Source: a virus
Lineage: Duplodnaviria; Caudoviricetes
Reading direction: 5' to 3' (one strand)
Virus record (IMG/VR): IMGVR_UViG_3300032294_001820
Coordinates: 1-63,242 of that record
DNA length: 63,242 nt
A program made the position numbers and the translations under genes. The notes below the pieces were generated by a model that saw only the letters and a list, made by a program, of their open reading frames with translations, ran no database searches and was not told the origin of the DNA. Below, piece by piece: positions 1 to 63,242 of this stretch; positions within the stretch are counted from its first letter, which is position 1, and every line of letters begins with the position of its first letter.

Positions 1-128
1 AGCCTCACTTTCATTTACATTTGCCGTAGCGGTATTATCTCTGGTATTCTTACCTGTATATGGTCTTTCAAGAATAAAGCACTGACGAGCCTTAGAATCG
101 CCAATAAACAATTCTGAAATACTACTAT
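1..128. repeat. Terminal direct repeat, left copy (imperfect)
   Basis: Positions 1-128 match 63115-63242 except for 9 substitutions, all within 76-99. Confidence 0.95.
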
Positions 129-240
129 TTGCAGTAAACCTAAATTTGCGTAGATGTAGTTCTAATGGAGTAATTTCTGCACGAACCTCAACCGGTCTTG
201 CATTATTACCGCCTAATGGCAAATCATTTATCTTGGCCAT
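1..240 (-). CDS. N-terminal part of a DUF5675-like putative lysin; continues across the junction into 63114..62845
   Basis: ATG at 240 opens MAKINDLPLGG...ELFIGDSKARQCFILERPY...NESEA, which joins in frame with ILPGRYEL... at the other end (about 169 aa in total). Confidence 0.8.
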   Translation of the reverse strand, partial: MAKINDLPLGGNNARPVEVRAEITPLELHLRKFRFTANSSISELFIGDSKARQCFILERPYTGKNTRDNTATANVNESEA

Positions 241-481
241 CTTCAGGATTGCTTGAATTGTTTTTATGAGCAAACTGAATTATTAGCCCAGCAAATGGAC
301 AAATCCAATCCAACCAATCCATAATTAATTCCTTACCAATATCAGTTCCAAAAGGAGCACTATGAACCCACTCCATTACCATTGGCTGATATGTAGCATA
401 ACCGATAAGGAAAATAGAAATCCAATTCCAAAGAACAGGAGTTCCGTGCATAAAACCATCAAGTGTAATTTTGTTTTTCAT
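224..481 (-). CDS. Holin-like small membrane protein
   Basis: Two hydrophobic stretches (WNWISIFLIGY, WICPFAGLIIQF), directly upstream of the putative lysin. ATG at 481 is preferred over the track start at 514. Confidence 0.55.
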   Translation of the reverse strand: MKNKITLDGFMHGTPVLWNWISIFLIGYATYQPMVMEWVHSAPFGTDIGKELIMDWLDWICPFAGLIIQFAHKNNSSNPEDGQDK

Positions 482-494
482 AGCATTTAAGTAA

Positions 495-773
495 TCACTT
501 TCTCCAATACTCAATTTCTTTTTTTATCCCCTGCAACTCCTTCTCAAACATATCATTTTTTGCGTCCTGCAATTCCTGAGAAGTTTCCATTTTTATATTT
601 AACTCAATCTGATTCTTTTGGATTTGATCTAAAACCATTTGGTTTTCCTTATTCCCATCAACAATCTGATTACCGTAAATACTTACAACAAGAGTTATTA
701 CAGGAACGCCCAAGGATTTAGCCCAATCTGAAATAATACCGATAGTTTTTTTGTCTTGATTTTCTGTTGACAT
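495..773 (-). CDS. Single-TM coiled-coil protein of the lysis module
   Basis: TM segment LGVPVITLVVSIY followed by a Q/E/K-rich coiled coil. Likely start MSTENQ at 773. Confidence 0.5.
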   Translation of the reverse strand: MSTENQDKKTIGIISDWAKSLGVPVITLVVSIYGNQIVDGNKENQMVLDQIQKNQIELNIKMETSQELQDAKNDMFEKELQGIKKEIEYWRK

Positions 774-774
774 A

Positions 775-987
775 TCAACTATTGTACCAATTATCCCATT
801 CCTCAATTTGATTCTCTGTGGATTCTTTTGAACCTTCAGGAATTAATGAACCTTGGTTATCACCGGCAACTAAGTAATCGCTCGGAGAATAAATACCATA
901 CATTCCCTCAATAATGAGTTCTAAAGCCTTTATTGTTCTTTCTCCAAACTCAGTTTGAATCCTGTAATATTTTCCTGTCTTTATCAT
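775..987 (-). CDS. Hypothetical protein
   Basis: 70-aa ORF with an ATGA overlap to the upstream gene. Confidence 0.6.
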   Translation of the reverse strand: MIKTGKYYRIQTEFGERTIKALELIIEGMYGIYSPSDYLVAGDNQGSLIPEGSKESTENQIEEWDNWYNS

Positions 988-1586
988 GATTGCAATGCAA
1001 AAAGAATAAGCCTTGTACCTACTGCGTATCCATTTGATATGGATGCGTAACCTAATTGAATACTTGTTAAGTTCGTAGAGTTATCACGCCACAAACCACC
1101 AAAGGTTGGATATAATGGAACTGTAATTTGGTTTGCTCCAAATGTATTTGCAACCCCTTGAATTGTTCTGTTTTTTCCTGTGGAAGCATCTATGTTAATG
1201 TCAAACATAGTCATCGAATTACTTCCGTTGTTAGGAGCAAGAAATATACTTGTTTGTGCATTTGAACCAACACTTGATGCAGCACCTACATAAGAATACC
1301 TTGAATCATACACATTTGTAGCAATGCTATTAATGCGTAAAATATGTGTATCCGCAGTTCCAGCATTAATTGTTGTGCCAATAATTTTATAATACTGCTC
1401 AGTATTGCCATTTAAACCTGTAATACTTATTGAGGTTTGAGCCCCTACTAAATAAGTAACTCCTGGAATTGGCACAGCAGGTAAAGCAGAAACAATTCGT
1501 ATATCACGAATTTTAATCATAATACCTGCCAAACTTGTAGGTACATCAACTAAACTCGGACCTAAAACATTATTATCAGTTACCAT
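984..1586 (-). CDS. Putative tail fibre / receptor-binding protein
   Basis: Beta-rich T/N/G/S composition. The C-terminus (GGLWRDNSTNLTSIQL...GTRLILFA) resembles phage fibre tip domains. Confidence 0.55.
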   Translation of the reverse strand: MVTDNNVLGPSLVDVPTSLAGIMIKIRDIRIVSALPAVPIPGVTYLVGAQTSISITGLNGNTEQYYKIIGTTINAGTADTHILRINSIATNVYDSRYSYVGAASSVGSNAQTSIFLAPNNGSNSMTMFDINIDASTGKNRTIQGVANTFGANQITVPLYPTFGGLWRDNSTNLTSIQLGYASISNGYAVGTRLILFALQS

Positions 1587-1591
1587 ATATA

Positions 1592-2329
1592 TTATTGCAA
1601 AGAAGCCCTAATACGCAAATCTGGGAATGTTGCCGGAGCACCACTTGAAATACCAGAAGCACTTGCACGAATAGAAAGTCTGTAAAACTTACCGTATCCC
1701 GTACTATAACTAATACGAATTTGCTTTGAAGGTAATGATGCAAATTCATAAGGAATTGAAACAGCCCCAATTTCTGCTGTGATTTGTCTAAAAATAGCAC
1801 CAGCAGAATGCGGAATAGCAGCACCATCACTTACTAATACGGAAGCAGGAGCTAAATTATACAAGTCTTTCCAAACAGAACCATCATCACTAACCTCAAG
1901 AAGTGCTATTATTGTTCCATTGTTAGCCAAAGTTCCTCCGTTTGCAATAAGAAAATCAAAATGAACCTGTGCCCTTCCAGTTACTTCAATGCTTTGAGTA
2001 TTTACATAAGCACCTGTTGTAATAGCATTGGCACGAATCGTAGAAATCGTAGTTGGAGCTGGCGAAATTGAAGCTGAGGTAAAGATATTTTTATTGAACT
2101 CCTCCGCTAAATTGGCAAAAGTACCTGCCCAAGCAACTCCATCAATGATGAAATTAAACAATCCTGAGTTAAAAGGTAGGGTTAGTCCAATTGGAGGACA
2201 TTGCAAAATAAGCGTATCCCCACTAACACTATAATCTGCCTTAGAGGTAGATGAAGGAAAGTAGAAAATACTACTATTAAAAGTTACCTGAACATCAGGA
2301 GTGCCGGTTATTACTGTTACTGTTATCAT
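1592..2329 (-). CDS. Putative virion structural protein (fibre/decoration)
   Basis: Beta-rich 245-aa ORF in the tail cluster. Confidence 0.5.
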   Translation of the reverse strand: MITVTVITGTPDVQVTFNSSIFYFPSSTSKADYSVSGDTLILQCPPIGLTLPFNSGLFNFIIDGVAWAGTFANLAEEFNKNIFTSASISPAPTTISTIRANAITTGAYVNTQSIEVTGRAQVHFDFLIANGGTLANNGTIIALLEVSDDGSVWKDLYNLAPASVLVSDGAAIPHSAGAIFRQITAEIGAVSIPYEFASLPSKQIRISYSTGYGKFYRLSIRASASGISSGAPATFPDLRIRASLQ

Positions 2330-2332
2330 GGC

Positions 2333-2590
2333 TTAATCCTCCTCCTCCTCAATTTCCACCTTTGACATTGACATAATTTCCTTATCAACATCAGCACCTT
2401 GACCATTTGCTTCGCATATTTTCAAGTAAGCCTTTACAGCCTTGTCGTTGCTTTCAAAAACAAGTTCACGAGGCATACCCTCGGAATACATACCTCGTTT
2501 AATATCATCTGGTTCTTCGCATTTTGTGTAGCAAAGTTTATGTCCGTTGTCTGCCGGTTCTAATCTGATATACTTGTACTTTGTTGCCAT
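2333..2590 (-). CDS. Hypothetical protein
   Basis: 85-aa ORF with an acidic tail and tight operon spacing. Confidence 0.6.
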   Translation of the reverse strand: MATKYKYIRLEPADNGHKLCYTKCEEPDDIKRGMYSEGMPRELVFESNDKAVKAYLKICEANGQGADVDKEIMSMSKVEIEEEED

Positions 2591-2597
2591 AACTATA

Positions 2598-2906
2598 TTA
2601 TAACCAATTGTTAATGTCCGTAATTGCAGTATTCAATTCAGCCTGTGTTCCACCAACCCAAGTAGGTTGATTCACAACTTCTTGAATGTCAAAATCTAAG
2701 AAACTACCCATATCATCCCCTAAGAAAATTCTGCACTGATTCGGGTATGGATATGTTTGAGTTCCTAAAGCAGCAAGGTTAGCCACAAAAACAGGAGCAA
2801 CCTTAGTAATTCTCGTTTTGCGAATAGAACTCCACTGGATTCCATCTCCGCTTGTTACGATTACCGTTGTAGGAAAACCTTGGGTGGGACCGTTAGAAAT
2901 ATACAT
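2598..2906 (-). CDS. Small putative structural protein
   Basis: 102-aa ORF, first of a sub-operon. Confidence 0.55.
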   Translation of the reverse strand: MYISNGPTQGFPTTVIVTSGDGIQWSSIRKTRITKVAPVFVANLAALGTQTYPYPNQCRIFLGDDMGSFLDFDIQEVVNQPTWVGGTQAELNTAITDINNWL

Positions 2907-2950
2907 GGCTTAAAAATTTTATGTAAATGTATAGAAAATTAGACACTTTT

Positions 2951-3235
2951 TCAAGGGTTTACAGGATTTTCATTTGGAGTATGCCTTTGAATCCAATTAC
3001 AATAGCATTCAGCCTGTTTCTCGTTGATTGTTTCTAACACCTGACCATCAGCATCGAGGTCATTATACCTATCAACAATAGCCTTCAAAAGCGTTACTTT
3101 GAACACTTCCTGCAAGTGATTACAGCAAGATTCGTAGCCATATAGTCCTCGAACAGCCTGATTCTGTAATTCTTGGCCATGAGAATTTACTACTGAATTT
3201 ATCCTCGCCTCGCAGGTTACGCTTACATTTCCCAT
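2951..3235 (-). CDS. Small Cys-containing protein of the tail cluster
   Basis: 94-aa ORF with tight spacing. Confidence 0.55.
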   Translation of the reverse strand: MGNVSVTCEARINSVVNSHGQELQNQAVRGLYGYESCCNHLQEVFKVTLLKAIVDRYNDLDADGQVLETINEKQAECYCNWIQRHTPNENPVNP

Positions 3236-3238
3236 TTC

Positions 3239-5347
3239 TTATTGGCAATTACAGGTTGAACAAAGTTTTTTCAAGTAATTCAGCACATCCCTTTGATTCT
3301 CAAAAGTGTTTTCGTTATCAAGGTATTGCTTTACTGAAATCAAATACAAGTAATTCTGAATGCACTCGTTATCGCAAATGTTTACATTGCAGAACTCCTT
3401 AATACTACAATAAAGCCTATTTCTGTACTCGTTAATGCAATCGTCAAGGAAACAGAAATTAGTATAAACCTGAGTATCGCAATACTTTTCATCCAAACTA
3501 TTCTCAGATACCTCAGTCCAATAGTTCTGCCAACCACCTGTTGTTAATGGCGTAATTCCTGACCTACTCTGAATGCACTGAAAGAATCTTATCGCACCAG
3601 TTCCATCAATTAGGCAAACGCAGTCATCAACTTGGTATGCAATATCCGTTCTGAATGTAGGAACATTACACATTGTAAACTCGTAATACCCTCCCTGAGA
3701 AACAGGAAAAGTAGTAAAAGGTGCTAATGGATTTACCGAAGCAGGATTTATTAATATGTCGTATGGAACAACGGAGGACAAGAACTGCTGATTACCGTCT
3801 GGAAGTGTAACGGTAACTTTGCGGTACAAATTGAAGTCTGATTGACTATGCCCTGGCGTATATCCAAATAAGGAACTATCATTGAGTTGAATTTCAACGC
3901 AATCCCGTCCTTCGGCAAAGTTGAGGTCGAGTATTGTTTCATAATCACATTCTTGTCTTTTGATGGTAAGGGTTTGATCATTGCACTCAATACAATCAGC
4001 AGGGTAGTATTTAATCAGTTCTACATTCGCCCAATCGGAACTTGCACCATCATTTAAGTACAGGTCGCCAATAAGTAATGTGTTTGGTCCCGAAGCAAAT
4101 GTATTTACATATCGAACAAAAGGGGTAATTGCAGAACCAGCACCACTTTGCCATCTAATTCCTATATCATGCCATTGACCCGGAGGTGTATATTGAGTAA
4201 AGTAAGGAATTGCAGGATTAAAAGTTCCACTTCCAGAAACAAAGAATCTATCAAGGTGAACTTCCTCATTGGCTTTAATAAGGTGCAAAGGATTTTGAAC
4301 CCTTGCTTTGCATTTTAGCCAATATCTTTCGCCATTTGTAACAGAAATAGGATTGGCAATATCTCCTTGCCAAATAATACTTCCAGTAGTAGGCGAAGTT
4401 GCAACAGGCGTATTTGGAACAGGTCTATTGGTATAATCAGGAGGACTTGTAATTGTTGTGCGAAGTGCTGTTCCAGCAACAGGATTAACGGTAAAAGTAA
4501 ATGCGGTTAAATCTCTTGCAAATATTCCTGCTGCATTAAATTGTCCTTGGGTAACATACCCTGACATCGTACCATTATTGAAATTGGTAAACAGATTAGG
4601 ATTAAAACAAGAGGCATACTCTGTTGTCGCAGTTATATTGCAAAAACAGTTAATTAAAGCTGAATCGTAATTGATATATATACCAAAGTAGTCATCGGCA
4701 TAGTCATACGGTAAACTAACTTCAAGCTCTGTTGGACTAACTAAGGTATAGGTTACTCCTGCTGTTGGTTGGGTTTCATTAAACTCTAAACCCTCACATT
4801 CAGTTTTAAACAATACTCTTACAGGACCAGTGCATTGTGGGCTTTGACCAAGGCTAAACCGAGTATTTAACAAGCCCGAACCTGTTACATTTATTAATGG
4901 TTCGTCAAATTTAGCATAGCATTTGTTTGGCCATCGAGCATCAAACCTGCAAACCTTAATGCTTCTGTTGGGTTTAGAACATGGAGTAGGCTCTCCTCCT
5001 CCAGTATCTGCCCCATAGTCAGGGTCAGCCTCATAGTAAACGGTAAATTGCCAAGAACCGCACCTGTCATATCCGCAGTCAGTAGCAGTAACCTTCAGGG
5101 GAATGTATAGAACCTGTCCGGCAATAACGGTCTTGGTAAGTGCAGTAGTTCCTGATTCAGCAAAAACAGCAGTCATTCCCTGTTCATCAGCAATGCTTAA
5201 TTGAACGGCTCCTGTGTAAGTAGGTGTCGCAGTGGTATCAATAACCAAGGCATCATTAACCAAGGTTTCAATACCTATCGTTAGTACGGCACCGGTATTC
5301 TGAGGGTTAAATCCTACTAAATCTTGTTCACACCTTGTATTAGCCAT
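3239..5347 (-). CDS. Cys-rich tail hub / fibre-like structural protein
   Basis: 702 aa with Cys clusters at both ends and a central beta-sandwich (carbohydrate-binding-like) segment, NPNLFTNFNNG...YWLKCKARV. Confidence 0.55.
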   Translation of the reverse strand: MANTRCEQDLVGFNPQNTGAVLTIGIETLVNDALVIDTTATPTYTGAVQLSIADEQGMTAVFAESGTTALTKTVIAGQVLYIPLKVTATDCGYDRCGSWQFTVYYEADPDYGADTGGGEPTPCSKPNRSIKVCRFDARWPNKCYAKFDEPLINVTGSGLLNTRFSLGQSPQCTGPVRVLFKTECEGLEFNETQPTAGVTYTLVSPTELEVSLPYDYADDYFGIYINYDSALINCFCNITATTEYASCFNPNLFTNFNNGTMSGYVTQGQFNAAGIFARDLTAFTFTVNPVAGTALRTTITSPPDYTNRPVPNTPVATSPTTGSIIWQGDIANPISVTNGERYWLKCKARVQNPLHLIKANEEVHLDRFFVSGSGTFNPAIPYFTQYTPPGQWHDIGIRWQSGAGSAITPFVRYVNTFASGPNTLLIGDLYLNDGASSDWANVELIKYYPADCIECNDQTLTIKRQECDYETILDLNFAEGRDCVEIQLNDSSLFGYTPGHSQSDFNLYRKVTVTLPDGNQQFLSSVVPYDILINPASVNPLAPFTTFPVSQGGYYEFTMCNVPTFRTDIAYQVDDCVCLIDGTGAIRFFQCIQSRSGITPLTTGGWQNYWTEVSENSLDEKYCDTQVYTNFCFLDDCINEYRNRLYCSIKEFCNVNICDNECIQNYLYLISVKQYLDNENTFENQRDVLNYLKKLCSTCNCQ

Positions 5348-5993
5348 TTCTGTTTTCTATTGTTGATTCAACCACTCCAATTGTATTTCTATTTCCTTGG
5401 CAATCGCATGGACAAATATCCTCCAACGCTTGTTTGTAAAGGTCATTTACAGCCTTCCAATCTTTTTTCAAGGTCTTAAACTGCAATATCTCGTCAATAA
5501 GAAACAATCTCATGAACCTTTGATAGCATGGGTCTTTGCAAATATCGTCAACACAGGCAATATCTAAATTGCAATAAACCTCACTCGCACTCAACAAGCA
5601 TTTTTGTTGGTCGCAGGTAGCATTATAGGAAAAAACAGTTGTACTACCCTCGCAACTAAATATACCCTCCTGTGTTTCGTATTCGAAAATATAAGTAATA
5701 ACACAATTGAAATCACCACAATCATCCTCTAAGTTTATTCTGAAAGGAATATAGTATTGATTATCAGGGTTAATGATAAGGTTGTAGTTGTTTGTGTATC
5801 CACTTTGTCCAGGGAACTTTATTTGGGTACATTCGCTGTCAAAACTTACTATTCTATTCGTGAAAGGAAAGTCAGGACTTACATCGAACCGTATTAACCC
5901 ACTTAAAACCACATCGGTATTTGCAGGAATATACCCTACATTGTATTCTGCCTGAGAAAAACCAAGGGTATCACATATTACTACTTCTGCCAT
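5340..5993 (-). CDS. Cys-rich tail-associated protein
   Basis: 217 aa. Its C-terminal Cys/helix pattern resembles the end of 3239..5347. Confidence 0.55.
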   Translation of the reverse strand: MAEVVICDTLGFSQAEYNVGYIPANTDVVLSGLIRFDVSPDFPFTNRIVSFDSECTQIKFPGQSGYTNNYNLIINPDNQYYIPFRINLEDDCGDFNCVITYIFEYETQEGIFSCEGSTTVFSYNATCDQQKCLLSASEVYCNLDIACVDDICKDPCYQRFMRLFLIDEILQFKTLKKDWKAVNDLYKQALEDICPCDCQGNRNTIGVVESTIENRNG

Positions 5994-6006
5994 ATACCAA
6001 AATTAA

Positions 6007-7053
6007 TTAATTTTCACTTACACCCCATATAATATCCAAAACGAAATCTTTCTTTTCTTCGCCATAAACCAACAGAAAACTAACCTTAACAGAGTTTATA
6101 CCCTTTATTTTGTTTGGAATGAAAGAAAATTTAATTGTTTTGCTGTCATATCCACCTATCTCAAATGGTTGTGCATCCGGTCTTGAAACAACAGAAATTA
6201 ATTCTCCTCCTGTAATCGTAGCACCCAAAACAGAAATAGCCCTATCGCTTACAGCATTTATCTTTATTTGTGCCGTAATGAGTTCAGGAGTATCAATTTT
6301 GCCTATTTTAAGACAATCGCCAACTAAATCAGATATTTCTTTAACAGGAGTTCTCGCTTGGCCATTTATTTTTATAGGCAAAACGGAAATGCTAAAAGGC
6401 AAATCAGAGTTATCGTACCCCTCAACTTCAATGTTTATTTTAAACTTAGAGGTAATATCTATCCCTCCAGCTCTGTAATTTACACACAAAGCAGATTTAA
6501 GTGGGTCAATCCCTGATATAATATTTACTGCAACGGTCTTTGTTACAGATTTACCTGGAGCAATTACGAATGGCTGAAAAGAGCCAAAGATAACGCAACC
6601 ATGTATATTGCAATTGAAACTAAGTGCTTGTACTTCATATTCGCCCGTATTTTTTAATTCAATATTGTGGTCAAATGCTTGACCAATTTTCAGCGTTCCA
6701 AAGTTAAGGCTTTTTTCACTTATTTCAATACCTGCCATAAACTCAATAATCTTAAACTCAACCTTTTCTACCTTGTCCCCAGATACAAAATCCACCGAAA
6801 CAAACACCTCATTCGTAGAAATATACCCTGCTTCAAAACCAATAATACATACCAACGCACCCTTCTTAAACGGAACTTCACCTATTGAAATGCCATTTTC
6901 ACTTATCCAATTGTACATCGGCAACAACTTAAAATGCTTGAAATCAGCATCTTTTACATGGATAAATACCTGCTCCTCCAAAGATTCTCGGATAACTACT
7001 ATCCTATCCTGCATTCCTGCATGAATTATATTGCTATGTGGTTTGATTGTCAT
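6007..7053 (-). CDS. Ig-like (ASH / choice-of-anchor D type) domain protein
   Basis: SLNFGTLKIGQ...IELKNTG...FVIAPGKSVT motif typical of ASH-type Ig folds. Confidence 0.55.
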   Translation of the reverse strand: MTIKPHSNIIHAGMQDRIVVIRESLEEQVFIHVKDADFKHFKLLPMYNWISENGISIGEVPFKKGALVCIIGFEAGYISTNEVFVSVDFVSGDKVEKVEFKIIEFMAGIEISEKSLNFGTLKIGQAFDHNIELKNTGEYEVQALSFNCNIHGCVIFGSFQPFVIAPGKSVTKTVAVNIISGIDPLKSALCVNYRAGGIDITSKFKINIEVEGYDNSDLPFSISVLPIKINGQARTPVKEISDLVGDCLKIGKIDTPELITAQIKINAVSDRAISVLGATITGGELISVVSRPDAQPFEIGGYDSKTIKFSFIPNKIKGINSVKVSFLLVYGEEKKDFVLDIIWGVSEN

Positions 7054-7057
7054 TGTC

Positions 7058-10000
7058 TTAATTCGTTTTAGGTTTTTGTCCGTATGCTAACTTTCTTTCC
7101 TTCCACAAAAATCTACGATTCATTAACTCCGAAGCCCCTACATCAAACTTCTCCGGTGCCCCTGCAAGGAATGTATCAAAGAAGTGGTCAATAGCAATAG
7201 GGCTAATCCTAACGCCATTCCTTTCAAGTTTTTTGCTCAGATTAACAGAATACTCAGGGGTAAATTTATTTTTAAGCAATGAAGGGCTATAAGGCTTTCC
7301 TGTTTTTGGATCAACAACCTCATTCATAATTGCATTCCTAAGCATTTTGCCTCGAATATTTTCTGGCAATAGTGGATATTTACCAAAGAAGTTTTTGTTT
7401 GCTATCCTTTCCAATGGATATTTTATCAGTGGGTTTAGTCCAGAAATAGCAGACATTCCCCTGTTAATCCACTCTTCTTCTTTTCTTTTTGTTTTTCTTT
7501 CTCCTGTTTCTGGGTCAATATCTGAAAGATAGGTTTTATCCGCAAGGTTGAAAGTCATCATTTCAGAACCGCTTGAAGTTAGCAGGTCTTTCACTATTCT
7601 CTTTATTTCTTCATCGGAAAGTTTATCCTTTATCGCCTCTCCAAATGCTTGTCCAGAAGCCCTTCCAATAGAGTTAAAAATAACAGGTAGCCCACGAATA
7701 GGGATTGTAACAAAATCTGCCTGTACGCCTTCGCCTTCAATTTCTCTTTCTATTGGAATTATCATGTTTTTCCACTTGGAGTTTTCATCCATGTCGTCAT
7801 ACATTTTCTTTTCTTCATCATCATCTGACTTTAATGCCATTGCTAATCCTGTCATAAACGCAGGAATTGTAAAAACAGCAGCGTTTCTTGCTGAGAAAAT
7901 CAAAGCATCTTTTCGTTCCTTAGCCGAAGCCCCTGCATTTACAGCATTCATCATTCTGGAAATATCAGTCATGTTCCCTTTTACCGCAGCACCAAGGAAA
8001 GGAATCATCACAGAAGCAGCCCTCATATTCGGTGGAATTTGCTCAAAGTTTGGACTGCCTATATTGTTAAGGATTTCATCGTTTATTTCCTCTATCGCAT
8101 TTTCCAACTCAGCCTGAGTTAGTCTTTTTTTGCTATGCAACTTGTCAATATAGCCACCAATATAGGTATCTAATCCACGCCTAACACCTGCCTCTGTGCC
8201 TGAAAGTTTTATATTCCCATAGATTTTATGGGAGTTTTCAAGAATCTTACTGATAGTATTGATTATATCTATTAGTCCATCAACCGTTAGCCTTGTCTTT
8301 TGCCTTGCACCAAGCATTGCCTCTGAAATTGCTTTAGCGGTTTTAGGGTTGCCAAGGATTGTTTGAGTTCTCCTTTGAACTGTTTCTAAGAATTTTGCAT
8401 CCTCGATTTCATTTTGGGTTCTACCTGATTTTAGTTTATCGGTAAAGTAGTTCATGTAAGTACCCTCTGAGTAAGAAGGAGATTTCCTCCACGCCTCATA
8501 TTCCTTAAACATAAAATCAGGAGTTATGCTTTTAAGACCTAAAGCATTTCCAAGTTTAGTGTTTAACAAATTACCAATGATACTTTCAACAAGAGCCTCT
8601 GAATATAATACAGGAACCTGAACAACAGAAGCAACTCTTTCGGTTATATTTGCTCCTGAACCAAGTCCAGCCTTTGAAGTAAGCGTACGGACGGTATCAA
8701 TAACAAAGTTTGTGGGAAGGAATGTAACACTCGCTGATGTAGCCGCTATCTTAAACCAAAATGAACCAAACTTTAGCACTTGTTCAAAAGCACTTAATTC
8801 AGGTTTGGTCATTCCATCAATAGCCTGTTTTAATTTTTCATCAACCGCAACTCTTTGCTGAACTCCATCTTTGTAGTATGTAATTATAGCCATACCGCTT
8901 GGGAGTTTTTCTCCATCCTCTAACCTCTTAAAGTAATCGTTGTTGGTATCTGCATCAATGAGCCTATCAACATCTTCCATATACCCTTGTCTTGCAACTT
9001 GATATTGAGAAGCATTAATGATATTTAATGTTTTGTTAAGCGGTGAATGCAGTTCTAATCCAGGTTCGGATAGAGAATCCATTAATTCCTCATATTCCTG
9101 CTGAGTTATATTCCCTTGATTCCTTGCATCAGTAATCTTTTCTGTTGCTAAATAGTAATATGAATCAACATCAATATCACCGTTTTGCATCATTTTGTAA
9201 AATATCTCAACAGTCTTGTCGGCATCCGCAGCATTCTTAGGTGTATCAACCCCTGTTATCTTTTTAATAACACTTTGCCCTTGGGCATTAGTCCTGTCGT
9301 ATTCCGTGCCTGTAATTACATTTCCTCTAAAATCTCTCTGTACTACATCAAATGGGATATAGAACTCATTCTGAGCCTTAATAGCATCGTACCTATCCTG
9401 TGTAAGCACTCCGGCATCAACTAAGTCTTTTAGGTTATCGTCAAAAACTTGTTGCAAATCATCCCCTGCCTGAGTGAACTTATCAAACATATCTGCACCT
9501 ATTTTGTTTCTAAGGTCATTAAGTAGAATATCAGCATTTGTTTCTGTTATTCCACCTGTTGTTCTCCTTACAGGCCTCTTCTTTAATAAACCTTGATTGT
9601 AAGCCTCTTGGTTGGCTTTGTCCTGTATAGCCCTATCAATAATCCTTCTGTATATCAAATACTTTTCAAAGTCAGGAAGATTGCTTTCAATAGGTTTTAG
9701 AATTTCTGATATTCTCTCCATGTACGGCAAAGCCAAAGACCTTGCTTTCCCACGAAGTTGTTCCATAGCCCTACCAAGTGGTAATTCCCTTGTTCTATTG
9801 TAGGATGAACCTGGAGTTGTGCCTATCATTTTTTCGACAAAATTCAACAGTTCTTTAGGGCTATCTAATTTCTGTCTTAATTCAGCAGTTTTCCTTTTTA
9901 CAGCAGTCCAAAATGGCTCACTACGAGAAATGAATGGCTTACCTTCATCCATTTTCTTTTCCATCTGTCTTGCAAGTTCCTCTTGTTCTTTTGTATAAAT

Positions 10001-13000
10001 AGGAGCCTGTGTTTTGTTTGGCTGTCCGGCAGTTCCGATTTGTCCTTTATTATTTCCCGAAGGAGAAACAACACCCTCTGCAAGTTTGCGAACACTATTG
10101 ATTATGTTTACAATATCGTCTTTATCGGGATTCAATGATGTTTGACCTGATTGTGCCAACATTTGATTAACCTCTAAGATAGCATTGTCAACTACCTTTT
10201 TTATTTGAGAGGCTACCCCTGCACTTGATAGTTTAGTTTGCTTTAACAGTATCTGTAAGTTCTTCCAAGCGATTTGAGCAAGCAATGATACCTGTTGTGG
10301 GTTAAGGTTCATTGTAGCCTTGCCCATTTCTTTTTTGAACTGCTGTATTAAAGAATCTCTTTCAGACTTTAAGGTATCAATATCAGATTTATCTAAAGCC
10401 TCCGTAAGTGCCTTATAATTCCCATCATTTAGAAGGAATGCCTTAAACTTCGCAGGGGTATCGAGGGTTATTTCTTGCCCACCGATTTTCAGGGTTTTGC
10501 CATCGTAGATTCCTGCTTTTCGGGCTCTATCTGATAAGTCTTGGCTGTTATCGAATGCCCTTTTGAGTTCCTTGTTAGTCGGCTTTGCGAGTGCGAGTTC
10601 ACGCCCTTTTTCTGGGGCTTTTTCTATTTTCTCAACTTGTGCTACATCTGTGGCGTTGATAGGGGTGATGGTGGGTTGGGGAGTGGTGGGAGATATTAAT
10701 TCTGTTATTTCTGCATCAGACAATCCAAGCGATTTCAAATCTTTTTTTGCCGATTCCATTTCTAATTCAGCATTTTTAATTTGATTCTTCCTACGCCTTT
10801 CGTTTACACTATTTACGCTAACATCCCTACCTTCTAACTCTCCACCAACTGAAACATTTAGATTTCCTGCTGATTTATATACTCTGCTTTCCCAATCTTC
10901 TTTTACTTTCTTGGCATTATTATATTGCTCTACAAGTTTCTTCTTTGCTTCTTGGTATGTTCTTGCCCACTTCTTATCGAATGAAGATTCTTGGTATCTT
11001 AATTCCCTTTCTTCATCTATGGGTAGTGGTTCAGCATTTTTAGCATCAGAAACTAATTTGTCAAAATCAACGCCTTTGGTTAATTCCTCTATATTGCTTA
11101 AATCCTCAACTACCTCCCCTTTGGCTTCCGTGGCTGTGGCTTCGCCTTTACCTTGTTGGGTAGGGCTTTCAGGTTTTGCTTGGGGTTTTCCTTCCGCCAC
11201 TTCCGGGCTAACTCCGGCTTTTGGCTGAACAGGAACTTTTGCTGTGCTTTCGATTTGAACGGCATTTTGTCCTCCTTGTGTTTTCTGTCTTTCTTTTATT
11301 TCTTTTACCTTGGCTTCTATCATTGGTCTAACACGGTCAGCATTATCTTTAGATGCCTGTGTTGCTTTATTATCCTCCATAAATCGAGGACTATTAAACC
11401 AATCTTCTGCGGCTTTTAATGTTAGTGTGTCTTCAATATTATCAGGAAGATTACCATTATCTTTAATCATAGCCATGGTATATCCTGTACGACCACCAAA
11501 TTGTTCATACCCTACTATTGCAACAACCCATGTATTATTTTTTGAATCCTTTTTTCTATATACAACAACCCCGTTATCAAACAATTTGCTTGTTTCTGTT
11601 GGCGTCCTTACATCTACTGCATTGTATGTTGATGGTTTAAACCCTCCATCCGCCTTTGCTGTTTCTATATTTTTTGCTACATCTTCTTCCACATCCGCCA
11701 AAGCCTTCGGTTGTCCCTGAACTTGTTGGGGTTGGGAGGAAGGTTTAGAGTATTTCTTTATATCGCTACTTGACAATAAAACAACCTCATTTGCAAACCT
11801 TGAACCTTTAGGGTACTTAAACGCATCAAACCCTTTTGCTTTCAATAAATCAAAAATCTTCTTGTCAATATTAGTCCATTTATCTTTTGATTTGCGTGTG
11901 TCAAATACGAAGTCAGGACTTTTAGAAATTAGGGCATCAATTTCAGTATCCCCACCTATATAGATTTTGCTTTGAGGAACTTCAATCTCTACAACTTCTT
12001 TTGCATCTTTTGAAAATACATCAGGAGTTTCAGTGTAATTACCGCCTTCTTCTTCGCTAACTATATTTTCATCAAAGAAACTAATTGGATTATCTATATC
12101 CGTTAATCCCTCCCTTGAATAATGAGTCAGTTTTACAACAGGTTCGTTTTTAATATCCTCCGCAACTACTTCCCCTTCCGCATTGGCTTGGGCTTGCCCT
12201 GTTTCTTGGGGACGCAATTGGGTACTTTCTTGCCCGACTTGACCTTGGTTCCCACCATCTCGTACCCCTTCCAACATGGGGACTTCTTGTTTGCCTGTTT
12301 CATTTTCTTGTATGGTTAGTTGTTGTTGTGCTGATTGTGGAGTTACTATAACCTCCCCTGAACTCGGTAGTACATTAACACCTCCTCGTACCCTACGGGC
12401 TTGCCTTATACTTTCCCCTTGTCCTTTCGGAGTTATCGTGGCTTGACCTTTAGGTTCTTGACCGGCAGGTAATGTCTTGACACCCTCCCTTACCGCAGGA
12501 ACCCTGTCTTGAACTGAACCTGCTTCTACTTCCTGAATGAACTTCTGACCTTCGGTATTCGCCTTGTCAATATCAGCAAGCATTCCCGACAAAATATTTA
12601 AGGTAGCACCTTTTTCAGCATCTGACAAAGCGTTGTTTCTAATTACTTTTGGGAACAACCCATTAGCCCATTGATAAGCACCATGTAACGCATCTGGACT
12701 AACCATAACCCCATCTGCAATCTTATCAAATATAGACTCCAATTCAGAAGTCATTTCATTTAGTGGATTTGTTTCAGAAGGTTTATTGTCATTGAAATAT
12801 GTTTGGGCTTCTGGAAGATTTGCAACCTCGTATGGCGAAGGTGTTACTATTGTCTGGCCAGATGAAGGAGTTCCTCCGCCTCCCATTGGAATAGCCTTTT
12901 TATCCTTTGCTGTTTGAGTTCTTTCTGGCAATAGACCTGCAACTTTAGAACCGCCCTCCGTTAAAAGTAACTGATTATCTAACGCCTGTAACTTATCCTG

Positions 13001-14578
13001 AACAAGAGTTTCAGCCTTATTAATATCCTCTAACTCCGCAATCGCCTCTTGTTGGGTTATTTCTCCATTCTGAACCTGTTGTCTTATTTTTGCTCGTTTG
13101 CCTGTTAGTGCGGTTAATACTGAACCTAAAACAAAACCTGTTGCACCTCCACCCTCTGCACTCTCATATAAACCACTTGTTAACCTTTGAGCCTCGTTAT
13201 AAGTCTGTCCTATTCCGGCATTAAGAACCAACTGCTGTAAGGTTTCCTGTATGGCTTCCTCAGCACCCTGAACACCGCCTTGCTTGAAAGCATCTATAAC
13301 AACATTCGTTACAGGTTTCCCAAGTCTTGCCATTAACCTTTCCAATGGAATAGCCTCCAAAGAACCTGCGAACAAAGCCGTAGGTATTATTGAACTTGCT
13401 ACTTCGTCCTCAGTTGTATTCCTTAATGATTCCCAAGAATTACCTGCATCTTTAGCATTTTCACCGGCTGTAACTCGTTCAAGAACATAAGCGTCCTTAT
13501 CCATTGAGTTAGCCATTTTGTGCAATTGTCGTGCAGCTTGTGTTTCTGCACCAACCATTTGAAATGCACCTGCAACAGAAGGTCTGCTAAATAATTGCTT
13601 CGCACCATTGGCTATTAATTGTCTATTAGTTAATGCCCCTCTGCCAAGTTTCATAATGCCACCTGCCGGATTTAAGCCTCCCTGAACCATTATTGAACCA
13701 ACTTGACCCAATGCCGTTGCAACCGTTCCTGTAAGTCCACCTGCGTATTCAGGGTTTCTATAAATGTCTTTTTCAGCAAAGTTTTCTAATCCCTTCCCTG
13801 CTTGATAAATCCATGAATCTTCAGGTTTAGAAAGCATTGAATAACTACCCTCTAATGGAGTTCCTTTAAGTGCATTGACAATTTTATTATCAAGACTATA
13901 TCCTAATTCAGAAATTCCCCTTAACTCACTTCCAATACCACCGATAAGTCCTGCCTCAAATTCACCAAGTTTAGTAACACCAAATTGATATGGATTAACC
14001 TCAGAACTTTGTGGAGCAGAAACGGGAATTACCGATTCTCCACTTACCCCAGTTACCTGTGGCTGAACTCCTGCCATCTGTGGCTTTTCGGAAGCAACAG
14101 GAGGCTTCGCTTCTGCACCACGAGTATCCGTAATTTGAAATTGCCCTGCACCAAGCCCTTGACCTTGTGGCATTCCTCCCTGAACCTGTCCTGCCTGTTG
14201 TTCAATCGGTGCTATTTGCGTTTCGGCAGAAGTGGCTTTTGGTTGGTTGGTTGGAACATTAGAAACAGGAGGTAATACCGGTTGACCAGAAACAGGTGTA
14301 CCCATCTTTTTTATTTCTGCAACTTCCGGTATATCTTCTGCTATTTCAGGCTGTGTCGGGAATTGACCAACTTGCAAAACAGAGTTAAATTCATTTTCGT
14401 TAGGAACCCCTTTTACAATGTTTAATTCAGCAGCAGTCTTTAGTCCACTATAAACAATTTTGGCATAATTATCATCTCGTATTTTGAGATTGAACGCCTC
14501 AAATGATGTTTCAGGCTGAACAACACCTGCCCTGACAAGTGAATCGTAATATGCTTTTTTTTTACTTTCGTCTGCCAT
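7058..14578 (-). CDS. Giant polyvalent internal virion (ejected cargo) protein with ART-like and LPD38-like regions
   Basis: 2506 aa. G/A-rich hydrophobic helices, an ART-like module near 11755-12140, and a C-terminal LNPLIKYPLERIANKNFF...ISPIAIDHFF segment resembling LPD38. Confidence 0.7.
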   Translation of the reverse strand: MADESKKKAYYDSLVRAGVVQPETSFEAFNLKIRDDNYAKIVYSGLKTAAELNIVKGVPNENEFNSVLQVGQFPTQPEIAEDIPEVAEIKKMGTPVSGQPVLPPVSNVPTNQPKATSAETQIAPIEQQAGQVQGGMPQGQGLGAGQFQITDTRGAEAKPPVASEKPQMAGVQPQVTGVSGESVIPVSAPQSSEVNPYQFGVTKLGEFEAGLIGGIGSELRGISELGYSLDNKIVNALKGTPLEGSYSMLSKPEDSWIYQAGKGLENFAEKDIYRNPEYAGGLTGTVATALGQVGSIMVQGGLNPAGGIMKLGRGALTNRQLIANGAKQLFSRPSVAGAFQMVGAETQAARQLHKMANSMDKDAYVLERVTAGENAKDAGNSWESLRNTTEDEVASSIIPTALFAGSLEAIPLERLMARLGKPVTNVVIDAFKQGGVQGAEEAIQETLQQLVLNAGIGQTYNEAQRLTSGLYESAEGGGATGFVLGSVLTALTGKRAKIRQQVQNGEITQQEAIAELEDINKAETLVQDKLQALDNQLLLTEGGSKVAGLLPERTQTAKDKKAIPMGGGGTPSSGQTIVTPSPYEVANLPEAQTYFNDNKPSETNPLNEMTSELESIFDKIADGVMVSPDALHGAYQWANGLFPKVIRNNALSDAEKGATLNILSGMLADIDKANTEGQKFIQEVEAGSVQDRVPAVREGVKTLPAGQEPKGQATITPKGQGESIRQARRVRGGVNVLPSSGEVIVTPQSAQQQLTIQENETGKQEVPMLEGVRDGGNQGQVGQESTQLRPQETGQAQANAEGEVVAEDIKNEPVVKLTHYSREGLTDIDNPISFFDENIVSEEEGGNYTETPDVFSKDAKEVVEIEVPQSKIYIGGDTEIDALISKSPDFVFDTRKSKDKWTNIDKKIFDLLKAKGFDAFKYPKGSRFANEVVLLSSSDIKKYSKPSSQPQQVQGQPKALADVEEDVAKNIETAKADGGFKPSTYNAVDVRTPTETSKLFDNGVVVYRKKDSKNNTWVVAIVGYEQFGGRTGYTMAMIKDNGNLPDNIEDTLTLKAAEDWFNSPRFMEDNKATQASKDNADRVRPMIEAKVKEIKERQKTQGGQNAVQIESTAKVPVQPKAGVSPEVAEGKPQAKPESPTQQGKGEATATEAKGEVVEDLSNIEELTKGVDFDKLVSDAKNAEPLPIDEERELRYQESSFDKKWARTYQEAKKKLVEQYNNAKKVKEDWESRVYKSAGNLNVSVGGELEGRDVSVNSVNERRRKNQIKNAELEMESAKKDLKSLGLSDAEITELISPTTPQPTITPINATDVAQVEKIEKAPEKGRELALAKPTNKELKRAFDNSQDLSDRARKAGIYDGKTLKIGGQEITLDTPAKFKAFLLNDGNYKALTEALDKSDIDTLKSERDSLIQQFKKEMGKATMNLNPQQVSLLAQIAWKNLQILLKQTKLSSAGVASQIKKVVDNAILEVNQMLAQSGQTSLNPDKDDIVNIINSVRKLAEGVVSPSGNNKGQIGTAGQPNKTQAPIYTKEQEELARQMEKKMDEGKPFISRSEPFWTAVKRKTAELRQKLDSPKELLNFVEKMIGTTPGSSYNRTRELPLGRAMEQLRGKARSLALPYMERISEILKPIESNLPDFEKYLIYRRIIDRAIQDKANQEAYNQGLLKKRPVRRTTGGITETNADILLNDLRNKIGADMFDKFTQAGDDLQQVFDDNLKDLVDAGVLTQDRYDAIKAQNEFYIPFDVVQRDFRGNVITGTEYDRTNAQGQSVIKKITGVDTPKNAADADKTVEIFYKMMQNGDIDVDSYYYLATEKITDARNQGNITQQEYEELMDSLSEPGLELHSPLNKTLNIINASQYQVARQGYMEDVDRLIDADTNNDYFKRLEDGEKLPSGMAIITYYKDGVQQRVAVDEKLKQAIDGMTKPELSAFEQVLKFGSFWFKIAATSASVTFLPTNFVIDTVRTLTSKAGLGSGANITERVASVVQVPVLYSEALVESIIGNLLNTKLGNALGLKSITPDFMFKEYEAWRKSPSYSEGTYMNYFTDKLKSGRTQNEIEDAKFLETVQRRTQTILGNPKTAKAISEAMLGARQKTRLTVDGLIDIINTISKILENSHKIYGNIKLSGTEAGVRRGLDTYIGGYIDKLHSKKRLTQAELENAIEEINDEILNNIGSPNFEQIPPNMRAASVMIPFLGAAVKGNMTDISRMMNAVNAGASAKERKDALIFSARNAAVFTIPAFMTGLAMALKSDDDEEKKMYDDMDENSKWKNMIIPIEREIEGEGVQADFVTIPIRGLPVIFNSIGRASGQAFGEAIKDKLSDEEIKRIVKDLLTSSGSEMMTFNLADKTYLSDIDPETGERKTKRKEEEWINRGMSAISGLNPLIKYPLERIANKNFFGKYPLLPENIRGKMLRNAIMNEVVDPKTGKPYSPSLLKNKFTPEYSVNLSKKLERNGVRISPIAIDHFFDTFLAGAPEKFDVGASELMNRRFLWKERKLAYGQKPKTN
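11110..11265 (-). CDS. Nested alternative-frame small basic protein (MPFKSKAQ type)
   Basis: Hand-translated MPFKSKAQQKFLFSQKPELARKWRKENPKQNLKALPNKVKAKPQPRKPKGR* (51 aa), preceded by AAGGAGGACAAA. Confidence 0.7.
   Translation of the reverse strand: MPFKSKAQQKFLFSQKPELARKWRKENPKQNLKALPNKVKAKPQPRKPKGR
12166..12303 (-). CDS. Nested alternative-frame small basic protein (PCWKGY...VPNCVP type)
   Basis: Hand-translated MKQANKKSPCWKGYEMVGTKVKSGKKVPNCVPKKQGKPKPMRKGK* (45 aa). Confidence 0.7.
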   Translation of the reverse strand: MKQANKKSPCWKGYEMVGTKVKSGKKVPNCVPKKQGKPKPMRKGK

Positions 14579-14586
14579 TGTTATTT

Positions 14587-17500
14587 CTATTGACCAAATG
14601 TAAATGGTTGTCCTGCTGATTTAGTTGACTCCTGCAATGTTTTTGCCTGTAAGACATCATCTGCAACTTTGAAGTTCTGAGTTATCGGGCCAATTGAATA
14701 AACCGTTTTTGATTTTCCGGGAACCGTTTGAATTCCAGATGATTTTGGCTCGTACTCAATGGTAATTTTTTGTTTTACAAACAACTCACTTCCGGTAGGA
14801 ACATCTTTTGAATCCCAAGGAACAAGTTTTCCATCAGGTGTCATAAGTACAATTTCCTGACCGACTAAACTACCTCCTGCTGCTCTTGTCGAAAAGTTAG
14901 TTTCATCTAAGCCAAAATCTGTCGGGTTTGAATTTCTGAAAGACTTGGTTTTTTCGTCATAAACCATATACTCCCCAAGCAAAGAAGGTTGTACTTTGAA
15001 ATTATACGGCTTAACATTTACTGGTTCAAATCCAATATACTCTTTTGTAATTTCACCTTGGTCGGAAATGCCTCTGAATATATTTTTAACAGCACCCTGT
15101 AAAGCACCAACTCTTTGTTGACCTTGCTGATTAGCCTTGTTTATTTTATCCAAAGCATCTTTTGTGCCACTAATAATACTATCACGCTGTTGGTTTATTC
15201 TTTCGTAGTAAGGCTTATTAGTAGTGGTTGCCCCTGAATTTACAATGATATTAGTATCGCTCTTACGATTCTCCGTAACTGTTCCTTGGCTATACTGTCT
15301 GCCAAATAAAGCAGCAATACCTCTGGCAATTCTTAATTTAGCATCTTCAACATTCTCTCCGGGAAGAACCAATTGTTCTGCTGCTGTTTTTTCTTGGTCA
15401 AAAAACGGCTGAACAATACCATCCATAACCTGTGGTAATGCAGCCTCAGTATATTTTTGAGTATACAGCCATGTATTAAAGTCAGGTGCTTTATCGCCTA
15501 AGTCTAATTTTACGGCTTCAAAAACCTTTTGATCTTCCGGTGTATAGTTTTTCAATTGCTCCGGTGTAGGAATATAGTCAGTTGGTTTTAACTTACCCAT
15601 ATTTTCCTGCTTGAATTTCTCCCATTTATCCGCAGTAATAAACTGTTGCTCTAACTTGTTTAAGTCTTCGCCACTTATTAATCCATCAGCATAAGCACCC
15701 GCACCATTCATGAAGTTAGTTGCAGCCCTAACGCCTTCGGGAGAAAAGTACATAGTAGTAGATTTTTCTTGGGCGTTTTTTAAGAAATCTTTTGCCCTAT
15801 CAGCCGTTTGGTCAATACTCTTTGCAATGCCATTGTATTTGTTTTCTATTTCAGCAAGTTTACCACTTTGCTTTAGGTTTCGCATAGCTATTTGCCTATT
15901 GCCCCCAGCCTGTTTAACAGCTTCGTTAACTACACTTGTTATTTCATTAGTAAAATCACCTCTGAATCTTTGAATATACGCCCCTGTTTTTATTTCAGGA
16001 ATTTTAAGTTGCATTATATTGCTTTTGGCTTCGTCAAGTTCTGCTTGTGCCCTTGCTTTTCGCTGTGCATCGTAAGCCGCCATTGGGAACTGTGCCCCTG
16101 CACCTGAAAATATCGGGTCGCCCCAAGCAGTACGGCTTTCAGAAAATGGTTGATTGGGATAGTAGTCTTCATTCTTCAAGTCAGGCATAGCAGCCTGTCT
16201 ACGAAGTTTGCGAGCATAGACATCATCATCGAATCCTGAACCACCTATTTCGATAAGGTCTTCAATAGACTTGCTTTTTACGCCTTTTTTGTCAGTGGTT
16301 TCTACTACTTGCCCCGGCATCACACGAACAAACTCACTTCCTGCACCAAGGTTAATTACACCACCCCCAACTATTCCCGGAGTAGAACCCGGAGGAGGAG
16401 CAGTTCCACCACCTCTTGTGTTTGCAACTCCTATTTCACCGCCTGTTGTTTGAGTGCCTATTGTTTGAGTGCCTGTTTGAGTGCCTGTTTGGTTGGTATT
16501 TTGCGTAAGTCCGCTATCAAATGTAGTAGCAGGAGGATTATTTGGGTCAAATTGAAAATTCTGAACACCATTTACACTATCGCTTATAGTACCCGTTTCC
16601 GTTCCTGTCGTTCCATCTAATGTCATCCCTGCATCCTCAAATGAGGAAATATCGTTTTGATTTTCTTCGTTAAACCCGAATAGTGATTTTAACTTCCCTA
16701 ATACGCTCATTTTTTGTTTTGGTTGTTGTACCGCTTGTGTATTTGGTTGCGTTACCGGTGTACTATTAACTCCTTGTTGATTTGCAACCGTTTTAGCCGC
16801 TACATCCTGAGCTTTAATCGCATTAGGGTCAGTATATACTCCAGGCTCAACATTGTCAGCAATAGCCATCATTTCGTTCTGACGATTGCCAGAAACTCCA
16901 CCACTAACACTTGGTGCTTCCTCTTGAATTGCCAAGGCTTGTTGTGGAAATCCTTGCGTTCCTAATCCTCCTTGGATTGTTTTAGGTGTTGCTTGCGGTG
17001 TACTTGGCAATGGCTCACTACCTAAAGTTCCAACATTTACAAGCGGAGGCAAAGGAACTTTACTTGTAGTTTCGTTAGGAACAGGCGTTTGCGGAATAGA
17101 CTGTTTAGGCTTTGGCATTACAGGTGCAGAAGCAGGTACTTGCTCTGCCTGTTTTTGCATAAACTCTACCTGACCTTGTGGGGTAGAAGGAGGAATTATA
17201 GGTGGTGGAGGCGGCGTTTGTGCTTTTTCAGGGGCTTGTTTAGTTGTTTCTTGCGACTGTGTGACTGTGGGTTGCTGTTTAGATTCTCTACCATAATCCA
17301 TAAACTCACGCTCACTGACACCAAGTTCAACAGGAGGAAATTCAGAATTTAACTTGTCCTGTAATTCCTTTTTCTTGTTATAAAGAATACTTTCAAACCT
17401 ACTGCTTTTTGAAATTGTTGGGTGATTTTTTAACTCTTCAACCTCTTTATTGTATTCAGATACTCTTTGATTTCTTAGTTGTTGTTTTTTTTCTTGCTCT

Positions 17501-17964
17501 TTTTTTTCGTCTTCGGTTAATTGCTTTGCAGGAGCAACGGTTTCAGTAGTGGTAGGTTGTTTAACTTCTGTGTCTTTTGTAAGAGGAGGAGGAGAAGTTC
17601 TTTGAACAGGAACATCTTCAGTATCTTCCTCTGTATTGTTTTTATTGTCGCTTTCCGGGAAAAATTGATTAATTAAATCCTTTACCTTTTGTGTATATGA
17701 ACCCTTTGATTTAGCAAGAAACTCAACATCCTCTTTTGAGTATCCTGAATTTTTTCTACTAAGAGTGGGAATTACCTTCAAAATCCCCGCCTCTTTGTAT
17801 TCAGGTGTGTTTTCTACACACGATTGACTTTCATAATCCCAAACATATCCTTCAGGACAATCTCCTTTACGAGCTTTAATCTTTTCGCATTCTTTCGTAA
17901 TAGGATTCCATGAATACCCCTCTGGGCAGTCGTTTGTGCTACTTGTATTTCTTGGTTCTGCCAT
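14587..17964 (-). CDS. Internal virion / ejection protein with disordered P/Q/T-rich N-terminal half
   Basis: 1125 aa, located between the small ejection-like protein and the giant cargo gene. Two N-terminal CPEGYxW...C repeats. Confidence 0.6.
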   Translation of the reverse strand: MAEPRNTSSTNDCPEGYSWNPITKECEKIKARKGDCPEGYVWDYESQSCVENTPEYKEAGILKVIPTLSRKNSGYSKEDVEFLAKSKGSYTQKVKDLINQFFPESDNKNNTEEDTEDVPVQRTSPPPLTKDTEVKQPTTTETVAPAKQLTEDEKKEQEKKQQLRNQRVSEYNKEVEELKNHPTISKSSRFESILYNKKKELQDKLNSEFPPVELGVSEREFMDYGRESKQQPTVTQSQETTKQAPEKAQTPPPPPIIPPSTPQGQVEFMQKQAEQVPASAPVMPKPKQSIPQTPVPNETTSKVPLPPLVNVGTLGSEPLPSTPQATPKTIQGGLGTQGFPQQALAIQEEAPSVSGGVSGNRQNEMMAIADNVEPGVYTDPNAIKAQDVAAKTVANQQGVNSTPVTQPNTQAVQQPKQKMSVLGKLKSLFGFNEENQNDISSFEDAGMTLDGTTGTETGTISDSVNGVQNFQFDPNNPPATTFDSGLTQNTNQTGTQTGTQTIGTQTTGGEIGVANTRGGGTAPPPGSTPGIVGGGVINLGAGSEFVRVMPGQVVETTDKKGVKSKSIEDLIEIGGSGFDDDVYARKLRRQAAMPDLKNEDYYPNQPFSESRTAWGDPIFSGAGAQFPMAAYDAQRKARAQAELDEAKSNIMQLKIPEIKTGAYIQRFRGDFTNEITSVVNEAVKQAGGNRQIAMRNLKQSGKLAEIENKYNGIAKSIDQTADRAKDFLKNAQEKSTTMYFSPEGVRAATNFMNGAGAYADGLISGEDLNKLEQQFITADKWEKFKQENMGKLKPTDYIPTPEQLKNYTPEDQKVFEAVKLDLGDKAPDFNTWLYTQKYTEAALPQVMDGIVQPFFDQEKTAAEQLVLPGENVEDAKLRIARGIAALFGRQYSQGTVTENRKSDTNIIVNSGATTTNKPYYERINQQRDSIISGTKDALDKINKANQQGQQRVGALQGAVKNIFRGISDQGEITKEYIGFEPVNVKPYNFKVQPSLLGEYMVYDEKTKSFRNSNPTDFGLDETNFSTRAAGGSLVGQEIVLMTPDGKLVPWDSKDVPTGSELFVKQKITIEYEPKSSGIQTVPGKSKTVYSIGPITQNFKVADDVLQAKTLQESTKSAGQPFTFGQ

Positions 17965-17975
17965 TTTCTTTTATC

Positions 17976-18677
17976 TTATATCCCTAACGGCATTCCACCA
18001 AAACCCATAATAGGGGCATTTCCAGCAGCAGTAATTTGTTCCATATTCATAGATTGTGGACCAAAAGAACTTCCGTAAATTCCCTTTGTTCCAATTTCAG
18101 CACCGGTATTAGTAGATTTCCCTCCCCCCATCTTCGCCATCCCTGCCATAATTCCCTGTGTTCCTGCACCGATATTCTTTTCACTTCTCATACTCATGGC
18201 ATCAGCAGCCTTACTTTGAACCCTCATTCTGCGGTCAGCAACGGTTTCAAGCATATCGTTAAACATAGTCCTATAACTCTGTTCCTGTGCTTGCCCCTGT
18301 GCTAAAATATTATTCAAGGCATTACCCTGAATCCTACCTAACTGAGCATATTGACCAAGATTTCCACCTCTACTTAAAGCCTTAACTCCTGCACCCTGCA
18401 TCTGTGCTAAATCACGCATTTGATTGCTAATATTAGCCCCTGTCATAGCATTATTCGCCCTACGCTGATATTCCTGCATTGCAGTAACTTGTTGAGCATC
18501 TTCCTGTGCCGGTTGCATTTTCTTAGCCTTAGCCCGTTGAATATGCCCCTGAATAAGTTGTGCCCCTCCAATTGCCATTGGTAATCCTGCACCTTGCATA
18601 CCACCTCCACCACCTTGACCCCCACTTTGACCCATCATCATTGGTAACATTTTCATTAATAACGCTGGTGCTGGCAT
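17976..18677 (-). CDS. Small internal virion (DNA ejection / pilot) protein
   Basis: 233 aa, rich in G/A/M/Q, following the tail muzzle gene as in podoviruses. Confidence 0.6.
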   Translation of the reverse strand: MPAPALLMKMLPMMMGQSGGQGGGGGMQGAGLPMAIGGAQLIQGHIQRAKAKKMQPAQEDAQQVTAMQEYQRRANNAMTGANISNQMRDLAQMQGAGVKALSRGGNLGQYAQLGRIQGNALNNILAQGQAQEQSYRTMFNDMLETVADRRMRVQSKAADAMSMRSEKNIGAGTQGIMAGMAKMGGGKSTNTGAEIGTKGIYGSSFGPQSMNMEQITAAGNAPIMGFGGMPLGI

Positions 18678-18701
18678 AATTTCCTCCTTATTTTAACACT
18701 T

Positions 18702-18709
18702 CAAAAATA
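18702..18709 (-). promoter_or_regulatory. Bacteroidota -7 promoter box (TATTTTTG)
   Basis: TAnnTTTG in the intergenic gap upstream of 18677. Confidence 0.5.
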
Positions 18710-18713
18710 CACA

Positions 18714-21700
18714 TTATACTAAAGGTTTCCAATAAATTCCGGAACTCACAATCTTAAAATCCCCACTTCCACCAAAGGTTATTTCGTAAACAATTGCCGT
18801 TCCCTGCATTCTATTGTCGTTTCCTGTAATTATTCTCCTACCAATGTACTGCTCAAAAGCACTTCCGTAATTCCTTAAATCAGCACCATTGATAAAACAT
18901 TGAATCGTTCCTGCCTCCGCTTGTTGAACATTATCAAACAAATTTACCCTCGTAGGAACCTGACTTGAACTAACCCTGATACCCTGAAACTCTTTAGCCA
19001 ATATCTGATTCTTAGCACTTGACTGCCAAACTTTAGCCTGAACAACAGCATTATTTATCCTATCCCCTGTATCTAACAAGTAAGTACCTGCTTCATCACC
19101 ATCTATCCACCTACCCATTCCGTAAGTCTTATTGTCAAAGCTCAGGTATTGGTCATAACGATATGAATACCTGCCATTCCAAGCCTGATTCTTTTGGCTA
19201 AACACAAACAATTGAGTTTCCTCCCTTGTATTCTGTATCTGAACCATATACTCTTCGTGCTTAGTGTCGTAGCATGATGTAATCCAAGTAGCATATCCAT
19301 TGCCAAAAGCATTCAAATACTGAATTATCTTAGCGAAATAGTTGAATTTCCTTGCAATATCTAAGGCTTCATTACCATTGAACAAATAAGCACTTGTCTT
19401 ATTCATAAAATACAATGAATTATTATACTCAGCCCTTGACCTCCAAGACTCCTCATTCATACCTATCTCTCGGCTAATCCAATACTCGCCACCGATAACC
19501 TTACCCTCAGTTACTAACCCCATTGCTATCTGCTCACCTGTTGCATCCCTAATAATAGCATCCTCAGTAAGCAATAAACACATACCCCTTTCGGTAAAAG
19601 CATATAGGTTATTACCCTTGTTTCCTCCCAATGCAGACCAAGCAAACTTGATTTCTCCGGTTTGATCATCCAAGTCATAAACATTTTGGGCAAGGAAAGT
19701 CCTGATACCTGGAGAATCTACTCTGGCAATTTCACGCTTTAGGCTATAAGCATCCCTTGTGCAAAACTCTGTTAATTCTCTAAATCCTGTTGTTGGTTTA
19801 GTTGTCCAAAAAGTAACATTCTGGATGTGTAAATAGTCAATATTGAATTGAGGTTGGTATCTGTAACCTCCATATCTCCAATAAATCCATTCATCGGGGT
19901 AGTCAGACTTATAGTTGTCATAAATAATACCTGAACCACCACAGAAGTTATCGTCCTGAACCGTTGTTTCCCATTCATTAGGACGCATAATATAGTTTGT
20001 CACAGGGAAGAATTTTCCCATTTGATAACTTGGGGGGTCTGTTATTGGTGCTTCGTAGTTGTATGGCAGGTGAATCCGGCTTTCGCAATTGAATAAAGCA
20101 ATCATTTGGCGTAACCACCTACTTTGCAAACTACTGCAATCTTGAATTTTGTTTCCACCACCTCTGGCATCCTGAGTAATAAACATTCTTGGATTAACCT
20201 GAATCTCATAGTAAGGCAAACCAAGGTTAAGTGGTAGCGGAGAACTTGTACCTGTATTTGCTGGATTTCCACCGCCATTAGGAATTTGTCTATCAACAAA
20301 ACAGGCTGTATCATCACCGGTATAAGCATCGCCCCCAAAAGCCTTAACAGGAACTTCATTATCGTATTTGATAATAACCTTGCTACCTGTAATGGGGTTG
20401 ACGGGAACTGTACCGCAATTAAATACAATAGAGTATATGTTTGATGGGAATGTTCCAAATGTAGTTCTATAAAAACCTGAAATTGTTACTCCATCTTTAC
20501 TGCCTCCGGGTGTGTTAGTGCCTATTACATACGGCAAAGAGGGAAGCATTAAGTCAACATTGAAATTTGAAACATTATCGGCATTTAACCAATATTGAAC
20601 AGTTCCATCAGGTAACTCTATTTGAATTATAGAGTTTATGGTATTATTGTCAATTGTCGCAACAGTTGTATATGTGTTTGGTGTCCAAGGTCTAATATCC
20701 TCCCACCTTTCATCACCTGCAAGGTTAAAGAATATTGAAGAAGGCGTGTATGTTCCTACCCAAGACCGCAGTTTCTGATATGCACCTGTATCAAAGTATG
20801 TAGTTACATCACTTTGTGGAACATTTGCCAAGGTATCAACAATGTTAATATTGTACCAAGGTTCGTGGAAACTCTTTAGGTCAGCACTTGGGTATTTGTT
20901 ATCACAAGCGTTTGAACCAACTGATTGAACATTATAAACAGCCGTACTTGTACCTAAAACAAAGAATTGATTACCTCTGTCGCCTAAATACTCACTACCA
21001 ATACCACTTGTGTCTGTTCCTGAATTATTGGCACTCCGGAATTCGTTTAATACAAAACTTGCCCTGTTTATATTCAAATTTGCTTCCCATCCCGGAAAGC
21101 CGGCATTTCTCCACTTGCCAAATTGAACATACCCACCTGTACTCGTAGGGTCAGGAGTAAGATTAATCGTTGCGTTATCCTCATAGAATCTCGGATACAA
21201 ACACATATCAATATGGTCTTCCTGAAGCCCTGTTCTATTTTCTCCGTGCGGAACTTCAGGGAATATACCAACAGGTGAAACTAATTGAGCCTCATACCTT
21301 GAACCTGAATTAGTACCTATCTCGTTAATTACCTGTTGAGAAATAAGACCAGCCCTTGCACTCGCTTCGAAACTATAAAACCATAATTTATCCGTTGCTT
21401 TATATGCAGGGTCTGTTGCATTGCCACTCGGATTCGGATAAAGATAGTAACCACCTATGCCTTGAAACACAACTCTGCCAGCAGGTTTAGTTCTAAGGAT
21501 TGAAAATGCCTGAATATATGAAGGCAAAAGACTGTCATCAATACCATTTAATGCAACTCCTAAAGCGAAATATTCAGGTGCAAAACCAGCAGGGTGAAAA
21601 TCCGCAAGTGAACTGCAATCATTCTGAACCCTTGTATTTATTACATAATCGTGTCCGGTTACGCTTGGGTCTCGTTCACTTATTGGAGTTAATGGTTGAT

Positions 21701-23366
21701 ATCCTATATCAACAGCCTGTGTTGGATTCGAAACAGAACCGCAACCGCAGAAAGCCGGCATATTAGTTATGCCCTCATTGCCATCGCAGGTTAAAATTCC
21801 TCCGTCTTGTTTTTGCCCATCACAAGCAATATTCTTAAAACTGCAACAATCATTCTTTGTTACAGCATTGACTAAACTATATGTTTCATAGCATTTACTA
21901 TTGCTATTTGTTTGATAAACAGACGCAATTGGCAGTGTAGTCGCACCTGCATAAGTATAACTATATGTGTCGTTAATAGAGTTGGTGATAATTTCATCCC
22001 TTCTATCAGGCAGTTGATAATTTGTAAACCCCGTAACAGGCGTAGCAAAACTTTGCCCCATTAAAGAATTCCAAAATCCTACTCCAAAACCGTACTTCTC
22101 GCCTCTGAATAAACTACGATAATAAGTTGTGTAATAGGCATCATTGTACCCAATAGTACCAAGCGGTGCCATTACAGGAAATAAGTTTGGTCGCCCATTG
22201 CTTACGAATGTCGGAGTAAAATCCATTGAGGCATACCTTACATTCATAAGGTGCAAACGGTTCTCAAAGTACCTTAAAGTCTTACAGGCTTCAATAGGAC
22301 CATACTGAACAGTATCGTCTTCATCAGTAATAGGTTCTCCAACTGCACCAAAATCAACAATGTACTTTACTACATTTTCGCCATCAACTAATCCCAATGT
22401 GCCTATAAGTTCTGCACTCGGAGTAAAACCTACGGGAACACCATTGTTATATGAATAACGCTTAATCTCAATGTAGTCGTACCCAAGTTCATTCTGAATC
22501 CTGAAATTAAGTACAATTCCATATCCTGTTTGAGTATTGGGGTCAGCACCATAAGTCTTAATGCTCGGATATTGGTCGCTTTTTACATTTATTTGAACAG
22601 GTACAGGAATTGTCGGAGTAACATTTGTCCATGCAGTTCTATCCCCACTTGTCGTTACATACCGAAATGAATAAGAATACATACCTACTTTTAATCCAGC
22701 AGAACCAATTACTTTATCAGCAGGATAGCCCGGACTTGGAGTAAGTTCAACAAACGACATCATATGTGGAGGCATCTGTGTATTTACCTCATACCTTCTT
22801 CTGTCGAATTCAGTAAAGTATTTCTCCGTACAAACAGGGTCGCTTGAATCTATCATGTCCTGAACATTCAGGATAATAGGTGCAGTTCTGTTATCGGTAA
22901 TATAAATCTCCCCACCAAGGCAGGTATTATTCCAATGGAACTGAATAGGATAATCTATGTCAATTGGCAGTTGTGGACTTGCAGCGTAAATAATGCCGTC
23001 AATACGAATGAATGGAGCAAGTCTTGTTCCCGGAGGTGTATCTGGGGTTTCATCACACCACAACTCAACTATCTTTCCTTTGACAAATATCGTCGCCATA
23101 CACCTCCAAGCACCATTGATGAATGTTGCACCATAGTAACTATTGCAACTATTATCCTCTGAAATATACTCAATCTCTTCTCCACTAATTCTTGACAATG
23201 CCATTTCATCAGCATTAAGCCCCGTTGGTCGCATATTCTCGGCATCAATATACATACCTGAATCTGACTGCCCAAGGAACTGCTCGTCAATGCTATATGA
23301 AGCACCTTTGTTAAAGGCTTTTACATCTATCTCCGTTCCCTTCTGATTGTGTATCGGTAATGGCAT
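18714..23366 (-). CDS. Tail stabilisation / muzzle protein (P22 gp10 / crAss muzzle-like)
   Basis: 1550 aa, N-terminal YIDAENMR motif, beta-propeller-like composition, directly after the ring-protein genes. Confidence 0.7.
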   Translation of the reverse strand: MPLPIHNQKGTEIDVKAFNKGASYSIDEQFLGQSDSGMYIDAENMRPTGLNADEMALSRISGEEIEYISEDNSCNSYYGATFINGAWRCMATIFVKGKIVELWCDETPDTPPGTRLAPFIRIDGIIYAASPQLPIDIDYPIQFHWNNTCLGGEIYITDNRTAPIILNVQDMIDSSDPVCTEKYFTEFDRRRYEVNTQMPPHMMSFVELTPSPGYPADKVIGSAGLKVGMYSYSFRYVTTSGDRTAWTNVTPTIPVPVQINVKSDQYPSIKTYGADPNTQTGYGIVLNFRIQNELGYDYIEIKRYSYNNGVPVGFTPSAELIGTLGLVDGENVVKYIVDFGAVGEPITDEDDTVQYGPIEACKTLRYFENRLHLMNVRYASMDFTPTFVSNGRPNLFPVMAPLGTIGYNDAYYTTYYRSLFRGEKYGFGVGFWNSLMGQSFATPVTGFTNYQLPDRRDEIITNSINDTYSYTYAGATTLPIASVYQTNSNSKCYETYSLVNAVTKNDCCSFKNIACDGQKQDGGILTCDGNEGITNMPAFCGCGSVSNPTQAVDIGYQPLTPISERDPSVTGHDYVINTRVQNDCSSLADFHPAGFAPEYFALGVALNGIDDSLLPSYIQAFSILRTKPAGRVVFQGIGGYYLYPNPSGNATDPAYKATDKLWFYSFEASARAGLISQQVINEIGTNSGSRYEAQLVSPVGIFPEVPHGENRTGLQEDHIDMCLYPRFYEDNATINLTPDPTSTGGYVQFGKWRNAGFPGWEANLNINRASFVLNEFRSANNSGTDTSGIGSEYLGDRGNQFFVLGTSTAVYNVQSVGSNACDNKYPSADLKSFHEPWYNINIVDTLANVPQSDVTTYFDTGAYQKLRSWVGTYTPSSIFFNLAGDERWEDIRPWTPNTYTTVATIDNNTINSIIQIELPDGTVQYWLNADNVSNFNVDLMLPSLPYVIGTNTPGGSKDGVTISGFYRTTFGTFPSNIYSIVFNCGTVPVNPITGSKVIIKYDNEVPVKAFGGDAYTGDDTACFVDRQIPNGGGNPANTGTSSPLPLNLGLPYYEIQVNPRMFITQDARGGGNKIQDCSSLQSRWLRQMIALFNCESRIHLPYNYEAPITDPPSYQMGKFFPVTNYIMRPNEWETTVQDDNFCGGSGIIYDNYKSDYPDEWIYWRYGGYRYQPQFNIDYLHIQNVTFWTTKPTTGFRELTEFCTRDAYSLKREIARVDSPGIRTFLAQNVYDLDDQTGEIKFAWSALGGNKGNNLYAFTERGMCLLLTEDAIIRDATGEQIAMGLVTEGKVIGGEYWISREIGMNEESWRSRAEYNNSLYFMNKTSAYLFNGNEALDIARKFNYFAKIIQYLNAFGNGYATWITSCYDTKHEEYMVQIQNTREETQLFVFSQKNQAWNGRYSYRYDQYLSFDNKTYGMGRWIDGDEAGTYLLDTGDRINNAVVQAKVWQSSAKNQILAKEFQGIRVSSSQVPTRVNLFDNVQQAEAGTIQCFINGADLRNYGSAFEQYIGRRIITGNDNRMQGTAIVYEITFGGSGDFKIVSSGIYWKPLV

Positions 23367-23372
23367 ATCGTA

Positions 23373-24137
23373 TTAATACTTTGAGGTTTCGTTGTTTAAA
23401 TTAAACTCATTACGCTTCCATGTTCCCATTCTGACAAGAAACACTTTAGCCCTTGCTAATGCCCCTTCTCTTGGGTCATCGAGGTCGCCTACTATCGTTT
23501 GGTAGATAGTCCGGTACTTCTTTTCATCCCTCGCCAATAATGCCTTACAGACACGCTTTGCAGTCATTAAAGTAATGCACTCCCTAACTACTCTCGGAAT
23601 CTCAATGGTAGAACCTATCTCACCTCCAAGGCTATTATAAACCAACCTCAAATACTTGAACTCCAAAGAAGGACTACTAAGCATTATCAGTCTATTCTCA
23701 ATATTGGCAAAGTAAGTAGTGAACCCCGTACTCTGAATATCGAACCCCTGACCACCTGCATTGTAGTAGTAATCCTGTGCCTGATTGTCTTTTATTAAAG
23801 CCGTATATCCAGGACCACCTTGGCTATTGTTATACAACCTCTTCCAATGCACAACAGCCATTTCGCTTCCAGGTTGACAACATACGCCATTATGCAAATA
23901 CATTTCACGAATATTGAAACTATCAGAAGGCATATCCAAAGTAAACCTACCGGGAACCAAGGGAATATCCTTAGTAAGAATAGTCATAAACGATTGCAAA
24001 TTCAAATCCTCATAAGACCTTTGAACACTATTCATATAGTACCCACGACTTAATCCCCTCTGTAAATCTGCATCATCAAGCATCATACTTACCTCTGAAA
24101 TAATATCGTCAGCAGTAATTCTATCGCTCCATTCCAT
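23373..24137 (-). CDS. Ring / head-tail adaptor-like protein
   Basis: Helix, LDMPSD beta segment, then IPRVVRECI helix, typical of podovirus adaptor rings. Confidence 0.6.
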   Translation of the reverse strand: MEWSDRITADDIISEVSMMLDDADLQRGLSRGYYMNSVQRSYEDLNLQSFMTILTKDIPLVPGRFTLDMPSDSFNIREMYLHNGVCCQPGSEMAVVHWKRLYNNSQGGPGYTALIKDNQAQDYYYNAGGQGFDIQSTGFTTYFANIENRLIMLSSPSLEFKYLRLVYNSLGGEIGSTIEIPRVVRECITLMTAKRVCKALLARDEKKYRTIYQTIVGDLDDPREGALARAKVFLVRMGTWKRNEFNLNNETSKY

Positions 24138-24139
24138 AA

Positions 24140-24916
24140 TTAATTACCTCCCTGTAATTGTTGTGTAACTTGTTGCTGATACAATTGGTCAGCACGACTT
24201 AATCCACTTTCAGCCGAAAGTGTATTCTGACCATCGTTGATATTATCACTAATCGTTGCTAATACAAATTTGCCAAGGCTGATTACATTGTATTTCAATA
24301 CCTCAATCAGGTGTTCCGGCAAATCAAGAATATCATCAAGGCTTTTAATATCAGCAGCAGTAGTATAGGCATAGCACCCTATCTGCAATTTAGCAATACT
24401 ACTACATTCTAAACCCAATAAATAAATCCGTACCCCATTTCCACTTTCGTCCTCAACTACATAGAAATATGGATTGGCTTCACTCGGTTTTTCATACTCA
24501 TTTCCATATAACCTCTGTATTCCAAAACCCGGTGTAGTTCGTGTGAAATTCACCTGATTTGGGCCATAACAGCAATTCGGGTCTAAATGGTCATAGGTAA
24601 TGAACTTTATTCCTCCATCCCTCGGCAGGTCAATTATTCTCGCAGGAAGGATGATATATTTTTGATTCTTAATTACATTCGGATTGCTTGATGTGCTTTG
24701 AGATTGAATAGGAATATTAGAATATACCCTTAAATAATCGCCTCCAATCGTGCTTGAATCCTTTAATTCATTGTTTAAATGCTGATATTTCAACCTGTTA
24801 GCACTTACGCTTACATGGTACAAAACCTGTGCTAAGGTCAGTTCTCCATCGTCAAAATTCTGTTTTAGGGATTGCCAAATATCATAGACAACCTCCCTAT
24901 ATGTGTATCCAGCCAT
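24140..24916 (-). CDS. Ring / head-tail adaptor-like protein
   Basis: TYREVVYDI...ILPARII...LPEHLIEVL pattern, as in crAss-like ring proteins. Confidence 0.6.
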   Translation of the reverse strand: MAGYTYREVVYDIWQSLKQNFDDGELTLAQVLYHVSVSANRLKYQHLNNELKDSSTIGGDYLRVYSNIPIQSQSTSSNPNVIKNQKYIILPARIIDLPRDGGIKFITYDHLDPNCCYGPNQVNFTRTTPGFGIQRLYGNEYEKPSEANPYFYVVEDESGNGVRIYLLGLECSSIAKLQIGCYAYTTAADIKSLDDILDLPEHLIEVLKYNVISLGKFVLATISDNINDGQNTLSAESGLSRADQLYQQQVTQQLQGGN

Positions 24917-24920
24917 ACCC

Positions 24921-24928
24921 CAAAGATA
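24921..24928 (-). promoter_or_regulatory. Bacteroidota -7 promoter box (TATCTTTG)
   Basis: TAnnTTTG 4 nt before the ATG at 24916 (near-leaderless). Confidence 0.55.
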
Positions 24929-24950
24929 CGAAATTGTATATTAAATAGGA

Positions 24951-24989
24951 CAAATAAAAAAAGCCCGAAGGTCATCAATCCTCCGGGCT
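24951..24989 (-). terminator. Intrinsic terminator
   Basis: Minus-strand stem AGCCCGGAGG/CCTTCGGGCT followed by TTTTTTATTT. Confidence 0.8.
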
Positions 24990-25016
24990 CTGTCAAAAGG
25001 CAACGCTAATTAACCC

Positions 25017-25493
25017 TTAATTCTTAGGCTGTAAACTCTGCCAGCCAGATGCTTGCGTCCTTACTCTGAACAATGCACTGTCTTTATCATAGTAGTAATA
25101 ACCAACTGTTGCGGTATCAGGAACAAATAATCCTATTTTCTGATAATTACCCAAATAGTTACCTTTTTTGGCATTTACAGATTGATTTAACAAGTCAACC
25201 GCTTGGTCTCTTGTGTAACCAAAAATTGTATCGCCATTCTGAGTACCTGAATAGAAAATTCTTGTGTAAATAAGATTCGTCAAAGCTCTGTCGCTGTAAA
25301 CAAAAATGTTTTGTGTACCAAAAGGTGCAAAGTAAACATTTGATATATTAGCTCTGAAATGTACAAAATTATTAGGACCAGTCCTAACTATCATCATATC
25401 ATTTTTGAACTCATAACTGAGAACCCTATACACCTGAGCATTTACAGATAATCCGCAAACAAGCAGTATTGATAAAAACAGAAATTTTTTCAT
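25017..25493 (-). CDS. Signal-peptide protein, paralog of 25504..25983
   Basis: Signal peptide MKKFLFLSILLVCGLSVNA-Q and C-terminal KGNYLG...PDTA..GYYYYDKDSALFR shared with its neighbour. Confidence 0.75.
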   Translation of the reverse strand: MKKFLFLSILLVCGLSVNAQVYRVLSYEFKNDMMIVRTGPNNFVHFRANISNVYFAPFGTQNIFVYSDRALTNLIYTRIFYSGTQNGDTIFGYTRDQAVDLLNQSVNAKKGNYLGNYQKIGLFVPDTATVGYYYYDKDSALFRVRTQASGWQSLQPKN

Positions 25494-25503
25494 GGTTGGT
25501 TAA

Positions 25504-25983
25504 TTAAAACTTAGGTTGAATACTTTGGAACCCACCTGTTGCTCTCTTGAATCTAAAGGTAGCACTATCGGTATCGTAGTAGTAATTCCCTGTAAAAGCA
25601 GTATCAGGGGCAATTAACTGTGATTTCTTATATGCACCAAGATAATTTCCTTTCGCAGCATTAATAGTCTGATTCATAATATCACGAGCCTGAACAGCAG
25701 TACGACCTGCAATAGTATCAAGTGTTGGAGAATATCGCAAATTTATAGCTGTTCCATTTCCGATAAATCGCAAAGTTGTGTGGTCAAAGTTATTTAAAGG
25801 TCTTTGAAGTGTGTCAACTTTTGCGTCTAATACTGATAAAGTTACCAGTTTAGTTGTTCCTGATTTTACCAAAAAGTAACCATTGGTAACTTCATAGGTA
25901 ATTGTTCTTTGTGCAGTAGCCGTAGAAGGCTCACAGGCAAACAGCAATACTGCTGTCAAAAGGAGGAAAAGAATTTTTTTCAT
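25504..25983 (-). CDS. Signal-peptide / lipoprotein-like protein, paralog of 25017..25493
   Basis: Start MKKILFLLLTAVLLFAC at 25983 and C-terminal KGNYLG...PDTA..GNYYYDTDSATFR. Confidence 0.75.
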   Translation of the reverse strand: MKKILFLLLTAVLLFACEPSTATAQRTITYEVTNGYFLVKSGTTKLVTLSVLDAKVDTLQRPLNNFDHTTLRFIGNGTAINLRYSPTLDTIAGRTAVQARDIMNQTINAAKGNYLGAYKKSQLIAPDTAFTGNYYYDTDSATFRFKRATGGFQSIQPKF

Positions 25984-26017
25984 GTTTGAAATATGTTTTA
26001 GTTGAACTTTGTGAATA

Positions 26018-26025
26018 CAAATATA
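26018..26025 (-). promoter_or_regulatory. Bacteroidota -7 promoter box (TATATTTG)
   Basis: Upstream of the ATG at 25983. Confidence 0.55.
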
Positions 26026-26041
26026 AGAAGATTTTAATTCA

Positions 26042-26332
26042 CTACCATTTGGATTTTTTGGCCCACCAAGCCGCACTCATTTTACCCTTGGCGATATTCT
26101 TACCATGACGAGCATTGAAACTCTCTCTACGCTTTCTATCGGAATCAGATTCGCCTTTTCGCTTAGGACTTCCAGAAACTCCCTGTTGCCCAAAACGAAT
26201 CGTCTTAACTTTATCCCCTTCTTTCGCCACAACTACATGGCTTTTAGTTGGATGACTTGGTGTACGCTTAGGCTTGTTAAAACCACTCACGCCTACACGC
26301 TTCAAAATGCCTTGCTTTGGATTCTGTGCCAT
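26042..26332 (-). CDS. Small basic phage protein (DUF6321-like)
   Basis: NKPKRTP..KSHVVVAK...IRFGQQG...RRESFNARH...SAAWWA motif. Confidence 0.7.
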   Translation of the reverse strand: MAQNPKQGILKRVGVSGFNKPKRTPSHPTKSHVVVAKEGDKVKTIRFGQQGVSGSPKRKGESDSDRKRRESFNARHGKNIAKGKMSAAWWAKKSKW

Positions 26333-26338
26333 AATCTA

Positions 26339-27214
26339 TTACTCTACTGCCCCAAGTAATGAAAGTAATTCTTGATCCGTTGTGCCCCTCAAATTCGTGC
26401 CGTTATTCTGCTTAATACTGATATAGTTCAATGCCTTAGAAACTAAAACATTCATCATAATTGCAGGAAATGGAATAGTATCGGTTGCTAAAACTACCTC
26501 AGCAGGAGTATGAATGTAGAAAACAGCAACTAATTCATTGGGAATATAGGGTGCAATTTCTAATTCTCTGGGAATAGTAAGTTTGTAACCTCCATAAACC
26601 GAAGTATAATCAATGTAACTTACATAAACATATTCGGTAACATCGTCATTGTAGGAAATATTACCCGGTGCAAATGGATTTCCTTTATTAGTTGCATACC
26701 TTTCAAGGTTCTCTCTACGGCAACTTTTATCGCTTCGTAGGAAACTTAATTCAGGTCTGAATGTACCCTCGTGCGGAAGTAATGTAGTTAATCCTGTGGC
26801 ATTCCAAGCCTGTGTAACAATAGGTGCATTAAAAACCTGCTGATTCAAATAAGGCTGAATCTCGTTGTAGTAAGTACCTGGAAGATTAGGAATTAAATCA
26901 GAAGCATTTTCAACAACTACATAAGGCTTAGGGTATATTGCAAGAATTGTCCAAATATCCCTATTGTTCAAATCTGCTGGATTGATATTCACCCTGCTAT
27001 ACTCACTTGTCTGCCAAATTTTACTGAAAGTCAATTCCCGAAATAGTTCTTCGGAGAACTTTTTTTGACCAAGGTAAGGAGTAATAACAGATACAGACCA
27101 CTCTAAAGCATAGTTGATTGCTGGCTTAAAATCCCTGCCGAAATTGTAGTAATCACTACCCTCAGCATCTAAAGCCGACTTCATTCTGTCTATAATGGTC
27201 TGTACCTGTATCAT
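26339..27214 (-). CDS. Ring / adaptor-like structural protein
   Basis: 291 aa with an N-terminal helix and C-terminal IPFPAIMMNVLV; head-tail position. Confidence 0.55.
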   Translation of the reverse strand: MIQVQTIIDRMKSALDAEGSDYYNFGRDFKPAINYALEWSVSVITPYLGQKKFSEELFRELTFSKIWQTSEYSRVNINPADLNNRDIWTILAIYPKPYVVVENASDLIPNLPGTYYNEIQPYLNQQVFNAPIVTQAWNATGLTTLLPHEGTFRPELSFLRSDKSCRRENLERYATNKGNPFAPGNISYNDDVTEYVYVSYIDYTSVYGGYKLTIPRELEIAPYIPNELVAVFYIHTPAEVVLATDTIPFPAIMMNVLVSKALNYISIKQNNGTNLRGTTDQELLSLLGAVE

Positions 27215-27222
27215 AGTTTAGT

Positions 27223-28107
27223 TTATACTCTCTCGTGTACCGCAGGTTTGTTAGAACCCATTTCGAAGATAGCCTTACGCTTTCCATCGCTACTAAGCAT
27301 TGCGTTGTTGGCCATAATCTTATCTTCTTGCTTCAATCTTTCATCAGCCAAAACAGCAATTAACTGATTTCTATTCTGACCCATATCGGTAGATACCTCC
27401 TTGCCTAAGTTCTGCAACCTCTCAATTACGCTATCATTCCGCAATACATCAACCTCGTTGGCTGCATCTGCTAAAGCTCTGCCACGAATGGTATCTGTGG
27501 TGGTAATCTCATTTTTCGCACGGAAGAACTCAATTCCTAATTTCGGATGGTTCAACAAGTAATCCAACTCCTTCTGATTCTTACAGAAATAAGTACAGAA
27601 AGGAATGTCGTTAAACTCCCCTAATTTGTAATTGGCAACTTTCTCGGCATAACTGAACCGGAAGTGAATTGGTTTTACCGGATATTCACCATTCTCGTTT
27701 TTATTCTTGCCTTCATCCCTAAAAGGAGGAATGTGGTATCGTCCTGTTTTGTGGTCGAAACAACCATAATCAATAAACTCTCTACGCAAAGAAAAGAATA
27801 CTACGGGTTCATCAAGGTAATCCTCAACCCGATATTGTAACTCAGGATTGGTACTTTCAGTAGTTTTCTCTGCAACACGATTATGTTGTTCTGCAACTTG
27901 AATAACTCTCGGACCAAGGCTTTCCTGAATCTGTCGGAGTTGTTCGAGGGTGATAGTAACAGGTTTGCCATCTTTATCATTGATAACGATTTGACCTGTG
28001 AATGAATTGTCGTGAATCTCCTTCTCTGTCAAAGGTAATTCTACTTGGCTTTTATCGCTGTTGTTTCCAGCGTTTGTGCCGGGTTTCGGCTGATTGTTCT
28101 GTCCCAT
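27223..28107 (-). CDS. Hypothetical protein downstream of the major capsid gene
   Basis: 294-aa ORF in the head operon. Confidence 0.65.
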   Translation of the reverse strand: MGQNNQPKPGTNAGNNSDKSQVELPLTEKEIHDNSFTGQIVINDKDGKPVTITLEQLRQIQESLGPRVIQVAEQHNRVAEKTTESTNPELQYRVEDYLDEPVVFFSLRREFIDYGCFDHKTGRYHIPPFRDEGKNKNENGEYPVKPIHFRFSYAEKVANYKLGEFNDIPFCTYFCKNQKELDYLLNHPKLGIEFFRAKNEITTTDTIRGRALADAANEVDVLRNDSVIERLQNLGKEVSTDMGQNRNQLIAVLADERLKQEDKIMANNAMLSSDGKRKAIFEMGSNKPAVHERV

Positions 28108-28142
28108 TTTAATTTATGTAATGTGATAAGTTGTATCGGAAA

Positions 28143-28172
28143 TTCAGGGAGGATTTTAATGCCCTCCCTGAA
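28143..28172. other. Strong intergenic hairpin after the capsid gene (stability or attenuation element)
   Basis: TTCAGGGAGG / CCTCCCTGAA perfect 10-bp inverted repeat; no clear U-tract. Confidence 0.6.
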
Positions 28173-28194
28173 CCTTACCGATGATACAAAGAAA

Positions 28195-29436
28195 TTACTG
28201 AATTGTAATCAATGAAGAATACTGTGGAGCCTCAAACTGTAAGCCCAAAGAAGAACTCATTCCGAACTCATAGAAGTTGTTCAAAGAAGGACCACCGTTG
28301 TTACGAGGATTAATTGTCCAAGTAGCATCATAGCCTAACAATTTAACAGTTTTGATTTTCTCTTTCTGCAATACGAAGGCATAATTTTGCCATGCAGCAG
28401 GGAAACTTGCTCTGTCCTCAAAACGCAAATTAGGTACTAAAACTGCTTTTGCTGAACCGATGTCAATCATGTTCAGGTTCAATTTAGCAACCATGTCGTT
28501 TGGAGTGTAACGAGTCAAGGCAGACTTAAACTGCTTAGACAATTGAAGGATACGAGTAGGGGTAGCAAACAAGAACTTCTCTTCTCCAAGTGGACCACCC
28601 ATTGTGTTCAGCAACGCTGATTCAACGGCATCTCCAAAAGAAGAAATAGGAGTTTGAATGTTTGGACTACCAGCAGCCAACATTTCGTTCAAGATACCAC
28701 CCATCATTTTAACGGGAGTTCCGTCAGCCAAGAACATCATACCTTTTTTACCCATCCACAATTGGTTGGACATAGAGATACGGAAGTTTTTTAACATTCT
28801 ATCACGCTCGTCTGCAAGGAAAGTAGGCAGGTAGTTGTTTGACTTGTATTTCAACAATTCAACAAAACCATAACGCATACCAATCGCTAACAGATAAATG
28901 TAATTGTATTTACGCTGAAGGTTCAAACGGTAGTAGTTGCTGATATTGGTAGCACTATCACCCTCGATTTGAGAAGCAAAAGTAAGAACATCACCTGCTG
29001 CAATAGCAGGAAGACTGTCGTTCTGCATTGGAGTAACGGTAATAACATTACCGGCTTTAGCAGTTACAGTTCCTTGCTTGTTGTTAGGGTAAGTCAATAC
29101 CATGTTCAAGGTAACATTGTCAGAAGTAACAAGGGTTACATTCTGAGTAGTTGGCCATGTAACGGTTGCACTTACGGCATTTACAGGAAGACCATAACGG
29201 TCATAAGGGGCTTCAAACCACTCGTGTTCATCACTTGTCTTAGTGATAGGTGATTTGTCCATAAGCAATTTCAAATCGTAAAACTGCTGTGGGGCAGAAT
29301 CTACAATCGAAGTGTAAATCTCTCTTTCGAGGATTGCTTGTTGTTGGCCTGTTAGACCTCCCCAAAAGGAACCAAGGGGGTTTGCTGCGTTATTATTATA
29401 CGCTGCATTAGGCGGGGTGTATTGTGTACTTGCCAT
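28195..29436 (-). CDS. Major capsid protein (HK97 fold)
   Basis: 413 aa after portal and scaffold; SDEHEWFE and LWMGKK...MMGGIL motifs typical of podovirus capsid proteins. Confidence 0.8.
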   Translation of the reverse strand: MASTQYTPPNAAYNNNAANPLGSFWGGLTGQQQAILEREIYTSIVDSAPQQFYDLKLLMDKSPITKTSDEHEWFEAPYDRYGLPVNAVSATVTWPTTQNVTLVTSDNVTLNMVLTYPNNKQGTVTAKAGNVITVTPMQNDSLPAIAAGDVLTFASQIEGDSATNISNYYRLNLQRKYNYIYLLAIGMRYGFVELLKYKSNNYLPTFLADERDRMLKNFRISMSNQLWMGKKGMMFLADGTPVKMMGGILNEMLAAGSPNIQTPISSFGDAVESALLNTMGGPLGEEKFLFATPTRILQLSKQFKSALTRYTPNDMVAKLNLNMIDIGSAKAVLVPNLRFEDRASFPAAWQNYAFVLQKEKIKTVKLLGYDATWTINPRNNGGPSLNNFYEFGMSSSLGLQFEAPQYSSLITIQ

Positions 29437-29449
29437 TTCTTTTTAAGAA

Positions 29450-30595
29450 TTAAATTTTGTGAGTGTTAGTTCGAAGCCAATCTGGTACTATGTTTTGCTC
29501 ATTGGATTTCATAGAACTATCTCCACCTTTTTCATCTGCAACGGTATCTCTCCCTCGGCTAACAACCCCTGCAAGTTGGTCAGAAAGTTCTTTGTTCTTC
29601 TGCTGTAACTTCGTAAGTTTTTTGCTCAATCTTTCGATTTCTGTGGGAGCATACTGAATTAATGCAAGTTTTTTGGCGGCATCTACCCGATAAGTACCAT
29701 CCTTGTTGAAAAACTCAGAACCTAAACCGCCACCTGTTAAGACCTTTTCGAGTTTCTTCAACTCTTTGTCGTCAATACCAGGGAAGTCAGCCTTGACCTG
29801 TTCGAGTGAACTGAGTGCGGAATTCTTGAAAGAGTTTTGTCTTTCGTTTTGAACACGCTTTGCCTCAGCAACCTGCCGGTCATTCTGTTGTTTGTCAAGT
29901 CGGAAAGCTTTTTCAGCAACCCTTAACAAGCGTAAGACTTCTTTAGAATTTGGGTCATCTTCAAATTCCTCTTGAGTCAATTCATCTGGTGCATAGGCTT
30001 CGATTAATGCCCATCTGTCCTGACTTTCCAAGTCTTTATTAAAATCAAGTTTCAATCCAGGAGCAGACATAATTGCTTGTTTCCAATCACTGCCATTGTT
30101 ATAGGCTTCGATAGCCTTAACGATTTCAGGAGGCATTTCAGCAAATGCTGTTTCTATATCTTCCTTGTATTTTTCGAGTTCTGTTGCCTTCTGTGCATTG
30201 GTTCTTTGCTTGTTAAAAGCCTCAACCAATTTTGCATATCCAGCAGGGGTGTTTACATCAATTCCTAATTTTTCCTTGATATAACCTTTGGCTTCGCTTT
30301 CATCCTTGAAATTTACTTTAGTACCTTTCTTAGATTGAAATACGCTTACTTCTTCTTCTTCATCCTGTTCTTCCTCAAATTCTACCTCAGCCTCAATTAC
30401 AGGTGCTTCGGTGTTTTCGGGAGTTTCAGTTGTTTCAGGTGCTTGTTGTCTGGGAGTATCCTCTACTTCGGTTAAATAACCCTTTGCTTTGGCATATTCT
30501 ACCGGTGATAAATGGTTTAGAACGGGGTCTAATTCCATTACCTCCCTGATTTCTACTTCTTGTTCAGGGGTTAAAAGTGCTTGTTGTTCTGACAT
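29450..30595 (-). CDS. Capsid scaffolding protein
   Basis: Acidic coiled-coil 381-aa protein between portal and capsid genes. Confidence 0.65.
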   Translation of the reverse strand: MSEQQALLTPEQEVEIREVMELDPVLNHLSPVEYAKAKGYLTEVEDTPRQQAPETTETPENTEAPVIEAEVEFEEEQDEEEEVSVFQSKKGTKVNFKDESEAKGYIKEKLGIDVNTPAGYAKLVEAFNKQRTNAQKATELEKYKEDIETAFAEMPPEIVKAIEAYNNGSDWKQAIMSAPGLKLDFNKDLESQDRWALIEAYAPDELTQEEFEDDPNSKEVLRLLRVAEKAFRLDKQQNDRQVAEAKRVQNERQNSFKNSALSSLEQVKADFPGIDDKELKKLEKVLTGGGLGSEFFNKDGTYRVDAAKKLALIQYAPTEIERLSKKLTKLQQKNKELSDQLAGVVSRGRDTVADEKGGDSSMKSNEQNIVPDWLRTNTHKI

Positions 30596-30615
30596 ACTTT
30601 GTCCATTATTTTAGA

Positions 30616-30623
30616 CAAAGATA
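30616..30623 (-). promoter_or_regulatory. Bacteroidota -7 promoter box (TATCTTTG)
   Basis: 20 nt upstream of the scaffold ATG, just after a terminator. Confidence 0.6.
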
Positions 30624-30681
30624 TAAAATTCCTAATTATCGTACAAAAAATTGTACGGACAGAAAAATATACAATTGAAAT

Positions 30682-30719
30682 AAAAACAAATGTCCGAGGG
30701 ATGCTGATTCCCTCGGACA
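30682..30719 (-). terminator. Intrinsic terminator
   Basis: 11-bp stem TGTCCGAGGGA/TCCCTCGGACA followed on the minus strand by TTTGTTTTT. Confidence 0.85.
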
Positions 30720-30747
30720 CTCTCTCGTTTGAAGTGTAAAAGCAAAG

Positions 30748-30894
30748 TTAATACTTTTTGTACTTCATCATTGCTTTCTTTGCAGTTGCCTTACCCTTCG
30801 CAGGAACCGCTTTTTTAGCAGGAGAACTTTTCTTAGCAGGTGCCATTTTCTTGGCAGGTGCCATTTTTTTAGCAGGTTTTGGTTGCATCATCAT
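30748..30894 (-). CDS. Histone-H1-like PAKK-repeat peptide (absent from the ORF track)
   Basis: Hand-translated MMMQPKPAKKMAPAKKMAPAKKSSPAKKAVPAKGKATAKKAMMKYKKY* (48 aa, 16 Lys), between the portal stop and the terminator. Confidence 0.8.
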   Translation of the reverse strand: MMMQPKPAKKMAPAKKMAPAKKSSPAKKAVPAKGKATAKKAMMKYKKY

Positions 30895-30913
30895 ATGTGT
30901 GGAGTTTAAATTG

Positions 30914-33175
30914 TTACATTACTTGATTACTTTGTTGCCTCGGTTGTTGCCGACTTGCCATTTGAGCCTCTGACTTCATCATTGTTTCCAATAACTTAGC
31001 ATCCCTATTCTCAGCCATATTCGCATCAGCCCGTTCCATTTGCTCTAATTGTAGCATCTGATTCGCTATCTGCTGCTCCTGTGCCTGTGCCTCCATAGCC
31101 TGTCCTTGTGCTGCCATTGCCTCCTCTTGTTGACGCAGAATCTCCTGTTTCATTTTCAGATACCTGCGACTTGCACTATAAACCTCAGCCGGAGTACACA
31201 AATTAAGTACCTTGCTAAGAGTATTCTCGTCAAGCATACCCATTTGTAACAACTGCATCGCAACAACATTACCTTGGTTAATCAACTCCTTCTCGGGTTC
31301 GCTACGCTGTAAACTAATGCGGAAATCAGCCAATAGGTCATCAGCCGTAAAACTTATTCTCTCAGCACCTTCATCCCCAACAGCATTTATCAAAGTGTGT
31401 GGACTATCAGCATATATCTTCCTACCCCTGTTAGCAATACTCTGATACATTTGCTTCATGCAATCAGCCAAACTAAAGTAGAAATCCTCCTGAATAAGTG
31501 TTCCTCTGTTAATCATTGCCTGATTATTTCTAACCAATTCTAAACTACCGGTTCCAAGCATTTGCTCGTTTACACCCGTAATTGCCAATGCCGCACTTTT
31601 TACCTGACCAATCGCTGCACTTAAATACTCAAACCCATCAAGCCTTGTTCCAGGTATATTCGCAACAGCATTATTCAACCCAAATTTGCCATTTACCAAT
31701 ACAGGGTCGCCATTACGGATATTCCTTCTAAGCCCTTCTTCACCTTCCTCCTCGTCAATAATACCTCTGTCAATTAATGTAACAGGTGGAACTGCCCTAT
31801 TAACTTGATGCTCCTGTGCTGACCAAAAACGGTTAATCATTCGCTGTGGGTCAATCATAGAATCCAACGGACTAACCACCATTCCATTCCAATACTCAAA
31901 GGTCTGGACGCTATATGGGAATTTTGCACTGCTTGGATCTAAACTCGTTGTTTCCTGATAAGGCATAATTCCTGACTCCAAAACAATTGGAGCCATATCA
32001 TCGTCTTCGCCAAATGCACTGCTTGAAATATCGTACACAAATACACAATACCGAACTACATCAGCATTGAATTTCCGCTTCTTTTTGTTCTTACGATTCT
32101 TTCCTGAACCCTGTCCAAGAATCTTTTTATACTTTTCGTCTGTGGCAACAATGAGGTCTTTGTCTTCGTACTTCCCACCTTCGTAGTTAATACGCACAAA
32201 TAACTCATTCTCCATTTCATCGCTAACTACTCCGTATTCGTGTTCCTCAATATCACGCCAAAAAGCATAATAGGTACTTACCCTGCCTGTTTGGTCGCCT
32301 GTCCATAAACCATTGTCAAATTGGTCGCCATTGTTCTGATAACTTGCAATCTTCTCGATTTCCTCCCTTTGGAGTAAGGTCAAATCAGGGTACTTCTCAT
32401 ATATGTAGGTAGGGTCTAAAAACGCTTTATGGCCCATATACATAGAATCGCTTAGGTCATCTTTTTGGGCACTTACATCCCAAAAGAAATACCGGCTATC
32501 TAAACCCTCAAATACTTGGTGTCCGAAATGTTCCTTGTTAAATGCAACACATAGCCCCGAAGCACATAATTGCTTAGTAAGCCACTTCTTTAATTTTCCG
32601 TTTAAATCATTCCTGTCAGCAACAACCTTAATCAAGTTGTTTACATCACGAGTAAGGGTATCGAAATAATAACCATCAAATAGTCTTTCAGCATCTTCTG
32701 GTCCTTCTCCAATCGGGAATTGGTCTTGAAGAATATCCTTGAACATACCTCCCATTTCCTGAGCAATTTGGGAAATAATCATCATTTTGCTCATTTCTTC
32801 ATCTCGTTTCTGCTGAATACTCTCGCTTAGGGGTTCTGCCCTGTATTCGAAACTTGTCCTAATAGCATTACCTACATACTGACGAAGTACAGGTGCCATA
32901 ATATTATCTTGCCACCGAACCCTGCCATTAGGCTGTCCACTTTCGTCATTAAGGAATGTATCAATATCTTCATCCAACATCCACTGCCACTTCATTTGGT
33001 AGTTCGATAAAAGGAACATCCAATTGGTATCAGTTTTTGTTCTAAAAAAAGTTAGCCTCCAATCAAAGATTCTGCTAACAATATAGTTTGCCCAAGCTAA
33101 ATCATAATCCTCACCTTTCTTGCCGTCAATACCGGTAATCCTATTCGGTCTTATAGATGTAGTTGAGTATTCCAT
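30914..33175 (-). CDS. Portal protein
   Basis: 753 aa; DSMIDPQRMINR and AITGVNEQMLG motifs plus a Q-rich C-terminal barrel, typical of P22/crAss-type portals. Confidence 0.85.
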   Translation of the reverse strand: MEYSTTSIRPNRITGIDGKKGEDYDLAWANYIVSRIFDWRLTFFRTKTDTNWMFLLSNYQMKWQWMLDEDIDTFLNDESGQPNGRVRWQDNIMAPVLRQYVGNAIRTSFEYRAEPLSESIQQKRDEEMSKMMIISQIAQEMGGMFKDILQDQFPIGEGPEDAERLFDGYYFDTLTRDVNNLIKVVADRNDLNGKLKKWLTKQLCASGLCVAFNKEHFGHQVFEGLDSRYFFWDVSAQKDDLSDSMYMGHKAFLDPTYIYEKYPDLTLLQREEIEKIASYQNNGDQFDNGLWTGDQTGRVSTYYAFWRDIEEHEYGVVSDEMENELFVRINYEGGKYEDKDLIVATDEKYKKILGQGSGKNRKNKKKRKFNADVVRYCVFVYDISSSAFGEDDDMAPIVLESGIMPYQETTSLDPSSAKFPYSVQTFEYWNGMVVSPLDSMIDPQRMINRFWSAQEHQVNRAVPPVTLIDRGIIDEEEGEEGLRRNIRNGDPVLVNGKFGLNNAVANIPGTRLDGFEYLSAAIGQVKSAALAITGVNEQMLGTGSLELVRNNQAMINRGTLIQEDFYFSLADCMKQMYQSIANRGRKIYADSPHTLINAVGDEGAERISFTADDLLADFRISLQRSEPEKELINQGNVVAMQLLQMGMLDENTLSKVLNLCTPAEVYSASRRYLKMKQEILRQQEEAMAAQGQAMEAQAQEQQIANQMLQLEQMERADANMAENRDAKLLETMMKSEAQMASRQQPRQQSNQVM

Positions 33176-33909
33176 TATTTGTCTTGTTTTTCTCTTTCGT
33201 GTGCCATATCCATAAGTGTTCTGCCTTTCATACCCTCTATTTCAATCTTCTTAGAAACTGTACGAACACCATATCCCTCCTCCACATTTTTTATTACTGC
33301 TGGTAACTCTTCGTGAATCTTCACGCACATATCAACATACTTTTTTCTTTCATCGGTATCTGTAATTTCCTCTGGATTTCTATTGAGAAAATACATAAAA
33401 TCGTCCAATATCTTTTCAGCCATCAACCTTGCCTTGAACCTGGCATTGGGATTGAACATTTCCATTCTTCGGATAGCAGTGTTTACTTCCTCGGAAAAGG
33501 TACCTCTTAGGTAATTGTCGAAATCCTGATTGCTTATTCCATCACGCAGTCTGTCTTTATTGACATCCCACATAGCCCGTTTTACTGACCTGTTACGCCT
33601 TGAAGATTCAGCCATTTCAGTCTTTGCGTATTCGCTACACGGGCTTGCGTATAGCCACACAAAGTACATTTGCCAAGTCTTTAGTATTTTGAACTCTTCA
33701 ATTCTGCCAAGTTCAGGGTATTCTTTCCGTAAATCAGTAAGGATATACCGATTGTCCTTATTGATATTAGGAACAAACAGTATATCCTCACCAAGACTTA
33801 CATCAGGTTTTTTGGTTTCAGCCCCCAAACCTCTTTCGTTAGAGAGTTTCTCCACTTTTTGAGATTCGGGATGCTTTCCCATTTCTTCCTGTGGAGGCAG
33901 TTCAACCAT
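33175..33909 (-). CDS. Hypothetical helical protein coupled to the portal gene
   Basis: 244 aa with a TAATG overlap into the portal start. Confidence 0.65.
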   Translation of the reverse strand: MVELPPQEEMGKHPESQKVEKLSNERGLGAETKKPDVSLGEDILFVPNINKDNRYILTDLRKEYPELGRIEEFKILKTWQMYFVWLYASPCSEYAKTEMAESSRRNRSVKRAMWDVNKDRLRDGISNQDFDNYLRGTFSEEVNTAIRRMEMFNPNARFKARLMAEKILDDFMYFLNRNPEEITDTDERKKYVDMCVKIHEELPAVIKNVEEGYGVRTVSKKIEIEGMKGRTLMDMAHEREKQDK

Positions 33910-33931
33910 TTTTTATATACCCGATTTAGAA

Positions 33932-34699
33932 TTACGGACGAGCCAAGTAATCGGCAGCAACACCTGTACCACCAAAGATAGAAGACCAACTTCCAGCGAA
34001 AAGAATATCTGCGGTGTCATCTACATAGACAACAGCCTCACGATTGAATACCTCAAAAGTACCTGCGGCATTCTGAACTTTCTCTGTGTAGGCAACCTCA
34101 TAGGTGTTGTAAGTCGCAGCAGTAAGATTTGCCAAAGGAATACCTGTGTTGGCATTAATTACCGAAGGAGTACCATTTGGCTGAACCAATGCAGTAACTA
34201 CGGTCTGAGTAACAGCAAGGCTAATGCTCATATTGAAGTCATAAACTTCCTGATTCAAAGTACCTAAGTTACCCTGAATACGAAGGTCGTTTGCAACATT
34301 CGTAGCAGTGTAAGTTCCTTGGGAATCTGCTGTTATTTGTGCTGCAATAGCAGTAACCAAAGCTGCAATCGCAGGAGCAGTAGTACCAGTAATGTAAATG
34401 TAGGTACTTGGATTAATTCCACTTGCAGGGTCAGGGAAAATCCGAACCGTGTACTGAGTGTTTGCGGTAGGAACAACAGCAGCAGTGTTAAATTCCTTTA
34501 CGGAAAATACACCAGCACTTGAAGCGGTTACGGTGTTATCCGTAATATCTACCCACTTAATTACACCGCCCCATGACAAACTGCCAACGGTTACGGTAGT
34601 ATCTTGAACACTTAATTCTCCGTTTGCAATCGCCACATCGGCAGCAACGGAAGGGTTTGTGTTCAAAACCCCAATGAGTGAATAATTCTTTAAAGCCAT
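33932..34699 (-). CDS. Putative capsid accessory / decoration protein
   Basis: 255 aa, T/A/V/N-rich beta protein with its own promoter box. Confidence 0.5.
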   Translation of the reverse strand: MALKNYSLIGVLNTNPSVAADVAIANGELSVQDTTVTVGSLSWGGVIKWVDITDNTVTASSAGVFSVKEFNTAAVVPTANTQYTVRIFPDPASGINPSTYIYITGTTAPAIAALVTAIAAQITADSQGTYTATNVANDLRIQGNLGTLNQEVYDFNMSISLAVTQTVVTALVQPNGTPSVINANTGIPLANLTAATYNTYEVAYTEKVQNAAGTFEVFNREAVVYVDDTADILFAGSWSSIFGGTGVAADYLARP

Positions 34700-34729
34700 T
34701 TTTTGTTAAATAAATAGTTGAACTTGATA

Positions 34730-34737
34730 CAAATATA
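34730..34737 (-). promoter_or_regulatory. Bacteroidota -7 promoter box (TATATTTG)
   Basis: Intergenic, upstream of 34699. Confidence 0.6.
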
Positions 34738-34769
34738 CAATTGTCTAAGAAACTATACAAAAAAATAAA

Positions 34770-35117
34770 TTATTCCTCAATAAAATCTTCATCTGTCCTA
34801 TCACGAACCGCCTTAGAACTACTCAGAACCGCCCCTCTCTCTCTGCCTCCATATTTCATATCTTGTATCCATATTTCCTGAATCTCTTTTCGGTACATCT
34901 TTGTCAGTATCTCTACTTTCCTTAACTCCCTCAATATGTGCTTTATTTCCTTGGGGCAACTCCGCTTCGCCTCCACTGAGGTTATTTCTGCCGTCATTTT
35001 CACCAAATACTCTATCAACTCTAAATGAGTTGGCATTAACTCCCGTAACTTCGCTGATGTATCCGGTAATTTCCGTTTGATTTTGTTCTGAAACCCTATC
35101 TGATTTTTCTCTGTCAT
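34770..35117 (-). CDS. Basic helical hypothetical protein
   Basis: 115 aa, overlapped by 34819..35418 in another frame. Confidence 0.55.
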   Translation of the reverse strand: MTEKNQIGFQNKIKRKLPDTSAKLRELMPTHLELIEYLVKMTAEITSVEAKRSCPKEIKHILRELRKVEILTKMYRKEIQEIWIQDMKYGGRERGAVLSSSKAVRDRTDEDFIEE

Positions 35118-35418
35118 ACCTTTGCTTTGTTATTATCGCAGGACTTACCTCTTTATCCTCAATTATTAACTGAACCCTTAACTTAACTTTTAACAATGCA
35201 CAAACTCTAAGTACCTCATAATGACTAATATACTTAGTATTTACGCTGTCTGTAATTAGCCACAATCTCAAATCATCGTACTTCACCCCTGTCGAAGCCG
35301 TCAAACGCAAAGGACTTACATTGAAATCCTTTATGCGTTTGATTATCAACTTCTTCAATTGAGTGTTGTGCAGGATTATATCAACCCTGCCGGGGTCAAT
35401 ATTTTCATCCTTTAGCAA
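34819..35418 (-). CDS. Putative HTH-containing protein with a disordered overlapping tail
   Basis: N-terminal half resembles an XRE-like helical bundle; the C-terminal half overlaps the next gene. Confidence 0.5.
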   Translation of the reverse strand: MLKDENIDPGRVDIILHNTQLKKLIIKRIKDFNVSPLRLTASTGVKYDDLRLWLITDSVNTKYISHYEVLRVCALLKVKLRVQLIIEDKEVSPAIITKQRYDREKSDRVSEQNQTEITGYISEVTGVNANSFRVDRVFGENDGRNNLSGGEAELPQGNKAHIEGVKESRDTDKDVPKRDSGNMDTRYEIWRQRERGGSE

Positions 35419-35674
35419 ACCTGTGTTGCATTACATTAAACTTCGCAGTTTCTAATACCCCTACTACCTCAAAGGCAGACAAGGTATTCGGATACTCAGG
35501 GTCTGAACTATCAATTCTTAACTGCATATCCATACTTCCATCTTTCTTCATCGTTCTCTCGAATACAAAGAAATCTACTCTGGCTACGCCCTCTGGCAAC
35601 TCAATCTGTGGAACTGCCTGATTTGCCTCACTTGGGGCTTGAAATTGTGGTAAAATGAACTTCTCGTCTGACAT
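35405..35674 (-). CDS. Hypothetical protein
   Basis: 89-aa ORF after the terminase gene. Confidence 0.6.
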   Translation of the reverse strand: MSDEKFILPQFQAPSEANQAVPQIELPEGVARVDFFVFERTMKKDGSMDMQLRIDSSDPEYPNTLSAFEVVGVLETAKFNVMQHRFAKG

Positions 35675-35685
35675 ATAAATTAAAA

Positions 35686-38055
35686 TTAAACTAAACTTAC
35701 TACTCTCCTTAGGTTCCCATTGGCATCCCTGACAAAAGTATTCTTTACTTTTTTAGGTCTGTTTTCATCTATGAACTCCGGATACCTGTGGCTACTCTGA
35801 TAAACCTGTGAAGCCATATACGCAAAAGTTGAACTAAAAAGAATATCATCGTAATGCTTCTTTAGGTTCTCGGCTTGCCACTTAATACCTCCGTTAGCAG
35901 TATCCTTCTGAATAAATGTTTTGTGCTGTTCCCAGAACTCCTGAATGTAAATATTATCCCCATACATTTCAGACAATTCCTTCAATTTATTGATAATCTT
36001 ACCCTTAGTAGCAGCCTTATTGCTTATACCTATTCTTGAGCCGTCAATGTGCATCATAGGATTCAACTCCTTGTTATAAATCAAGTTTTTGTCAAATCCT
36101 TTCCTCTCCCTAAACCCAATGTAATCCCCTCCAATATTGTACTCAATCAACTCAGGTGTACCCTTCCACTCCTTTTGGTCATAGTATAACCCCATCAATA
36201 AACTCTGTTGGTAGCACTCCATAAAATTCCGAACACGCCAAAATAACTGACAACTAATGGTATTCCACTCGGCATCCCAAATCGTACTCGAAAACTTACT
36301 ATGCCCACTCTCTGTATTTATAGGGTCGGTTCCCTGAAAATATCTATGCTTCCACCTCTTATCGGGTTCGTGAAACATAATTATTGGTGGATCGTCCTCG
36401 TAAGCCATTGGCACGAATATCACTCCAACAACTCTATATGGCCAATCATTAATATCAGTAGTAGGACTATTGGTATCAAAAACGGGTTCAAATCTGCCGT
36501 AAATAGGTTTTGCAGCATCCTCTAAATCCCATATCCTTTTCAAATGACTATTGCAGGTAGAAATAGGAACCAATGTGTTTACACTCCGGATGAACATATC
36601 GTCAATATGAACGGGATAACCGGCATGAAACTGACTTATAGTAGCATCTCTGTCGGCACCGATTTTCGAATAAGCATTGGTTTTTTCACTTTCATAAAAC
36701 TCTCCCTCGATACCTGGTTTGCAAAAAGCATCAAGAAATACAGGTATAATTCCGTACTTGAAATTCCTTTTCTTCCAATTCTCTAATGCAGCCTTAAACT
36801 CTGTTTCAAAACTATCGGTTTTCATTTCTCCACCGGTTCCCCACATAAACAACTGCCGTTTGTACTCAATCCGTTTGGTTTCTGGATTGTAAATAAACAT
36901 AGTCGGACGAGCTTCGTTGACCATTTTAGTCAGAATAGGGATATTCCCAATTTCATCTATAAGCACTAATTGAGGACTACCTGAGTTCACAGCCGTTGCA
37001 CTTGGAGGAACTACCTCAACTTTAGAATTTGCTCCATCTACTCTACCCTTAACCTCCTTTAAGCCAAACTTCAACTGCCTTTCTTGGTCGCTAAAACTAC
37101 TTGGAACCAAATAGTGTGGCGTTTCGCTTATCGGGTACTTGATTTTATCCTCAAATACGCTTCGGGTCTTGCTGTCATCCTCACAAATGTACTTGGTAAA
37201 CCACTCTCTGCGGTACATAGTCTTAGAAGCAGCACCCATTCCGATTATACTCGTAATACCCAACTGCCTCATTTTACCGATTACAGCAGATAACTCGCAA
37301 TCAAGCAAGTACAAAAGTAGTTTCTGTGCTTTGTAAGGCTCTATTCGCCTTCTGCCACCATCGTAACTACCATCCTTTAACCTGCCGTTTTTATACACAT
37401 AGTACAGGCTGTTTTGCTCATACCTACGCTTTTCCTCTACACAGAAATCAATTTGTTCGTCAATTCCAAAAGCATTGTTTATATCATACCCTGCTTGGTA
37501 CCAATCCTCTGCTTGTTGGCAATAAAGATTAAATTTAGAGTATTCTGTTGCATAACTGAACCCTCTTGGAAACCATGAATCTACCCACTTAACGAAGGTT
37601 GTGTCGAAATCAAACTTATCACCATTCCTATATGGAATCCAATCTGCCTTGACAATCTTACCGCCCCTGTAATGCGTAAGGACATTTTCTTGCTCCTGAA
37701 GTTTGCGTTCCTCGGTAACAATTACCGTAGGTGCATCCTTGAAATTCCCCTCTAAGATCTCTATGTAGTTATCGCTAACTTGTTCGAATAACTGCTTTGT
37801 ATGTGTTTGCCCGAACTTCTGTTCAAGTTTACCTGTAAGCCGTTTTGACCTCGCTATTCGTTTCTTTCTGAATGCCTTGGCAATGTATTCACCAGGGGCA
37901 TAGTCGCTGTTTATCGCATGACCTTTGCGTTCAAGTTCTACGACATACTTTGGGGGCATAACACTTTCAGCACCGTACTCAAATAACATTGAATACAAGT
38001 CTGAAAGATTCTGTAATAGTATCTTTTCGTAATTTATTGCTCTTGGTTCAGGCAT
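35686..38055 (-). CDS. terL: Terminase large subunit
   Basis: Walker A-like GKMRQLGITS, Walker B VLIDEIG, coupling motif WGTGG, nuclease motifs QGTDP and HYDDILFS. Confidence 0.9.
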   Translation of the reverse strand: MPEPRAINYEKILLQNLSDLYSMLFEYGAESVMPPKYVVELERKGHAINSDYAPGEYIAKAFRKKRIARSKRLTGKLEQKFGQTHTKQLFEQVSDNYIEILEGNFKDAPTVIVTEERKLQEQENVLTHYRGGKIVKADWIPYRNGDKFDFDTTFVKWVDSWFPRGFSYATEYSKFNLYCQQAEDWYQAGYDINNAFGIDEQIDFCVEEKRRYEQNSLYYVYKNGRLKDGSYDGGRRRIEPYKAQKLLLYLLDCELSAVIGKMRQLGITSIIGMGAASKTMYRREWFTKYICEDDSKTRSVFEDKIKYPISETPHYLVPSSFSDQERQLKFGLKEVKGRVDGANSKVEVVPPSATAVNSGSPQLVLIDEIGNIPILTKMVNEARPTMFIYNPETKRIEYKRQLFMWGTGGEMKTDSFETEFKAALENWKKRNFKYGIIPVFLDAFCKPGIEGEFYESEKTNAYSKIGADRDATISQFHAGYPVHIDDMFIRSVNTLVPISTCNSHLKRIWDLEDAAKPIYGRFEPVFDTNSPTTDINDWPYRVVGVIFVPMAYEDDPPIIMFHEPDKRWKHRYFQGTDPINTESGHSKFSSTIWDAEWNTISCQLFWRVRNFMECYQQSLLMGLYYDQKEWKGTPELIEYNIGGDYIGFRERKGFDKNLIYNKELNPMMHIDGSRIGISNKAATKGKIINKLKELSEMYGDNIYIQEFWEQHKTFIQKDTANGGIKWQAENLKKHYDDILFSSTFAYMASQVYQSSHRYPEFIDENRPKKVKNTFVRDANGNLRRVVSLV

Positions 38056-38058
38056 TTA

Positions 38059-38343
38059 CTACACTTCTGTTTCGAGCCGTCCTGAGTTTCGGGCTGAATA
38101 CAAAAGTGCCATTGTATGCTTAAAAAGTTCATCTAATGCACGAATATCTACATCAATGCTTTGTTGGTTGAATTTGAAATTTTCAGCCTCCTTTAGCAGA
38201 TTAGGTATTCCGTGAATGATGAAATCATTTTTTTCTACATCAACGCTGACTTTAAGTTTCCTTCCCGTATTTTCGTCTATGCTTACCTCAAAATTTGAGG
38301 TACGGTGCTTTACTTTTACACCATTGGGCTTAACTTCTGTCAT
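38059..38343 (-). CDS. Hypothetical protein
   Basis: 94-aa ORF directly upstream of terL. Confidence 0.6.
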   Translation of the reverse strand: MTEVKPNGVKVKHRTSNFEVSIDENTGRKLKVSVDVEKNDFIIHGIPNLLKEAENFKFNQQSIDVDIRALDELFKHTMALLYSARNSGRLETEV

Positions 38344-38363
38344 AAATATGTTTGGTTAAATGC

Positions 38364-38645
38364 TTACTTACCGAGGATTTTATTAATCCTATCAATCAAC
38401 TTCTGATTGGCTTTCCCGTTTACAAGAATCCGGACTAATATAGAACCCCAAAACTTTACAGAACGCTGGATACGCTTAATCTTTTCTTCTATTTCGTCCT
38501 CAGACTTAACAGTGAAAGTTTTAACAATCGTCTTTCCGTTCATTATTACATGAATCGTAACGACATTTTCTGTTTCAGGAACTGCCTCGATAACCGGAGT
38601 AGTGGTTTCAGCAGTAGTTTCGGGTGAATCTTTTTTCTTTGCCAT
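38364..38645 (-). CDS. Hypothetical protein
   Basis: Likely start MAKKKDSP at 38645, downstream of a TACCTTTG box. Confidence 0.6.
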   Translation of the reverse strand: MAKKKDSPETTAETTTPVIEAVPETENVVTIHVIMNGKTIVKTFTVKSEDEIEEKIKRIQRSVKFWGSILVRILVNGKANQKLIDRINKILGK

Positions 38646-38663
38646 GACGGTAATTAGTTTCCC

Positions 38664-38738
38664 CAAAGGTAATGAAAAAAATATTTTCAGCAAAATGTAA
38701 CTTTTATTTGGGATTGTCGTAATCGCAATATACCTTTG
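38664..38738. promoter_or_regulatory. Divergent promoter region with two TACCTTTG boxes and one ECF-like motif
   Basis: TACCTTTG on minus (38664-38671) and plus (38731-38738); GTAAC-N16-CGTA on plus (38697-38721). Confidence 0.65.
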
Positions 38739-38740
38739 TT

Positions 38741-38845
38741 CCGTTGTTACGGCTTGACATCTGTAACGGGGTAACTTAAAGATAGTGTTCATCACAGAAC
38801 AAGTTAAAGCCCGAAGCCCGTCAAGCCCTTCGGGTTTTTTCTTTT
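38741..38845 (+). ncRNA. Three-hairpin leader RNA with kissing loops and terminator-like end
   Basis: GGCTTGAC (38751-38758) in hairpin 1 is complementary to GTCAAGCC (38820-38827) in the loop of stem AAAGCCCGAAG/CTTCGGGTTTT, followed by a U-tract. Confidence 0.6.
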
Positions 38846-38849
38846 ATAG

Positions 38850-39180
38850 GGATACCCGGAAAGCAACTCGGTTATGTATCGGGAGGGAATAAAAGACCAC
38901 CGGGGTACTAACTAAAAGCGGTACCGGGGGGATTCCTAACACACCGCAAACTGACTACAAAGGAGAAACAGTGTTTGGATGGGTGGCATATCACTTGAAA
39001 GTCGGCTCCAACCTAATAGCACATATGTGTTGACTATTGGGCAGTTTATCGAAAGGGCTCAACGGGGAGGAAAAACCTGTTACTGATTGAAACTGAAAGG
39101 TACCAACCTGGATTTGGAAGCAAATTTGGGGATGGTACTACTTTCAGTAATCTCAGGGTCTAACAAAGAGGAAGTATAGT
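38850..39180 (+). ncRNA. Candidate structured non-coding RNA
   Basis: ORF-free, locally G+C-richer, with several stems such as ACTGAAAGGTACCA/TGGTACTACTTTCAGT, CCTAATAG/CTATTGGG and GATAC/GTATC. Confidence 0.45.
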
Positions 39181-39231
39181 TAAGTAAGTAGTATAAAGTA
39201 TAGTAATAATAGTAAATAACCCCAATTCACT

Positions 39232-39256
39232 GTAACTTTCACCCCAGAAACTCGTA
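39232..39256 (+). promoter_or_regulatory. ECF-sigma-like promoter GTAAC-N16-CGTA
   Basis: One of 8 copies; 12 nt before the ATG at 39269. Confidence 0.65.
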
Positions 39257-39268
39257 AGAAATAAGATT

Positions 39269-39529
39269 ATGAAAACACAACCTAAAAAACACACCTACGA
39301 CTTTAAGATTTACAATGGCAGGGTAAAAATCTATGTAGATGGCTTTGTTATGTTTAGTTTCAATCAGATTGACTTCGCTGGGTATTATGGATTTAAAGAT
39401 GATTCGGAGATTTTTGGTTTGACCGTTTACCTCAATCGTGAGAAGGCTGGTCCTATGGAAATGGATATTTACTTCAAGAAAAAACAGACATGGTTGGCTA
39501 TCCTTGAATTACTTGATAAGAACTTGTAA
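39269..39529 (+). CDS. Hypothetical protein
   Basis: 86-aa ORF after the promoter motif. Confidence 0.7.
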   Translation: MKTQPKKHTYDFKIYNGRVKIYVDGFVMFSFNQIDFAGYYGFKDDSEIFGLTVYLNREKAGPMEMDIYFKKKQTWLAILELLDKNL

Positions 39530-39536
39530 TCACAAT

Positions 39537-39806
39537 ATGAAAACAACACTACTATCATTCTCAGACTTTCTTGAAGTAAGAAAAACAAAAGGTACAATCT
39601 TAGGTAAAATTGAAAACCGATTATTTATTCAAGAATCAAGAAGTCGCTTAGAGGAGTTTCAGTTGTTCACTAAAGAAGAACTTGATAATGCTGAAAAAAG
39701 CGAAGACAAATATGTAAAAACTATACACGAATTAGGATATGAATTAGTGTATCACATACGAACCCCTAAACCTTCCACTTCCCCAAAGGACAATCTTGGT
39801 TCTTAA
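39537..39806 (+). CDS. Hypothetical protein
   Basis: Likely start MKTTLL at 39537, right after the previous stop. Confidence 0.55.
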   Translation: MKTTLLSFSDFLEVRKTKGTILGKIENRLFIQESRSRLEEFQLFTKEELDNAEKSEDKYVKTIHELGYELVYHIRTPKPSTSPKDNLGS

Positions 39807-40173
39807 GCCATACCTTACCCCTTATCTTACCTACTCTGCTAATCAAAAAGCAGTCGCAAGCCATACACTTATCAAGTTTGCTGACCTTCTTTTCCTCAAA
39901 CTTACCGGTAAGTACATTCATCCTGTGTGGACATCCACGGCATATCTCCTTACGCCTCATGTACTCCAAATTATCTACATAGTCCTCATTGACCATATCA
40001 ACAACGCCTCTAACAAGGTTCTTAGCCTTGTCAATTATACCATATCCTTCTACCTGCCCAGCAACAATACTACCCTCAATTAACCTATTCTTCTCTTCGC
40101 AGGGACGGCACACAGGTTTATCCTCCTTAATTAATTCGCTATCAGTATTCATCATTGACTTCGTTAAATCCAT
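39766..40173 (-). CDS. Cys-rich small protein (DUF6171-like)
   Basis: RRKEICRGCP...KCMACDCFL...CPLGKW motif. Confidence 0.7.
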   Translation of the reverse strand: MDLTKSMMNTDSELIKEDKPVCRPCEEKNRLIEGSIVAGQVEGYGIIDKAKNLVRGVVDMVNEDYVDNLEYMRRKEICRGCPHRMNVLTGKFEEKKVSKLDKCMACDCFLISRVGKIRGKVWLKNQDCPLGKWKV

Positions 40174-40474
40174 CTATTACGATATTATCAATTTCCCCGA
40201 ACTTCTCCTTGACACCAGGTAACTCATAAACACTACCATCGTTTATCATTTCAGCAAGCATCTTCTCGGTTTTAATAGTTATCTTATCCTCAAAAACACT
40301 TTCACGATCAATAAACTTCAAGCTCAGGTACTGAGTTTTCTTATCAGGCATTAGTTTCACAAAGATACCAACTCTGCACAATTTACCACCTAACTCTAAA
40401 GGCAATCTTATATGCCCATAGAAATCAATGTCGTAAACACTCTTCTTCCTGTTGTTCTTATTCAAGAACCCCAT
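40142..40474 (-). CDS. SSB-like (DUF736-type) protein
   Basis: Start MGFLNKNNRKK at 40474; DFYGHI...IFVK...TQYLSLKF parallels the neighbouring protein. Confidence 0.5.
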   Translation of the reverse strand: MGFLNKNNRKKSVYDIDFYGHIRLPLELGGKLCRVGIFVKLMPDKKTQYLSLKFIDRESVFEDKITIKTEKMLAEMINDGSVYELPGVKEKFGEIDNIVIDGFNEVNDEY

Positions 40475-40530
40475 GCCTGGATTATAGTTGGTTACATACT
40501 CGTGAAACCCACCAAACCTAAACTGTCGTT

Positions 40531-40944
40531 TTAGAACGGAAGGTCGTCTTCCGTAGTCTGTGAAGAATGTCCATGGACCGTAGTAGGGGTTGGGCCAGAT
40601 GCTCCAGTTGCGGTAGCAGAATTGGGAGTCGATGTAGTAGGAACGCCCGTATTCCCACTTCCTGTTGAAGAACCACCACGATAAAACTTCTCCCCCAATG
40701 CAGATACTCCTCCTGAGTACCACAATTTTCCACTCTTACTTTCTCTTGCCCAAAAACTGAACTTCATTAGGGTTCCTGCTTCTAACACTTCTCCTTCGTC
40801 AGTTACAATTTTGAAAGGAAACCGAACAACAGCATCAATCGCAGGTTTTTTATCACCGGCAGTTTTGTGGTTTACATTACATACTCCCTGACCCGGCTTT
40901 AAGCCCTGATGGAACTCTGAATACAATGAATTTGAATTTGCCAT
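40531..40944 (-). CDS. Single-stranded DNA-binding protein-like
   Basis: SFWARESKSGKLWYSG core, G/T/S linker and acidic DDLPF C-terminus. Confidence 0.65.
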   Translation of the reverse strand: MANSNSLYSEFHQGLKPGQGVCNVNHKTAGDKKPAIDAVVRFPFKIVTDEGEVLEAGTLMKFSFWARESKSGKLWYSGGVSALGEKFYRGGSSTGSGNTGVPTTSTPNSATATGASGPTPTTVHGHSSQTTEDDLPF

Positions 40945-40965
40945 ATACTTACTTTATTTACAATT

Positions 40966-41298
40966 TTACTTAATAAATGATTTGTTGATGTAGGCAATGC
41001 AATCTTCAATAGACCTGCCACCTAATGCTACACCAACAGGTTCTCCTAACCTAACTTTTTCAATAAACTCCTCCTCGGTCATACCTACCGGAATGATAGT
41101 CTTATCGAACAAAATGGATTTACTTTGCAGATTTTCTATGTCCTTATCCATTGATTCAATTACCCTATCATAGACACGACAAACCCTTTCGTGTTCAGAT
41201 TCTTTTCTCTTTAATAAAATGTACCAATACAAGTTAGGGCCAATAAAGGCTAACAACAAACTCAATAAATCTAACATTTCCATATTACTTACCCTCAA
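40966..41298 (-). CDS. Membrane-anchored hypothetical protein
   Basis: N-terminal hydrophobic helix followed by a coiled coil. Confidence 0.55.
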   Translation of the reverse strand: MRVSNMEMLDLLSLLLAFIGPNLYWYILLKRKESEHERVCRVYDRVIESMDKDIENLQSKSILFDKTIIPVGMTEEEFIEKVRLGEPVGVALGGRSIEDCIAYINKSFIK

Positions 41299-41494
41299 AC
41301 AACCAACAACAGTCAGTCTTTAATACAACCAATTTACTCTCAGCACAAATACCATCACTCCCAAACTTAACACAGTTCACACACCTATCCCCCAACTCAG
41401 CATCACTCTTTCCGCTAAACTCATTAAATGCAACATCCTTCACCCACTTCATGTCTGCTTCGCTTAATTCAATTGGTTCCTTATTTTCTTCCAT
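41285..41494 (-). CDS. Small Cys-rich protein
   Basis: CVNCVKF...C...CCWLFE metal-binding pattern. Confidence 0.55.
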   Translation of the reverse strand: MEENKEPIELSEADMKWVKDVAFNEFSGKSDAELGDRCVNCVKFGSDGICAESKLVVLKTDCCWLFEGK

Positions 41495-41497
41495 AAC

Positions 41498-41926
41498 CTA
41501 AACCTTACTACCAAACAACCTATCCCAAATCTGAATAGCCCTTTTCCTGTCATGAAAATCCCCTGCAAAAGCAACTCTCGGATTTACCATAACACTCCTA
41601 CGACCTGTTACACTATTACTACTCAATACCAACCTTTTAGCCTTCAATACCTTCATATCACGCTGATACCTCCTGACATTGCCATCCCAACTATCAATAC
41701 CCCTATAAGCTATCCCAATTACATCAAACCTAACCCTGCTATCACAAAGCATAACGCAGTTGCTTAAAACATCACTATGGAAAAGCAATGAACGAAATAG
41801 CCTGAACTCACTATCACTCATATTGTTAAGGCTAAAGATACTGTCATTGTAATACCTAACATACCTATACCTATTACCGCAATACGGACTCAATTCAGCC
41901 TCATTAACTACTTTATCACTATCCAT
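41498..41926 (-). CDS. RepL-like winged-helix DNA-binding protein
   Basis: LKAKRLV...VMVNPRVAFAG resembles RepL-type wHTH; start MDSDKV at 41926 lies just after a TAACTTTG box (41941-41948). Confidence 0.55.
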   Translation of the reverse strand: MDSDKVVNEAELSPYCGNRYRYVRYYNDSIFSLNNMSDSEFRLFRSLLFHSDVLSNCVMLCDSRVRFDVIGIAYRGIDSWDGNVRRYQRDMKVLKAKRLVLSSNSVTGRRSVMVNPRVAFAGDFHDRKRAIQIWDRLFGSKV

Positions 41927-43325
41927 AATAATTAATATCACAAAGTTAGCAAGAATGAAACAAAAAACAAAAAAGCGTTCAATTTGTGTAATTATTTTTC
42001 CGAAAACGACAAGAAACTGTGGTTTTTGAGGCACTTTTTAGCAACCCAAATACTGAGTATCAAGCAGTTACAAAAGCCCCTTATCTTAGATGTGCTTCGC
42101 AGTTTTTTACTTACTGTTTTTAATCAAAAGCACATCCCTGTTATACGAACTCCAACTCCGCTTCCCTTCCCTTCAGCCTATCATTTTTATCGTTTAGTGC
42201 TTAACTCACAAACTAAACTAACCACAGCACTTAAACTCAAAAACATACTACTCCCACCCACCCACTCAAAAATTCATTTCGGTTCACAACTCCCAATTTG
42301 CCCTCATTCATTTTTTCGGGGTGGTCGTTTGATAACCAATTTGCAGTGTACTTAATTACCGATACCCTGAACACCTATCATCCCACAACCAGCCGCTTTA
42401 AATTTCATTCCCCACGCATTGCGGTTTGTTCGCATTTTCATGCCCTGCAATCCCAACCCTTCCATGACGAACAAATCCTCATTTGGGGGTGTGCGTGATT
42501 TTTTTAGCAGTGTAAAATCCGGTAGTAGCAATTTCGGGCGAGAAACCCCAAAGCCATGAAACGCAATCCGAATTATCGAAACAAACTTCGTATGTGTAAA
42601 ACCAAAACCAATCAAAGCCTGCTCGCTGAAATTAACTTCGTGTGTGAAGTGGGGGTATGATTATATAAAAGCACCCCCGGTCCTGGCTGTGGCGAAAATT
42701 CAAAATCCGCAAACCGGCAAAGGGGAGGTTCAATTTCGTGCCTATCCTATCCTTTGCAGGGCCTTGAATTATGCCAGTATGTCAGTACCTTAATACTATT
42801 ATATTGAATCCGGTATCATTCGTTCCTTAATTGCTTGCTTATCAACCTGTTAACCTATGAGATAAATCCTACTTAACATAATATAACTTATAAGTACACA
42901 CTATTAGTATAATGGTATTATATTCACGCTCATTCGTGCCGGGTTCGGGTTCGGTTGAATTCGGTTGAATGAATTTAGGATTGAAAAATTTCCTTACTTT
43001 CCCTTTGTACAAAAGATACGGAAATTACTCCCTCCCTTAAAACCTATTCAAAGGGATCAAGTTTTAGTTTATTCCGGTCCTTTCCTTGGTATCGTTTGAG
43101 CCTGGTTTTTATTCAGGTCCTTAGTTTCGTTTGTGTGCCTGGTTATTCGTTTGAGATAGGATTAATTAAATATAATTTACTTATTCATTAAAATTTTTTT
43201 TGGTTGATAATCAGGTTGTTATAAATTATTTGTTAACTTTTTATAAATACTACTTGTTTTTAATAAAATCCTGCTTTTACTTTGCTGTCAGTTAATCAAT
43301 TCACCACTTAATCATTTTATCACTT
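41927..43325. other. Large non-coding divergence region (possible genome end / packaging and early promoter region)
   Basis: About 1.4 kb without a credible ORF, at a strand switch; three IHF-like boxes and a GGGGGT/ACCCCC inverted repeat. Confidence 0.5.
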
Positions 43326-43616
43326 ATGAAAACTTCATTTTACTTTCGTTCGCCTGTTTTATCCTTTTGGGACCTATCCTTTGATGAACAAATCAAAGTA
43401 GGACAGGAAATGGATTATTTGAGTCCCTCAGAATTAGAGAATGAATCCTTTGTTATTGACTCGGAAAGGTCCGAAATTTTACCTTTGTCAATGTTTATGA
43501 GAGTTGATAAGCCGGGTATTTTTTGTGGCGTTTATGGTCAGACCGCTTTTTCAGCCTATTTCATAGCAATTTCAAAATGTGGCGAAGATGCCGTAATTGC
43601 TTACAAATACTCCTAA
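43326..43616 (+). CDS. Early hypothetical protein
   Basis: 96-aa first gene of the plus-strand cluster. Confidence 0.7.
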   Translation: MKTSFYFRSPVLSFWDLSFDEQIKVGQEMDYLSPSELENESFVIDSERSEILPLSMFMRVDKPGIFCGVYGQTAFSAYFIAISKCGEDAVIAYKYS

Positions 43617-43645
43617 TTTAATCATTCACCCTTAAACCGTTTTTT

Positions 43646-43819
43646 ATGTTTTTAACACCAAAAGAGAAACAATTATACACCCAATTAGTAAGGGAGTATA
43701 ACAGCAGTCCAATTTCAAATATTTGCAGTTTAGACAGGTTTTTTAAATCAAAGTACGAAAATTCCGGATACCTTACCAGTTATTACAATGTTTGGAAATT
43801 TGCCCAAAATAATCAATAA
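43646..43819 (+). CDS. Small early hypothetical protein (57 aa)
   Basis: Hand-translated MFLTPKEKQLYTQLVREYNS...WKFAQNNQ*. Confidence 0.55.
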   Translation: MFLTPKEKQLYTQLVREYNSSPISNICSLDRFFKSKYENSGYLTSYYNVWKFAQNNQ

Positions 43820-43883
43820 TTCACATTCAAACCGTACCGGACGGATTCCGGGATATTCACCTAATTAAAACCAAAAAAAAGTT

Positions 43884-44057
43884 ATGAGTACAGAAACAAT
43901 TAAAAGACAGACAAAGGATTCAATCCTTGCGGAAATCAATTCCAATGGCGGTTTTGACAATTTCAGAAATTGGAATATTGCCGACAAAACAAAGTGGGTA
44001 ATGGCAAACTACAATTGCACCAAAAAATTAGCATTCAAAATAGCCTGTGAGTTATGA
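43884..44057 (+). CDS. Small early hypothetical protein (57 aa)
   Basis: Hand-translated MSTETIKRQTKDSILAEINS...AFKIACEL*, with an A-rich leader. Confidence 0.6.
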   Translation: MSTETIKRQTKDSILAEINSNGGFDNFRNWNIADKTKWVMANYNCTKKLAFKIACEL

Positions 44058-44175
44058 GAAAATTTCCCAAGCGTCCGAAAAACATTCATTCTTTGTCATT
44101 CACAGAATGGCTAATTGTAATTCTTTTAGTAATGGCAACAACACTTATCATTCACAATTTAACACTTTGAAACCT

Positions 44176-44574
44176 ATGAAATTCATTCAAAAATCCCTCG
44201 AATACAGGGAAAGACAAGCAGATTTGCACAATGAAACCAAAGAACTTTCCAGGCTTATTGCCATCAGGGAGAAGCTCGGTCTACCTGCTGGAGATTATAA
44301 CCTGAAACCACAGGCAAAAAAACATCCACTAAAAACCCTCGTTATCCTGCTCGCTATTGCAATATTCACGGGCTGTCAAACCCAAGTGCCAAGCAACTGT
44401 ATTAAAGCAAGCAGAATGTACCGTATTGCCAAAAAGACCCTGAAAACAGGAAAGCACTCAGGGGGATTCTTTCTCATGCACGATTCAACCCACGCATTCC
44501 ATGTATCACCGGGCAAATACCGAGTTATCCGGAACTACTATTTAATTGACAATCACTTTATTTATGTACCGTAA
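44176..44574 (+). CDS. Hypothetical protein with internal lipobox-like segment
   Basis: Likely start MKFIQK at 44176; contains LVILLAIAIFTGC. Confidence 0.55.
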   Translation: MKFIQKSLEYRERQADLHNETKELSRLIAIREKLGLPAGDYNLKPQAKKHPLKTLVILLAIAIFTGCQTQVPSNCIKASRMYRIAKKTLKTGKHSGGFFLMHDSTHAFHVSPGKYRVIRNYYLIDNHFIYVP

Positions 44575-44577
44575 GTA

Positions 44578-44853
44578 ATGAAAACAACCCTTAAAGACAA
44601 CTACGCAAATGAAGCGTATAAAAAATTCATTGACGACTGCTACCTGAAAATGTCAGTAGCAAAACGGAGATTAGGAATGACCAATAACGAAATTGCCGAA
44701 ATCACCGGGCTTACTCCAGTAACAGTTTCTAATATCATCACCGGAAAAGCAAGTTCAGTACAATCTGTTATTGCAGTCCTGCATTGTCTTGATATGGACC
44801 TTAAAGCTCGTAACAGAGAAGGGTTCCAGGAAAGGAGAAGGGAAGATATATGA
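44578..44853 (+). CDS. XRE-family HTH regulator
   Basis: MTNNEIAEITGLTPVTVSNIITGK motif. Confidence 0.8.
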   Translation: MKTTLKDNYANEAYKKFIDDCYLKMSVAKRRLGMTNNEIAEITGLTPVTVSNIITGKASSVQSVIAVLHCLDMDLKARNREGFQERRREDI

Positions 44854-45050
44854 AATCATTAATTATTTGGCAGTTAATCTATTGGGCACCGTTCATTTGT
44901 TACTTAATCTGTGCAGTATTTTTGAAACGGATCAGGGGATACAATTGCTATTCAGACATATTGATTAACACTTTCCTATCCTGCTTCATGGTAACATGGT
45001 TCGTAGCATGGCATAATCTCTATGAGTTAATTACTGACAAGCACAGGTAG
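44850..45050 (+). CDS. Small two-TM membrane protein
   Basis: Two hydrophobic helices; ATGA overlap. Confidence 0.6.
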   Translation: MKSLIIWQLIYWAPFICYLICAVFLKRIRGYNCYSDILINTFLSCFMVTWFVAWHNLYELITDKHR

Positions 45051-45067
45051 GATTGATTGATTAGGTA

Positions 45068-45107
45068 GAAAAAAAAGAAACCGGGCTGTAATTAGTCCGG
45101 TTTTTTT
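45068..45107. terminator. Bidirectional intrinsic terminator
   Basis: AAACCGGGCT/AGTCCGGTTT stem flanked by A- and T-tracts between convergent units. Confidence 0.85.
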
Positions 45108-45185
45108 ATGCTTTTTATGGTAGGTTCAGGGCTGATATTAACCTGAGAAAACAGGGTGAAATTATACACGAATCACCGGGTAAAA

Positions 45186-45347
45186 TTACTCCGGTTGTCC
45201 GTCCGGCAACGAATGTTTTTTAACAAACTCGATTAAGACATCCAATGCCTCAGTAATTTGGCGTGGTGTGTATTTCATTTCATCAATCAGTCCTTGTCGA
45301 TACTGCTGATGATATTCAAGTATTTCGAGGGCTTTGTCTTTACTCAT
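45186..45347 (-). CDS. Small hypothetical protein (53 aa)
   Basis: Hand-translated MSKDKALEILEYHQQYRQG...PRQITEALDVLIEF...*, overlapping the previous stop. Confidence 0.6.
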   Translation of the reverse strand: MSKDKALEILEYHQQYRQGLIDEMKYTPRQITEALDVLIEFVKKHSLPDGQPE

Positions 45348-45783
45348 AAACCCACACTCCTTTCAATGTTGCGTCTGGGTGCGTGGCGGGAATTAATTGC
45401 CAAATCTCCAAAGCATGATTATAATATCGCACCATCTTCACCTCAATCGCAATTGGGATGCGTGGGGTGCGGAGGGATGCGATAAAGTCATCAAATGAAT
45501 CAAATGGCTCAAGTGTTCTACCGTAAGCGAATGCCTGAGCCATATCGTACAAGGTAAACTCGTACTTCTCACGGGCTTTGGAGTAACCTCTAACAAAGCC
45601 ACTTTTCAAATCTTTATTTAAGTCGTATGGATTACCTCCTCTGATGCTATCAATGTCAGTTCCGTATTGGGATTCAGCCATCCCCTCAATATCATCATCC
45701 TGATAATTTGGTATCTTAGGCAACTTGTACCCCTCCAATTCGGGGCAGGTTAGTTCGGGGGTTAGTTTAAATGTTTTTTTCAT
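45340..45783 (-). CDS. Hypothetical protein
   Basis: 147-aa ORF. Confidence 0.65.
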   Translation of the reverse strand: MKKTFKLTPELTCPELEGYKLPKIPNYQDDDIEGMAESQYGTDIDSIRGGNPYDLNKDLKSGFVRGYSKAREKYEFTLYDMAQAFAYGRTLEPFDSFDDFIASLRTPRIPIAIEVKMVRYYNHALEIWQLIPATHPDATLKGVWVYE

Positions 45784-45784
45784 G

Positions 45785-45940
45785 TTAATTACAATCGTTT
45801 AATTCAAATTCAATGATTTTTGAAACTTTCCTGTACATAAAATAATAGAAGTCTGGATAATAATTACTTCGATTCAATCTCCTTGCCTCGATTCGGTTGC
45901 GGATGTCGGAGGGGCGGATTATTTTTTTGTGGATAAACAT
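45785..45940 (-). CDS. Small hypothetical protein (51 aa)
   Basis: Hand-translated MFIHKKIIRPSDIRNRIEARR...ELNDCN*, filling the gap exactly. Confidence 0.45.
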   Translation of the reverse strand: MFIHKKIIRPSDIRNRIEARRLNRSNYYPDFYYFMYRKVSKIIEFELNDCN

Positions 45941-45943
45941 ATT

Positions 45944-45998
45944 TAAATTGCTGATTGTCAGATATGGTTTAGAATATTGTTGCGTAAAGCCTGTTGTT
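45944..45998 (+). other. attI-like landing pad A
   Basis: IHF-like box (AATCAGCAATTTA on minus, 45944-45956), N23, TTGCGTA, N7, TTG^TT; same layout as pad B. Confidence 0.6.
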
Positions 45999-46803
45999 AG
46001 CTGCCATGCCGTGACAGCCTCCGTTAAAACATTCGTAGTTGTGATTTGAAGTCATTAAAACGCTTTTTAGATTTTTCGTAATAATCGGCATCAATCTCAA
46101 ATCCAACAAAGTTGAACCCACCTTTGTCCGCTGCTATTCGTGAGCTTCCACTTCCCAAGTGAGTATCCAAAATCAAATCCCCACGCTTTGCATAGTTCTG
46201 TAAAATCCAATCATACAATGCTACTGGCTTTTGTGTGGGATGTATCCGTTCTTCTTTGTCCTTCATATTCTGTTGTAACATTCCGTTCCATCTCCATTGA
46301 AACTTCCTTACTGCAGTATCAAATGAAGTCCAAGCCAATTCACAATCAGCGAAGTTTCCTGTATTGTCTTTATCCCACACAAGCCAGCAGCTACTATCGT
46401 GTGGCATTTTACTAATAAAGTGATTAGCCCCCCACACAATTTGATTTTTGGATACTCTAAACAGTTGGCGGAAATATTCTTCATTTGGTGGCTGTTTATC
46501 CCATTCTTTAGCTCCGTAATCCTTAGCTTTACCTGCGTTGTTTCCGCCAACCTTCCCAGTTTTAGCCACGTCAATCCCATAAGGTGGGTCAACTATCGCT
46601 AAATCAAAATGGTTATCGTTAAAGCGTTTTAATGCCTCCGTGCAGTCTTCTAAATAAACTTCGGTGAAAGGCACGGCAGCTAACACGGGTTTGGCAAAAG
46701 CGGGGCTTCCGTTTTCCAAATCAACTTTTGTATGTAAATCAAATTCTGTCATTCTATTAAACTTTTGTGGTTAAATTCCCCGCCTTCGCCAAGCCCGAAA
46801 ACG
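45997..46803. mobile_element. Integron-like gene cassette 1 (807 bp)
   Basis: Start GTTAGCTGCC (45996) is the exact reverse complement of GGCAGCTAAC (46675), which opens its attC-like hairpin. Confidence 0.8.
46024..46752 (-). CDS. DNA N6-adenine / N4-cytosine methyltransferase (beta class)
   Basis: IVDPPY, HPTQKP and LDTHLGSGS motifs. Confidence 0.92.
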   Translation of the reverse strand: MTEFDLHTKVDLENGSPAFAKPVLAAVPFTEVYLEDCTEALKRFNDNHFDLAIVDPPYGIDVAKTGKVGGNNAGKAKDYGAKEWDKQPPNEEYFRQLFRVSKNQIVWGANHFISKMPHDSSCWLVWDKDNTGNFADCELAWTSFDTAVRKFQWRWNGMLQQNMKDKEERIHPTQKPVALYDWILQNYAKRGDLILDTHLGSGSSRIAADKGGFNFVGFEIDADYYEKSKKRFNDFKSQLRMF

Positions 46804-46812
46804 TTATGTGCC
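46675..46812 (+). repeat. attC-like site 1
   Basis: ...CTAAC, 20-nt arm 46686-46705, loop, 20-nt arm 46778-46797 (17/20 complementary), AAAAC, GTT. Confidence 0.8.
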
Positions 46813-47134
46813 ATTAATAGACACCACTCCAAGTACAATTGTGATACGGCTTCTTAATGTCGTTGCCGTTTTTGCCTCTTAATTTAAGAGAGTTGGTTCT
46901 CTTAAATCCAAAGTTTTTAAAATAAGCGACCTCAATAAACGGCAACTTAAATCCGAATGAATAATGAAAATGGTGTATGTAATGAACACCAGTAAGCAAT
47001 TGAATTAATCTAAATTTTTTCATCTGTTTTTAAATTTTAACGGCACATAACAAGGGCTTTGCGTAATAGCCCTATCAAGTGTCGTGGTTAATTTTAAGTT
47101 TCTACTAAGGGCTACTACGCAAAGCCCCGATACG
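46804..47134. mobile_element. Integron-like gene cassette 2 (331 bp)
   Basis: Start GTTATGTGCC (46803) is the exact reverse complement of GGCACATAAC (47042). Confidence 0.8.
46814..47023 (-). CDS. Small basic hypothetical protein (cassette 2 cargo)
   Basis: 69-aa ORF filling the cassette, with an A-rich leader. Confidence 0.55.
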   Translation of the reverse strand: MKKFRLIQLLTGVHYIHHFHYSFGFKLPFIEVAYFKNFGFKRTNSLKLRGKNGNDIKKPYHNCTWSGVY

Positions 47135-47140
47135 TTACCT
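47042..47140 (+). repeat. attC-like site 2
   Basis: ...ATAAC, arms GGGCTTTGCGTAATAGCCCT / AGGGCTACTACGCAAAGCCC (19/20), CGATAC, GTT. Confidence 0.8.
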
Positions 47141-47524
47141 CTTTACCCCTATCCAAAACCCATCCCCACTAATCGGGTATCGGTCAACCCGTTTGAATTC
47201 GAGTTTGCCCGGTGTAATGCGATAAATCAGGGCTTCGTTATTCCAATCAGTAACATCCCAGACCTGAACGAAATAATGCGAGTGTTTGCCGTAAAGTTTG
47301 ATAATAACGGCACAATCCGAGGCGAGTGTATCTTTATCGGACATAAACCAATCGGGGTACAAGCAGGACAAAGGAATAGCATCGAAGCCTTCGTAAACCT
47401 CGTTACGATTCAAGTCTATTAGTACCGTATCTTTTGGAATTTCGTTTCGGGTAAGCGTCCATCCGGCATAGTATTTATCGGATTCAAGTGCCCATAGTGG
47501 GTGTGTTGATGGTGTGAATGTCAT
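47135..47524 (-). CDS. Hypothetical protein
   Basis: 129 aa; its TAA stop forms the GTT core that closes array A. Confidence 0.65.
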   Translation of the reverse strand: MTFTPSTHPLWALESDKYYAGWTLTRNEIPKDTVLIDLNRNEVYEGFDAIPLSCLYPDWFMSDKDTLASDCAVIIKLYGKHSHYFVQVWDVTDWNNEALIYRITPGKLEFKRVDRYPISGDGFWIGVKR

Positions 47525-47697
47525 GATACGCTAAATGTTTTACCTGTTGATGTTTCGCAATAATACCTGCCTATTAAACCGTTTCTATAATGGAAATCGT
47601 TTGCAACAGATATTGCATGATTGTCTGAAATTGCTTCAAGTTTAAATTCTTGAATATTTACCCCACCGGAAATCTTGAACATTATAAATGTTATCAT
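47521..47697 (-). CDS. Small hypothetical protein (58 aa)
   Basis: Hand-translated MITFIMFKISGGVNIQ...GKTFSVS*; ATGA overlap; follows an ECF-like motif. Confidence 0.55.
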   Translation of the reverse strand: MITFIMFKISGGVNIQEFKLEAISDNHAISVANDFHYRNGLIGRYYCETSTGKTFSVS

Positions 47698-47705
47698 ACT
47701 CCTTA

Positions 47706-47730
47706 TACGCTATTCGTTCCAAAAAGTTAC
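47706..47730 (-). promoter_or_regulatory. ECF-sigma-like promoter GTAAC-N16-CGTA
   Basis: Followed by TAAGGAGTATG. Confidence 0.65.
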
Positions 47731-47846
47731 TTGCCCGTCTTAACTATCCTCAATATTGTCGATTCGGCTTTGCCGTACATTTTGGCTATGTCGTAGATTG
47801 ACATTCCACACTCGTAAAATGCAAGGATGTATTGGGTTTCGGTCAT
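47727..47846 (-). CDS. Mini HTH protein (39 aa)
   Basis: Hand-translated MTETQYILAFYECGMSIYDIAKMYGKAESTILRIVKTGK*. Confidence 0.55.
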   Translation of the reverse strand: MTETQYILAFYECGMSIYDIAKMYGKAESTILRIVKTGK

Positions 47847-48625
47847 TTCAATTTCGGGTTAACTCTCAATGATTTCTTCCAGTCCAAGCCGGATGGGAGG
47901 GTGTGGTTAGATTTAAAATCAACTTGATTCCAAGTGCCTTCTCTTCCCATGTTGTGAAGTACACCATACCAGCGACCTTTTCCGATTTCATCAAAACAAT
48001 GCACATTAGCCCAATCCGGAGCCTTCTCCCAATCCACCTGATACGGGTCGGGTTCAGAGTTGCGTAATGATTCAGCCGTTCTAATTATTTCGTCAAGTTC
48101 GGTTTGCGTTGCAATTACATTGTGTTCCTGATGCAATAGGTTAAACAATGGCTGATAATATTCAGCAACTTCCTGTATTGGTTTAGCCGTAACCGATTCG
48201 TGTACGCTGATGTGGTATTGGATAGGTCGGATGGGGCGGTAGCGGTTAGTGGATGGGATTGTAGGATTGTTCCAGATGTAACCAACTTGCATTTGCTCCG
48301 ATTCTGGCACACTCAAAATTATCTCCACCTTCACCCACTTCTCCGCATCTTCCTCGGTGCAGAACTCGTAGCCTTCTGGGAGTAAATGGGTGTAATCGGG
48401 TTCTGAACTATTCGGTTTTTCCGAATGGTTCAACTTCCCAAAATTATTCGGAATGTGCTGTTCGGCTAAGTGTGCCTCGATTCGCTCAATCCTTAATTGA
48501 AGTCTGTCAATTTGTTCCTGTTTTTTCCCCATTGGTTTAATTATATTAATGATTTCCTGCATATCTGAATCGGTTGCAATCAACCCCAATTCATGTAGAT
48601 AGTTAAATAGTTTTTGGTTTTTCAT
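47843..48625 (-). CDS. Mosaic hypothetical protein
   Basis: 260 aa with an internal repeat LFNxLH...IATxxxxxEII and a C-terminal VDWEKAPDWA module. Confidence 0.65.
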   Translation of the reverse strand: MKNQKLFNYLHELGLIATDSDMQEIINIIKPMGKKQEQIDRLQLRIERIEAHLAEQHIPNNFGKLNHSEKPNSSEPDYTHLLPEGYEFCTEEDAEKWVKVEIILSVPESEQMQVGYIWNNPTIPSTNRYRPIRPIQYHISVHESVTAKPIQEVAEYYQPLFNLLHQEHNVIATQTELDEIIRTAESLRNSEPDPYQVDWEKAPDWANVHCFDEIGKGRWYGVLHNMGREGTWNQVDFKSNHTLPSGLDWKKSLRVNPKLK

Positions 48626-48978
48626 GGTTTAAATAGATTGCTGGTGATTTTCAAAAGTGAAGGATACCTCCAATTATGCAAGTGCCAAAACTCGCCATTG
48701 CTATTCTCGACAACAAATGAACCATTTCTATATAAAACCTCTCCCAAAACCTCTCCTGTTATTCTTACTCGCATTCCTTCAAATATTTTATCTGCATTTT
48801 TATCGCACAACCCCGTAAACTGCCCAACGCTGTCGGGGTGAACGGGGATAATATCAGTTAGGCTATTTATTTCAATTGGAAGAATCCATTTTTTATTTAT
48901 CTCACATTGAATCAAATCACCCTCAACCCACTTGTTTAGGCTTTCTGAGAAGCCTCTAAATAGTATTATTCTTTTCAT
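48622..48978 (-). CDS. YopX-family protein
   Basis: ILFRG...WVEGDL...VGQFTGLCDKN..KIFEG motif. Confidence 0.85.
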   Translation of the reverse strand: MKRIILFRGFSESLNKWVEGDLIQCEINKKWILPIEINSLTDIIPVHPDSVGQFTGLCDKNADKIFEGMRVRITGEVLGEVLYRNGSFVVENSNGEFWHLHNWRYPSLLKITSNLFKP

Positions 48979-48986
48979 ACTCCTTT

Positions 48987-49019
48987 TACGCTTACTTACT
49001 CGGTTTTGTTACAAATGTA
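48987..49019 (-). promoter_or_regulatory. ECF-like promoter (48987-49012) plus TACATTTG box (49012-49019)
   Basis: GTAAC-N17-CGTA followed by AAAGGAGTATG. Confidence 0.65.
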
Positions 49020-49071
49020 AGTTGTTGATGTTCATATGTGAATTATGGTAGTATTGCGTATATTTATTGTT
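49018..49071 (+). other. attI-like landing pad B
   Basis: IHF-like box (CATCAACAACTTA on minus, 49018-49030), N23, TTGCGTA, N6, TTG^TT. Confidence 0.6.
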
Positions 49072-49822
49072 AGCGGAAAGCATTAGCACCCTGCTTATCA
49101 TTGAACATTTTTACCCTTTGTTCGTCAATTTCGTATGCTATAAAATTCCTATTTAATTCTTGACAAACTTCGCCAACTATTCCACTCCCAAAAAACGGGT
49201 CTAAAACTATCCCATTATCAGGGCAAAAGCATTTAATAAGTATCTGTATTAAATCTTTCGGCTTTGCAGGTATTTTTCCCGTATGTGGCTTATTAAAATG
49301 ATAGTGGTCTCTTATCCAAGTTCCTTCATCTGATTTATCAAATTGCCTTCCTTCCGCTTTGTAGTCTCCAAATACCTTACTACTTCGCTTCATTGATTTT
49401 GTGCCTTCATTGTAATCTAATCCAGTTCTTACATCTACATAAAAGTCTTTGCTCAATGTAAGCCAAAAAATTTTTTGGAAGGATACAAGTGGCATTCGCT
49501 TACTTACCCAAGCACCACCATTTGAAAAACTCCAAATAATTTCACGCCTAAATATGTGGTTTACTTCGTTCCGCAATTCGTAATCAAATGGTTGCTTAGT
49601 GAAGCAAATAATATTTCCAGTTAGTTTTGTAACCCTTACTGCTTGACAAATTAAACCTTCTTCGCAAAGTTTATCCCAATCCTGATAATCGGGGTCTAAT
49701 ATTGTTAAGTCAATACTATGGTCATCTAAATCGCAAATTAAATCCATTGCGTTACCGAGAATTAACCCATGCCTTCCGCTAACATCGGTTTGGCAAAATG
49801 GGGGCTGACTGCTTTCTATCAT
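49070..49822 (-). CDS. DNA N6-adenine / N4-cytosine methyltransferase (beta class, DPDY variant)
   Basis: ILDPDY, PAKPKDL and VLDPFFGSG motifs. Confidence 0.85.
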   Translation of the reverse strand: MIESSQPPFCQTDVSGRHGLILGNAMDLICDLDDHSIDLTILDPDYQDWDKLCEEGLICQAVRVTKLTGNIICFTKQPFDYELRNEVNHIFRREIIWSFSNGGAWVSKRMPLVSFQKIFWLTLSKDFYVDVRTGLDYNEGTKSMKRSSKVFGDYKAEGRQFDKSDEGTWIRDHYHFNKPHTGKIPAKPKDLIQILIKCFCPDNGIVLDPFFGSGIVGEVCQELNRNFIAYEIDEQRVKMFNDKQGANAFR

Positions 49823-49902
49823 CTTTTATCTGTTATTGAACATTAGTAATTCTAATCGGCTTTTGTTGGTATAATTCCCCCACTTCGCCAAGCCCGAAAA
49901 CG
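49070..49902. mobile_element. Integron-like gene cassette 3 (833 bp)
   Basis: Start GTTAGCGGAAAGCAT (49069) matches the reverse complement of ATGCCTTCCGCTAAC (49769-49783) at 14/15. Confidence 0.8.
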
Positions 49903-49908
49903 TTATTC
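49771..49908 (+). repeat. attC-like site 3
   Basis: Same AAC-to-GTT length as attC1 (124 nt); shares TTTGGCAAAA and CTTCGCCAAGCCCGAAAACGTTAT, with compensatory changes in the stem. Confidence 0.8.
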
Positions 49909-50211
49909 CTCCATCGCCTTCCTTGCAATATTTTCCCGGAACAAATCTTTCCTACTGCAATACAAATCCCACATAGCCATTTCTTGCGAAGTTATCTGGT
50001 CAATGACCAAATCTGTTTGATGAATTGAAACCAAATATAACGCCTTGTTAGTGATTGCTTCTTTCCGCCAATACATTTCATTGGTTTTGGAAATATCTCG
50101 CCGTGTTGAGGCTGTAATCCACGCTACGATTAATCCGGCACAGATAAAGGTCATCAGGTAGAATCCGAACTTGTAATAAAATCGGTAGGTATAGGAGGAG
50201 GGCATTTTCAT
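49903..50211 (-). CDS. Single-TM hypothetical protein
   Basis: FYLMTFICAGLIVAWI; its TAA stop forms the GTT core that closes array B. Confidence 0.6.
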   Translation of the reverse strand: MKMPSSYTYRFYYKFGFYLMTFICAGLIVAWITASTRRDISKTNEMYWRKEAITNKALYLVSIHQTDLVIDQITSQEMAMWDLYCSRKDLFRENIARKAMEE

Positions 50212-50468
50212 AATTCGTCCTGTGTGTTGTTTGGTGTTAAATTATACCTGTTTAAATAATCCACTCCGATATGAGGCACATTGTCCCTTATGTAGAATTG
50301 GCAGAATTTAATTTGCACGGCTTTGAGGTCGCTGTACGGCACTAATTCGATTCCAGATTTATTACTTGCAATCATCCGGTAAAGCATGATTTTTAGATTC
50401 TCGTTCTCGTATTGTAACGATTCGAGGCGTTTCTCTAATTCCTGAACTTGTTGGGATAGTTTGGTCAT
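50208..50468 (-). CDS. Hypothetical coiled-coil protein
   Basis: 86 aa with ATGA overlaps. Confidence 0.6.
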   Translation of the reverse strand: MTKLSQQVQELEKRLESLQYENENLKIMLYRMIASNKSGIELVPYSDLKAVQIKFCQFYIRDNVPHIGVDYLNRYNLTPNNTQDEL

Positions 50469-50968
50469 ACTATCACCCCCATGCTTTCCTTAATTCCTTC
50501 CGAAATCGTCTGGTTGACTACGGGGTAAGTGAGTTCGTGGATGTCGAATTGATTATTATTCGCTATAAACCTAATTAACATTTTTCTTCTCGGTCTTTCC
50601 CAATTAACTTTTTTTAGTTCATTGTAGAGATTATCCATAGCGTAATACATACCACGATTAAACAACATTTCCAACATAGCCCATGGTCTTACATCGTATA
50701 GTTCAAACCTATTTACATCGTCCCTATCTTTCAGTTCCCAATCTTTCCGCCAATCAAGTGAATCATGGTTAAAATTATGCTGAACGGTCTTGACATTATT
50801 ATCCCGGTCAAACTGAACCAAGCACGGCTTACCGCCCGATTCGATTTGGAAATTCTTTAGTTGGTCGTAATTATCGAACTGGCAATACAAGGTCTGGCCG
50901 TTCGGTAAAATAGCCTCGGCAAGTGCTGGGCAGTCTTGGGGCGTTTCGTGAAGTTTGGTCATAATCAT
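50465..50968 (-). CDS. Hypothetical protein
   Basis: 167-aa ORF in a tightly packed operon. Confidence 0.6.
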   Translation of the reverse strand: MIMTKLHETPQDCPALAEAILPNGQTLYCQFDNYDQLKNFQIESGGKPCLVQFDRDNNVKTVQHNFNHDSLDWRKDWELKDRDDVNRFELYDVRPWAMLEMLFNRGMYYAMDNLYNELKKVNWERPRRKMLIRFIANNNQFDIHELTYPVVNQTISEGIKESMGVIV

Positions 50969-51397
50969 TTATACGGTTTTAGGTTCATTTTGTTTCACCA
51001 AGGTAGCCAACATTTTCAGAGCGTCTTTATCCCCGATTGAAATTAATCCGCTGAAATCGTCTCTGTGATGCATTACCGTAGTGTGGTCAATATACCCGAG
51101 CATATTGGCTGTGTCTTTCAGGCTCAAGTTATTCAACTCAGTTAGGTAGTAACACAATGCTTTTCGAATGTTTATAATTTTCCTCAGCCTACATTTTGAC
51201 CGGATGGATTCTGGAGTGAATCCGTAATATTTAAGCCATTCAGAAAGGTCTTCAATCTTTTGAATTTTCCGCTTCGATATGTCGGGAGCAAGTGCTTGCA
51301 ATCGTCTGCGTTGTTCCTCGTATATCATATCGCTCAATGCTTGGCTGACTGCTTGCTGTCCGCATAACTTTACGGCTCGGTGGTATGCGTTGCTCAT
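50969..51397 (-). CDS. DnaA C-terminal-like HTH protein
   Basis: SKCRLRKI...RKALCYY...LSLKDTANMLGYIDHTTVMH. Confidence 0.75.
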   Translation of the reverse strand: MSNAYHRAVKLCGQQAVSQALSDMIYEEQRRRLQALAPDISKRKIQKIEDLSEWLKYYGFTPESIRSKCRLRKIINIRKALCYYLTELNNLSLKDTANMLGYIDHTTVMHHRDDFSGLISIGDKDALKMLATLVKQNEPKTV

Positions 51398-51666
51398 ATC
51401 TCAAACACCTTAACAGCCTCAACCAAACTCAAATCTACCTTATCCAAGCCATGACAAATAGTGCTGGGATGTTGGTTGTAAATCGCACCTATCTCTTCAC
51501 AGGTCAATCCTTTTCGCCTGAGATTCCACGCAATCGCTCGTCTGATTGCAACTATCTCTCGGTATTGGATACCGCTCAGGATTAATTCTTTCGTTACTGG
51601 CATCCATGTGTCGGTAAGCCTATTTTGCTTATCTCGCAGTCGGTATTTTAATTGGTTCTCGTTCAT
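51394..51666 (-). CDS. DnaA C-terminal-like HTH protein
   Basis: REIVAIRRAIAWNLR..GLTCEEIGAIYNQHPSTICH. Confidence 0.7.
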   Translation of the reverse strand: MNENQLKYRLRDKQNRLTDTWMPVTKELILSGIQYREIVAIRRAIAWNLRRKGLTCEEIGAIYNQHPSTICHGLDKVDLSLVEAVKVFEI

Positions 51667-51857
51667 TTTATAGTTATCGTTATTTCCAAAATCTTAACTA
51701 TTTCCATCAGCCTCGGAACGCTCAAAGTCGTTATTTGTCGTTCCATTCTGGTGTACTGCTGTTTGGTCATGTGAAGTTTGTCTGCCATTTCATTTTGACT
51801 TAAACCGATTAATTTCCGAGTGGTTCGGATTTTGTGAATTAGTTCGGGGTAGGTCAT
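51663..51857 (-). CDS. XRE-family HTH regulator
   Basis: LSQNEMADKLHMTKQQYTRME motif. Confidence 0.8.
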   Translation of the reverse strand: MTYPELIHKIRTTRKLIGLSQNEMADKLHMTKQQYTRMERQITTLSVPRLMEIVKILEITITIK

Positions 51858-52054
51858 ATTCCATCCTCCATTTTAGATTTCCGTTCCTCGTCACCTCGGC
51901 TGTTGGCATCCCACCACGCCATGGTTTCAATGTCCATTGTTTCTTCTGGAATGTCGTGGTGCGGGCATCTGCCTTTTTCTTCACAGCACCCAACTACATT
52001 ACAGCAGTTACCATCGCATTCACCGTTTAAGCATTTTACTTCATTAGTTTCCAT
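51854..52054 (-). CDS. Small Cys-rich hypothetical protein
   Basis: 66 aa, overlapping both neighbours at start and stop. Confidence 0.5.
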   Translation of the reverse strand: METNEVKCLNGECDGNCCNVVGCCEEKGRCPHHDIPEETMDIETMAWWDANSRGDEERKSKMEDGI

Positions 52055-52325
52055 CCTTAATCTCCTTTCCTATTGTGATAACAATGTACTCCGAGTGAAT
52101 CTTACGCTTAACCTGGGTCTTCTTGCACTCAATGATCCAATCATACTTATGCCTCAATTCATAAACCCTTGCACCAAGTCGGTAAATTCCAAGTTCCTTC
52201 AAAGCTTGCATAGGATTAATCTTCTTATGCACCCGAAGGTAACTCGCAAGTCTTTGAACGCCTATATTATCCTCATTAGAGTAGGTGTTTACATCTGCTT
52301 GCATTTGCGTGTATCCTGTTTCCAT
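52044..52325 (-). CDS. Winged-helix protein
   Basis: INPMQALKELGIYRLGARVYELR motif typical of phage wHTH proteins. Confidence 0.7.
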   Translation of the reverse strand: METGYTQMQADVNTYSNEDNIGVQRLASYLRVHKKINPMQALKELGIYRLGARVYELRHKYDWIIECKKTQVKRKIHSEYIVITIGKEIKDGN

Positions 52326-52423
52326 GTGATTTAATTGGTTTTAATTGATTAAACTTATTTTCTCCTCCTCCGACCAATGCTCGGATGAACCTAATCACCC
52401 GAAGCACGGTCCTATTTGGAGTA

Positions 52424-53236
52424 TTAATTGTCTGGAGTAATATCTAACGGAAGTTCTCCATTGTTTGTTTCAGGTTGTTCTTGTTGCTGAACAAACAACT
52501 CATTCAAATTAGGCTTCTCAACAATGAACTGCTGATTATCCAAGTCAATTACATTGCTAATCTGCTCAGACTTCGGCAAATACTTGTAGTGCCTCTTAAT
52601 TACGGTTTTCTTCCGCATTTCATCAGCCCAATTACTTTCCTGCCAAGGACTATATTGAGAGTTTGCACCATCACTTTTACTTTTAATCTTCTCTAACTCC
52701 CATCCAGGCATAAACTCATAATCAAGGCTTCCATCTGCTAATGTAGCACAGGAATATGCCCCAATTACTTTCCTTGCCATGTGTTCCTTCTCGGTTTCAG
52801 CATATCTTTGCTCATGTACTACGACCATTCTCGTACTTGCATTGTACTCAAATTGTTCATCGTCATAAACAACTACTGCTGATACCTTCTTTACGCTTCC
52901 TGAATCAGTAAGAATCTTTGTCAAACCCATATAAGAAGGGTCAAGTACGGCTTTCCCTTTGCGTGGGATAAGATATGCCAACTTCATTGCAGGATTCAAT
53001 GTAAGCCCTGTAAATGCGATATTCTCAACAGCACTACGAATGCTCACTAAATCAACATTCTGCCACCCTTTAGGATTGTTCTGAATAATTTGCAAGGCAA
53101 AGTTAGCCTCCTTGACAAATGTTTCCTGTGGCATTACGGATAGGAACCTCGCTTTTGCTGCTGCGATAGCCTCTGAAGGGGTAGTGATTTTTGCAGGTTT
53201 ATTTTCCTGCTTCTGAATTGCGTTTGTTTCTGACAT
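52424..53236 (-). CDS. recT: RecT-family ssDNA annealing protein
   Basis: GLTLNP...AYLIPR...SYMGL, SPW...EMRKKTVIKR..KYLPKS. Confidence 0.9.
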   Translation of the reverse strand: MSETNAIQKQENKPAKITTPSEAIAAAKARFLSVMPQETFVKEANFALQIIQNNPKGWQNVDLVSIRSAVENIAFTGLTLNPAMKLAYLIPRKGKAVLDPSYMGLTKILTDSGSVKKVSAVVVYDDEQFEYNASTRMVVVHEQRYAETEKEHMARKVIGAYSCATLADGSLDYEFMPGWELEKIKSKSDGANSQYSPWQESNWADEMRKKTVIKRHYKYLPKSEQISNVIDLDNQQFIVEKPNLNELFVQQQEQPETNNGELPLDITPDN

Positions 53237-53251
53237 GATTATTGGTTTAAA

Positions 53252-54130
53252 TTAAAGTTCTACTAATCCAAATTCGTTTGTGGCAAAGTATTCTACTCCT
53301 GGCCATTTAACACCCTCCATCCAAGGTTCTCCAAACTTATCAAGGCAATCACGATAAATCTGCTTCGCACGAGTGTAAATAGTCTTTCCTGCACTAACAG
53401 AATAATCCTGCCAAACAGAGTTAAATTCACCTGGAGATTGTGGCACCAAGAAAAATCCGTTCTGTTGGCTTTCTTTATGACATCCAATTACGATATGATA
53501 CTTGGTTTCGATACCCATTGTTACCTCTACGGCTTCGGTATAAACTGCTAATTGAGCATGAATAAGCCTATCTCTGTGCTTAATGTAGGTTTTCATACTT
53601 TCAATATCAATGTCGGGTAGTTTCTTTAAGTCGCCTATTACAGCAAATCCTGAAACAACTTTGAACAAATCCACTTTGCCTTTCATGGGAATATTGTACT
53701 CAGTGTCTATCCAATGAAATTCCTTCTCTACTTCGGCATCGCTGAATAGTTGCTGATAGATTGGAGATTTACGAACATTTCCTGCGGTACTCATAATTTC
53801 ATCCCAATCTTCTTGTTTGATAATTGGAGTTACTTTATCGAGTTCGCATTGATTTAGAAATTCATCCCGGATGCCTTTGTTTACTGCGGATCGAAATTCA
53901 ATCTTACCTTCTTTGTTGCGTTCAAGCCTTGTGTCTGCAAGTAGTCTGAATCTATTAAAGATTTCAGTTTGTTCCATTGTTGCTGTATGGATAAACTGCC
54001 CGTGGTTCATTGCTTCTGTGGTTTCGATGCCATTAAGCAGGTAGTATTGGTAGTGTGCAGGACTTTTCAGAATATGCTTTATTCCTGAACTGCTGAAACG
54101 GGTTTTGTCTGAGTAATATATTTGGCTCAT
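53252..54130 (-). CDS. RecE / exonuclease VIII-like PD-(D/E)XK nuclease
   Basis: SSSGIK...SPAHY, KGKVD...GDLK, QLAVY; adjacent to recT. Confidence 0.8.
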   Translation of the reverse strand: MSQIYYSDKTRFSSSGIKHILKSPAHYQYYLLNGIETTEAMNHGQFIHTATMEQTEIFNRFRLLADTRLERNKEGKIEFRSAVNKGIRDEFLNQCELDKVTPIIKQEDWDEIMSTAGNVRKSPIYQQLFSDAEVEKEFHWIDTEYNIPMKGKVDLFKVVSGFAVIGDLKKLPDIDIESMKTYIKHRDRLIHAQLAVYTEAVEVTMGIETKYHIVIGCHKESQQNGFFLVPQSPGEFNSVWQDYSVSAGKTIYTRAKQIYRDCLDKFGEPWMEGVKWPGVEYFATNEFGLVEL

Positions 54131-54138
54131 GGGTCAAT

Positions 54139-55311
54139 TTACTTAGTTGACTTTGCCCAATTTTTAAACGCTTCGAACTTAGCATTGATTTCCTGAACTC
54201 TTGCTTGTCCCTTTGCGGTATATCCTCCTCCGGGAATTGCTGGGAGTTCAAAAGATTCAATCCAAGTCAGGATTCGTTGCTTTTCTCCCTGTGAGGCAAT
54301 TGCTTCGGCTTCTGCAAGTCTATCAGCCTCCTCTTTGGATTTGGCTTCCATAAGGGCTTGTTCTGCTTTCTTCAATGCGTAAAGTTGGTCAATTGCTTTT
54401 TGAGTTGCTTCTTGTTCCGCTTTGAGTTTAGCATCTGCCTCGGCTTTCAACTTAGCCTGAGCCTCCTCATTTTCCTTACGGAGTTTTTCGGCTTTGGCAT
54501 CGGCTTCGTCCTGAATACGCTTCTTTTCGGCTTCGGCTAATCTTTGCTTCTCCTCAGCCTCCTTTTGAAGCCTTTCATTTTCGGCTTTGATTTGGGCTTG
54601 TTGGGCATCATAAGCATCCTTTTTGGACTTGGATTCAACGCCTAATTTGACAAAATCCTCCTCAGTGATTTCCCCGAAATAGTGGCTATCAAACTCCGGG
54701 ATAAAATCAGCATACCGGGATAACCGAGATTTCCGGTCATTATGTAAGGTATCCTTGCGTTGCTTTTCTTCCGCTTCTTTACGGGCTATTTCATCCTGCT
54801 CATATTTTGCCTTAACGCCTCCAAGGTACATTTCGAATTGGTCTTGCAACATCTGACCTAATCCCGGTATTTCTACCTGATTGTATTCAGCCAATAATGC
54901 AGACCTTTCAACTCTTCGTTTCTCAATCTGTTCTGCCTCCCATCTTTCAGCAAACTTCTCCTTTTCTTCGAGTTTGGTTTCGAGGTTCTTGAAAACGGCT
55001 TCCATAATTTGACCACTACGCAACCAAAGTTTATCCTCTAAGACATCATCTGCCATTCGGGATTTAACAATTTCTCGTTGGTTTTTAACAAGTTTTTCAG
55101 CCTCCAATCGAATGTTCTTTAACTGCAAACGACCTGTTTTCGCCAATGCCATTTTATCTGTTTGGCTTGGGTCGGTGATGACAATGGTTTCTACCTGTGA
55201 TTTCCATTCGTCTGCTTTGGCAAAAAATGGTTGAAGAATACCACTGACAATATTCTTCTTTTCTTCGGCAAGACTAAACTCCTGCAATACTTGTACTAAT
55301 TCTGTTGACAT
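54139..55311 (-). CDS. Long coiled-coil protein of the recombination module
   Basis: 390 aa, E/K/A-rich. Confidence 0.7.
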   Translation of the reverse strand: MSTELVQVLQEFSLAEEKKNIVSGILQPFFAKADEWKSQVETIVITDPSQTDKMALAKTGRLQLKNIRLEAEKLVKNQREIVKSRMADDVLEDKLWLRSGQIMEAVFKNLETKLEEKEKFAERWEAEQIEKRRVERSALLAEYNQVEIPGLGQMLQDQFEMYLGGVKAKYEQDEIARKEAEEKQRKDTLHNDRKSRLSRYADFIPEFDSHYFGEITEEDFVKLGVESKSKKDAYDAQQAQIKAENERLQKEAEEKQRLAEAEKKRIQDEADAKAEKLRKENEEAQAKLKAEADAKLKAEQEATQKAIDQLYALKKAEQALMEAKSKEEADRLAEAEAIASQGEKQRILTWIESFELPAIPGGGYTAKGQARVQEINAKFEAFKNWAKSTK

Positions 55312-55340
55312 AATTTAATTGATTTAATTACTTGTCCTTA

Positions 55341-55366
55341 TACGCAAAACAGATACTTGGGGTTAC
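55341..55366 (-). promoter_or_regulatory. ECF-sigma-like promoter GTAAC-N17-CGTA
   Basis: Intergenic, heads the recombination operon. Confidence 0.65.
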
Positions 55367-55367
55367 A

Positions 55368-55922
55368 TTAAACCCTCCCGGACAACATACTTAAAGCCCT
55401 GCTGAAATCTGCTGTCTTAAGACCGGCATAAAATACCGCTACCGCATCTGCTTTGTGTTCCTCCGTTGTTACCTGGGGCTTACCGGTTTTATCAAGTTTC
55501 CATTCAAGTTCAGGGTGCCGGTCAAATGCCCATGCAATCATATCAGCCTTACTTGCGGTCTTACTGCCTACTGTGGCTTTCTTTACCTCAATAGGAGTTA
55601 CCTCGATAGGGTTAGGTGTTAGGGTTGCTAACAAGAAGCAAGATACCCCATAAGACTTCATTCCGGAAGCACTTTGGCTACCACTTGGGGTTTCAGCAAA
55701 TATCAAATCCGGTTGGTGGATTTTAATATAATACTGCGTTGGTTCATATAATTCCCTACATCTTCCGATTAGGTCTGAACTTGCTCGAACTTGTTTAGAC
55801 TTGGTTTTCTCGGTATTCAGAGTTGTACTCCAAATCACTTTTGCGTCCATTGTCGCTACATCGAGTTCAAATAAAACCAATGCTGTGTGGCTCATACTTG
55901 GGTCAATACTTAGTATTTTCAT
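55368..55922 (-). CDS. ruvC: RuvC-like Holliday junction resolvase
   Basis: ILSIDPS, FAETP, VKKA..G...ASKADMI and HKADAVAV motifs. Confidence 0.8.
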   Translation of the reverse strand: MKILSIDPSMSHTALVLFELDVATMDAKVIWSTTLNTEKTKSKQVRASSDLIGRCRELYEPTQYYIKIHQPDLIFAETPSGSQSASGMKSYGVSCFLLATLTPNPIEVTPIEVKKATVGSKTASKADMIAWAFDRHPELEWKLDKTGKPQVTTEEHKADAVAVFYAGLKTADFSRALSMLSGRV

Positions 55923-57165
55923 AATGATTCTGTATTGCTTTCATAACTTGTAAAACTACTTGGGGCACTATGGCATTTCCGGCACATTTGATGGCTTCTT
56001 TCCGGAGCCAGTTGGCTTCTTTTCGGAGGTACGCTTCAATGTTTTCAGGCGTTTCTCCAGCCTCTCCAAGAGTGGTTCGGATATGTCGCACCAGTTCTTC
56101 GGAAAGCCCATCATATCCAGAGTGAAAAGGTGACTGAGATGGCCAGTTTCCCCAGTAGTTACCTGAATGTAGTTTGGCAACTGGTCTATGTGGATTACCC
56201 GATTCGGGTCTTTCGATAGGTGTTCCGGGCTGTTCGCTCCCTTGATGTCCCGGGTTGCCGGGGTGGGAATTAGTCCTGCCACCAGCATATCCCCAAGTCT
56301 TGCCTGTCCCTCCACTCCATTGTTGCTCTGAACCCTCGGAGAATTTGCTTTCATTACTACCGGACGAGCCACATCTATTGATTCCGATTTCGTTGGGGTG
56401 GGCAGTAACCCCTGCATCCTCTCCATCAGGATTCCATTCATGGCTTCCTGTGCCAAGTTCCCCGAACTCCCCGAAACTCCCTTGCTGTTCATATTCTCCA
56501 TCAGGGCATCCTGAGCTCCCGGAGTTTTGAGAAGTCCCTGTACCTGCGTTGCAAGATTCGGCATTTTCGTGCCATTCGGATATTTCTCCATTCGCTTTTG
56601 GAATTGATCCAAATCCTGAACCTCTTCGCACCTCGTTGGAGTAAGCAACAATCCAGACTCTATCCCGGCGGTGCGGTGCACCTGTGGCACAAGCTGGAAG
56701 TACAAACGCCTGGACTTCGTAGCCTTCGCTTTCCAAGTCAAGGCACACCTGTTCGAATACCACTCCCCCTTCAATACTAAGTAATCCAGGCACATTCTCC
56801 CCAATAATGTAGTCCGGACGGATTTCTTTGATAAGTCTAAACATTTCTGGCCAGAGATGTCGAGAATCTTCTGAGCCCTCTCTTGCACCTGCAACTGAGA
56901 ACGGTTGACATGGTTAATGGAACCCACCGGTTGCGATAATTCCGCAAGTTGCCCAGTGGGTTCCAAATCGTTTAGAAAGTTCAGTGTTAATTGTGTCATA
57001 ATTTAGTGTATGAATATCTCCGTGATGATAAGCGTTTGGAAATCTTTTCTTTAATACTGCTTGAGGAAATGGTTCAATCTCACAGGTAACACCTGTTTCC
57101 CATCCCATTTCTTTTGCTGCAATAGAAAAACCTCCAATACCCTCAAATATACCTATATGAATCAT
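55903..57165 (-). pseudogene. C5 cytosine methyltransferase alpha chain, interrupted by an in-frame TAA at 56914-56916
   Basis: FEGIGG (motif I), GGF-H-*-PCQPFS (IV), ENVPG (VI), HRRDRVW (VIII) and GNAIVP (X) are all in one frame. Confidence 0.8.
55968..56999 (-). CDS. C5 methyltransferase beta-chain-like protein in an alternative frame
   Basis: 343 aa open inside the alpha gene; repeated L(L/P)TP units and motif IX-like LSHLFTLDMMGFPKNW, as in M.EcoHK31I-type two-chain enzymes. Confidence 0.75.
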   Translation of the reverse strand: MTQLTLNFLNDLEPTGQLAELSQPVGSINHVNRSQLQVQERAQKILDISGQKCLDLSKKSVRTTLLGRMCLDYLVLKGEWYSNRCALTWKAKATKSRRLYFQLVPQVHRTAGIESGLLLTPTRCEEVQDLDQFQKRMEKYPNGTKMPNLATQVQGLLKTPGAQDALMENMNSKGVSGSSGNLAQEAMNGILMERMQGLLPTPTKSESIDVARPVVMKANSPRVQSNNGVEGQARLGDMLVAGLIPTPATRDIKGANSPEHLSKDPNRVIHIDQLPNYIQVTTGETGHLSHLFTLDMMGFPKNWCDISEPLLERLEKRLKTLKRTSEKKPTGSGKKPSNVPEMP

Positions 57166-57596
57166 ATATCAATTTGATTAATTGCTGTATTGTTTTTATG
57201 CCACTCATGATGGCATTTTTGGCACAACCACATTACCTCAAGTGGTTTGCTGTAATCGCAATGGTGAGCCTGAATTCCACTACGACCATCAGAAAATACT
57301 TTGGTTAAGTTACATGATTCGCATTTGTTTGGGTTTATAAGAACTCCCCTTTTTATCGCTTTTTCAACAATATGTTGAACCCTTTTCTTTTTGGAATTAT
57401 CTGTTGCTGAAGACCTATAAAATGTATTTTCTTGACCAAACTTTATATTATCTCTGAAAAGGCATCCTCTTCTTTTTAGAATAATATGCATAGCCTGCCT
57501 TGTAATACCGTAATATATAGCACAATCACTTATGCTCATGCCAGAATTATACAACTCAACAGCATTGTCGTATTTTTTACTTTTTAATCTGCCCAT
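57162..57596 (-). CDS. HTH-HNH endonuclease-like protein
   Basis: N-terminal HTH; CESC...AHHCDYSKPLEVMWLCQKCHHEWH. A TAACTTTG box lies at 57601-57608. Confidence 0.75.
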   Translation of the reverse strand: MGRLKSKKYDNAVELYNSGMSISDCAIYYGITRQAMHIILKRRGCLFRDNIKFGQENTFYRSSATDNSKKKRVQHIVEKAIKRGVLINPNKCESCNLTKVFSDGRSGIQAHHCDYSKPLEVMWLCQKCHHEWHKNNTAINQIDI

Positions 57597-57654
57597 GCCA
57601 CAAAGTTAATATAAAGTTGTCAGTATGCAAACCTTATTTATATTATTTGCATAC

Positions 57655-57942
57655 CTATTTACTCCCAATTATCTTCTCTACATCAAAACATTTATCATTA
57701 TCAACGAGGAATCTAAACTCCTCAAAGGTCAGTAAGTTTGGCTCATGGTTAAGTCCGTAATTAGGACTACTTATGCGATACCCACGACTTACGCTTACAT
57801 AGTGCTTTCCTGCTTTTAATTCAGCCTGAATACCGAAGCAATCAAGGAAGAACTTGTGTTGGTCATGGTTATTTATTGCCACCACAATAGGCATTTCTGA
57901 ATCCCGAAAGTAGGATAATATTGTCGCTGATGGGTTAGTCAT
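57655..57942 (-). CDS. Hypothetical protein
   Basis: 95 aa with an ATGA overlap. Confidence 0.6.
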   Translation of the reverse strand: MTNPSATILSYFRDSEMPIVVAINNHDQHKFFLDCFGIQAELKAGKHYVSVSRGYRISSPNYGLNHEPNLLTFEEFRFLVDNDKCFDVEKIIGSK

Positions 57943-58346
57943 GGTCTTGGAATAATAAATTCAGCGTCATAAATCCTAATTACCTCTTTAATGTATTCTT
58001 TGGCAACATATCTGTTTTTTGCAGTGTGGTAGTTATCATTGTAAAAATAACAAATATGTACTTCTGCTTTTGCATTATGAAATGCTTTTACTCTATACTG
58101 ATTCCTTGGATTAAACCTCGCATAAAAGTGTCTGCATTGTTCATTGTCCAATCTAAATCCGTAGCATTTCTGAACATGGTCGAAAAACTGCTCTCTTTGA
58201 CTATCATTCATTCTGTGATAATGCCTTTCAGAGAAATCATCAAAACACATTGAACGGGCAATAGGTCTTTCAGGAATAACCGATTCCGCTAAAAACATAA
58301 GTTCAAAAAAGTCAATTACAAATCCTTCGCTATTACTCATACTCAT
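57939..58346 (-). CDS. Hypothetical protein
   Basis: 135 aa with an ATGA overlap. Confidence 0.65.
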   Translation of the reverse strand: MSMSNSEGFVIDFFELMFLAESVIPERPIARSMCFDDFSERHYHRMNDSQREQFFDHVQKCYGFRLDNEQCRHFYARFNPRNQYRVKAFHNAKAEVHICYFYNDNYHTAKNRYVAKEYIKEVIRIYDAEFIIPRP

Positions 58347-58645
58347 TTCAATTTAATTATTCCCAAAACAAACATACTACAAACACGGTTAATTTCCGTG
58401 CTTAACTTCAATTTCTCTTCATTACTCTCCCCACATTCTACCTGTAACGAGCCAAACGCTGTTTCGGTTACAAGTTTATAGCCTCCATCAATCTTATGAA
58501 TCTCCCCAACCTTAACTCCATTGAGTTCTACAAGTATTGGATTCAGGCTCCTGTGATATTTGATATTCATTCCCATAACATTTGCTCCGTATTCGTCAAA
58601 AAACTCACTTACTAACTGCCATAAAGTTTCAAATTCAGATTTCAT
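58343..58645 (-). CDS. Hypothetical protein
   Basis: 100 aa following dnaB. Confidence 0.6.
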   Translation of the reverse strand: MKSEFETLWQLVSEFFDEYGANVMGMNIKYHRSLNPILVELNGVKVGEIHKIDGGYKLVTETAFGSLQVECGESNEEKLKLSTEINRVCSMFVLGIIKLK

Positions 58646-58651
58646 GACAAA

Positions 58652-60157
58652 TTAAAATGGAGATTCTTCTGTGTCTGAAGAACTTGGTTCAATAAACTTA
58701 TCGCTTGGTGAAAATGGTTGATGTTTATACTCTTGGGAGTTGTTGTTTGCGTACTTAACATACTGCCCAAATCGAATGTAGGCTTTATCAAACCTTGTCA
58801 TTACAGCCCCTGTTTTGCCATTCCTATGCTTTGCTACATGAAGTTCAGCCATATCAACAGAAGGAGTTTCTCCATCTGTCATCATTTCCTCTTTATAGTA
58901 TTCAGGTCTATGTGGGAATATTACCATATCAGCATCCTGCTCAATGGCACCTGATTCACGCAAATCAGACAACATTGGTATATTGCTACCTTTCCCCCTG
59001 CTTTCAACTGACCTATTCAACTGAGATAGCATAATCACAGGAATATCACACTCCTTTGCAATTACTTTTAGGTTACGGCTTATAAAGGATATTTCCTGCT
59101 CTCTGTTTCCGCTAAAGTCATTTCCAGCATTCATCAACTGCAAATAGTCTAAAATCAAAAGTTTAATCCCAAAGTCATGAACCATTCTTATTACCTTAGC
59201 CTTTAACTCAAAAATACTAATCCCTGCTGAATCGTCAATGTGAATAGGCAAATCCTTAATTGACATTGCAACTTCCTTGAATTGATTAAACTCATACTGA
59301 TTCAACTTTCCAGACCTAATTTTTTCAGATTCTACCTCTGATTCCATTGATTGAATTCTAAATGTCAATTCGCCATAACTCATTTCCAAACTAAAAACAG
59401 CAACCGGATACTTTGCCTTACTCGCTGCTAAAGCAAAAAACAAAGCAAGTGCAGTTTTGCCCATTCCAGGTCTTGCCCCAATTACGATAAGATTCTGTTT
59501 CTGCCATCCAGAAGTAAGTTCATCCAATTGGAAAAATCCTGTTGGTATTCCCGTAACACTTGCTGTAATTGCCATTCTCCTTGACAATTCGTCAATATTT
59601 TCTAATGTAATCCTCTCAAAAGAAACTGAACTTCGCTTGTATAGGGATTGAATAAGGGAAAATGTTTGAGATTGCAAATGGTCTAAAAGTTCAAAAGCAT
59701 CTACAAATGGATCAAAACCCATGTTTTTAATATCATTTCCTATTCTTATCGCATCCCTGACTATATGTTTTTCCTGAATAGTCTTTGCCTGATATTCAAT
59801 ATTTGTTGGATTAACAATGTTATTCCCTAATGAAACAATAAACTGAATACCTCCGACATATTCAAGTTTTCCGGTAGATTTTAATTTTTCAACAACGGAA
59901 ATCAACTCAATTGGTTGGTTTTCCATAAACAGCAATTGACATACTTCGAAAATTATGCCGTATTTCTCAAAATAAAACCACCTCTTGTCCAAAGCAGACA
60001 TAATCTGAGGTATAGTGTCAGGATAGTAAACTAATGCCGTACAGATGATTATTTCGGATTCTTCGCTGTATGGAGGAGTTAACCCTGCAACAAAAGCGGA
60101 TTGGTCAATTTTTGGCTTTTCTTCTTGGTAGCCTTTTTTTCTTCTATTATTGTTCAT
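58652..60157 (-). CDS. dnaB: Replicative DNA helicase DnaB
   Basis: GARPGMGKT, FSLEM, DYLQL, SQLNR, SDLRESGAIEQDAD and KHRNG motifs. Confidence 0.97.
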   Translation of the reverse strand: MNNNRRKKGYQEEKPKIDQSAFVAGLTPPYSEESEIIICTALVYYPDTIPQIMSALDKRWFYFEKYGIIFEVCQLLFMENQPIELISVVEKLKSTGKLEYVGGIQFIVSLGNNIVNPTNIEYQAKTIQEKHIVRDAIRIGNDIKNMGFDPFVDAFELLDHLQSQTFSLIQSLYKRSSVSFERITLENIDELSRRMAITASVTGIPTGFFQLDELTSGWQKQNLIVIGARPGMGKTALALFFALAASKAKYPVAVFSLEMSYGELTFRIQSMESEVESEKIRSGKLNQYEFNQFKEVAMSIKDLPIHIDDSAGISIFELKAKVIRMVHDFGIKLLILDYLQLMNAGNDFSGNREQEISFISRNLKVIAKECDIPVIMLSQLNRSVESRGKGSNIPMLSDLRESGAIEQDADMVIFPHRPEYYKEEMMTDGETPSVDMAELHVAKHRNGKTGAVMTRFDKAYIRFGQYVKYANNNSQEYKHQPFSPSDKFIEPSSSDTEESPF

Positions 60158-60998
60158 TTGTCAGTTGTGGTGGTGGTGGATTAAAAAATATTGTTTGACT
60201 TTTAATTTCTTCTGCTACCTTTTCTCGTTTGCGAATATCTGCAATAACAGGGCTGTTTTTTACAGATAGTGCCTCCCTTGCGTTTTTCATCACCCAAGAC
60301 TTACGCAAAACCGATTCATCTCGGACATATAACTCTTTCCCGCAATATCTGTCATTCTGTGCTTTGTAGAGGTCAAGTTGAATTATCATTTCATGAAGCA
60401 TAACCTTACCAAATTCCTTCAATAGTTTATCGTAATCCTGCCTTCTTAGGTAAACTAATTCATTTCCAAGTTTAACCTGCTCCTTTCCATCTTCCTTCAT
60501 CTTAGCCAAAAACTCTTCCTCGCTTAAAAAGTTTTTCTTTTTTCTTTTAGGTGAAACTTTGTTTACAGGTAAACTTTGTTCTTCTTGGGGTAAACTTTGT
60601 TTACTCAATAAGATTATAGAAGAATTATTTATACTATGTATATCTTCTTTTAATATATTATTGGGTAAACTTAGTTTACTCCTTTCGTTAACTTTGTTAA
60701 CCGGTAAACTTAGTTGACCGGTAAACTTAGTTAACCCCTCCTGATTTACCATTAACCATCCTTGTTCATTCTTAATCAGTAAGTTACGCTCAATAAGTCT
60801 CTGAATTGCTTTCAACAAACCTACCTTGCTCATGCCGAACTCTTCCGCAAGTCTTAACTTACCTACATAGCACCATCCTGAACCATTTTGGTCATACTCT
60901 GAAAAGTATCTAATCCTTTCAAGCAATCCAGCCTCAACAAAGGAAATGTTTAATTCCTTCATCAAAGCCAGATTGACCATTACGAATGATTCTTTCAT
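60147..60998 (-). CDS. Replication initiator (lambda-O-like, N-terminal wHTH)
   Basis: GWCY...LAEEFGMS...IQRLIERNLL HTH, internal iterons, upstream of dnaB. Confidence 0.75.
   Translation of the reverse strand: MKESFVMVNLALMKELNISFVEAGLLERIRYFSEYDQNGSGWCYVGKLRLAEEFGMSKVGLLKAIQRLIERNLLIKNEQGWLMVNQEGLTKFTGQLSLPVNKVNERSKLSLPNNILKEDIHSINNSSIILLSKQSLPQEEQSLPVNKVSPKRKKKNFLSEEEFLAKMKEDGKEQVKLGNELVYLRRQDYDKLLKEFGKVMLHEMIIQLDLYKAQNDRYCGKELYVRDESVLRKSWVMKNAREALSVKNSPVIADIRKREKVAEEIKSQTIFFNPPPPQLTNEQ
60552..60735. repeat. Iteron array / putative replication origin
   Basis: Seven GTAAACTTWGTTWAC-like quasi-palindromes (60552, 60569, 60590, 60665, 60687, 60704, 60721) around an AT-rich gap at 60605-60664. 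Confidence 0.8.
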
Positions 60999-61267
60999 TA
61001 ATTTACCAATGTTTCATATTCAATCCGATATGATTTACGGCAATCGCTCGGAAGGTCATTTTGTTCACTTGTCAACTGACCAAGCAATTGATACATAATT
61101 GATAAATTTTGGTCATTATCTTCCATTGCAAACAAAAGGAACGGATAATCAAAATCTAAATCACCATACTCATAAAGACAAACTAATGAATTTGTTTTTC
61201 TTTGTTTTTTGAATTTATGCACTATTAATGTGCATGCATCATGAACTGCTTTTACTGAATCTTCCAT
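60998..61267 (-). CDS. Hypothetical protein
   Basis: 89 aa, first gene of the replication operon. Confidence 0.6.
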   Translation of the reverse strand: MEDSVKAVHDACTLIVHKFKKQRKTNSLVCLYEYGDLDFDYPFLLFAMEDNDQNLSIMYQLLGQLTSEQNDLPSDCRKSYRIEYETLVN

Positions 61268-61280
61268 AACTTTCCTTAAA

Positions 61281-61400
61281 CTAAAAACCCCCGAAACAAG
61301 TGGTGGAAGGCACTCGTTTCAAGGGGTTCGTTTTCCCATGAAGAAGGAAATTTCTTGTATCTGCTTCCACACAGATTTAATCTAATACACTACAAACTTA
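61281..61400 (-). ncRNA. Three-hairpin kissing-loop leader RNA of the replication operon, with its promoter box
   Basis: TAAGTTTG box at 61393-61400; loop GTGGAAG (61364-61370) is complementary to loop CTTCCAC (61303-61309) of a terminator-like stem. Confidence 0.6.
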
Positions 61401-61402
61401 AA

Positions 61403-61792
61403 CTATTTTTTTTCCAAATCAAAATGATACTCGTCCTCGTCCTGAATCATCCAAGCTCCTGTACAGGCATCAACTATTAACGAAGGAATACCGAAAAAGT
61501 TTACCATCGGAATGAAACACATACCAATATTGGCAACAGCATACCCAGCCCTTACCTGCCGATTAGTCCTGATTTGAGCCGTTTCGTAGCCATCAGCCTT
61601 GACTATAATAGTGTTTTTCTTCTTCTTTTGTACCTCAACAGTGCAGGTTCCTTCGCCTACCTTGTTTCCGTTAATGAAGACTTTTGCGTTCTCAGGCTTA
61701 GTGTAGATTGTAATATCTTGCCTTGAACCTGTGGTGATTGTAGCACATCCTGTAAAGAATGCCAATGCTAAAATTAATGTAACTTTTCTCAT
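61403..61792 (-). CDS. PEGA-domain lipoprotein
   Basis: Lipobox FFTGC; ITIYTKPENAKVFING...VKADGYE. Confidence 0.8.
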   Translation of the reverse strand: MRKVTLILALAFFTGCATITTGSRQDITIYTKPENAKVFINGNKVGEGTCTVEVQKKKKNTIIVKADGYETAQIRTNRQVRAGYAVANIGMCFIPMVNFFGIPSLIVDACTGAWMIQDEDEYHFDLEKK

Positions 61793-61818
61793 AATGTTTT
61801 TGTGTTTATGAAGGTTCT

Positions 61819-61843
61819 AACGACAACTATTTATTTAGGTTAC
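61819..61843 (-). promoter_or_regulatory. ECF-sigma-like promoter GTAAC-N16-CGTT
   Basis: Upstream of the lipoprotein gene. Confidence 0.55.
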
Positions 61844-61854
61844 ATTTTTAATCA

Positions 61855-61975
61855 AAAATAAAAAACCCTCGAAACAAACGCTGCAAGTCATTTATTCCAA
61901 GGGTGCTTAAAAATTGGGGGAAGTCCTAAAAAAATTCCAGTTAATCAAGGAACCTCCCCCTTTCACCAATTAAAC
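61855..61975 (-). ncRNA. Candidate small RNA ending in an intrinsic terminator
   Basis: Promoter elements at 61980-62011, a GGGGGAGG/CTTCCCCC stem, then ACCCTTGGAATAAATG/CGTTTGTTTCGAGGGT plus a U-tract; no ORF. Confidence 0.45.
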
Positions 61976-61979
61976 CAAG

Positions 61980-62101
61980 CAAATATACGAGTATTCCAGA
62001 TGGAAGGTTACAAAAAACATTAAATTATTGGTTACTCTATTTACTCAAATTGAGTTTATTGAGTTTCCTTTTTCTGTAACTTTCAGATTCGTTGAGTCGT
62101 A
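61980..62101. promoter_or_regulatory. Divergent ECF-like promoters plus TATATTTG box
   Basis: GTAAC-N17-CGTA at 61986-62011 (minus) and 62076-62101 (plus); TATATTTG at 61980-61987 (minus). Confidence 0.6.
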
Positions 62102-62111
62102 TAGGGAGATT

Positions 62112-62405
62112 ATGGATATAATAGAACCAAGAAAACCAAAGAGAGTACAAGCACCGGAAGGATGTTCAATGTATTTAACGCCCGGAAAAGTTTATGATAT
62201 TGTCAAAGTTCATGAAGTTGAATATTCAGAAATGCTTGGATATTTACTTACAATTATAAATGATTTAGGAAGCGAAACCGCCACAAACGAAAAAAAATCA
62301 TACCACCTAAACTGTCAAGATTGGATTATAATTGAGCGAGAAGGTGATATATGGCTTGATAAAATCATTGGAAAGATTAAGAACTACTTTAAAAACCACC
62401 TATGA
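62112..62405 (+). CDS. Hypothetical protein
   Basis: Likely start MDIIEPRK at 62112, just after the promoter motif. Confidence 0.65.
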   Translation: MDIIEPRKPKRVQAPEGCSMYLTPGKVYDIVKVHEVEYSEMLGYLLTIINDLGSETATNEKKSYHLNCQDWIIIEREGDIWLDKIIGKIKNYFKNHL

Positions 62406-62848
62406 GAACATCAGAAACTCCGTTTTACCTACTAATCGTAGCAATACTATTCGGTTGGGGATTTAGCATATCACAGCACCTTAGAGTATCAAAAGAACTC
62501 AAACAAGAACGGCAAGTCCGAGAGTTCAGAGATTCCCTGTGGTTTAGTTACCACGAAATAGACTCCCAAGTTCAGGTACTCCTTACGGGAAATCCAGATT
62601 CTCAAATGATTTATAAGACAATCGTTAGTGAATCAGGAAACTTCAATTCGCCTCAATTCAGGAAAAACAGGAACTTATTTGGCTTCCACAATGGCATAGA
62701 GTATATTTACTTTGATCATTGGAAACAGAGTTTTTCTAAATTTATGAATCAGTTCTACTGCGACATTCGCCAAGGAGAATCATATTGTGCTATGATGCGT
62801 AGGAGGAAGTTTGGAAGCAATGGAGTGGTAGATTATTGTATGGATTAA
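62402..62848 (+). CDS. Membrane-anchored glucosaminidase (GH73)-like protein
   Basis: N-terminal TM; IVSESGNF...NRNLFGF...YFDHWKQS resembles the glucosaminidase / lysozyme-like core. Confidence 0.6.
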   Translation: MRTSETPFYLLIVAILFGWGFSISQHLRVSKELKQERQVREFRDSLWFSYHEIDSQVQVLLTGNPDSQMIYKTIVSESGNFNSPQFRKNRNLFGFHNGIEYIYFDHWKQSFSKFMNQFYCDIRQGESYCAMMRRRKFGSNGVVDYCMD

Positions 62849-63242
62849 CCCCTATCAATACTCAAAAACACCCTTCTGCCTTTGAGCATTTCAGGGAGTA
62901 TCCTACCAACTAAAGCCATTAAAGCATTCGTGCTATCTGTTACGGTATCAGTACCTACTCCATTACCAGGAGCAAGACAACCCAATAACTCAGAAGGCTT
63001 ATTCGCTATGTGTATTCTGATTCCATCACGACCCGGAACATTCAATACCAACAACATAATTTGCCTGAAAGCAGGACTCCAAGTCAAGGTCAATTCATAC
63101 CTGCCTGGTAATATAGCCTCACTTTCATTTACATTTGCCGTAGCGGTATTATCTCTGGTATTCTTACCTGTATATGGTCTTTCAAGAATGTAGCATTGGC
63201 GAACATTACTATTGCCAATAAACAATTCTGAAATACTACTAT
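62845..63242 (-). CDS. C-terminal part of the DUF5675-like putative lysin
   Basis: AILPGRY...SPAF...VPGRDGIRIHIANKPSELLGCLAPG motif. Confidence 0.75.
   Translation of the reverse strand, partial: SSISELFIGNSNVRQCYILERPYTGKNTRDNTATANVNESEAILPGRYELTLTWSPAFRQIMLLVLNVPGRDGIRIHIANKPSELLGCLAPGNGVGTDTVTDSTNALMALVGRILPEMLKGRRVFLSIDRG
63115..63242. repeat. Terminal direct repeat, right copy (imperfect)
   Basis: Matches 1-128 with 9 mismatches at 63190-63213. Confidence 0.95.

Follow-up and report, generated by a model that had tools for sequence, protein, structure and literature searches.

A small basic-protein gene that appears to be embedded, out of frame, in the linker of a giant polyvalent-type phage gene

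The question raised by this locus is whether a short open reading frame lying out of frame within the linker of a giant phage gene is a gene in its own right or a by-product of the long reading that surrounds it. The window, by which the whole 63,242-nucleotide stretch of Caudoviricetes DNA analysed here is meant, was described in the initial annotation as carrying an MPFKSKAQ-type ORF inside this linker, and such an ORF was indeed found, intact and wholly contained in the host ORF, in the +1 frame relative to it (14578-11265 = 3313 = 3k+1). The features concerned are the following.

7058..14578, minus strand (-): host gene, a giant ORF of 2,506 codons (2,506 aa) of the polyvalent-protein type
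11107..11266, minus strand (-): host-frame linker over nested gene A, acidic and rich in Q, E, P, V and A, reading NAVQIESTAKVPVQPKAGVSPEVAEGKPQAKPESPTQQGKGEATATEAKGEVV, pI 5.2
11110..11265, stop included, minus strand (-): nested gene A, 51 aa, host +1 frame, MPFKSKAQ family
11266..11295, minus strand (-): leader (start region) of nested gene A, rich in A and weakly structured

The host gene is giant and multi-domain, carries an LPD domain and sits in the phage late region, as expected of a polyvalent-protein gene. In the window it is found downstream of the portal (30914..33175) and other large late genes, and the Pfam domain LPD38 was detected at residues 2259-2474 of its product (E 5.2e-6), the score of 27.1 bits being barely above the cut-off of 27. 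Polyvalent-type domains (LPD23, ddrB-ParB, or Kinase-PolyVal) were likewise found in 3 of 19 scanned host ORFs of relatives. With most relatives, this linker is the sole part that the host protein of the window shares. Around nested gene A, the host frame reads ...GGQNAVQIESTAKVPVQPK...EAKGEVVEDL, while the nested frame is translated as MPFKSKAQQKFLFSQKPELARKWRKENPKQNLKALPNKVKAKPQPRKPKGR*, a protein with a pI of 11.7 and a net charge of +14.5. It is predicted to fold as a hairpin of helices, at residues 6-15 and 17-26, with a basic tail behind it (mean pLDDT 84), and no hydrophobic or lipoprotein signal was evident when the sequence was judged by eye.

Could an ORF of this size have arisen by chance, without any function? 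Its length alone would allow it. The initial annotation had proposed counting alternative-frame ORFs against shuffled controls, and this count gave no enrichment: three +1-frame ATG-initiated ORFs of at least 45 aa were observed in the host gene against a mean of 1.69 in 1,000 synonymous-codon shuffles (P(≥3) = 0.22), in which the longest +1 ORF averaged 60.5 aa. Such ORFs are also common elsewhere, as 471 +1-frame ORFs of at least 30 aa were counted in the 75 giant genes examined. The count is therefore rejected as a criterion, for it is in homology and conservation, and not in length, that nested gene A exceeds chance. The family match (best E 4.6e-13), the conservation, and the frame-specific selection described below leave a functionless chance ORF as the least probable of the explanations weighed here.

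As to homology, 24 small proteins match the nested gene A peptide at up to the E value just given, and a profile search returned 3,559 family representatives at E ≤ 1e-3, with 498 at E ≤ 1e-10. Among the best 150 of these 3,559 representatives, 120 start with MPF at residue 1, and 96 are no longer than 90 aa. Relatives of the peptide are encoded on at least 407 viral contigs. Of 25 aligned family members, 22 match PHROG 1375 (phrog_1375) at E ≤ 0.01, the best of them at 2.1e-7; the stand-alone member of locus L077 matches at 7.7e-7, and the peptide of nested gene A itself gives a weak match (E 0.014). The statement in the initial annotation that MPFKS.AQ denotes a common small phage protein was thus well founded. 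Pfam and NCBIfam gave no match for the nested peptides, nor did the A3 profile against PDB sequences (0 matches). A Foldseek search of the predicted structure against the PDB retrieved nothing meaningful (best E 9.3), and its BFVD matches were all small phage proteins that are uncharacterised. At the nucleotide level, blastn of the 2 kb around nested gene A against GenBank phages produced no match, and neither did tblastn of the L077 stand-alone member against phages. One lead from an Atlas search (0.85), a small viral protein cluster of which 15% carry Pfam DUF3008 (PF11450), was rejected as an identity, the DUF3008 HMM matching 0/25 and 0/88 sequences at E ≤ 1.

Two sets of loci were used to examine how the gene is kept. 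The peptide-selected set comprises 81 loci, namely 80 of the at least 407 viral contigs plus the Flavobacterium phage elemo record, and the host-selected set comprises 49 loci picked solely via the upstream host domain, using an alignment of eight sequences. The +1 nesting is intact in 74 of the 81 peptide-selected loci, where the surrounding ORFs range in length from 387 to over 3,700 aa; the start codon is ATG in all 81. The remaining seven loci carry stand-alone, tightly packed homologue genes, which are also found in actinophages. In the host-selected set, 42 of the 49 have an intact +1 ORF, its first Met aligned with profile position 1; in another six, a search over 3 kb finds no copy (one of the six is too short to tell), and in one the copy is truncated, so that nested gene A is not universal.

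The distribution of variation within these copies is uneven in a telling manner. Entropy at nested codon positions 1, 2, and 3 is 0.51, 0.30, and 0.95 across 69 unique peptide-selected sequences, and 0.37, 0.22, and 0.80 or 0.46, 0.26, and 0.70 in the host-selected sets, while the upstream host sequence (1.54, 1.12, and 1.68) follows the normal host-frame pattern. Pairwise protein identity amounts to 0.79-0.81 in the nested frame versus 0.51-0.56 in the host-frame linker. This pattern, which the host frame does not explain, points to purifying selection on nested gene A in its own frame. Read in the host frame, these bases give an acidic linker of low conservation, which would only need to remain open and non-basic; lysine codons in nested ORFs are 76% AAG, whereby a G falls at host codon position 1. 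One stretch of DNA therefore appears to code for two proteins.

How the nested frame might be entered was approached through its start region. The initial annotation had stressed that the ORF possesses its own AGGAGG, and the motif is present in the window, as AAGGAGG at 11277..11271, five bases ahead of the nested gene A ATG. Among relatives it is not conserved, with SD-like motifs preceding 9 of 68 unique nested starts versus 13% of control ATGs, and only 5 of the 49 genes in the window. Lacking any enrichment over control ATGs, the Shine-Dalgarno sequence was rejected as the nested start signal. What seems to be conserved instead is an A-rich, unstructured leader that resembles true starts. 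In the window, A accounts for 60% of positions -20..-1 and the folding energy over -30..+33 is -2.9 kcal/mol; among 96 further +1-frame ATGs of the host gene, just 2 are as free of structure. The leaders of 68 unique relatives average 58% A versus 36% in controls and -3.05 versus -9.0 kcal/mol, although the loci are mutually related and the P values of this comparison are inflated as a result. Ribosomes would most likely initiate independently at the nested ATG, the context of which is the start type of hosts that largely ignore Shine-Dalgarno sequences. The hosts of these phages are probably Bacteroidota, given the Flavobacterium phages among the relatives and a genome poor in SD motifs.

An entry other than initiation also deserves consideration. 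Ribosomes translating the giant ORF could shift +1 near the ATG, giving an N-terminal half with a basic tail, or ribosomes that started at the nested ATG could slip -1 on the lysine tail, giving a C-terminal half headed by MPFKSK. One database protein, P0058 (1,075 aa), does have an N-terminal polyvalent part and, joined to it in frame, the peptide as the C-terminal end, which means that a fused form may exist or that the contig carries an indel; its locus was sought in viral contigs and none was found. Moreover, 54 of the best 150 of the 3,559 representatives are longer than 90 aa with the domain mostly N-terminal, and an in-phase X XXY YYZ heptamer occurs in 31 of 95 unique nested ORFs. Against these stand the ATG retained in every peptide-selected locus and the variable bases upstream of it, which provide no conserved shift site. 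Of those 95 ORFs, 64 lack the heptamer and 79 lack AAAAAA, and the prevailing AAG lysine codon is not slippery. The family domain begins at residue 1 in nearly all members, and a search for longer close relatives of nested gene A found none. In the nested frame, a stop is found 0-24 codons ahead of the ATG, the distance being 0-1 codon in several loci. A programmed ribosomal frameshift site was rejected, there being no conserved sequence upstream of the ATG and the heptamer being restricted to the 31 ORFs mentioned; recoding in general is regarded as improbable.

The initial annotation had further drawn attention to a second nested ORF and to the ending common to both, from which a general architecture was proposed. 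The features that bear on this are given below.

12166..12303, minus strand (-): nested gene B, 45 aa, host +1 frame, PCWKGYEMVG..K..GKKVPNCVP family
11103..11155, minus strand (-): repeat copy 1, running from the gene A tail over its stop into the opening codons of the host module that follows (the 'GEVV' junction)
12159..12208, minus strand (-): repeat copy 2, comprising the gene B tail, its stop and the junction

Nested gene B, of the CWKGY type, is real and belongs to a widespread family that is seldom nested. Its leader contains 60% A and 5% G with an energy of -2.4 kcal/mol. It is absent from the 81 other loci, and an alignment-based search found the family nested in just 2 of 70 occurrences, the only other nested instances being those of loci L155 and L159, which are identical across the compared stretch. 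The common ending itself was readily verified (AAG GGG AGG TAG TTG and AAG GGG AAG TAG TTG), and it belongs to an in-phase repeat of about 50 nt: local alignment of the two copies scores 31, against a codon-shuffled mean of 15.4 (P = 0.0005), the value of 31 being reached by none of 714 other host windows (maximum 21). The reading of GEVV as a special signal did not hold. Across 96 unique nested ORFs, EEVV, EEVT, EEVD, and EEVA are the most frequent junctions, and E-V appears there because a Lys or Arg codon followed by TAG or TAA reads so in the host frame; GEVV is mostly a Lys/Arg tail plus TAG seen from the host frame, together with the repeat. Similarly, the proposal that polyvalent proteins are built from units of a nested basic gene plus an effector domain survives in part. 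The A and B families are real and A is kept nested, but a general unit of this kind was not apparent, since only one nested family is common to the 75 giant genes, a second broadly shared one was not found among them, and B is nested as rarely as stated above. Altogether, three families were observed nested, namely the MPFKSKAQ, CWKGY, and MQK.SKLMGKSP types.

The surroundings of nested gene A are as variable as the gene is constant. For most locus pairs it is the sole stretch that can be aligned by blastn; of the 2,593 pairs that blastn matches over nested gene A, 2,199 have an alignment stopping under 30 nt ahead of the ATG, and in 2,478 the alignment is over before the nested stop or at most 10 nt past it. 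Locus L082 is 87% identical to the window in the C-terminal part, yet the modules differ on both sides of the nested gene, and in four other metagenome runs, pieces of contig break off or jump at positions 11104-11110 and 12166-12167, adjoining the two nested stops. The conserved island thus appears to mark the boundaries of shuffled modules as well. These same observations, i.e., the sharp halt of similarity at the ORF ends, the differing flanking modules even among close relatives, the contig breaks beside both nested stops, and the repeat common to both tails, could be taken to mean that the sequence acts at the DNA or RNA level, as a homology patch for module swapping or a regulatory element, the ORF being an untranslated relic of a swallowed gene. 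Such a role would not pile variation onto the third positions of one frame, would not preserve the ATG and stop in 74 of 81 and 42 of 49 loci, and would not create a start-like leader. It is, besides, compatible with coding and differs only in excluding translation, and in that exclusive form it is judged improbable, marginally less likely than recoding.

Taken together, 11110..11265 on the minus strand is best explained as a genuine embedded gene that is most likely translated, a reading to which a probability of about 0.8 is assigned. The small gene would be the older reading, because its family is far wider than the giant genes, and the linker a later out-of-frame reading of it, the small gene having been 'swallowed'. 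With regard to function, the predicted product is a nucleic-acid-binding peptide, made late along with the giant protein and either associated with the virion or co-ejected; this is tentative and put at clearly less than even odds. The late, virion-linked part of this prediction derives from the position of the giant gene downstream of the portal and from stand-alone copies, some of which lie between adaptor and head-closure genes and others near terminase genes. Some longer family members bear Gly/Ala-rich hydrophobic tails and one stand-alone homologue is flanked by a peptidase gene and a holin gene, both of which weaken the functional guess; the tails would fit a membrane role instead.

Embedded phage genes of which both products are made are represented by Rz1 within Rz of phage lambda and by genes B, K, and E of phiX174. 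The present case resembles them in being a complete small gene, probably with a start of its own, on the same strand and in another frame (Rz1 is also +1). It differs in that the nesting is here in a linker, that of a giant polyvalent-type protein of many modules, the nested product is predicted to be soluble and very basic, and the embedded reading appears to predate that of the host frame; a functional pairing with the host protein is not part of the likeness. PHROG 1375 is a family without known function, and nesting is absent from its description. The likeness to the polyvalent proteins of Iyer et al. (2017, PMC5512222) lies in a giant multi-domain late protein with LPD38, and in the LPD23, ddrB-ParB, or Kinase-PolyVal domains of relatives; linker-embedded genes are not described in the passages of that paper covered here, and in its text 'overlapping' and 'frameshift' occurred 0 times and 'nested' twice, both times about a protein fold. 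In the portion of the literature covered on polyvalent proteins, overlapping or embedded phage genes, and Elemovirus, no description of nested gene A was found.

Several implications follow for these phages and their annotation. A gene nested in 74 of 81 loci is left out of the annotation deposited for the one cultured relative checked, the elemo record listing no nested CDS in the stretch around its 3,694-aa 'structural protein', although its nested ORF is located at 8001..8129 of locus L001. ORF-length statistics would dismiss a real gene of this kind, whereas homology combined with frame-specific variation can recover it. The locus suggests an evolutionary route by which a multi-domain protein acquires a linker as the out-of-frame reading of an older gene, and the nested gene offers a possible anchor for module shuffling. 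That polyvalent linkers more generally can be older small genes, swallowed at gene fusion and still alive while embedded, and may serve as homology patches for the exchange of effector modules, is a more doubtful extension; the patch role is conceivable because the nested genes are the only conserved DNA in hypervariable giant genes. The existence of a cultured relative, Flavobacterium phage elemo, and of its non-pathogenic environmental host strain BAL314 makes the embedded gene testable.

The nested reading frame of MPFKSKAQ type reported in the initial annotation, here termed ORF A, is borne out by the window: the peptide is exactly as first written, and both its frame and the GEVV ending can be read. 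It lies wholly within a host ORF of polyvalent type, off by one base from the host phase (+1), and its DNA, when read in the host frame, encodes a linker rich in Q, E, P, V and A that terminates in GEVV. A second nested ORF of CWKGY type, ORF B, shares with it the 3′ end AAG GGG A(G/A)G TAG TTG. The features of this 63,242-base virus record, estimated to be 90% complete, are as follows.

7058..14578, (-) strand: host ORF, 2,506 aa, containing all of ORF A
11110..11265, (-) strand: ORF A, ATG to TAG, 51 codons
11277..11271, (-) strand: AAGGAGG near the ORF A start
12166..12303, (-) strand: ORF B, second +1 ORF, 45 aa
11103..11155, (-) strand: tail repeat, copy 1, in the ORF A tail
12159..12208, (-) strand: tail repeat, copy 2, in the ORF B tail

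The length of ORF A is no evidence for a gene. Three +1 ATG-ORFs of at least 45 aa were observed in the host gene against a mean of 1.69 in 1,000 shuffles holding the host protein and codon set constant (P of 3 or more = 0.22), and the enrichment over shuffled controls by which the nested ORFs had been proposed to be judged is thus absent. Because the shuffles match the observed counts (their longest +1 ORF averaging 60.5 aa), that control on its own would have told against ORF A. The 75 related giant genes contain 471 +1 ORFs of at least 30 aa, and 15 in the +2 frame. A 61-aa +1 ORF at 13423..13608 (-), longer than both ORF A and ORF B and not basic, falls in none of the twelve largest alternative-frame ORF clusters listed for the 75 giant genes; it probably arose by chance and exemplifies how uninformative length is.

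We regard ORF A as a real gene, with a probability of about 0.8. A tblastn search with its peptide matched 68 Flavobacterium ‘elemo’ phage records; in the one examined, the +1 host of the peptide ORF is the gene for a 3,694-aa ‘structural protein’, annotated without any nested CDS. Scanning viral contigs for the peptide yielded at least 407 confirmed loci. Among the 81 relatives' loci selected by the peptide (L001-L081), 74 copies are nested in +1 of ORFs whose lengths run from 387 to over 3,700 aa, seven stand alone, and all 81 start with ATG. A second set, chosen via a host-frame domain of about 330 aa lying 5′ of the nested gene, avoids peptide-based choice: an intact +1 ORF with its Met aligned to profile position 1 was present in 42 of the 49 host-selected loci and a truncated copy in one, and six held no copy within 3 kb, one of these being too short to tell. 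Some 400 nt 5′ of its intact copy, L001, an elemo phage record, has a 10-codon remnant starting with MPFKSK (7605..7637) that resembles a degenerated duplicate.

The purifying pattern belongs to the nested frame. Among 69 unique sequences compared over 37 ungapped codons, nested codon positions 1, 2 and 3 had entropies of 0.51, 0.30 and 0.95, so that the most variable base is the first codon position of the host; pairwise identity averaged 0.77 at the DNA level, 0.79 in the nested protein and 0.51 in the host frame. The host-selected set gave 0.37/0.22/0.80, with identities of 0.81 nested versus 0.56 in the host frame (24 unique sequences), and immediately 5′ of the nested gene the host frame displays a normal pattern with much greater variation (1.54/1.12/1.68). 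A two-cysteine subtype of the nested protein (e.g. MPFKNKQQMKACYS.NNPKWDCKKW...; L167, L174, L175, L178, L181, L204, L207, L210-L212 and L001) is also +1 nested under the same frame-specific selection (eight unique host-selected sequences: 0.46/0.26/0.70; 0.77 nested versus 0.55). The host frame is not wholly free: AAG accounts for 76% of Lys codons in nested ORFs, 48% in stand-alone copies (six unique) and 33% in the host gene of the window, a bias reflecting dual-coding constraint, as it is because nested Lys codons are mostly AAG that the linker stays acidic rather than basic.

Compared with the host ORFs of 75 relatives, the host protein of the window shares essentially only residues ~1050-1200 with 43 of them; its only close relative, L082 (87% identity over residues 1303-2504, 60% over 1-196), has modules flanking its nested copy that are unrelated on both sides. 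A blastn match crossed the nested gene in 2,593 of 4,095 locus pairs, reaching fewer than 30 nt beyond the ATG on its 5′ side in 2,199 of these and stopping, at the other end, before the stop codon or at most 10 nt beyond it in 2,478. A 3-kb stretch matches contigs of four other metagenome runs patchily (four studies, 85% likeness); pieces or loose ends terminate at 11104-11110 and 12166-12167, adjoining both nested stop codons, and one joint links 12159 to 11104, although these contigs, which come from relatives and have short sides, count as supportive only. In most relatives a conserved Gly/Ala-rich domain directly adjoins the nested gene on its 5′ side (330 aa in L007 and others); in the window it occupies host residues ~200-560, about 550 residues further upstream, with additional modules and ORF B inserted between it and ORF A.

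The AGGAGG that the initial annotation assigned to ORF A is present but incidental, since SD-like motifs are rare in the window (5 of 49 genes) and not enriched at nested starts (9 of 68 unique starts versus 13% of other +1 ATGs). Three of those five genes have strong motifs (1592..2329, 17976..18677 and 23373..24137). The conserved start feature appears to be an A-rich leader with weak predicted structure: the 68 unique nested leaders contain 58% A (controls 36%) and 10% G (controls 22%), with predicted structures of -3.05 versus -9.0 kcal/mol (nominal P 2e-31, inflated by relatedness of the loci). Both window leaders are 60% A (ORF A, -2.9; ORF B, -2.4 kcal/mol) and have weaker predicted structure than true gene starts there show on average (43% A, -5.0 kcal/mol). 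Of the 96 internal +1 ATGs, no more than 2 are as open as the ORF A start. A-rich, unstructured starts are typical of Bacteroidota, and such a start fits the Flavobacterium hosts of cultured relatives. Synthesis of the nested-frame product by frameshifting is unlikely, given nested-frame stops 0-24 codons upstream of the ATG, the lack of conserved sequence there and the missing slippery heptamer in 64 of 95 nested ORFs. In one database protein, P0058 (1,075 aa), the MPFKSK peptide forms the C-terminus, in frame with an N-terminal polyvalent part; its DNA locus was not found in viral contigs, and the fusion is either genuine, as a split or fused form, or the product of an indel within the A-run preceding the ATG.

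The ORF A peptide matches 24 small proteins of 41-68 aa (best E 4.6e-13, 92% identity), in which M1, P2, F3, S5, Q8, P17, A20 and P36 are invariant. A profile of this family picked out, from 1.84 billion, 3,559 representatives at E<=1e-3, of which 498 reached E<=1e-10; in the best 150 matches, 120 had MPF at residue 1, 96 were of 90 aa or less and 54 were longer. With phrog_1375 (function unknown) matched by 22 of 25 members, albeit weakly by the window peptide (E 0.014), the earlier description as a common small phage protein proved sound. Searches of Pfam, NCBIfam and PDB sequences with the family gave zero matches, and identity with DUF3008, a lead from Atlas, was rejected (0 of 88 members). 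An AlphaFold2 model from 88 sequences (mean pLDDT 84) predicts a pair of short helices, at residues 6-15 and 17-26, and an extended, basic tail, and resembles uncharacterised small phage proteins only. Because the family, found in actinobacterial and many uncultured phages, ranges far more widely than the giant genes hosting it, the small gene is most likely older and the linker would be a newer reading of its DNA.

The ORF A product has a pI of 11.7 and a charge of +14.5, and its host gene belongs to the late block, downstream of portal, the only one of 20 large late window proteins with a PHROG match. Stand-alone copies occur in the following settings.

L077: between head-tail adaptor and head-closure genes
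L068: terminase and portal follow a few genes downstream
L074: downstream of terminase
Gordonia phage: between small and large terminase genes

One stand-alone copy is flanked by peptidase and holin genes. In L068, a 48-aa basic gene (MKAKLPGLWENIRAKRARGEKP...; 6122..6268) adjoins the stand-alone MPFKSK gene; as both it and ORF B match phrog_28131, such mini-proteins tend to travel together. We tentatively suggest that the ORF A product might be a late nucleic-acid-binding peptide that is packaged or ejected along with the giant protein and the DNA. A membrane-linked role is also conceivable, as some longer family members have Gly/Ala-rich tails.

The GEVV junction, put forward as a special feature, is largely a by-product, since the host frame turns a Lys or Arg codon and the TAG or TAA after it into E-V: stops in 96 unique nested ORFs are TAG in 49, TAA in 47 and TGA in none, and EEVV (9), EEVT (8), EEVD (6) and EEVA (6) are the commonest residues over them. 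The ORF A and ORF B tails align over 53 columns with a score of 31 (codon-shuffled mean 15.4, P = 0.0005; reached in 0 of 714 other host windows), best read as a local in-phase repeat from duplication or recombination between both linkers. ORF B was rightly singled out: homology shows that it truly belongs to a family under strong conservation (PCWKGYEMVG..K..GKKVPNCVP), with 29 homologues and 322 phage records. Of 70 occurrences, 58 are in frame within larger proteins, 10 are small stand-alone genes and two are +1-nested in a giant ORF, namely in L155 and L159, whose sequences agree fully across the compared stretch and represent one phage. ORF B differs from L155 mostly at third positions (4/5/12 by nested codon position); none of the other 81 loci with ORF A contains it, nor does L082. 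A third basic +1 ORF of 40 aa (MQK.SKLMGKSP... type; L001 6987..7109 and L033 4078..4200, differing 4/1/11) may be another embedded gene family. The MPFKSK cluster is the only nested cluster shared among the 75 giant genes. The mechanistic generalisation that polyvalent proteins are built from units of nested gene plus effector is hence only partly supported: nested small genes recur in linkers, and a regular unit was not seen in those 75 genes.

Embedded phage genes are already known as a kind; the portions of literature retrieved on embedded or overlapping phage genes, polyvalent proteins and Elemovirus described neither the ORF A family nor its giant-gene setting nor the apparent direction of overprinting. 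That direction appears to have been the small gene first and the host-frame linker later.

Follow-up and report, generated by a model that had tools for sequence, protein, structure and literature searches.

Does a stretch of a giant phage gene that reads as a linker between domains owe its sequence to a second, complete gene in another frame? This question is raised by positions 12166..12303 of the window analyzed here, a 63,242-nucleotide stretch of DNA from a virus of the Caudoviricetes (Duplodnaviria; IMG/VR record IMGVR_UViG_3300032294_001820, positions 1 to 63,242). A first-pass annotation, made from the sequence alone, had noticed there a complete open reading frame (ORF) in an alternative frame of the same strand, within the linker of a 2506-aa protein. 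The ORF listing and the translation of the giant frame both agree with that observation. We examined what the small frame encodes, how it came to lie inside a larger gene, and which of the two frames is constrained.

A complete small ORF inside a giant gene

The host gene is a 2506-aa giant ORF on the minus strand (7058..14578) and, by inference, is of the phage polyvalent or virion-protein type. It lies downstream of the portal gene (30914..33175), in a late block whose genes all run in one direction. Along its 2506 residues, the sole domain match was Pfam LPD38 at residues 2259 to 2474, with 27.1 bits at a cut-off of 27. The protein has relatives in L002, L003, and L004, and a tblastn search of it against GenBank phages gave no match.

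The giant ORF encloses the whole of a 45-codon ORF on the identical strand (12166..12303, minus strand), which starts with an ATG at 12303..12301 and stops with a TAG at 12168..12166. As (14578 − 12303) mod 3 = 1, the small ORF lies in frame +1 relative to the giant ORF. Its 45-aa translation is MKQANKKSPCWKGYEMVGTKVKSGKKVPNCVPKKQGKPKPMRKGK, and the giant-frame reading across it is ...QENETGKQEVPMLEGVRDGGNQGQVGQESTQLRPQETGQAQANAEGEVVAED... This giant-frame “shadow” (12161..12310, minus strand) is a linker rich in Gln, Glu, and Gly and corresponds to residues ~757 to 806 of the giant protein. Only 49 codons of the small frame are free of stops, and numerous stops flank them on either side. Two antisense ORFs, at 12122..12319 and 12276..12446 on the plus strand, were set aside as probable shadows of the two minus-strand frames.

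The ORF belongs to a widespread family of small basic phage proteins

The first-pass annotation had named CWKGY...VPNCVP as a motif of small basic phage proteins, and this motif proved to be both real and widespread. The 45-aa peptide matched eight PHROG families, all of unknown function (best E = 5e-9; 9737, 4359, and 22379 are among the PHROGs containing the motif), and, by tblastn, 351 GenBank phage records. In a search of 5.8 billion proteins, every one of the 29 candidate small proteins matched at E <= 0.001, the best at 4e-10. These stand-alone relatives are 32 to 71 aa long and have the layout of the window ORF: a Met, a Lys-rich leader, PCWKGY-x13-PNCVP, and a Lys-rich tail. The leader of the window ORF (8 residues) and its basic tail (13 residues) are both inside the family range. 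In a 30-sequence family alignment, the window peptide has all 14 invariant and all 7 near-invariant columns, and it carries the invariant motif P-C-W-x-G-x-E-x2-G-x-K-x-K ... V-P-N-C-V-P. Relatives are encoded by at least 572 of the 600 IMG/VR stretches scanned. The PCWKGY-x13-PNCVP motif occurs as a single copy in the whole 63,242-base record.

Taken together, the eight PHROG matches, the 351 GenBank phage records, the 29 of 29 small proteins, the 14 of 14 invariant columns, and the sole motif copy confirm, at the level of sequence, that the ORF is real and not a product of chance. By its layout and alignment, it is a full-length member of an uncharacterized family of small basic phage proteins.

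The peptide is predicted to fold as a beta-hairpin (residues 14 to 22 and 25 to 32; pLDDT of ~90 in the core, mean of 75.4) that is bracketed by its two Cys residues. Sequence searches of Pfam, NCBIfam, and PDB with the small protein or its profile gave no match, and the ESM Atlas gave nothing beyond unnamed clusters of 36 to 45 aa. Foldseek against BFVD returned only fellow motif carriers (best E = 5e-3) and no informative fold match. In the literature searched, including work on small phage genes and on overprinting, we found no description of the motif family. The family is dispensable, since the complete genome of the closest relative (the record of L002) has no family copy.

Nesting recurs in otherwise unrelated giant genes

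Nesting, on the same strand and in the +1 frame throughout, recurs in four lineages of giant ORFs. The nested copies are those of the window and L003 in lineage A; L079/L082, L089, L199, and L222 in lineage B; L148, L168/L219, L102, and L220 in lineage C; and L217 in lineage D. By BLASTP and by hhalign with shallow profiles, which may miss remote homology, the giant proteins of the four lineages have no similarity to each other except for the nested segment. The L079 host ORF has ResIII and AAA_34 helicase domains. The L148 host ORF has a weak ART-PolyVal match and precedes a gene for a DdrB-ParB protein of 2085 aa, and the L217 and L219 host ORFs have no Pfam domain.

The ATG, motif, and stop of the small frame are intact in all 10 unique nested DNAs from the four lineages. 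The first-pass annotation had named two observations that would speak against its reading, namely, a peptide with no stand-alone homologues and a frame often broken by stops in related phages. What we found instead were 29 stand-alone relatives and 10 of 10 unbroken frames. Independent assemblies show the nested arrangement, as do four lake-water runs that come from four studies, and the records with nested copies hold no second copy of the small gene that is able to act as a donor. Nested ORFs are 6 of the 84 unique small ORFs, a count from which the seventh nested copy, that of L168, is left out as it runs past the end of its locus.

Matches to the linker frame in viral and metagenome scans were nested copies only. 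The shadow peptide had one match (P0030, 1976 aa) in a protein database search that covered proteins of up to 2000 aa. The giant-frame block gave 276 pattern matches and 0 relatives in JGI metagenome contigs.

The 3′ end of the embedded ORF coincides with a mosaic (recombination) junction (12166..12177, unstranded). The ~97% DNA identity to L003 stops exactly at the embedded TAG, lake-water contig records 5 and 10 start or join at 12166 or 12167, and records 1 and 4 diverge at 12177. These alignments place mosaic junctions at the borders of the unit made up of the leader and the small ORF. As judged from the sequence comparisons, they also show that this unit is the sole thing common to at least four otherwise unrelated giant genes.

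The small frame is constrained and the overlapping giant frame is only kept open

Comparing dN/dS in both frames, as the first-pass annotation had suggested, separated the two clearly. Over the 93-nt core, the small frame had a dN/dS of 0.03 to 0.19, or a saturated pS, in 21 of 21 pairs, while the giant frame within the nested segment had values of 0.8 to 2.3 for these 21 pairs. The giant-frame dN/dS in the flanks was 0.16 to 0.54. The between-lineage dN/dS could partly reflect a stand-alone history before capture. Within lineages, where the tests were small (10 unique nested DNAs with 14 variable sites), the third codon position of the small frame accounted for 11 of the 14 variable sites. 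The variable codons of the small frame were 10 synonymous-only and 2 amino-acid-changing; for the giant frame, these numbers were 2 and 11. With at least 13 of 17 changes being synonymous at a synonymous-site fraction of 0.198, the binomial P value was 7e-7. The alleles in lake-water contigs had five synonymous and five amino-acid-changing codons in the small frame and 10 of 10 amino-acid-changing codons in the giant frame.

Codon choice differs between nested and non-nested copies as well. The giant gene's reading frame is free of stops in 7 of 7 nested copies versus 2 of 140 non-nested cores. When the entire small ORF is considered, this holds for 6 of the 84 unique small ORFs, every one of them nested; when only the 28-codon core is considered, it holds for 8 of the 84 small ORFs and for 1 of 63 in-frame carriers. 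T is found at 4.1% (8/196) of the wobble positions in nested cores versus 32.1% (692/2156) in stand-alone cores, and the GC content is 52.9% for the nested ORF versus 39.6% for the giant gene.

These substitution patterns show that the amino acid sequence of the small frame is under purifying selection when nested. They also show that the overlapping giant frame evolves as if neutral, yet is kept stop-free by the codon choice of the small gene. Since the substitution patterns reveal constraint on the small frame, and the giant frame there only stays open, the apparent linker is best read as a by-product of the small gene. This supports what the first-pass annotation had proposed for it, an origin from an overprinted or engulfed gene. 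Of these two, engulfment or capture is the better match, as homologues of the small frame are numerous elsewhere and the linker frame has only nested ones. De novo overprinting would imply an embedded frame without outside homologues; the small frame has relatives in 29 stand-alone proteins and in hundreds of in-frame modules.

The start region of the embedded ORF

Directly upstream of the embedded ATG is an A/C-rich leader, ...caacaactaaccatacaagaaaATG (12304..12325, minus strand), which is a putative translation initiation region. This leader has no match to a Shine-Dalgarno sequence. Most genes of the window likewise have no Shine-Dalgarno sequence and have A-rich upstream regions, and the context of the embedded start resembles theirs. 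Initiation in the native host is thus probably independent of Shine-Dalgarno sequences. The distance from the embedded ATG to PCW is 8 to 9 codons in all lineages (6 in lineage D), and in most copies there are small-frame stops 2 to 9 codons 5′ of the ATG. Lineages B and C share a conserved leader, which coincides with the 5′ homology edge; within lineage C, homology among three loci starts ~16 nt 5′ of the embedded ATG.

The start region was predicted to be unpaired in 6 of 6 loci. Folding z-scores ranged from −2.0 to +1.7, and the low structure comes partly from the composition of Lys codons. Given these inconsistent z-scores, we do not claim selection for open RNA at the start. A promoter and terminator scan gave none on the minus strand and one promoter-like site, at chance level, on the plus strand. 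No RNA runs carrying the stretch were found, and the lake-water contigs are uninformative on expression. We infer that the leader works as an initiation site.

In-frame copies of the module and association with the head

The first-pass annotation had also called the motif head-associated. For the module this is supported, as in-frame copies of the motif occur in XkdF-type prohead proteases and portal-like proteins; for the small protein itself, it is an extrapolation from the fused forms. Among the 49 in-frame carriers scanned, 8 had Peptidase_S78_2 (XkdF-type protease) above the cut-off, and 9 had Phage_portal with E values of 8e-10 to 5e-5, all under Pfam's cut-off. Another 20 were without any Pfam domain, and the others have DUFs of unknown role. 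The module is also present in a protein of halovirus HSTV-1 annotated as a head maturation protease. It lies 4 to 5 residues from the C terminus in the in-frame carriers L013, L020, L051, L056, L060, L071, L076, and L081.

In-frame fusions join the module to prohead proteases and portal-like proteins, and the host genes belong to a type predicted to be capsid-packaged. On these grounds, we suggest with low confidence that the small protein may be a DNA-associated internal head protein or an ejected protein. It would consist of the beta-hairpin module with Lys-rich tails and would act inside the capsid.

A probable embedded gene and its alternatives

We believe that the 45-codon ORF is probably a genuine embedded gene that is translated from its own ATG, that the giant linker is its by-product, and that the small gene was captured or engulfed and not born de novo. 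In this model, a giant multi-domain gene would have captured or engulfed a pre-existing small gene. The small protein would be translated from its own conserved ATG on a long late mRNA, with initiation from an unstructured, A/C-rich leader without a Shine-Dalgarno sequence, as at other starts of the genome. For ribosomes in the giant frame, the embedded DNA would encode a flexible interdomain linker of Gln/Glu/Gly type. More tentatively, and with considerable doubt, we propose that the leader and the small ORF may form a portable dual-coding cassette spreading among giant capsid-packaged (polyvalent) genes. One frame would provide a flexible Gln/Glu-rich linker and a conserved seam for module swaps. 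The other would encode a small, basic protein with a beta-hairpin, produced alongside the giant protein and working with it within the capsid or once ejected, e.g., in packaging or DNA escort.

An engulfed or inserted small gene could also be a silent relic, unexpressed and intact because it is recent or because expressed copies elsewhere have repeatedly replaced it by recombination. The mosaic nature of the cassette and its clear mobility by recombination, the low divergence within lineages (3 to 8 differences), and a close relative that manages without the small gene would all suit a relic. We nonetheless find this unlikely, given that start, motif, and stop are intact in every unique nested DNA of the four lineages, that 11 of the 14 within-lineage changes are at wobble positions of the small frame, and that no nested-bearing record has another donor copy. 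Moreover, the nested copies are recoded such that the giant frame is open and the small protein undamaged, which implies time under dual constraint. A programmed +1 ribosomal frameshift just before PCWKGY, ending at the embedded TAG, would produce a truncated protein of ~800 aa with a C-terminal module, much like the C-terminal modules of the in-frame carriers listed above. The giant-frame codon before the shift point is CCC in most nested copies, where tRNA-Pro could re-pair at +1. However, L089 and L199 have TCC at this point, so there is no conserved slippery site, and the next codon is ATG, GTG, or CTG, which is neither rare nor a stop. The shift point has no Shine-Dalgarno-like sequence and no predicted downstream structure that might be stimulatory. 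The stops just 5′ of the ATG would leave a very short window for the shift, and both the conserved leader and the small frame's own ATG, spaced as is typical of the family in each of the four lineages, speak against a shift. Thus, we consider a frameshift quite unlikely.

The same segment could act as a nucleic acid element in place of a second protein, either as a recombination joint between giant-gene modules or as an RNA structure. It is the only segment common to unrelated giant genes, and mosaic junctions lie at its edges in several independent comparisons. Against this, its variation has a three-base coding periodicity, and amino acids are kept at ~70% DNA identity between lineages. There was no Rfam match (one sub-threshold lncRNA score was taken as chance) and no stable structure, with minimum free energies of −0.4 to −5.7 kcal/mol, bar one flanking hairpin in L168. 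A noncoding element alone is thus very unlikely, although a role as a recombination joint could coexist with coding. Short alternative-frame ORFs are common, and a chance open frame or an assembly artifact, such as paired compensating indels, would be a further explanation. With family E values down to 4e-10 in 5.8 billion proteins and nesting in independent assemblies and four lake-water runs of four studies, this explanation is scarcely credible.

Comparison with known systems and significance

The window ORF shares its length class, Met and Lys-rich leader, invariant motif, and Lys-rich tail with the stand-alone PCWKGY...VPNCVP proteins. The stand-alone genes, however, sit between other genes and freely use T- and A-ending codons, whereas the window gene is wholly inside another and recoded. 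Phage lambda Rz1, located inside Rz, is a late phage gene embedded on the same strand in the +1 frame. Like Rz1, the window ORF is small and complete, has a start and a stop of its own, and is enclosed in a larger late gene on the same strand and in the +1 frame; the embedded frame is selected, and the host frame is open. Unlike Rz1, it comes from a widespread family also found outside overlaps and turns up repeatedly, as a portable unit, in giant genes that are unrelated. The part of the host gene that it overlaps is a featureless linker, with no functional tie between the two products known.

Viral overprinting, as set out in Pavesi 2021 (PMC8227390), involves two frames of one DNA, one old and constrained and the other young and compositionally biased. 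The nested stretch likewise appears to be dual-frame, with an old constrained frame and a young biased frame. Compared with that account, the old constrained frame here would be the tiny gene, and the young frame would belong to part of the giant protein. Birth in place also appears not to apply to the small gene, which has at least 29 stand-alone homologues. The host genes may be akin to the polyvalent proteins of phages described by Iyer et al. (2017, PMC5512222), being giant, apparently multi-domain ORFs in virion gene blocks; that paper makes no mention of overlaps or frameshifts and so describes no second gene within polyvalent proteins.

The embedded start codon can be removed with the giant protein unchanged, which makes for a simple test of the embedded gene. 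The ATG straddles the giant-frame codons AAT and GAA, so a T-to-C change in it would keep Asn in the giant frame and turn Met into Thr in the small frame. Most documented viral overlaps are thought to come from the de novo birth of a second frame. Our evidence points the opposite way, to an old and widespread small gene inside a giant gene, recoded so that both frames work. If translated, it would be a clean natural example of capture as opposed to overprinting, and the very abundant uncharacterized phage module would be worth experimental study. If the proposal of a portable cassette is correct, the small gene would survive by forming a seam in a larger one. Gene callers routinely throw out embedded genes. 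If this one is translated, the “linkers” of giant polyvalent virion proteins may conceal more genes.

A complete small ORF is nested in a giant phage gene

The window, a whole IMG/VR virus record of 63,242 bases, has a GC content of 39% and an estimated completeness of 90%, with nearly all long ORFs on the minus strand. Among these, a giant ORF of 2506 aa (7058..14578, minus strand) encloses a small ORF (12166..12303, minus strand) that runs from an ATG through 45 amino acids, MKQANKKSPCWKGYEMVGTKVKSGKKVPNCVPKKQGKPKPMRKGK, to a TAG. The embedded ORF lies in the +1 frame relative to the giant ORF, as (14578 − 12303) mod 3 = 1. Only 49 codons are open in the small frame, stops being abundant on either side, and the giant frame crosses the same bases as a Gln/Glu/Gly-rich stretch (...QENETGKQEVPMLEGVRDGGNQGQ...). 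The first-pass annotation had described a complete ORF and a linker in two frames, and the ORF list and frame reading agreed with it exactly.

Directly upstream of the giant gene are two very large late ORFs on the minus strand (14587..17964, 1125 aa; 18714..23366, 1550 aa), for which we found no PHROG match and no Pfam domain above cut-off. The majority of this phage's structural genes lack any PHROG match. The window also carries three DNA methyltransferase genes (46024..46752, 49070..49822, and 55968..56999, minus strand; PHROG matches with E values of 1e-44 to 6e-20), adjoined by a RecT-exonuclease pair (52424..54130) and a gene for a DnaB-like helicase (58652..60157).

The small protein family and its module in larger proteins

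The embedded peptide had no match in Pfam, NCBIfam, or PDB sequences and matched eight PHROGs of unknown function (best E = 5e-9), always over a ~30-residue internal stretch of a longer profile. By tblastn, its PCWKGY...VPNCVP module was present in 351 GenBank phage records, the majority from cyanophages and others from haloviruses and Methylophilales phages. At least 572 of the 600 IMG/VR stretches scanned encode a relative. Stand-alone small homologues, whose existence the first-pass annotation had left to a homology search, were recovered from a protein database at near length, with all 29 candidates at E <= 0.001 and 32 to 71 aa long. In the family plan, a Met and a short leader rich in Lys precede [S/G]PCWKGYEM[V/I]G.K.K.G.KVPNCVP, and a Lys-rich tail follows; the window ORF fits this plan from first residue to last. 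AlphaFold2, given a 30-sequence alignment, predicted a beta-hairpin (residues 14-22 and 25-32; pLDDT of ~90 in the core, mean 75.4) with both conserved Cys residues at the hairpin ends. A literature search with the motif strings returned nothing relevant. Several stand-alone small genes, among them those in the related loci L094, L180, L131, and L150, lie opposite antisense open frames (120 to 216 codons), which may be either genes or shadows.

In the best 80 IMG/VR loci, most copies of the module were in-frame parts of proteins of 150 to 1400 aa and some were small stand-alone ORFs. We scanned 49 of 58 unique carriers against Pfam, having dropped nine near-duplicates (L041, L043, L050, L053, L057, L063, L075, L076, and L081). 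Peptidase_S78_2, the XkdF-type phage serine protease domain, scored above the Pfam cut-off in 8 of the 49, and Phage_portal matched nine, every one below cut-off (E values of 8e-10 to 5e-5). DUF3721 lay immediately 5' of the module in 11; DUF5661 (n = 6), DUF6321 (n = 6), and DUF3008 (n = 2) were also present, and 20 carriers had no domain. The module also sits mid-protein in a product of halovirus HSTV-1 annotated as a head maturation protease. The head association that the first-pass annotation named for such small proteins thus holds for the module, given its protease and portal-like carriers and HSTV-1; extending it to the free small protein is an extrapolation.

DUF3721 is a Cys-containing motif of 33 residues (...MPCESH...) that comes right before the module in protease and portal-like carriers (L007, L011, L013, L021, L031, L038, L054, L060, L067, L071, and L073). 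The two short Cys motifs may together make up a single unit, possibly one that binds metal.

Selection acts on the small frame while the giant frame is kept open

A comparison of dN/dS in the two frames, proposed in the first-pass annotation, placed the constraint on the small frame. With the Nei-Gojobori method on a 93-nt core (21 pairs of seq­uences from seven, with few independent alleles), small-frame dN/dS was 0.03 to 0.19, or pS was saturated, in 21 of 21 pairs, versus 0.8 to 2.3 in the giant frame. Within the nested ORF, giant- and small-frame values were 1.47 and 0.15 in lineage A and 2.09 and 0.06 in lineage C; in lineage B the giant-frame ratio was undefined (0 synonymous and 3 nonsynonymous changes) and the small-frame ratio was 0. 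Giant-frame values in the flanks were 0.40 and 0.26 (lineage A, upstream), 0.16 (lineage B, upstream), and 0.54 (lineage B, downstream). Constraint therefore passes from one frame to the other at precisely the small gene.

From the ATG to VPNCVPK, the third codon position of the small frame accounted for 11 of the 14 sites that vary within lineages. Variable codons were synonymous only in 10 cases and amino acid changing in 2 in the small frame, versus 2 and 11 in the giant frame. For 13 or more synonymous changes among 17, at a synonymous-site fraction of 0.198, the binomial P was 7e-7. Lake-water contigs from four metagenome runs (four studies) had five synonymous and five residue-changing codons in the small frame, the replacements being mostly residues known from other family members. 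In the giant frame, every one of the 10 affected codons changed its residue.

The giant frame is nevertheless uninterrupted. Among 84 unique small ORFs from all fetched loci, the frame used by the giant gene was open over the whole ORF in six, all nested. It was open over the 28-codon core in eight (the six, the truncated nested copy of L168, and one other) and in 1 of 63 in-frame carriers. Such openness is rare because, when the next codon encodes Lys, Arg, Ser, Asp, or Glu, a wobble T produces a giant-frame stop (TAA, TAG, or TGA). Wobble T made up 8 of 196 positions (4.1%) in nested copies versus 692 of 2156 (32.1%) in stand-alone ones. The window ORF had wobble T at 2 of 46 positions, although T occupies 34% of third positions in the giant gene itself, and its GC content was 52.9% versus 39.6% for the giant gene. 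Taken together, the open frame and the avoidance of wobble T argue that both frames are maintained, the small one for its protein and the giant one for continuity. Wobble A was also scarce (17% in nested cores versus 37% at the giant gene's third positions); this is not needed for stop avoidance and may be due to selection favoring an acidic or neutral (Glu/Gln) giant-frame linker over a Lys-rich one.

Probable expression of the embedded gene

The embedded ATG is conserved in all lineages at a distance from the motif typical of the family, and most nested copies have small-frame stops 2 to 9 codons 5' of it. Window genes mostly lack a Shine-Dalgarno sequence and are A-rich upstream, and the embedded start (caagaaaATG) is similar. 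The start region was predicted to be unpaired in six of six loci, partly a composition effect and with inconsistent z-scores. Searches of the minus strand near the embedded gene found no promoter-like or terminator-like site and no Rfam family. From these features we infer that the small protein would arise by internal initiation on a long late mRNA. The main rival is a programmed +1 frameshift giving a truncated protein with the module at its end, an ending also known from the proteases. Conservation of both the ATG and the leader speaks against a frameshift, as does the fact that two lineage B loci (L089 and L199) have lost the CCC proposed as slip codon.

L168 (1363..1382; equivalent to L219) carries a strong hairpin, GGGGGUGUAACAGCCCCC (-13.5 kcal/mol, z = -2.0), that stops 4 nt 5' of the embedded gene's leader and is specific to that locus.

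Nesting recurs in apparently unrelated giant genes

A 39-aa ORF is nested in an ORF of >2148 codons in L079/L082. A DNA-pattern scan for the small-gene type (119 loci, with small ORFs in 107) and a shadow-peptide scan, which searched for the giant-frame reading and added further loci, together gave four lineages: A (window and L003), B (L079/L082, L089, L199, and L222), C (L148, L168/L219, L102, L220, and partial L221), and D (L217). All nested copies are on the same strand in the +1 frame, in host ORFs of 1335 to >2500 codons, with one family copy in each nested-bearing record. Beyond the nested segment, BLASTP and hhalign with shallow profiles found no similarity among the giant proteins of the four lineages. 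The host ORFs look similar to the phage polyvalent proteins of Iyer et al. (2017; PMC5512222): LPD38 scored at the Pfam cut-off in the window protein, the L079 protein has ResIII and AAA_34 helicase domains, and the L148 protein has a weak ART-PolyVal match with a 2085-aa DdrB-ParB protein encoded downstream.

In lineage C (L148 and L219), the host ORF stops ~65 codons past the embedded gene. L148 continues with a 178-aa ferritin-like gene (3828..4364) and the DdrB-ParB giant gene (4366..10623), and L219 is arranged likewise; it is unusual to find a ferritin-like gene flanked by two giant genes of virion type.

The edges of homology follow the small gene. The ~97% DNA identity of the two lineage A members, the window and L003, stops precisely at the embedded TAG. 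Lake-water contigs have a start or a joint at 12166 or 12167, or else diverge at position 12177. Three lineage C loci have unrelated upstream flanks, with likeness beginning ~16 nt 5' of the embedded ATG, and in L222 of lineage B the tail and downstream flank differ while the small ORF is intact. The leaders of lineages B and C are alike (CTAAACCACAACAAGATG and CTAAAACACAACCAAATG). What is conserved is therefore the small ORF together with a short leader, and this unit behaves like a mosaic module the size of a gene. Lake-water contigs (four runs, four studies) partly cover 11700..12800 at 85 to 99% identity in varied mosaic combinations, a pattern suggestive of freshwater phages in whose population modules of the giant gene are actively shuffled. 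In L002, the giant gene most closely related to that of the window (2542 aa; 87% in the best segment) lacks the entire block containing the embedded gene, and the complete 70,472-base L002 genome has zero family copies; the cassette is thus accessory and dispensable.

Origin and possible function

Viral and metagenome scans found no homologues of the giant-frame linker except nested copies, and the small frame has many outside overlaps. The small gene is therefore the older and the linker the younger, and these distributions point to capture or engulfment of the small gene as the origin. Its many homologues outside any overlap argue against birth by overprinting. The first-pass reading of the linker as the by-product of an overprinted or engulfed gene is thus supported, with the outside homologues favoring the engulfed form. 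The linker is Gln/Glu-rich because Lys codons (AAR) read one base earlier become CAA, GAA, or AAA. A single capture that recombination then spread from one giant gene to another would fit, and so would multiple captures; the nested sequences do not have the length needed for a tree, and the recovered loci included no empty-site allele.

As a low-confidence guess, the small protein could be DNA associated, inside the capsid or ejected with the DNA, because its tails are strongly basic, prohead proteases and portal-like proteins contain the module as a fusion, and the host proteins are predicted to be packaged in capsids. Sequence comparison gives good support to an embedded gene whose history is unusual and which recurs in the manner of a cassette.

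Follow-up and report, generated by a model that had tools for sequence, protein, structure and literature searches.

How can a phage hold genes packaged like integron cassettes and yet encode no recombinase of its own? This question is raised by a stretch of 63,242 nt from a virus of the Caudoviricetes (IMG/VR record IMGVR_UViG_3300032294_001820, estimated to be 90% complete), which we call here the window. A sequence-only reading had delimited three units in it, at 45997-46803, 46804-47134 and 49070-49902, and these positions stand as first placed. We consider it likely that the three units are mobile cassettes, and that they belong to an integron-like site-specific recombination system peculiar to Bacteroidota and their phages.

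Each of the three units ends in the same way, as xTAAC-A-stem-loop-stem-nnnAC-G|TTA (Table 1), and in all of them the 15-16 nt that precede the hairpin (R'') are the reverse complement of the start of the very same unit. In a repeat search, R'' matched its own unit start at 15/16, 14/15 and 15/16 for units 1, 2 and 3, so the complementarity first given as 10/10, 10/10 and 14/15 holds and runs longer. This own-start footprint is real, and far above chance. The single mismatch per arm pair is not noise either, as its position is fixed: counted from the G it is always position 11, where the unit start has A and R'' has C. One small caveat to the claim that R'' does not match the start of the next unit concerns unit 1, whose R'' also matches the following start at 8/10 because the starts of units 1 and 2 are alike. 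As for the cargo, the methyltransferases of cassettes 1 and 3 match PF01555 (E 8e-19 and 6.2e-23, respectively), the former also matching PHROG methyltransferase families, while the 69-aa ORF of cassette 2, whose start codon lies outside the hairpin, has no match in Pfam or PHROG. The stop codon of the cassette 3 gene is the TTA of G|TTA.

Table 1. Positions in the window of the cassettes, their sites and flanks, and the adjoining backbone genes.
Feature	Position	Strand	Details
Flank of array 1, R'' (attI-like) side	45941..45996	+	G|TT points 45979|45980 and 45996|45997
Cassette 1	45997..46803	+	body is an N6/N4 DNA methyltransferase gene, - strand, 46024-46752
Arm pair, unit 1	45995-46010 / 46670-46685		16 nt, 94% (repeat search)
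Site 1	46670..46806	+	R'' 46670-46684 (ends TAAC); spacer A 46685
Site 1 arms	left 46686-46705, right 46778-46797	+	
Site 1 loop	46706-46777		contains gene start codon 46750-46752
Site 1 right end			spacer AAAAC 46798-46802; G 46803; then TTA of next unit
Cassette 2	46804..47134	+	69-aa ORF, - strand, 46814-47023
Arm pair, unit 2	46803-46817 / 47037-47051		15 nt, 93% (repeat search)
Site 2, short form	47037..47137	+	R'' 47037-47051; spacer 47128-47133; G 47134
Hairpin 2 stem	47054-47073 / 47108-47127		20 nt, 95% (repeat search)
Backbone gene, 129 aa	47135..47524	-	the final G|TTA of array 1 supplies its stop codon, TAA
Flank of array 2, R'' side, attI-like	49005..49069	+	ends ...GCGTATATTTATTG|TT at 49069
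Cassette 3	49070..49902	+	N6/N4 DNA methyltransferase, - strand, 49070-49822
Arm pair, unit 3	49068-49083 / 49769-49784		16 nt, 94% (repeat search)
Site 3	49769..49905	+	R'' 49769-49783; left arm from 49785; right arm 49877-49896
Site 3 loop and end			start codon 49820-49822 in loop; spacer 49897-49901; G 49902
Backbone gene, 102 aa	49903..50211	-	3' end shortened by array 2

In the repeat search, sites 1 and 3 were 86-87% identical direct repeats that show the compensatory stem change already noticed (GCGGGG/CCCCGC versus TGGGGG/CCCCCA), and the window has two copies of the 21 nt at their right end versus 0 in 100 shuffles. The right spacer is indeed 4 nt longer than the left (1 and 5 nt in sites 1 and 3, 2 and 6 nt in site 2), and with its 1 x 5 nt spacer and no evident extrahelical bases the site type is aptly called a non-classical attC. 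By eye, the fixed irregularities of the aligned sites are mismatches, with no bulges. Among 14 aligned sites, in which TAAC and GTTA are invariant (14/14), compensatory changes are found at 15 of the 18 stem pairs; 83.7% of the cells are paired versus 64.1% in shuffles, a level that 0 of 500 shuffles reached, and one stem pair is A.C in 14/14 sites. The covariance model built on these 14 sites (R1) matches exactly sites 1, 2 and 3 in the window, with scores of 112.3, 67.6 and 107.2 bits, and a Rfam scan of the window gave zero family matches, attC included. When both strands are folded, the - strand is the more stable in 3/3 sites. In the circle form it reaches -31.0, -31.6 and -28.7 kcal/mol for sites 1-3, versus -22.2, -27.2 and -20.6 kcal/mol, and this form folds more stably than that of the array.

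That the units are bounded by G|TT points is borne out by near-isogenic cultured phages. When hemulen6-1 is set against stinky9-1, sniff9-1 and lillamy9-6, with which it shares blocks that are 99.4-100% identical, all 16 intra-array block ends fall between -12 and +10 nt from G|TT, and a 434-nt insertion in sniff9-1 narrows the crossover to C-G-T-T-A. The homology of Flavobacterium phage hemulen6-1 to the cassette 1 region is restricted to 45992-46794. In metagenome contigs from other studies, the match to the window sets in at 45996, 46803 (or 46801) and 49069 and breaks off right after GTTA, with loose ends after 47137 and 49906; site 1 was also found alone in a 1214-nt contig with unlike flanks.

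Two further expectations concerned the relatives of this phage. A different cassette at the same point is indeed present after the 129-aa gene, in the relative L006 and at five more loci (four contigs), and the 12-nt end GCGTATATTTATTG borders the different cassette of L006. The exact empty alleles that had been predicted were found neither among the relatives nor at the metagenome joints. Relatives without cassettes also lack an attached flank of 55-65 nt, which we read as attI-like: it is missing together with units 1 and 2 in four contigs, and together with unit 3 in 7/7 relatives, where the upstream gene continues in place of the array 2 flank. Two metagenome joints are also devoid of it. 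The array 1 flank resembles that of unit 3 and, loosely, the flanks beside recombinase genes, and AT-rich ends like that of the array 2 flank occur beside the recombinase genes of G006, G004, G005, G014 and G044. The 17 nt between the two G|TT points of the array 1 flank resemble what a lost cassette would leave behind. Comparison with L004, L005, L006 and L009 shows that array 2, on inserting, truncated the 102-aa backbone gene at its 3' end: in relatives this gene is longer by 7-8 codons, of which the window keeps a remnant at ~48990-49010. In array-free relatives the 129-aa gene stops with TGA, overlapping the next start codon.

The architecture extends well beyond the window. At least 120 genome stretches of viruses and at least 120 of Bacteroidota contain it, it fills the early operons of cultured Flavobacterium phages, with 15 sites in each, and a hairpin search of viral and Bacteroidota DNA showed that the sites accompany hundreds of other genes. 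The own-start rule (upstream GTT[AG]+11, match of at least 8/11) holds for 133 of the 162 viral sites that have 1.5 kb of sequence on either side, and for 7 in the downstream control; matches to the adjacent start most often reach 3/11. Bacterial sites obey it in 68/110 cases versus 0/110 in the control, and the position-11 mismatch recurs in 128/133 viral and 62/68 bacterial sites. The polarity of the genes relative to the site is opposite in phages and bacteria. In bacterial arrays 135 genes lie on the site's strand versus 6 on the other, in a survey where polarity is ambiguous for 150/276 viral and 82/223 bacterial sites and the scanner misses many sites.

Which enzyme would act on these sites? 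Searches of the window for PF00589, PF00239 and phage-recombinase homologues all came back empty, so that no tyrosine or serine recombinase was found there, in agreement with the sequence-only reading. Tyrosine recombinases are likewise missing from 18 of the 23 virus records that are at least 90% complete and from three cultured phages. Most array-bearing phages have none, and in those, exchange would need an outside enzyme within a short infection. Arrays beside a tyrosine recombinase, which the same reading had proposed to look for, do exist in bacteria and in some phages. The gene flanks the array on its R'' side, both in G005, G006, G004 and G008 (as a fragment in the last of these) and in the phage records G044, G014, G022 and G041; in temperate phages, such a neighbour could simply be the lysogeny integrase. 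A support of 100/99 separates the array-adjacent enzymes from the housekeeping Xer proteins that the same bacteria encode. The candidate recombinase is not IntI but a Xer-like enzyme that lacks the insert which IntI requires to act on folded attC. It matches TIGR02249 in two pieces and with 202 (G005), 181 (G006) and 201 (G004) bits for a cut-off of 265, and its residues 250-272 replace residues 181-246 of VchIntIA (2a3v), 23 versus 66. R1, which stands for one hairpin subfamily, matched 20 of 61 sampled genomes, and a recombinase is present in 17 of these 20 versus 30 of the 41 others.

We picture the system as follows. One cassette consists of one gene and one hairpin site, and it would be excised as a circle, closed where its terminal G meets its initial TTA, giving a single long hairpin. 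The R stem of this hairpin would measure ~15 bp, with AGTAYT-N5-TAAC facing GTTA-N5-AAT... and a G.T wobble fixed at position 11. An asymmetric internal loop of 1 x 5 nt would separate it from a further stem, of ~20 bp and likewise with one fixed G.T wobble, which a variable loop would close. The well-folding strand is the bottom strand, the - strand in the window, and would be the single-stranded substrate. A tyrosine recombinase would carry out the strand exchange at G|TT, its partners being two sites, or one site and an attI-like flank rich in AT. The chromosomal enzyme may be the Xer-like recombinase encoded beside the array, with a putative capacity to recognise the hairpin. Since the phage has no recombinase, the two arrays of the window (units 1 and 2; unit 3) are integrase-less and would change only with a recombinase provided in trans, as we infer for them, by the host or a co-infecting phage. 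As the phage genes run opposite to the site strand, the reverse of bacterial cassettes, the hairpin lies at the 5' end of the gene, often with the start codon in its loop. The cargo of two DNA methylases fits accessory anti-restriction genes.

Mobile cassettes are not the only way to read these arrays. The hairpins could act as portable homology, in the manner of the promoter-stem-loop cassettes of T4-type phages, on which the phage RecT and exonuclease swap genes by homologous recombination, without any site-specific enzyme. The window encodes RecT (52424-53236) and a PD-(D/E)XK exonuclease (53252-54130), and both the missing tyrosine recombinase of most array-bearing phages and the likeness of sites 1 and 3 (86-87%) would suit such shuffling. 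However, each of the 16 internal block ends maps to the R' end of a site; the arms, though equally conserved, contain none, and neither does the TAAC end. Homology alone leaves the own-start complementarity of R'' and the position-11 wobble unexplained, and the sites of one phage array are often strongly divergent in sequence, all of which makes this explanation unlikely. The sites might instead be ordinary attC sites, in a canonical CALIN served by a true host IntI, and in fact the R''...TAAC and G|TTA boxes, the better fold of the bottom strand and the own-start rule are as in attC. Their 1 x 5 nt spacer and 20-bp stem, however, differ from the geometry of classical attC sites, and the array-adjacent enzymes, which lack the IntI insert, stay at 181-202 bits versus the TIGR02249 cut-off of 265. 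IntI1 was reported to recombine in E. coli one site of Polaribacter phage P12002L, in which we recognise the same architecture by eye, and to do so on the bottom strand only (Qi 2023, PMC9892861), a result that also counts as published support for the mobile-cassette reading. The accessible parts of the same report count 17 CALINs in 10,705 phage genomes with Flavobacterium phages unmentioned, and those of the IntegronFinder 2.0 paper (PMC9024848) give almost no integrons in Bacteroidetes, so we regard the canonical version as quite improbable.

It has also to be considered that the hairpins may be RNA elements of the early mRNA, involved in processing, stability or translation control, the pairing of the flanks being an RNA panhandle and mobility being secondary. 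In phages the coding strand is the well-folding one, its fixed non-Watson-Crick positions are all G.U except one, and in units 1 and 3 an A-rich leader and the start codon sit in the loop. Yet the bacterial sites are opposite relative to the genes (135 versus 6), so that in bacteria it is the poorly folding strand that is present in the mRNA, and in short sites, that of unit 2 included, the hairpin does not contain the start codon. The left arm is read in different frames in sites 1 and 3, and exchange at G|TT is a property of DNA. The hairpin arm pairs are not among the 8 terminator-like sites (mean of 4.1 in shuffles), and promoter-like sites number 16 versus 14.1 expected, with a sigma-70 consensus that may not fit Bacteroidota. 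An RNA role as the main one thus seems very improbable to us.

If the units are mobile cassettes, as we favor, they invite comparison with several known systems. The promoter-stem-loop (PeSL) cassettes of T4-type phages, reportedly described by Arbiol et al. in 2010, likewise have repeated stem-loops that flank accessory genes, hyperplastic regions and gene shuffling; each gene has an early promoter and a stem-loop, and the shuffling is ascribed to homologous recombination. In our arrays, by contrast, G|TT is the fixed exchange point and a self-complementary footprint marks every unit, and these fixed crossover points speak against PeSL-type exchange by homology. In the CTX phage, XerCD integrates folded single-stranded whole-genome DNA at dif, so the putative action of a Xer-type tyrosine recombinase on a single-stranded DNA hairpin would be common to both; arrays and a cassette footprint, however, are found here and are not known from CTX.

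Much closer are the integrons and CALINs, including those of phages (PMC4889954, PMC9892861), whose described features also comprise single-gene cassettes, hairpin ends with ...AAC and G|TT, an own-start R'', crossover at G|TT and a better-folding bottom strand; the CALINs of virulent phages are also integrase-less and also carry DNA methylases (PMC9892861). The own-start R'' of integron cassettes is found in the window and in viral and bacterial sites, the R''/R' boxes of attC recombined at G|TT are recovered as well (TAAC/GTTA in 14/14 sites; block ends), and if the sites count as attC-like, the window holds a CALIN, defined by at least two neighbouring sites without an integrase near them, with sites 1 and 2 adjacent, site 3 2.8 kb off and no recombinase in the 63-kb record. 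An integron integrase, with its ~35-residue domain near patch III (Cury 2016), is absent, the window having no PF00589 match. Unlike in integrons, the recombinase found beside such arrays has no IntI-specific insert, the R stem is of 12-15 bp with a fixed G.T wobble in sites that are usually ~130 nt long, the spacer is 1 x 5 nt with no evident extrahelical bases, and the phage genes are on the opposite strand and start inside the loop. From the accessible parts of the published attC screens, these appear to pick up few such arrays. The rAID-1 arrays (Ross 2019, 10.1101/471110; 10.1101/2025.05.03.651265) have a tyrosine recombinase of the XerD family and, behind it, as many as ~30 short co-oriented genes, and their repetitive intergenic sequences were likened to integrons (10.1101/471110). 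Chromosomal arrays of Flavobacteriaceae match this layout, those of G005 and G004 in outline. As far as the accessible descriptions go, rAID-1 arrays belong to gut Bacteroidales and carry immunity genes, with hairpin anatomy, crossover and phage link absent; the window differs from them in having no recombinase, three cassettes only, methylase cargo and no immunity genes.

Taking these comparisons together, we lean slightly towards a second, IntI-independent integron lineage. It would combine a Xer-family recombinase without the IntI insert, bottom-strand sites with G.T wobbles and no extrahelical bases, and separate bacterial (rAID-type) and viral cassette pools of opposite polarity; the viral pool would build whole early operons, of at most ~8 of 39 kb, and reshuffle at G|TT the genes that bear on host range, DNA methylases among them, including in virulent phages that have to borrow the enzyme.

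Parts of this picture are anticipated by Qi 2023 (phage CALINs) and Ross 2019 (rAID-1 arrays), as far as these are accessible; our literature search returned no paper that links phage CALINs with rAID-1 arrays or gives the site anatomy, and array biogenesis was still called open in 2025 in the accessible text on rAID (10.1101/2025.05.03.651265). In Baltic Flavobacterium phages, methylase content is described as tracking plating efficiency on alternative hosts (Nilsson 2020, PMC7077304), and our comparisons show that the methylase genes of the cultured ones sit in cassettes exchanged at G|TT. The arrays also point to a phylum-wide blind spot of the standard integron finders. Since culturable phage-host pairs with 15-cassette arrays are available, excision, strand choice and cassette genesis can be tested at the bench. 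If the reading proposed here is true, the base-pair precision with which Bacteroidota phages acquire and shed accessory genes would be accounted for, and phage CALINs and Bacteroidales rAID arrays would be joined by one site type and one recombinase family.

Two arrays of a widespread integron-like system of Bacteroidota lie in the window, array 1 with two cassettes and array 2 with one, and neither has an integrase (Table). Direct reading bears out the three units of the sequence-only reading, which had each of them end in AAC, a hairpin and GTT: on the + strand, every unit closes with ...xTAAC-A-arm-loop-arm-nnnAC-G and is followed by TTA, and the genes of the region lie on the - strand. The same reading had the stretch that ends in TAAC before the hairpin (R'') as the reverse complement of the start of its own unit, and a repeat search recovered this pairing in all three units. 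Sites 1 and 3 are direct repeats of 86-87% identity, and the compensatory change first noticed between their upper stems is confirmed. Their 21-nt right end has two copies in the window and none in 100 shuffles. The reading frame across the left arm differs between these two sites, so that what is conserved is nucleic acid and not protein. An Rfam scan of the window at the gathering threshold gave no match.

Features of the window, with the pairing of R'' and own unit start and the protein matches
Feature	Position	Content	Basis
Unit 1 (array 1)	45997-46803	N6/N4 DNA methyltransferase	PF01555, E 8e-19
Unit 1 arm pair	45995-46010/46670-46685	R'' vs own start 15/16	repeat search
Unit 2 (array 1)	46804-47134	69-aa protein	no known family
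Unit 2 arm pair	46803-46817/47037-47051	R'' vs own start 14/15	repeat search
Unit 3 (array 2)	49070-49902	N6/N4 DNA methyltransferase	PF01555, E 6.2e-23
Unit 3 arm pair	49068-49083/49769-49784	R'' vs own start 15/16	repeat search
Gene between arrays	48622-48978	YopX family	
Gene pair, - strand	52424-54130	RecT-family annealing protein; PD-(D/E)XK exonuclease	PF03837, E 1.8e-27; DUF3799
ORF beside DnaB helicase gene	60147-60998	weak RepL match	
Repeats inside that ORF	60557-60730	inverted and direct, GTTTAC-containing	custom hairpin scanner
Large ORF, - strand	7058-14578	2506 aa; ORFs of 1125 and 1550 aa come after it	

A distant blastn search of positions 44500-52000 against phage records matched in one part only, 45992-46794, which is cassette 1, and it matched the methylase region of the cultured Flavobacterium phage hemulen6-1 and its kin (68.6% identity). 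This region has the same architecture unit by unit, every R'' matching its own start. We aligned 14 sites, three from the window, five from hemulen6-1 and six from filifjonk9-1, another cultured Flavobacterium phage. TAAC and GTTA are invariant in this alignment. Of the 18 stem pairs, 15 vary on both sides, and a single position of the stem has A.C in 14/14 sites. Paired cells amount to 83.7%, against 64.1% in shuffles, none of 500 reaching the observed value. The covariance model of these 14 sites, R1, finds exactly three sites in the window and 15 each in hemulen6-1 (39 kb) and filifjonk9-1 (38 kb), all on one strand and spanning the whole leftward early operon. The proposal to search for the hairpins in Bacteroidota genomes and viral contigs proved fruitful: the pattern of conserved ends was found in at least 120 IMG/VR contig stretches and at least 120 genome-contig stretches, and the genome records among the matches listed are nearly all Bacteroidota. 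R1 gave 288 sites in 80 viral loci among the matches listed, and 167 sites in the 55 bacterial loci scanned, from 80 among the matches listed. It found no site in the Polaribacter phage P12002L, for which a relaxed scanner gave seven candidates, three of them with an own-start match of 8-9/11; by eye, the methylase region of this phage shows a shortened version of the architecture described here. A search with positions 1700-10100 of locus L017 showed that at least three Vibrio phage and at least two Flavobacterium psychrophilum phage records match part of the hemulen array, which may reflect cassette sharing across hosts.

The own-start rule was examined with a custom site scanner, less sensitive than R1, and only sites with 1.5 kb on either side were counted; a match was GTT[AG] followed by at least 8/11 bases predicted from R'', within 1.5 kb upstream. 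Such matches were found for 133/162 viral sites, against 7/162 in a downstream control, and for 68/110 bacterial sites upstream against 0/110 downstream. When R'' of the viral sites is compared with the physically adjacent start the mode is 3/11, in agreement with the early remark that R'' does not match the GTT run after the hairpin. The full 11/11 is reached by no site. At position 11, the start has A and R'' has C in 128/133 viral and 62/68 bacterial sites; on the - strand this pair reads as a G.T wobble, and so does the invariant A.C position of the stem. The + strand corresponds to the top strand of integrons, and the - strand to their bottom strand. Both strands were folded with DNA parameters, as had been suggested, and the - strand was the more stable one in all three window sites. 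The predicted fold gains 7-12 kcal/mol in stability when the circle junction is reconstituted, compared with the array context. We infer that the cassettes pass through a circle and that the substrate is single-stranded.

Two backbone genes led to seven related IMG/VR loci each. Units 1 and 2 are absent from four related contigs, and a different cassette of ~490 nt, which brings a hairpin of its own and an own-start match of 14/16, stands at the same point in four contigs (L006 plus five other loci); different cassettes at the same points are what the sequence-only reading had proposed to look for. Unit 3 is absent from 7/7 relatives. The exact empty alleles that it had also foreseen (...CCTGTTG^TTACCTC... 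and ...TTTATTG^TTATTCC...) were not found in the 7+7 related loci, since the cassette-free relatives are also missing the R''-side flank of 55-65 nt, nor in the contigs of four sequencing runs. This attI-like flank ends in ...GCGTATATTTATTG^TT beside unit 3 and in ...GTGTATATTTATTG^TT beside the L006 cassette, and flanks beside array-adjacent recombinase genes bear a weak resemblance to it in the AT-rich words that precede G^TT. Between the two arrays the backbone is mosaic, with breakpoints away from the G^TT sites, and its YopX-family gene is shared with one relative (L005) and absent from the remaining ones. Elsewhere in the window, the RecT-family protein and the exonuclease beside it are a RecET-like recombination pair, and the GTTTAC repeats, false positives of the custom hairpin scanner, may be origin iterons.

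The points of exchange can be read from the hemulen6-1 array, compared with three cultured phages with which it shares blocks of 99.4-100% identity. All 16 block ends inside the array lie -12 to +10 nt from a G^TT junction, and two more lie outside it, at hemulen 1381 (with the Flavobacterium phage sniff9-1) and 10394 (with lillamy9-6, likewise from Flavobacterium). In a further such phage, stinky9-1, the cassettes missing are precisely those that lie from one junction to another. An insertion of 434 nt in sniff9-1 places the crossover within C-G-T-T-A: relative to a single G, the block on one side of the insertion ends at +4 and the block on the other side begins at -1. Plain homologous recombination is argued against by the fact that no array block end lies in the hairpin arms or at the TAAC side. 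In lake-metagenome contigs from other studies, the match to the window starts at 45996, 46803 and 49069 and halts right after GTTA at 46806/7, 47137 and 49906; one contig of 1214 nt has site 1 alone between unlike flanks, and others have the same stems with different, shorter loops.

Bacterial arrays follow the classical order, in which an ORF and the site after it share a strand; in phage arrays the ORF is on the strand opposite to the site. Counting open frames in the 320 nt before R'', we found them on the opposite strand only for 124 viral sites and on the same strand only for two (150/276 being ambiguous), against 135 on the same strand and six on the opposite one for bacterial sites (82/223 ambiguous). 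For this reason the phage genes have the hairpin at their 5' end, where its loop can hold the start codon. A primary role in RNA would be at odds with the opposite polarity of phage and bacterial arrays. Readings as IS200/IS605-type or HUH elements, dif/Xer sites or inverted-repeat transposons were dropped on anatomy, since there is one hairpin per unit and the repeats are unit-specific and differ between units. The inner motif of dif is ATAA/TTAT, and the inner palindrome here is TAAC/GTTA. Of 10 ORFs taken from cassettes of the F. sedimenticola array, eight had no Pfam match, so that they gave no link to immunity functions. This chromosomal array also contains an IS30-like transposase (rve and HTH_38; L258:11251-12243).

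No tyrosine recombinase ORF had been seen at first sight, and the window, a whole IMG/VR record of 63,242 nt estimated to be 90% complete, indeed encodes no tyrosine recombinase, serine recombinase or phage-recombinase homologue. There is no tyrosine recombinase in hemulen6-1, filifjonk9-1 or P12002L either; 10/45 array-bearing virus records encode one, as do 5/23 of those with a completeness of at least 90%. The pattern matches led to four bacterial genomes with R1 arrays of up to ~25 sites. All four have a PF00589 gene where an array has its R'' end, whole in G005, G006 and G004 and as a fragment in G008, so that the expected arrays adjoining a tyrosine recombinase do exist. The gene is likewise at the R'' end in four phage records (G044, G014, G022 and G041). 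The array-adjacent recombinases of the bacterial genomes have PF13495 and PF00589 domains. With NF040815 ('tyrosine recombinase/integron integrase') they score at the cut-off; the integron-integrase model TIGR02249 aligns to them in two pieces, with scores under its own cut-off. Among solved structures, archaeal XerA is their best relative, and a stretch of 23 residues stands where VchIntIA has the 66 that include the IntI insert. In place of the IntI-like recombinase first proposed, the candidate is a Xer-like tyrosine recombinase that lacks this insert. A tree of 20 proteins, with IntI left out, sets three chromosomal and nine phage enzymes apart from eight housekeeping Xer of the same bacteria (support 100/99). 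Such a recombinase would be the enzyme of the system, and it would act in trans on the arrays of the window. Homologues (E <=1e-60) occur in 47/61 genomes sampled from the family to which G005 belongs, and frequently lie no more than 4 kb from the end of a contig. In drafts, arrays and recombinase genes are often at contig ends or take up small contigs entirely, as seen in C23, C24 and C29 of G004 and for many of these homologues; the array repeats evidently break assemblies, so that arrays are probably under-counted in draft genomes.

Related systems have been reported. Applying IntegronFinder and HattCI to 10,705 phage genomes, Qi 2023 (PMC9892861) found 17 CALINs (attC clusters without integrase), among them P12002L with two methylase cassettes, one site of which is recombined by IntI1 on the bottom strand only. 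The rAID-1 clusters of Bacteroidales (Ross 2019, 10.1101/471110) consist of a XerD-family recombinase gene, as many as 31 genes in one orientation, and repeats described as 'reminiscent of integrons', and the biogenesis of rAID arrays is called an open question in a 2025 preprint (10.1101/2025.05.03.651265). The accessible text of Nilsson 2020 (PMC7077304) on Flavobacterium phages mentions neither hairpins nor cassettes. In the literature covered, mostly outside subscription journals and exclusive of supplements and figures, the site anatomy, the Flavobacterium phage arrays and the link to rAID are undescribed. According to Cury 2016 (PMC4889954) and IntegronFinder 2.0 (PMC9024848), recombinases without the IntI domain are classed as not IntI, and Bacteroidetes are almost without integrons. 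The Bacteroidota system works like an integron, yet it fails the defining integrase test.
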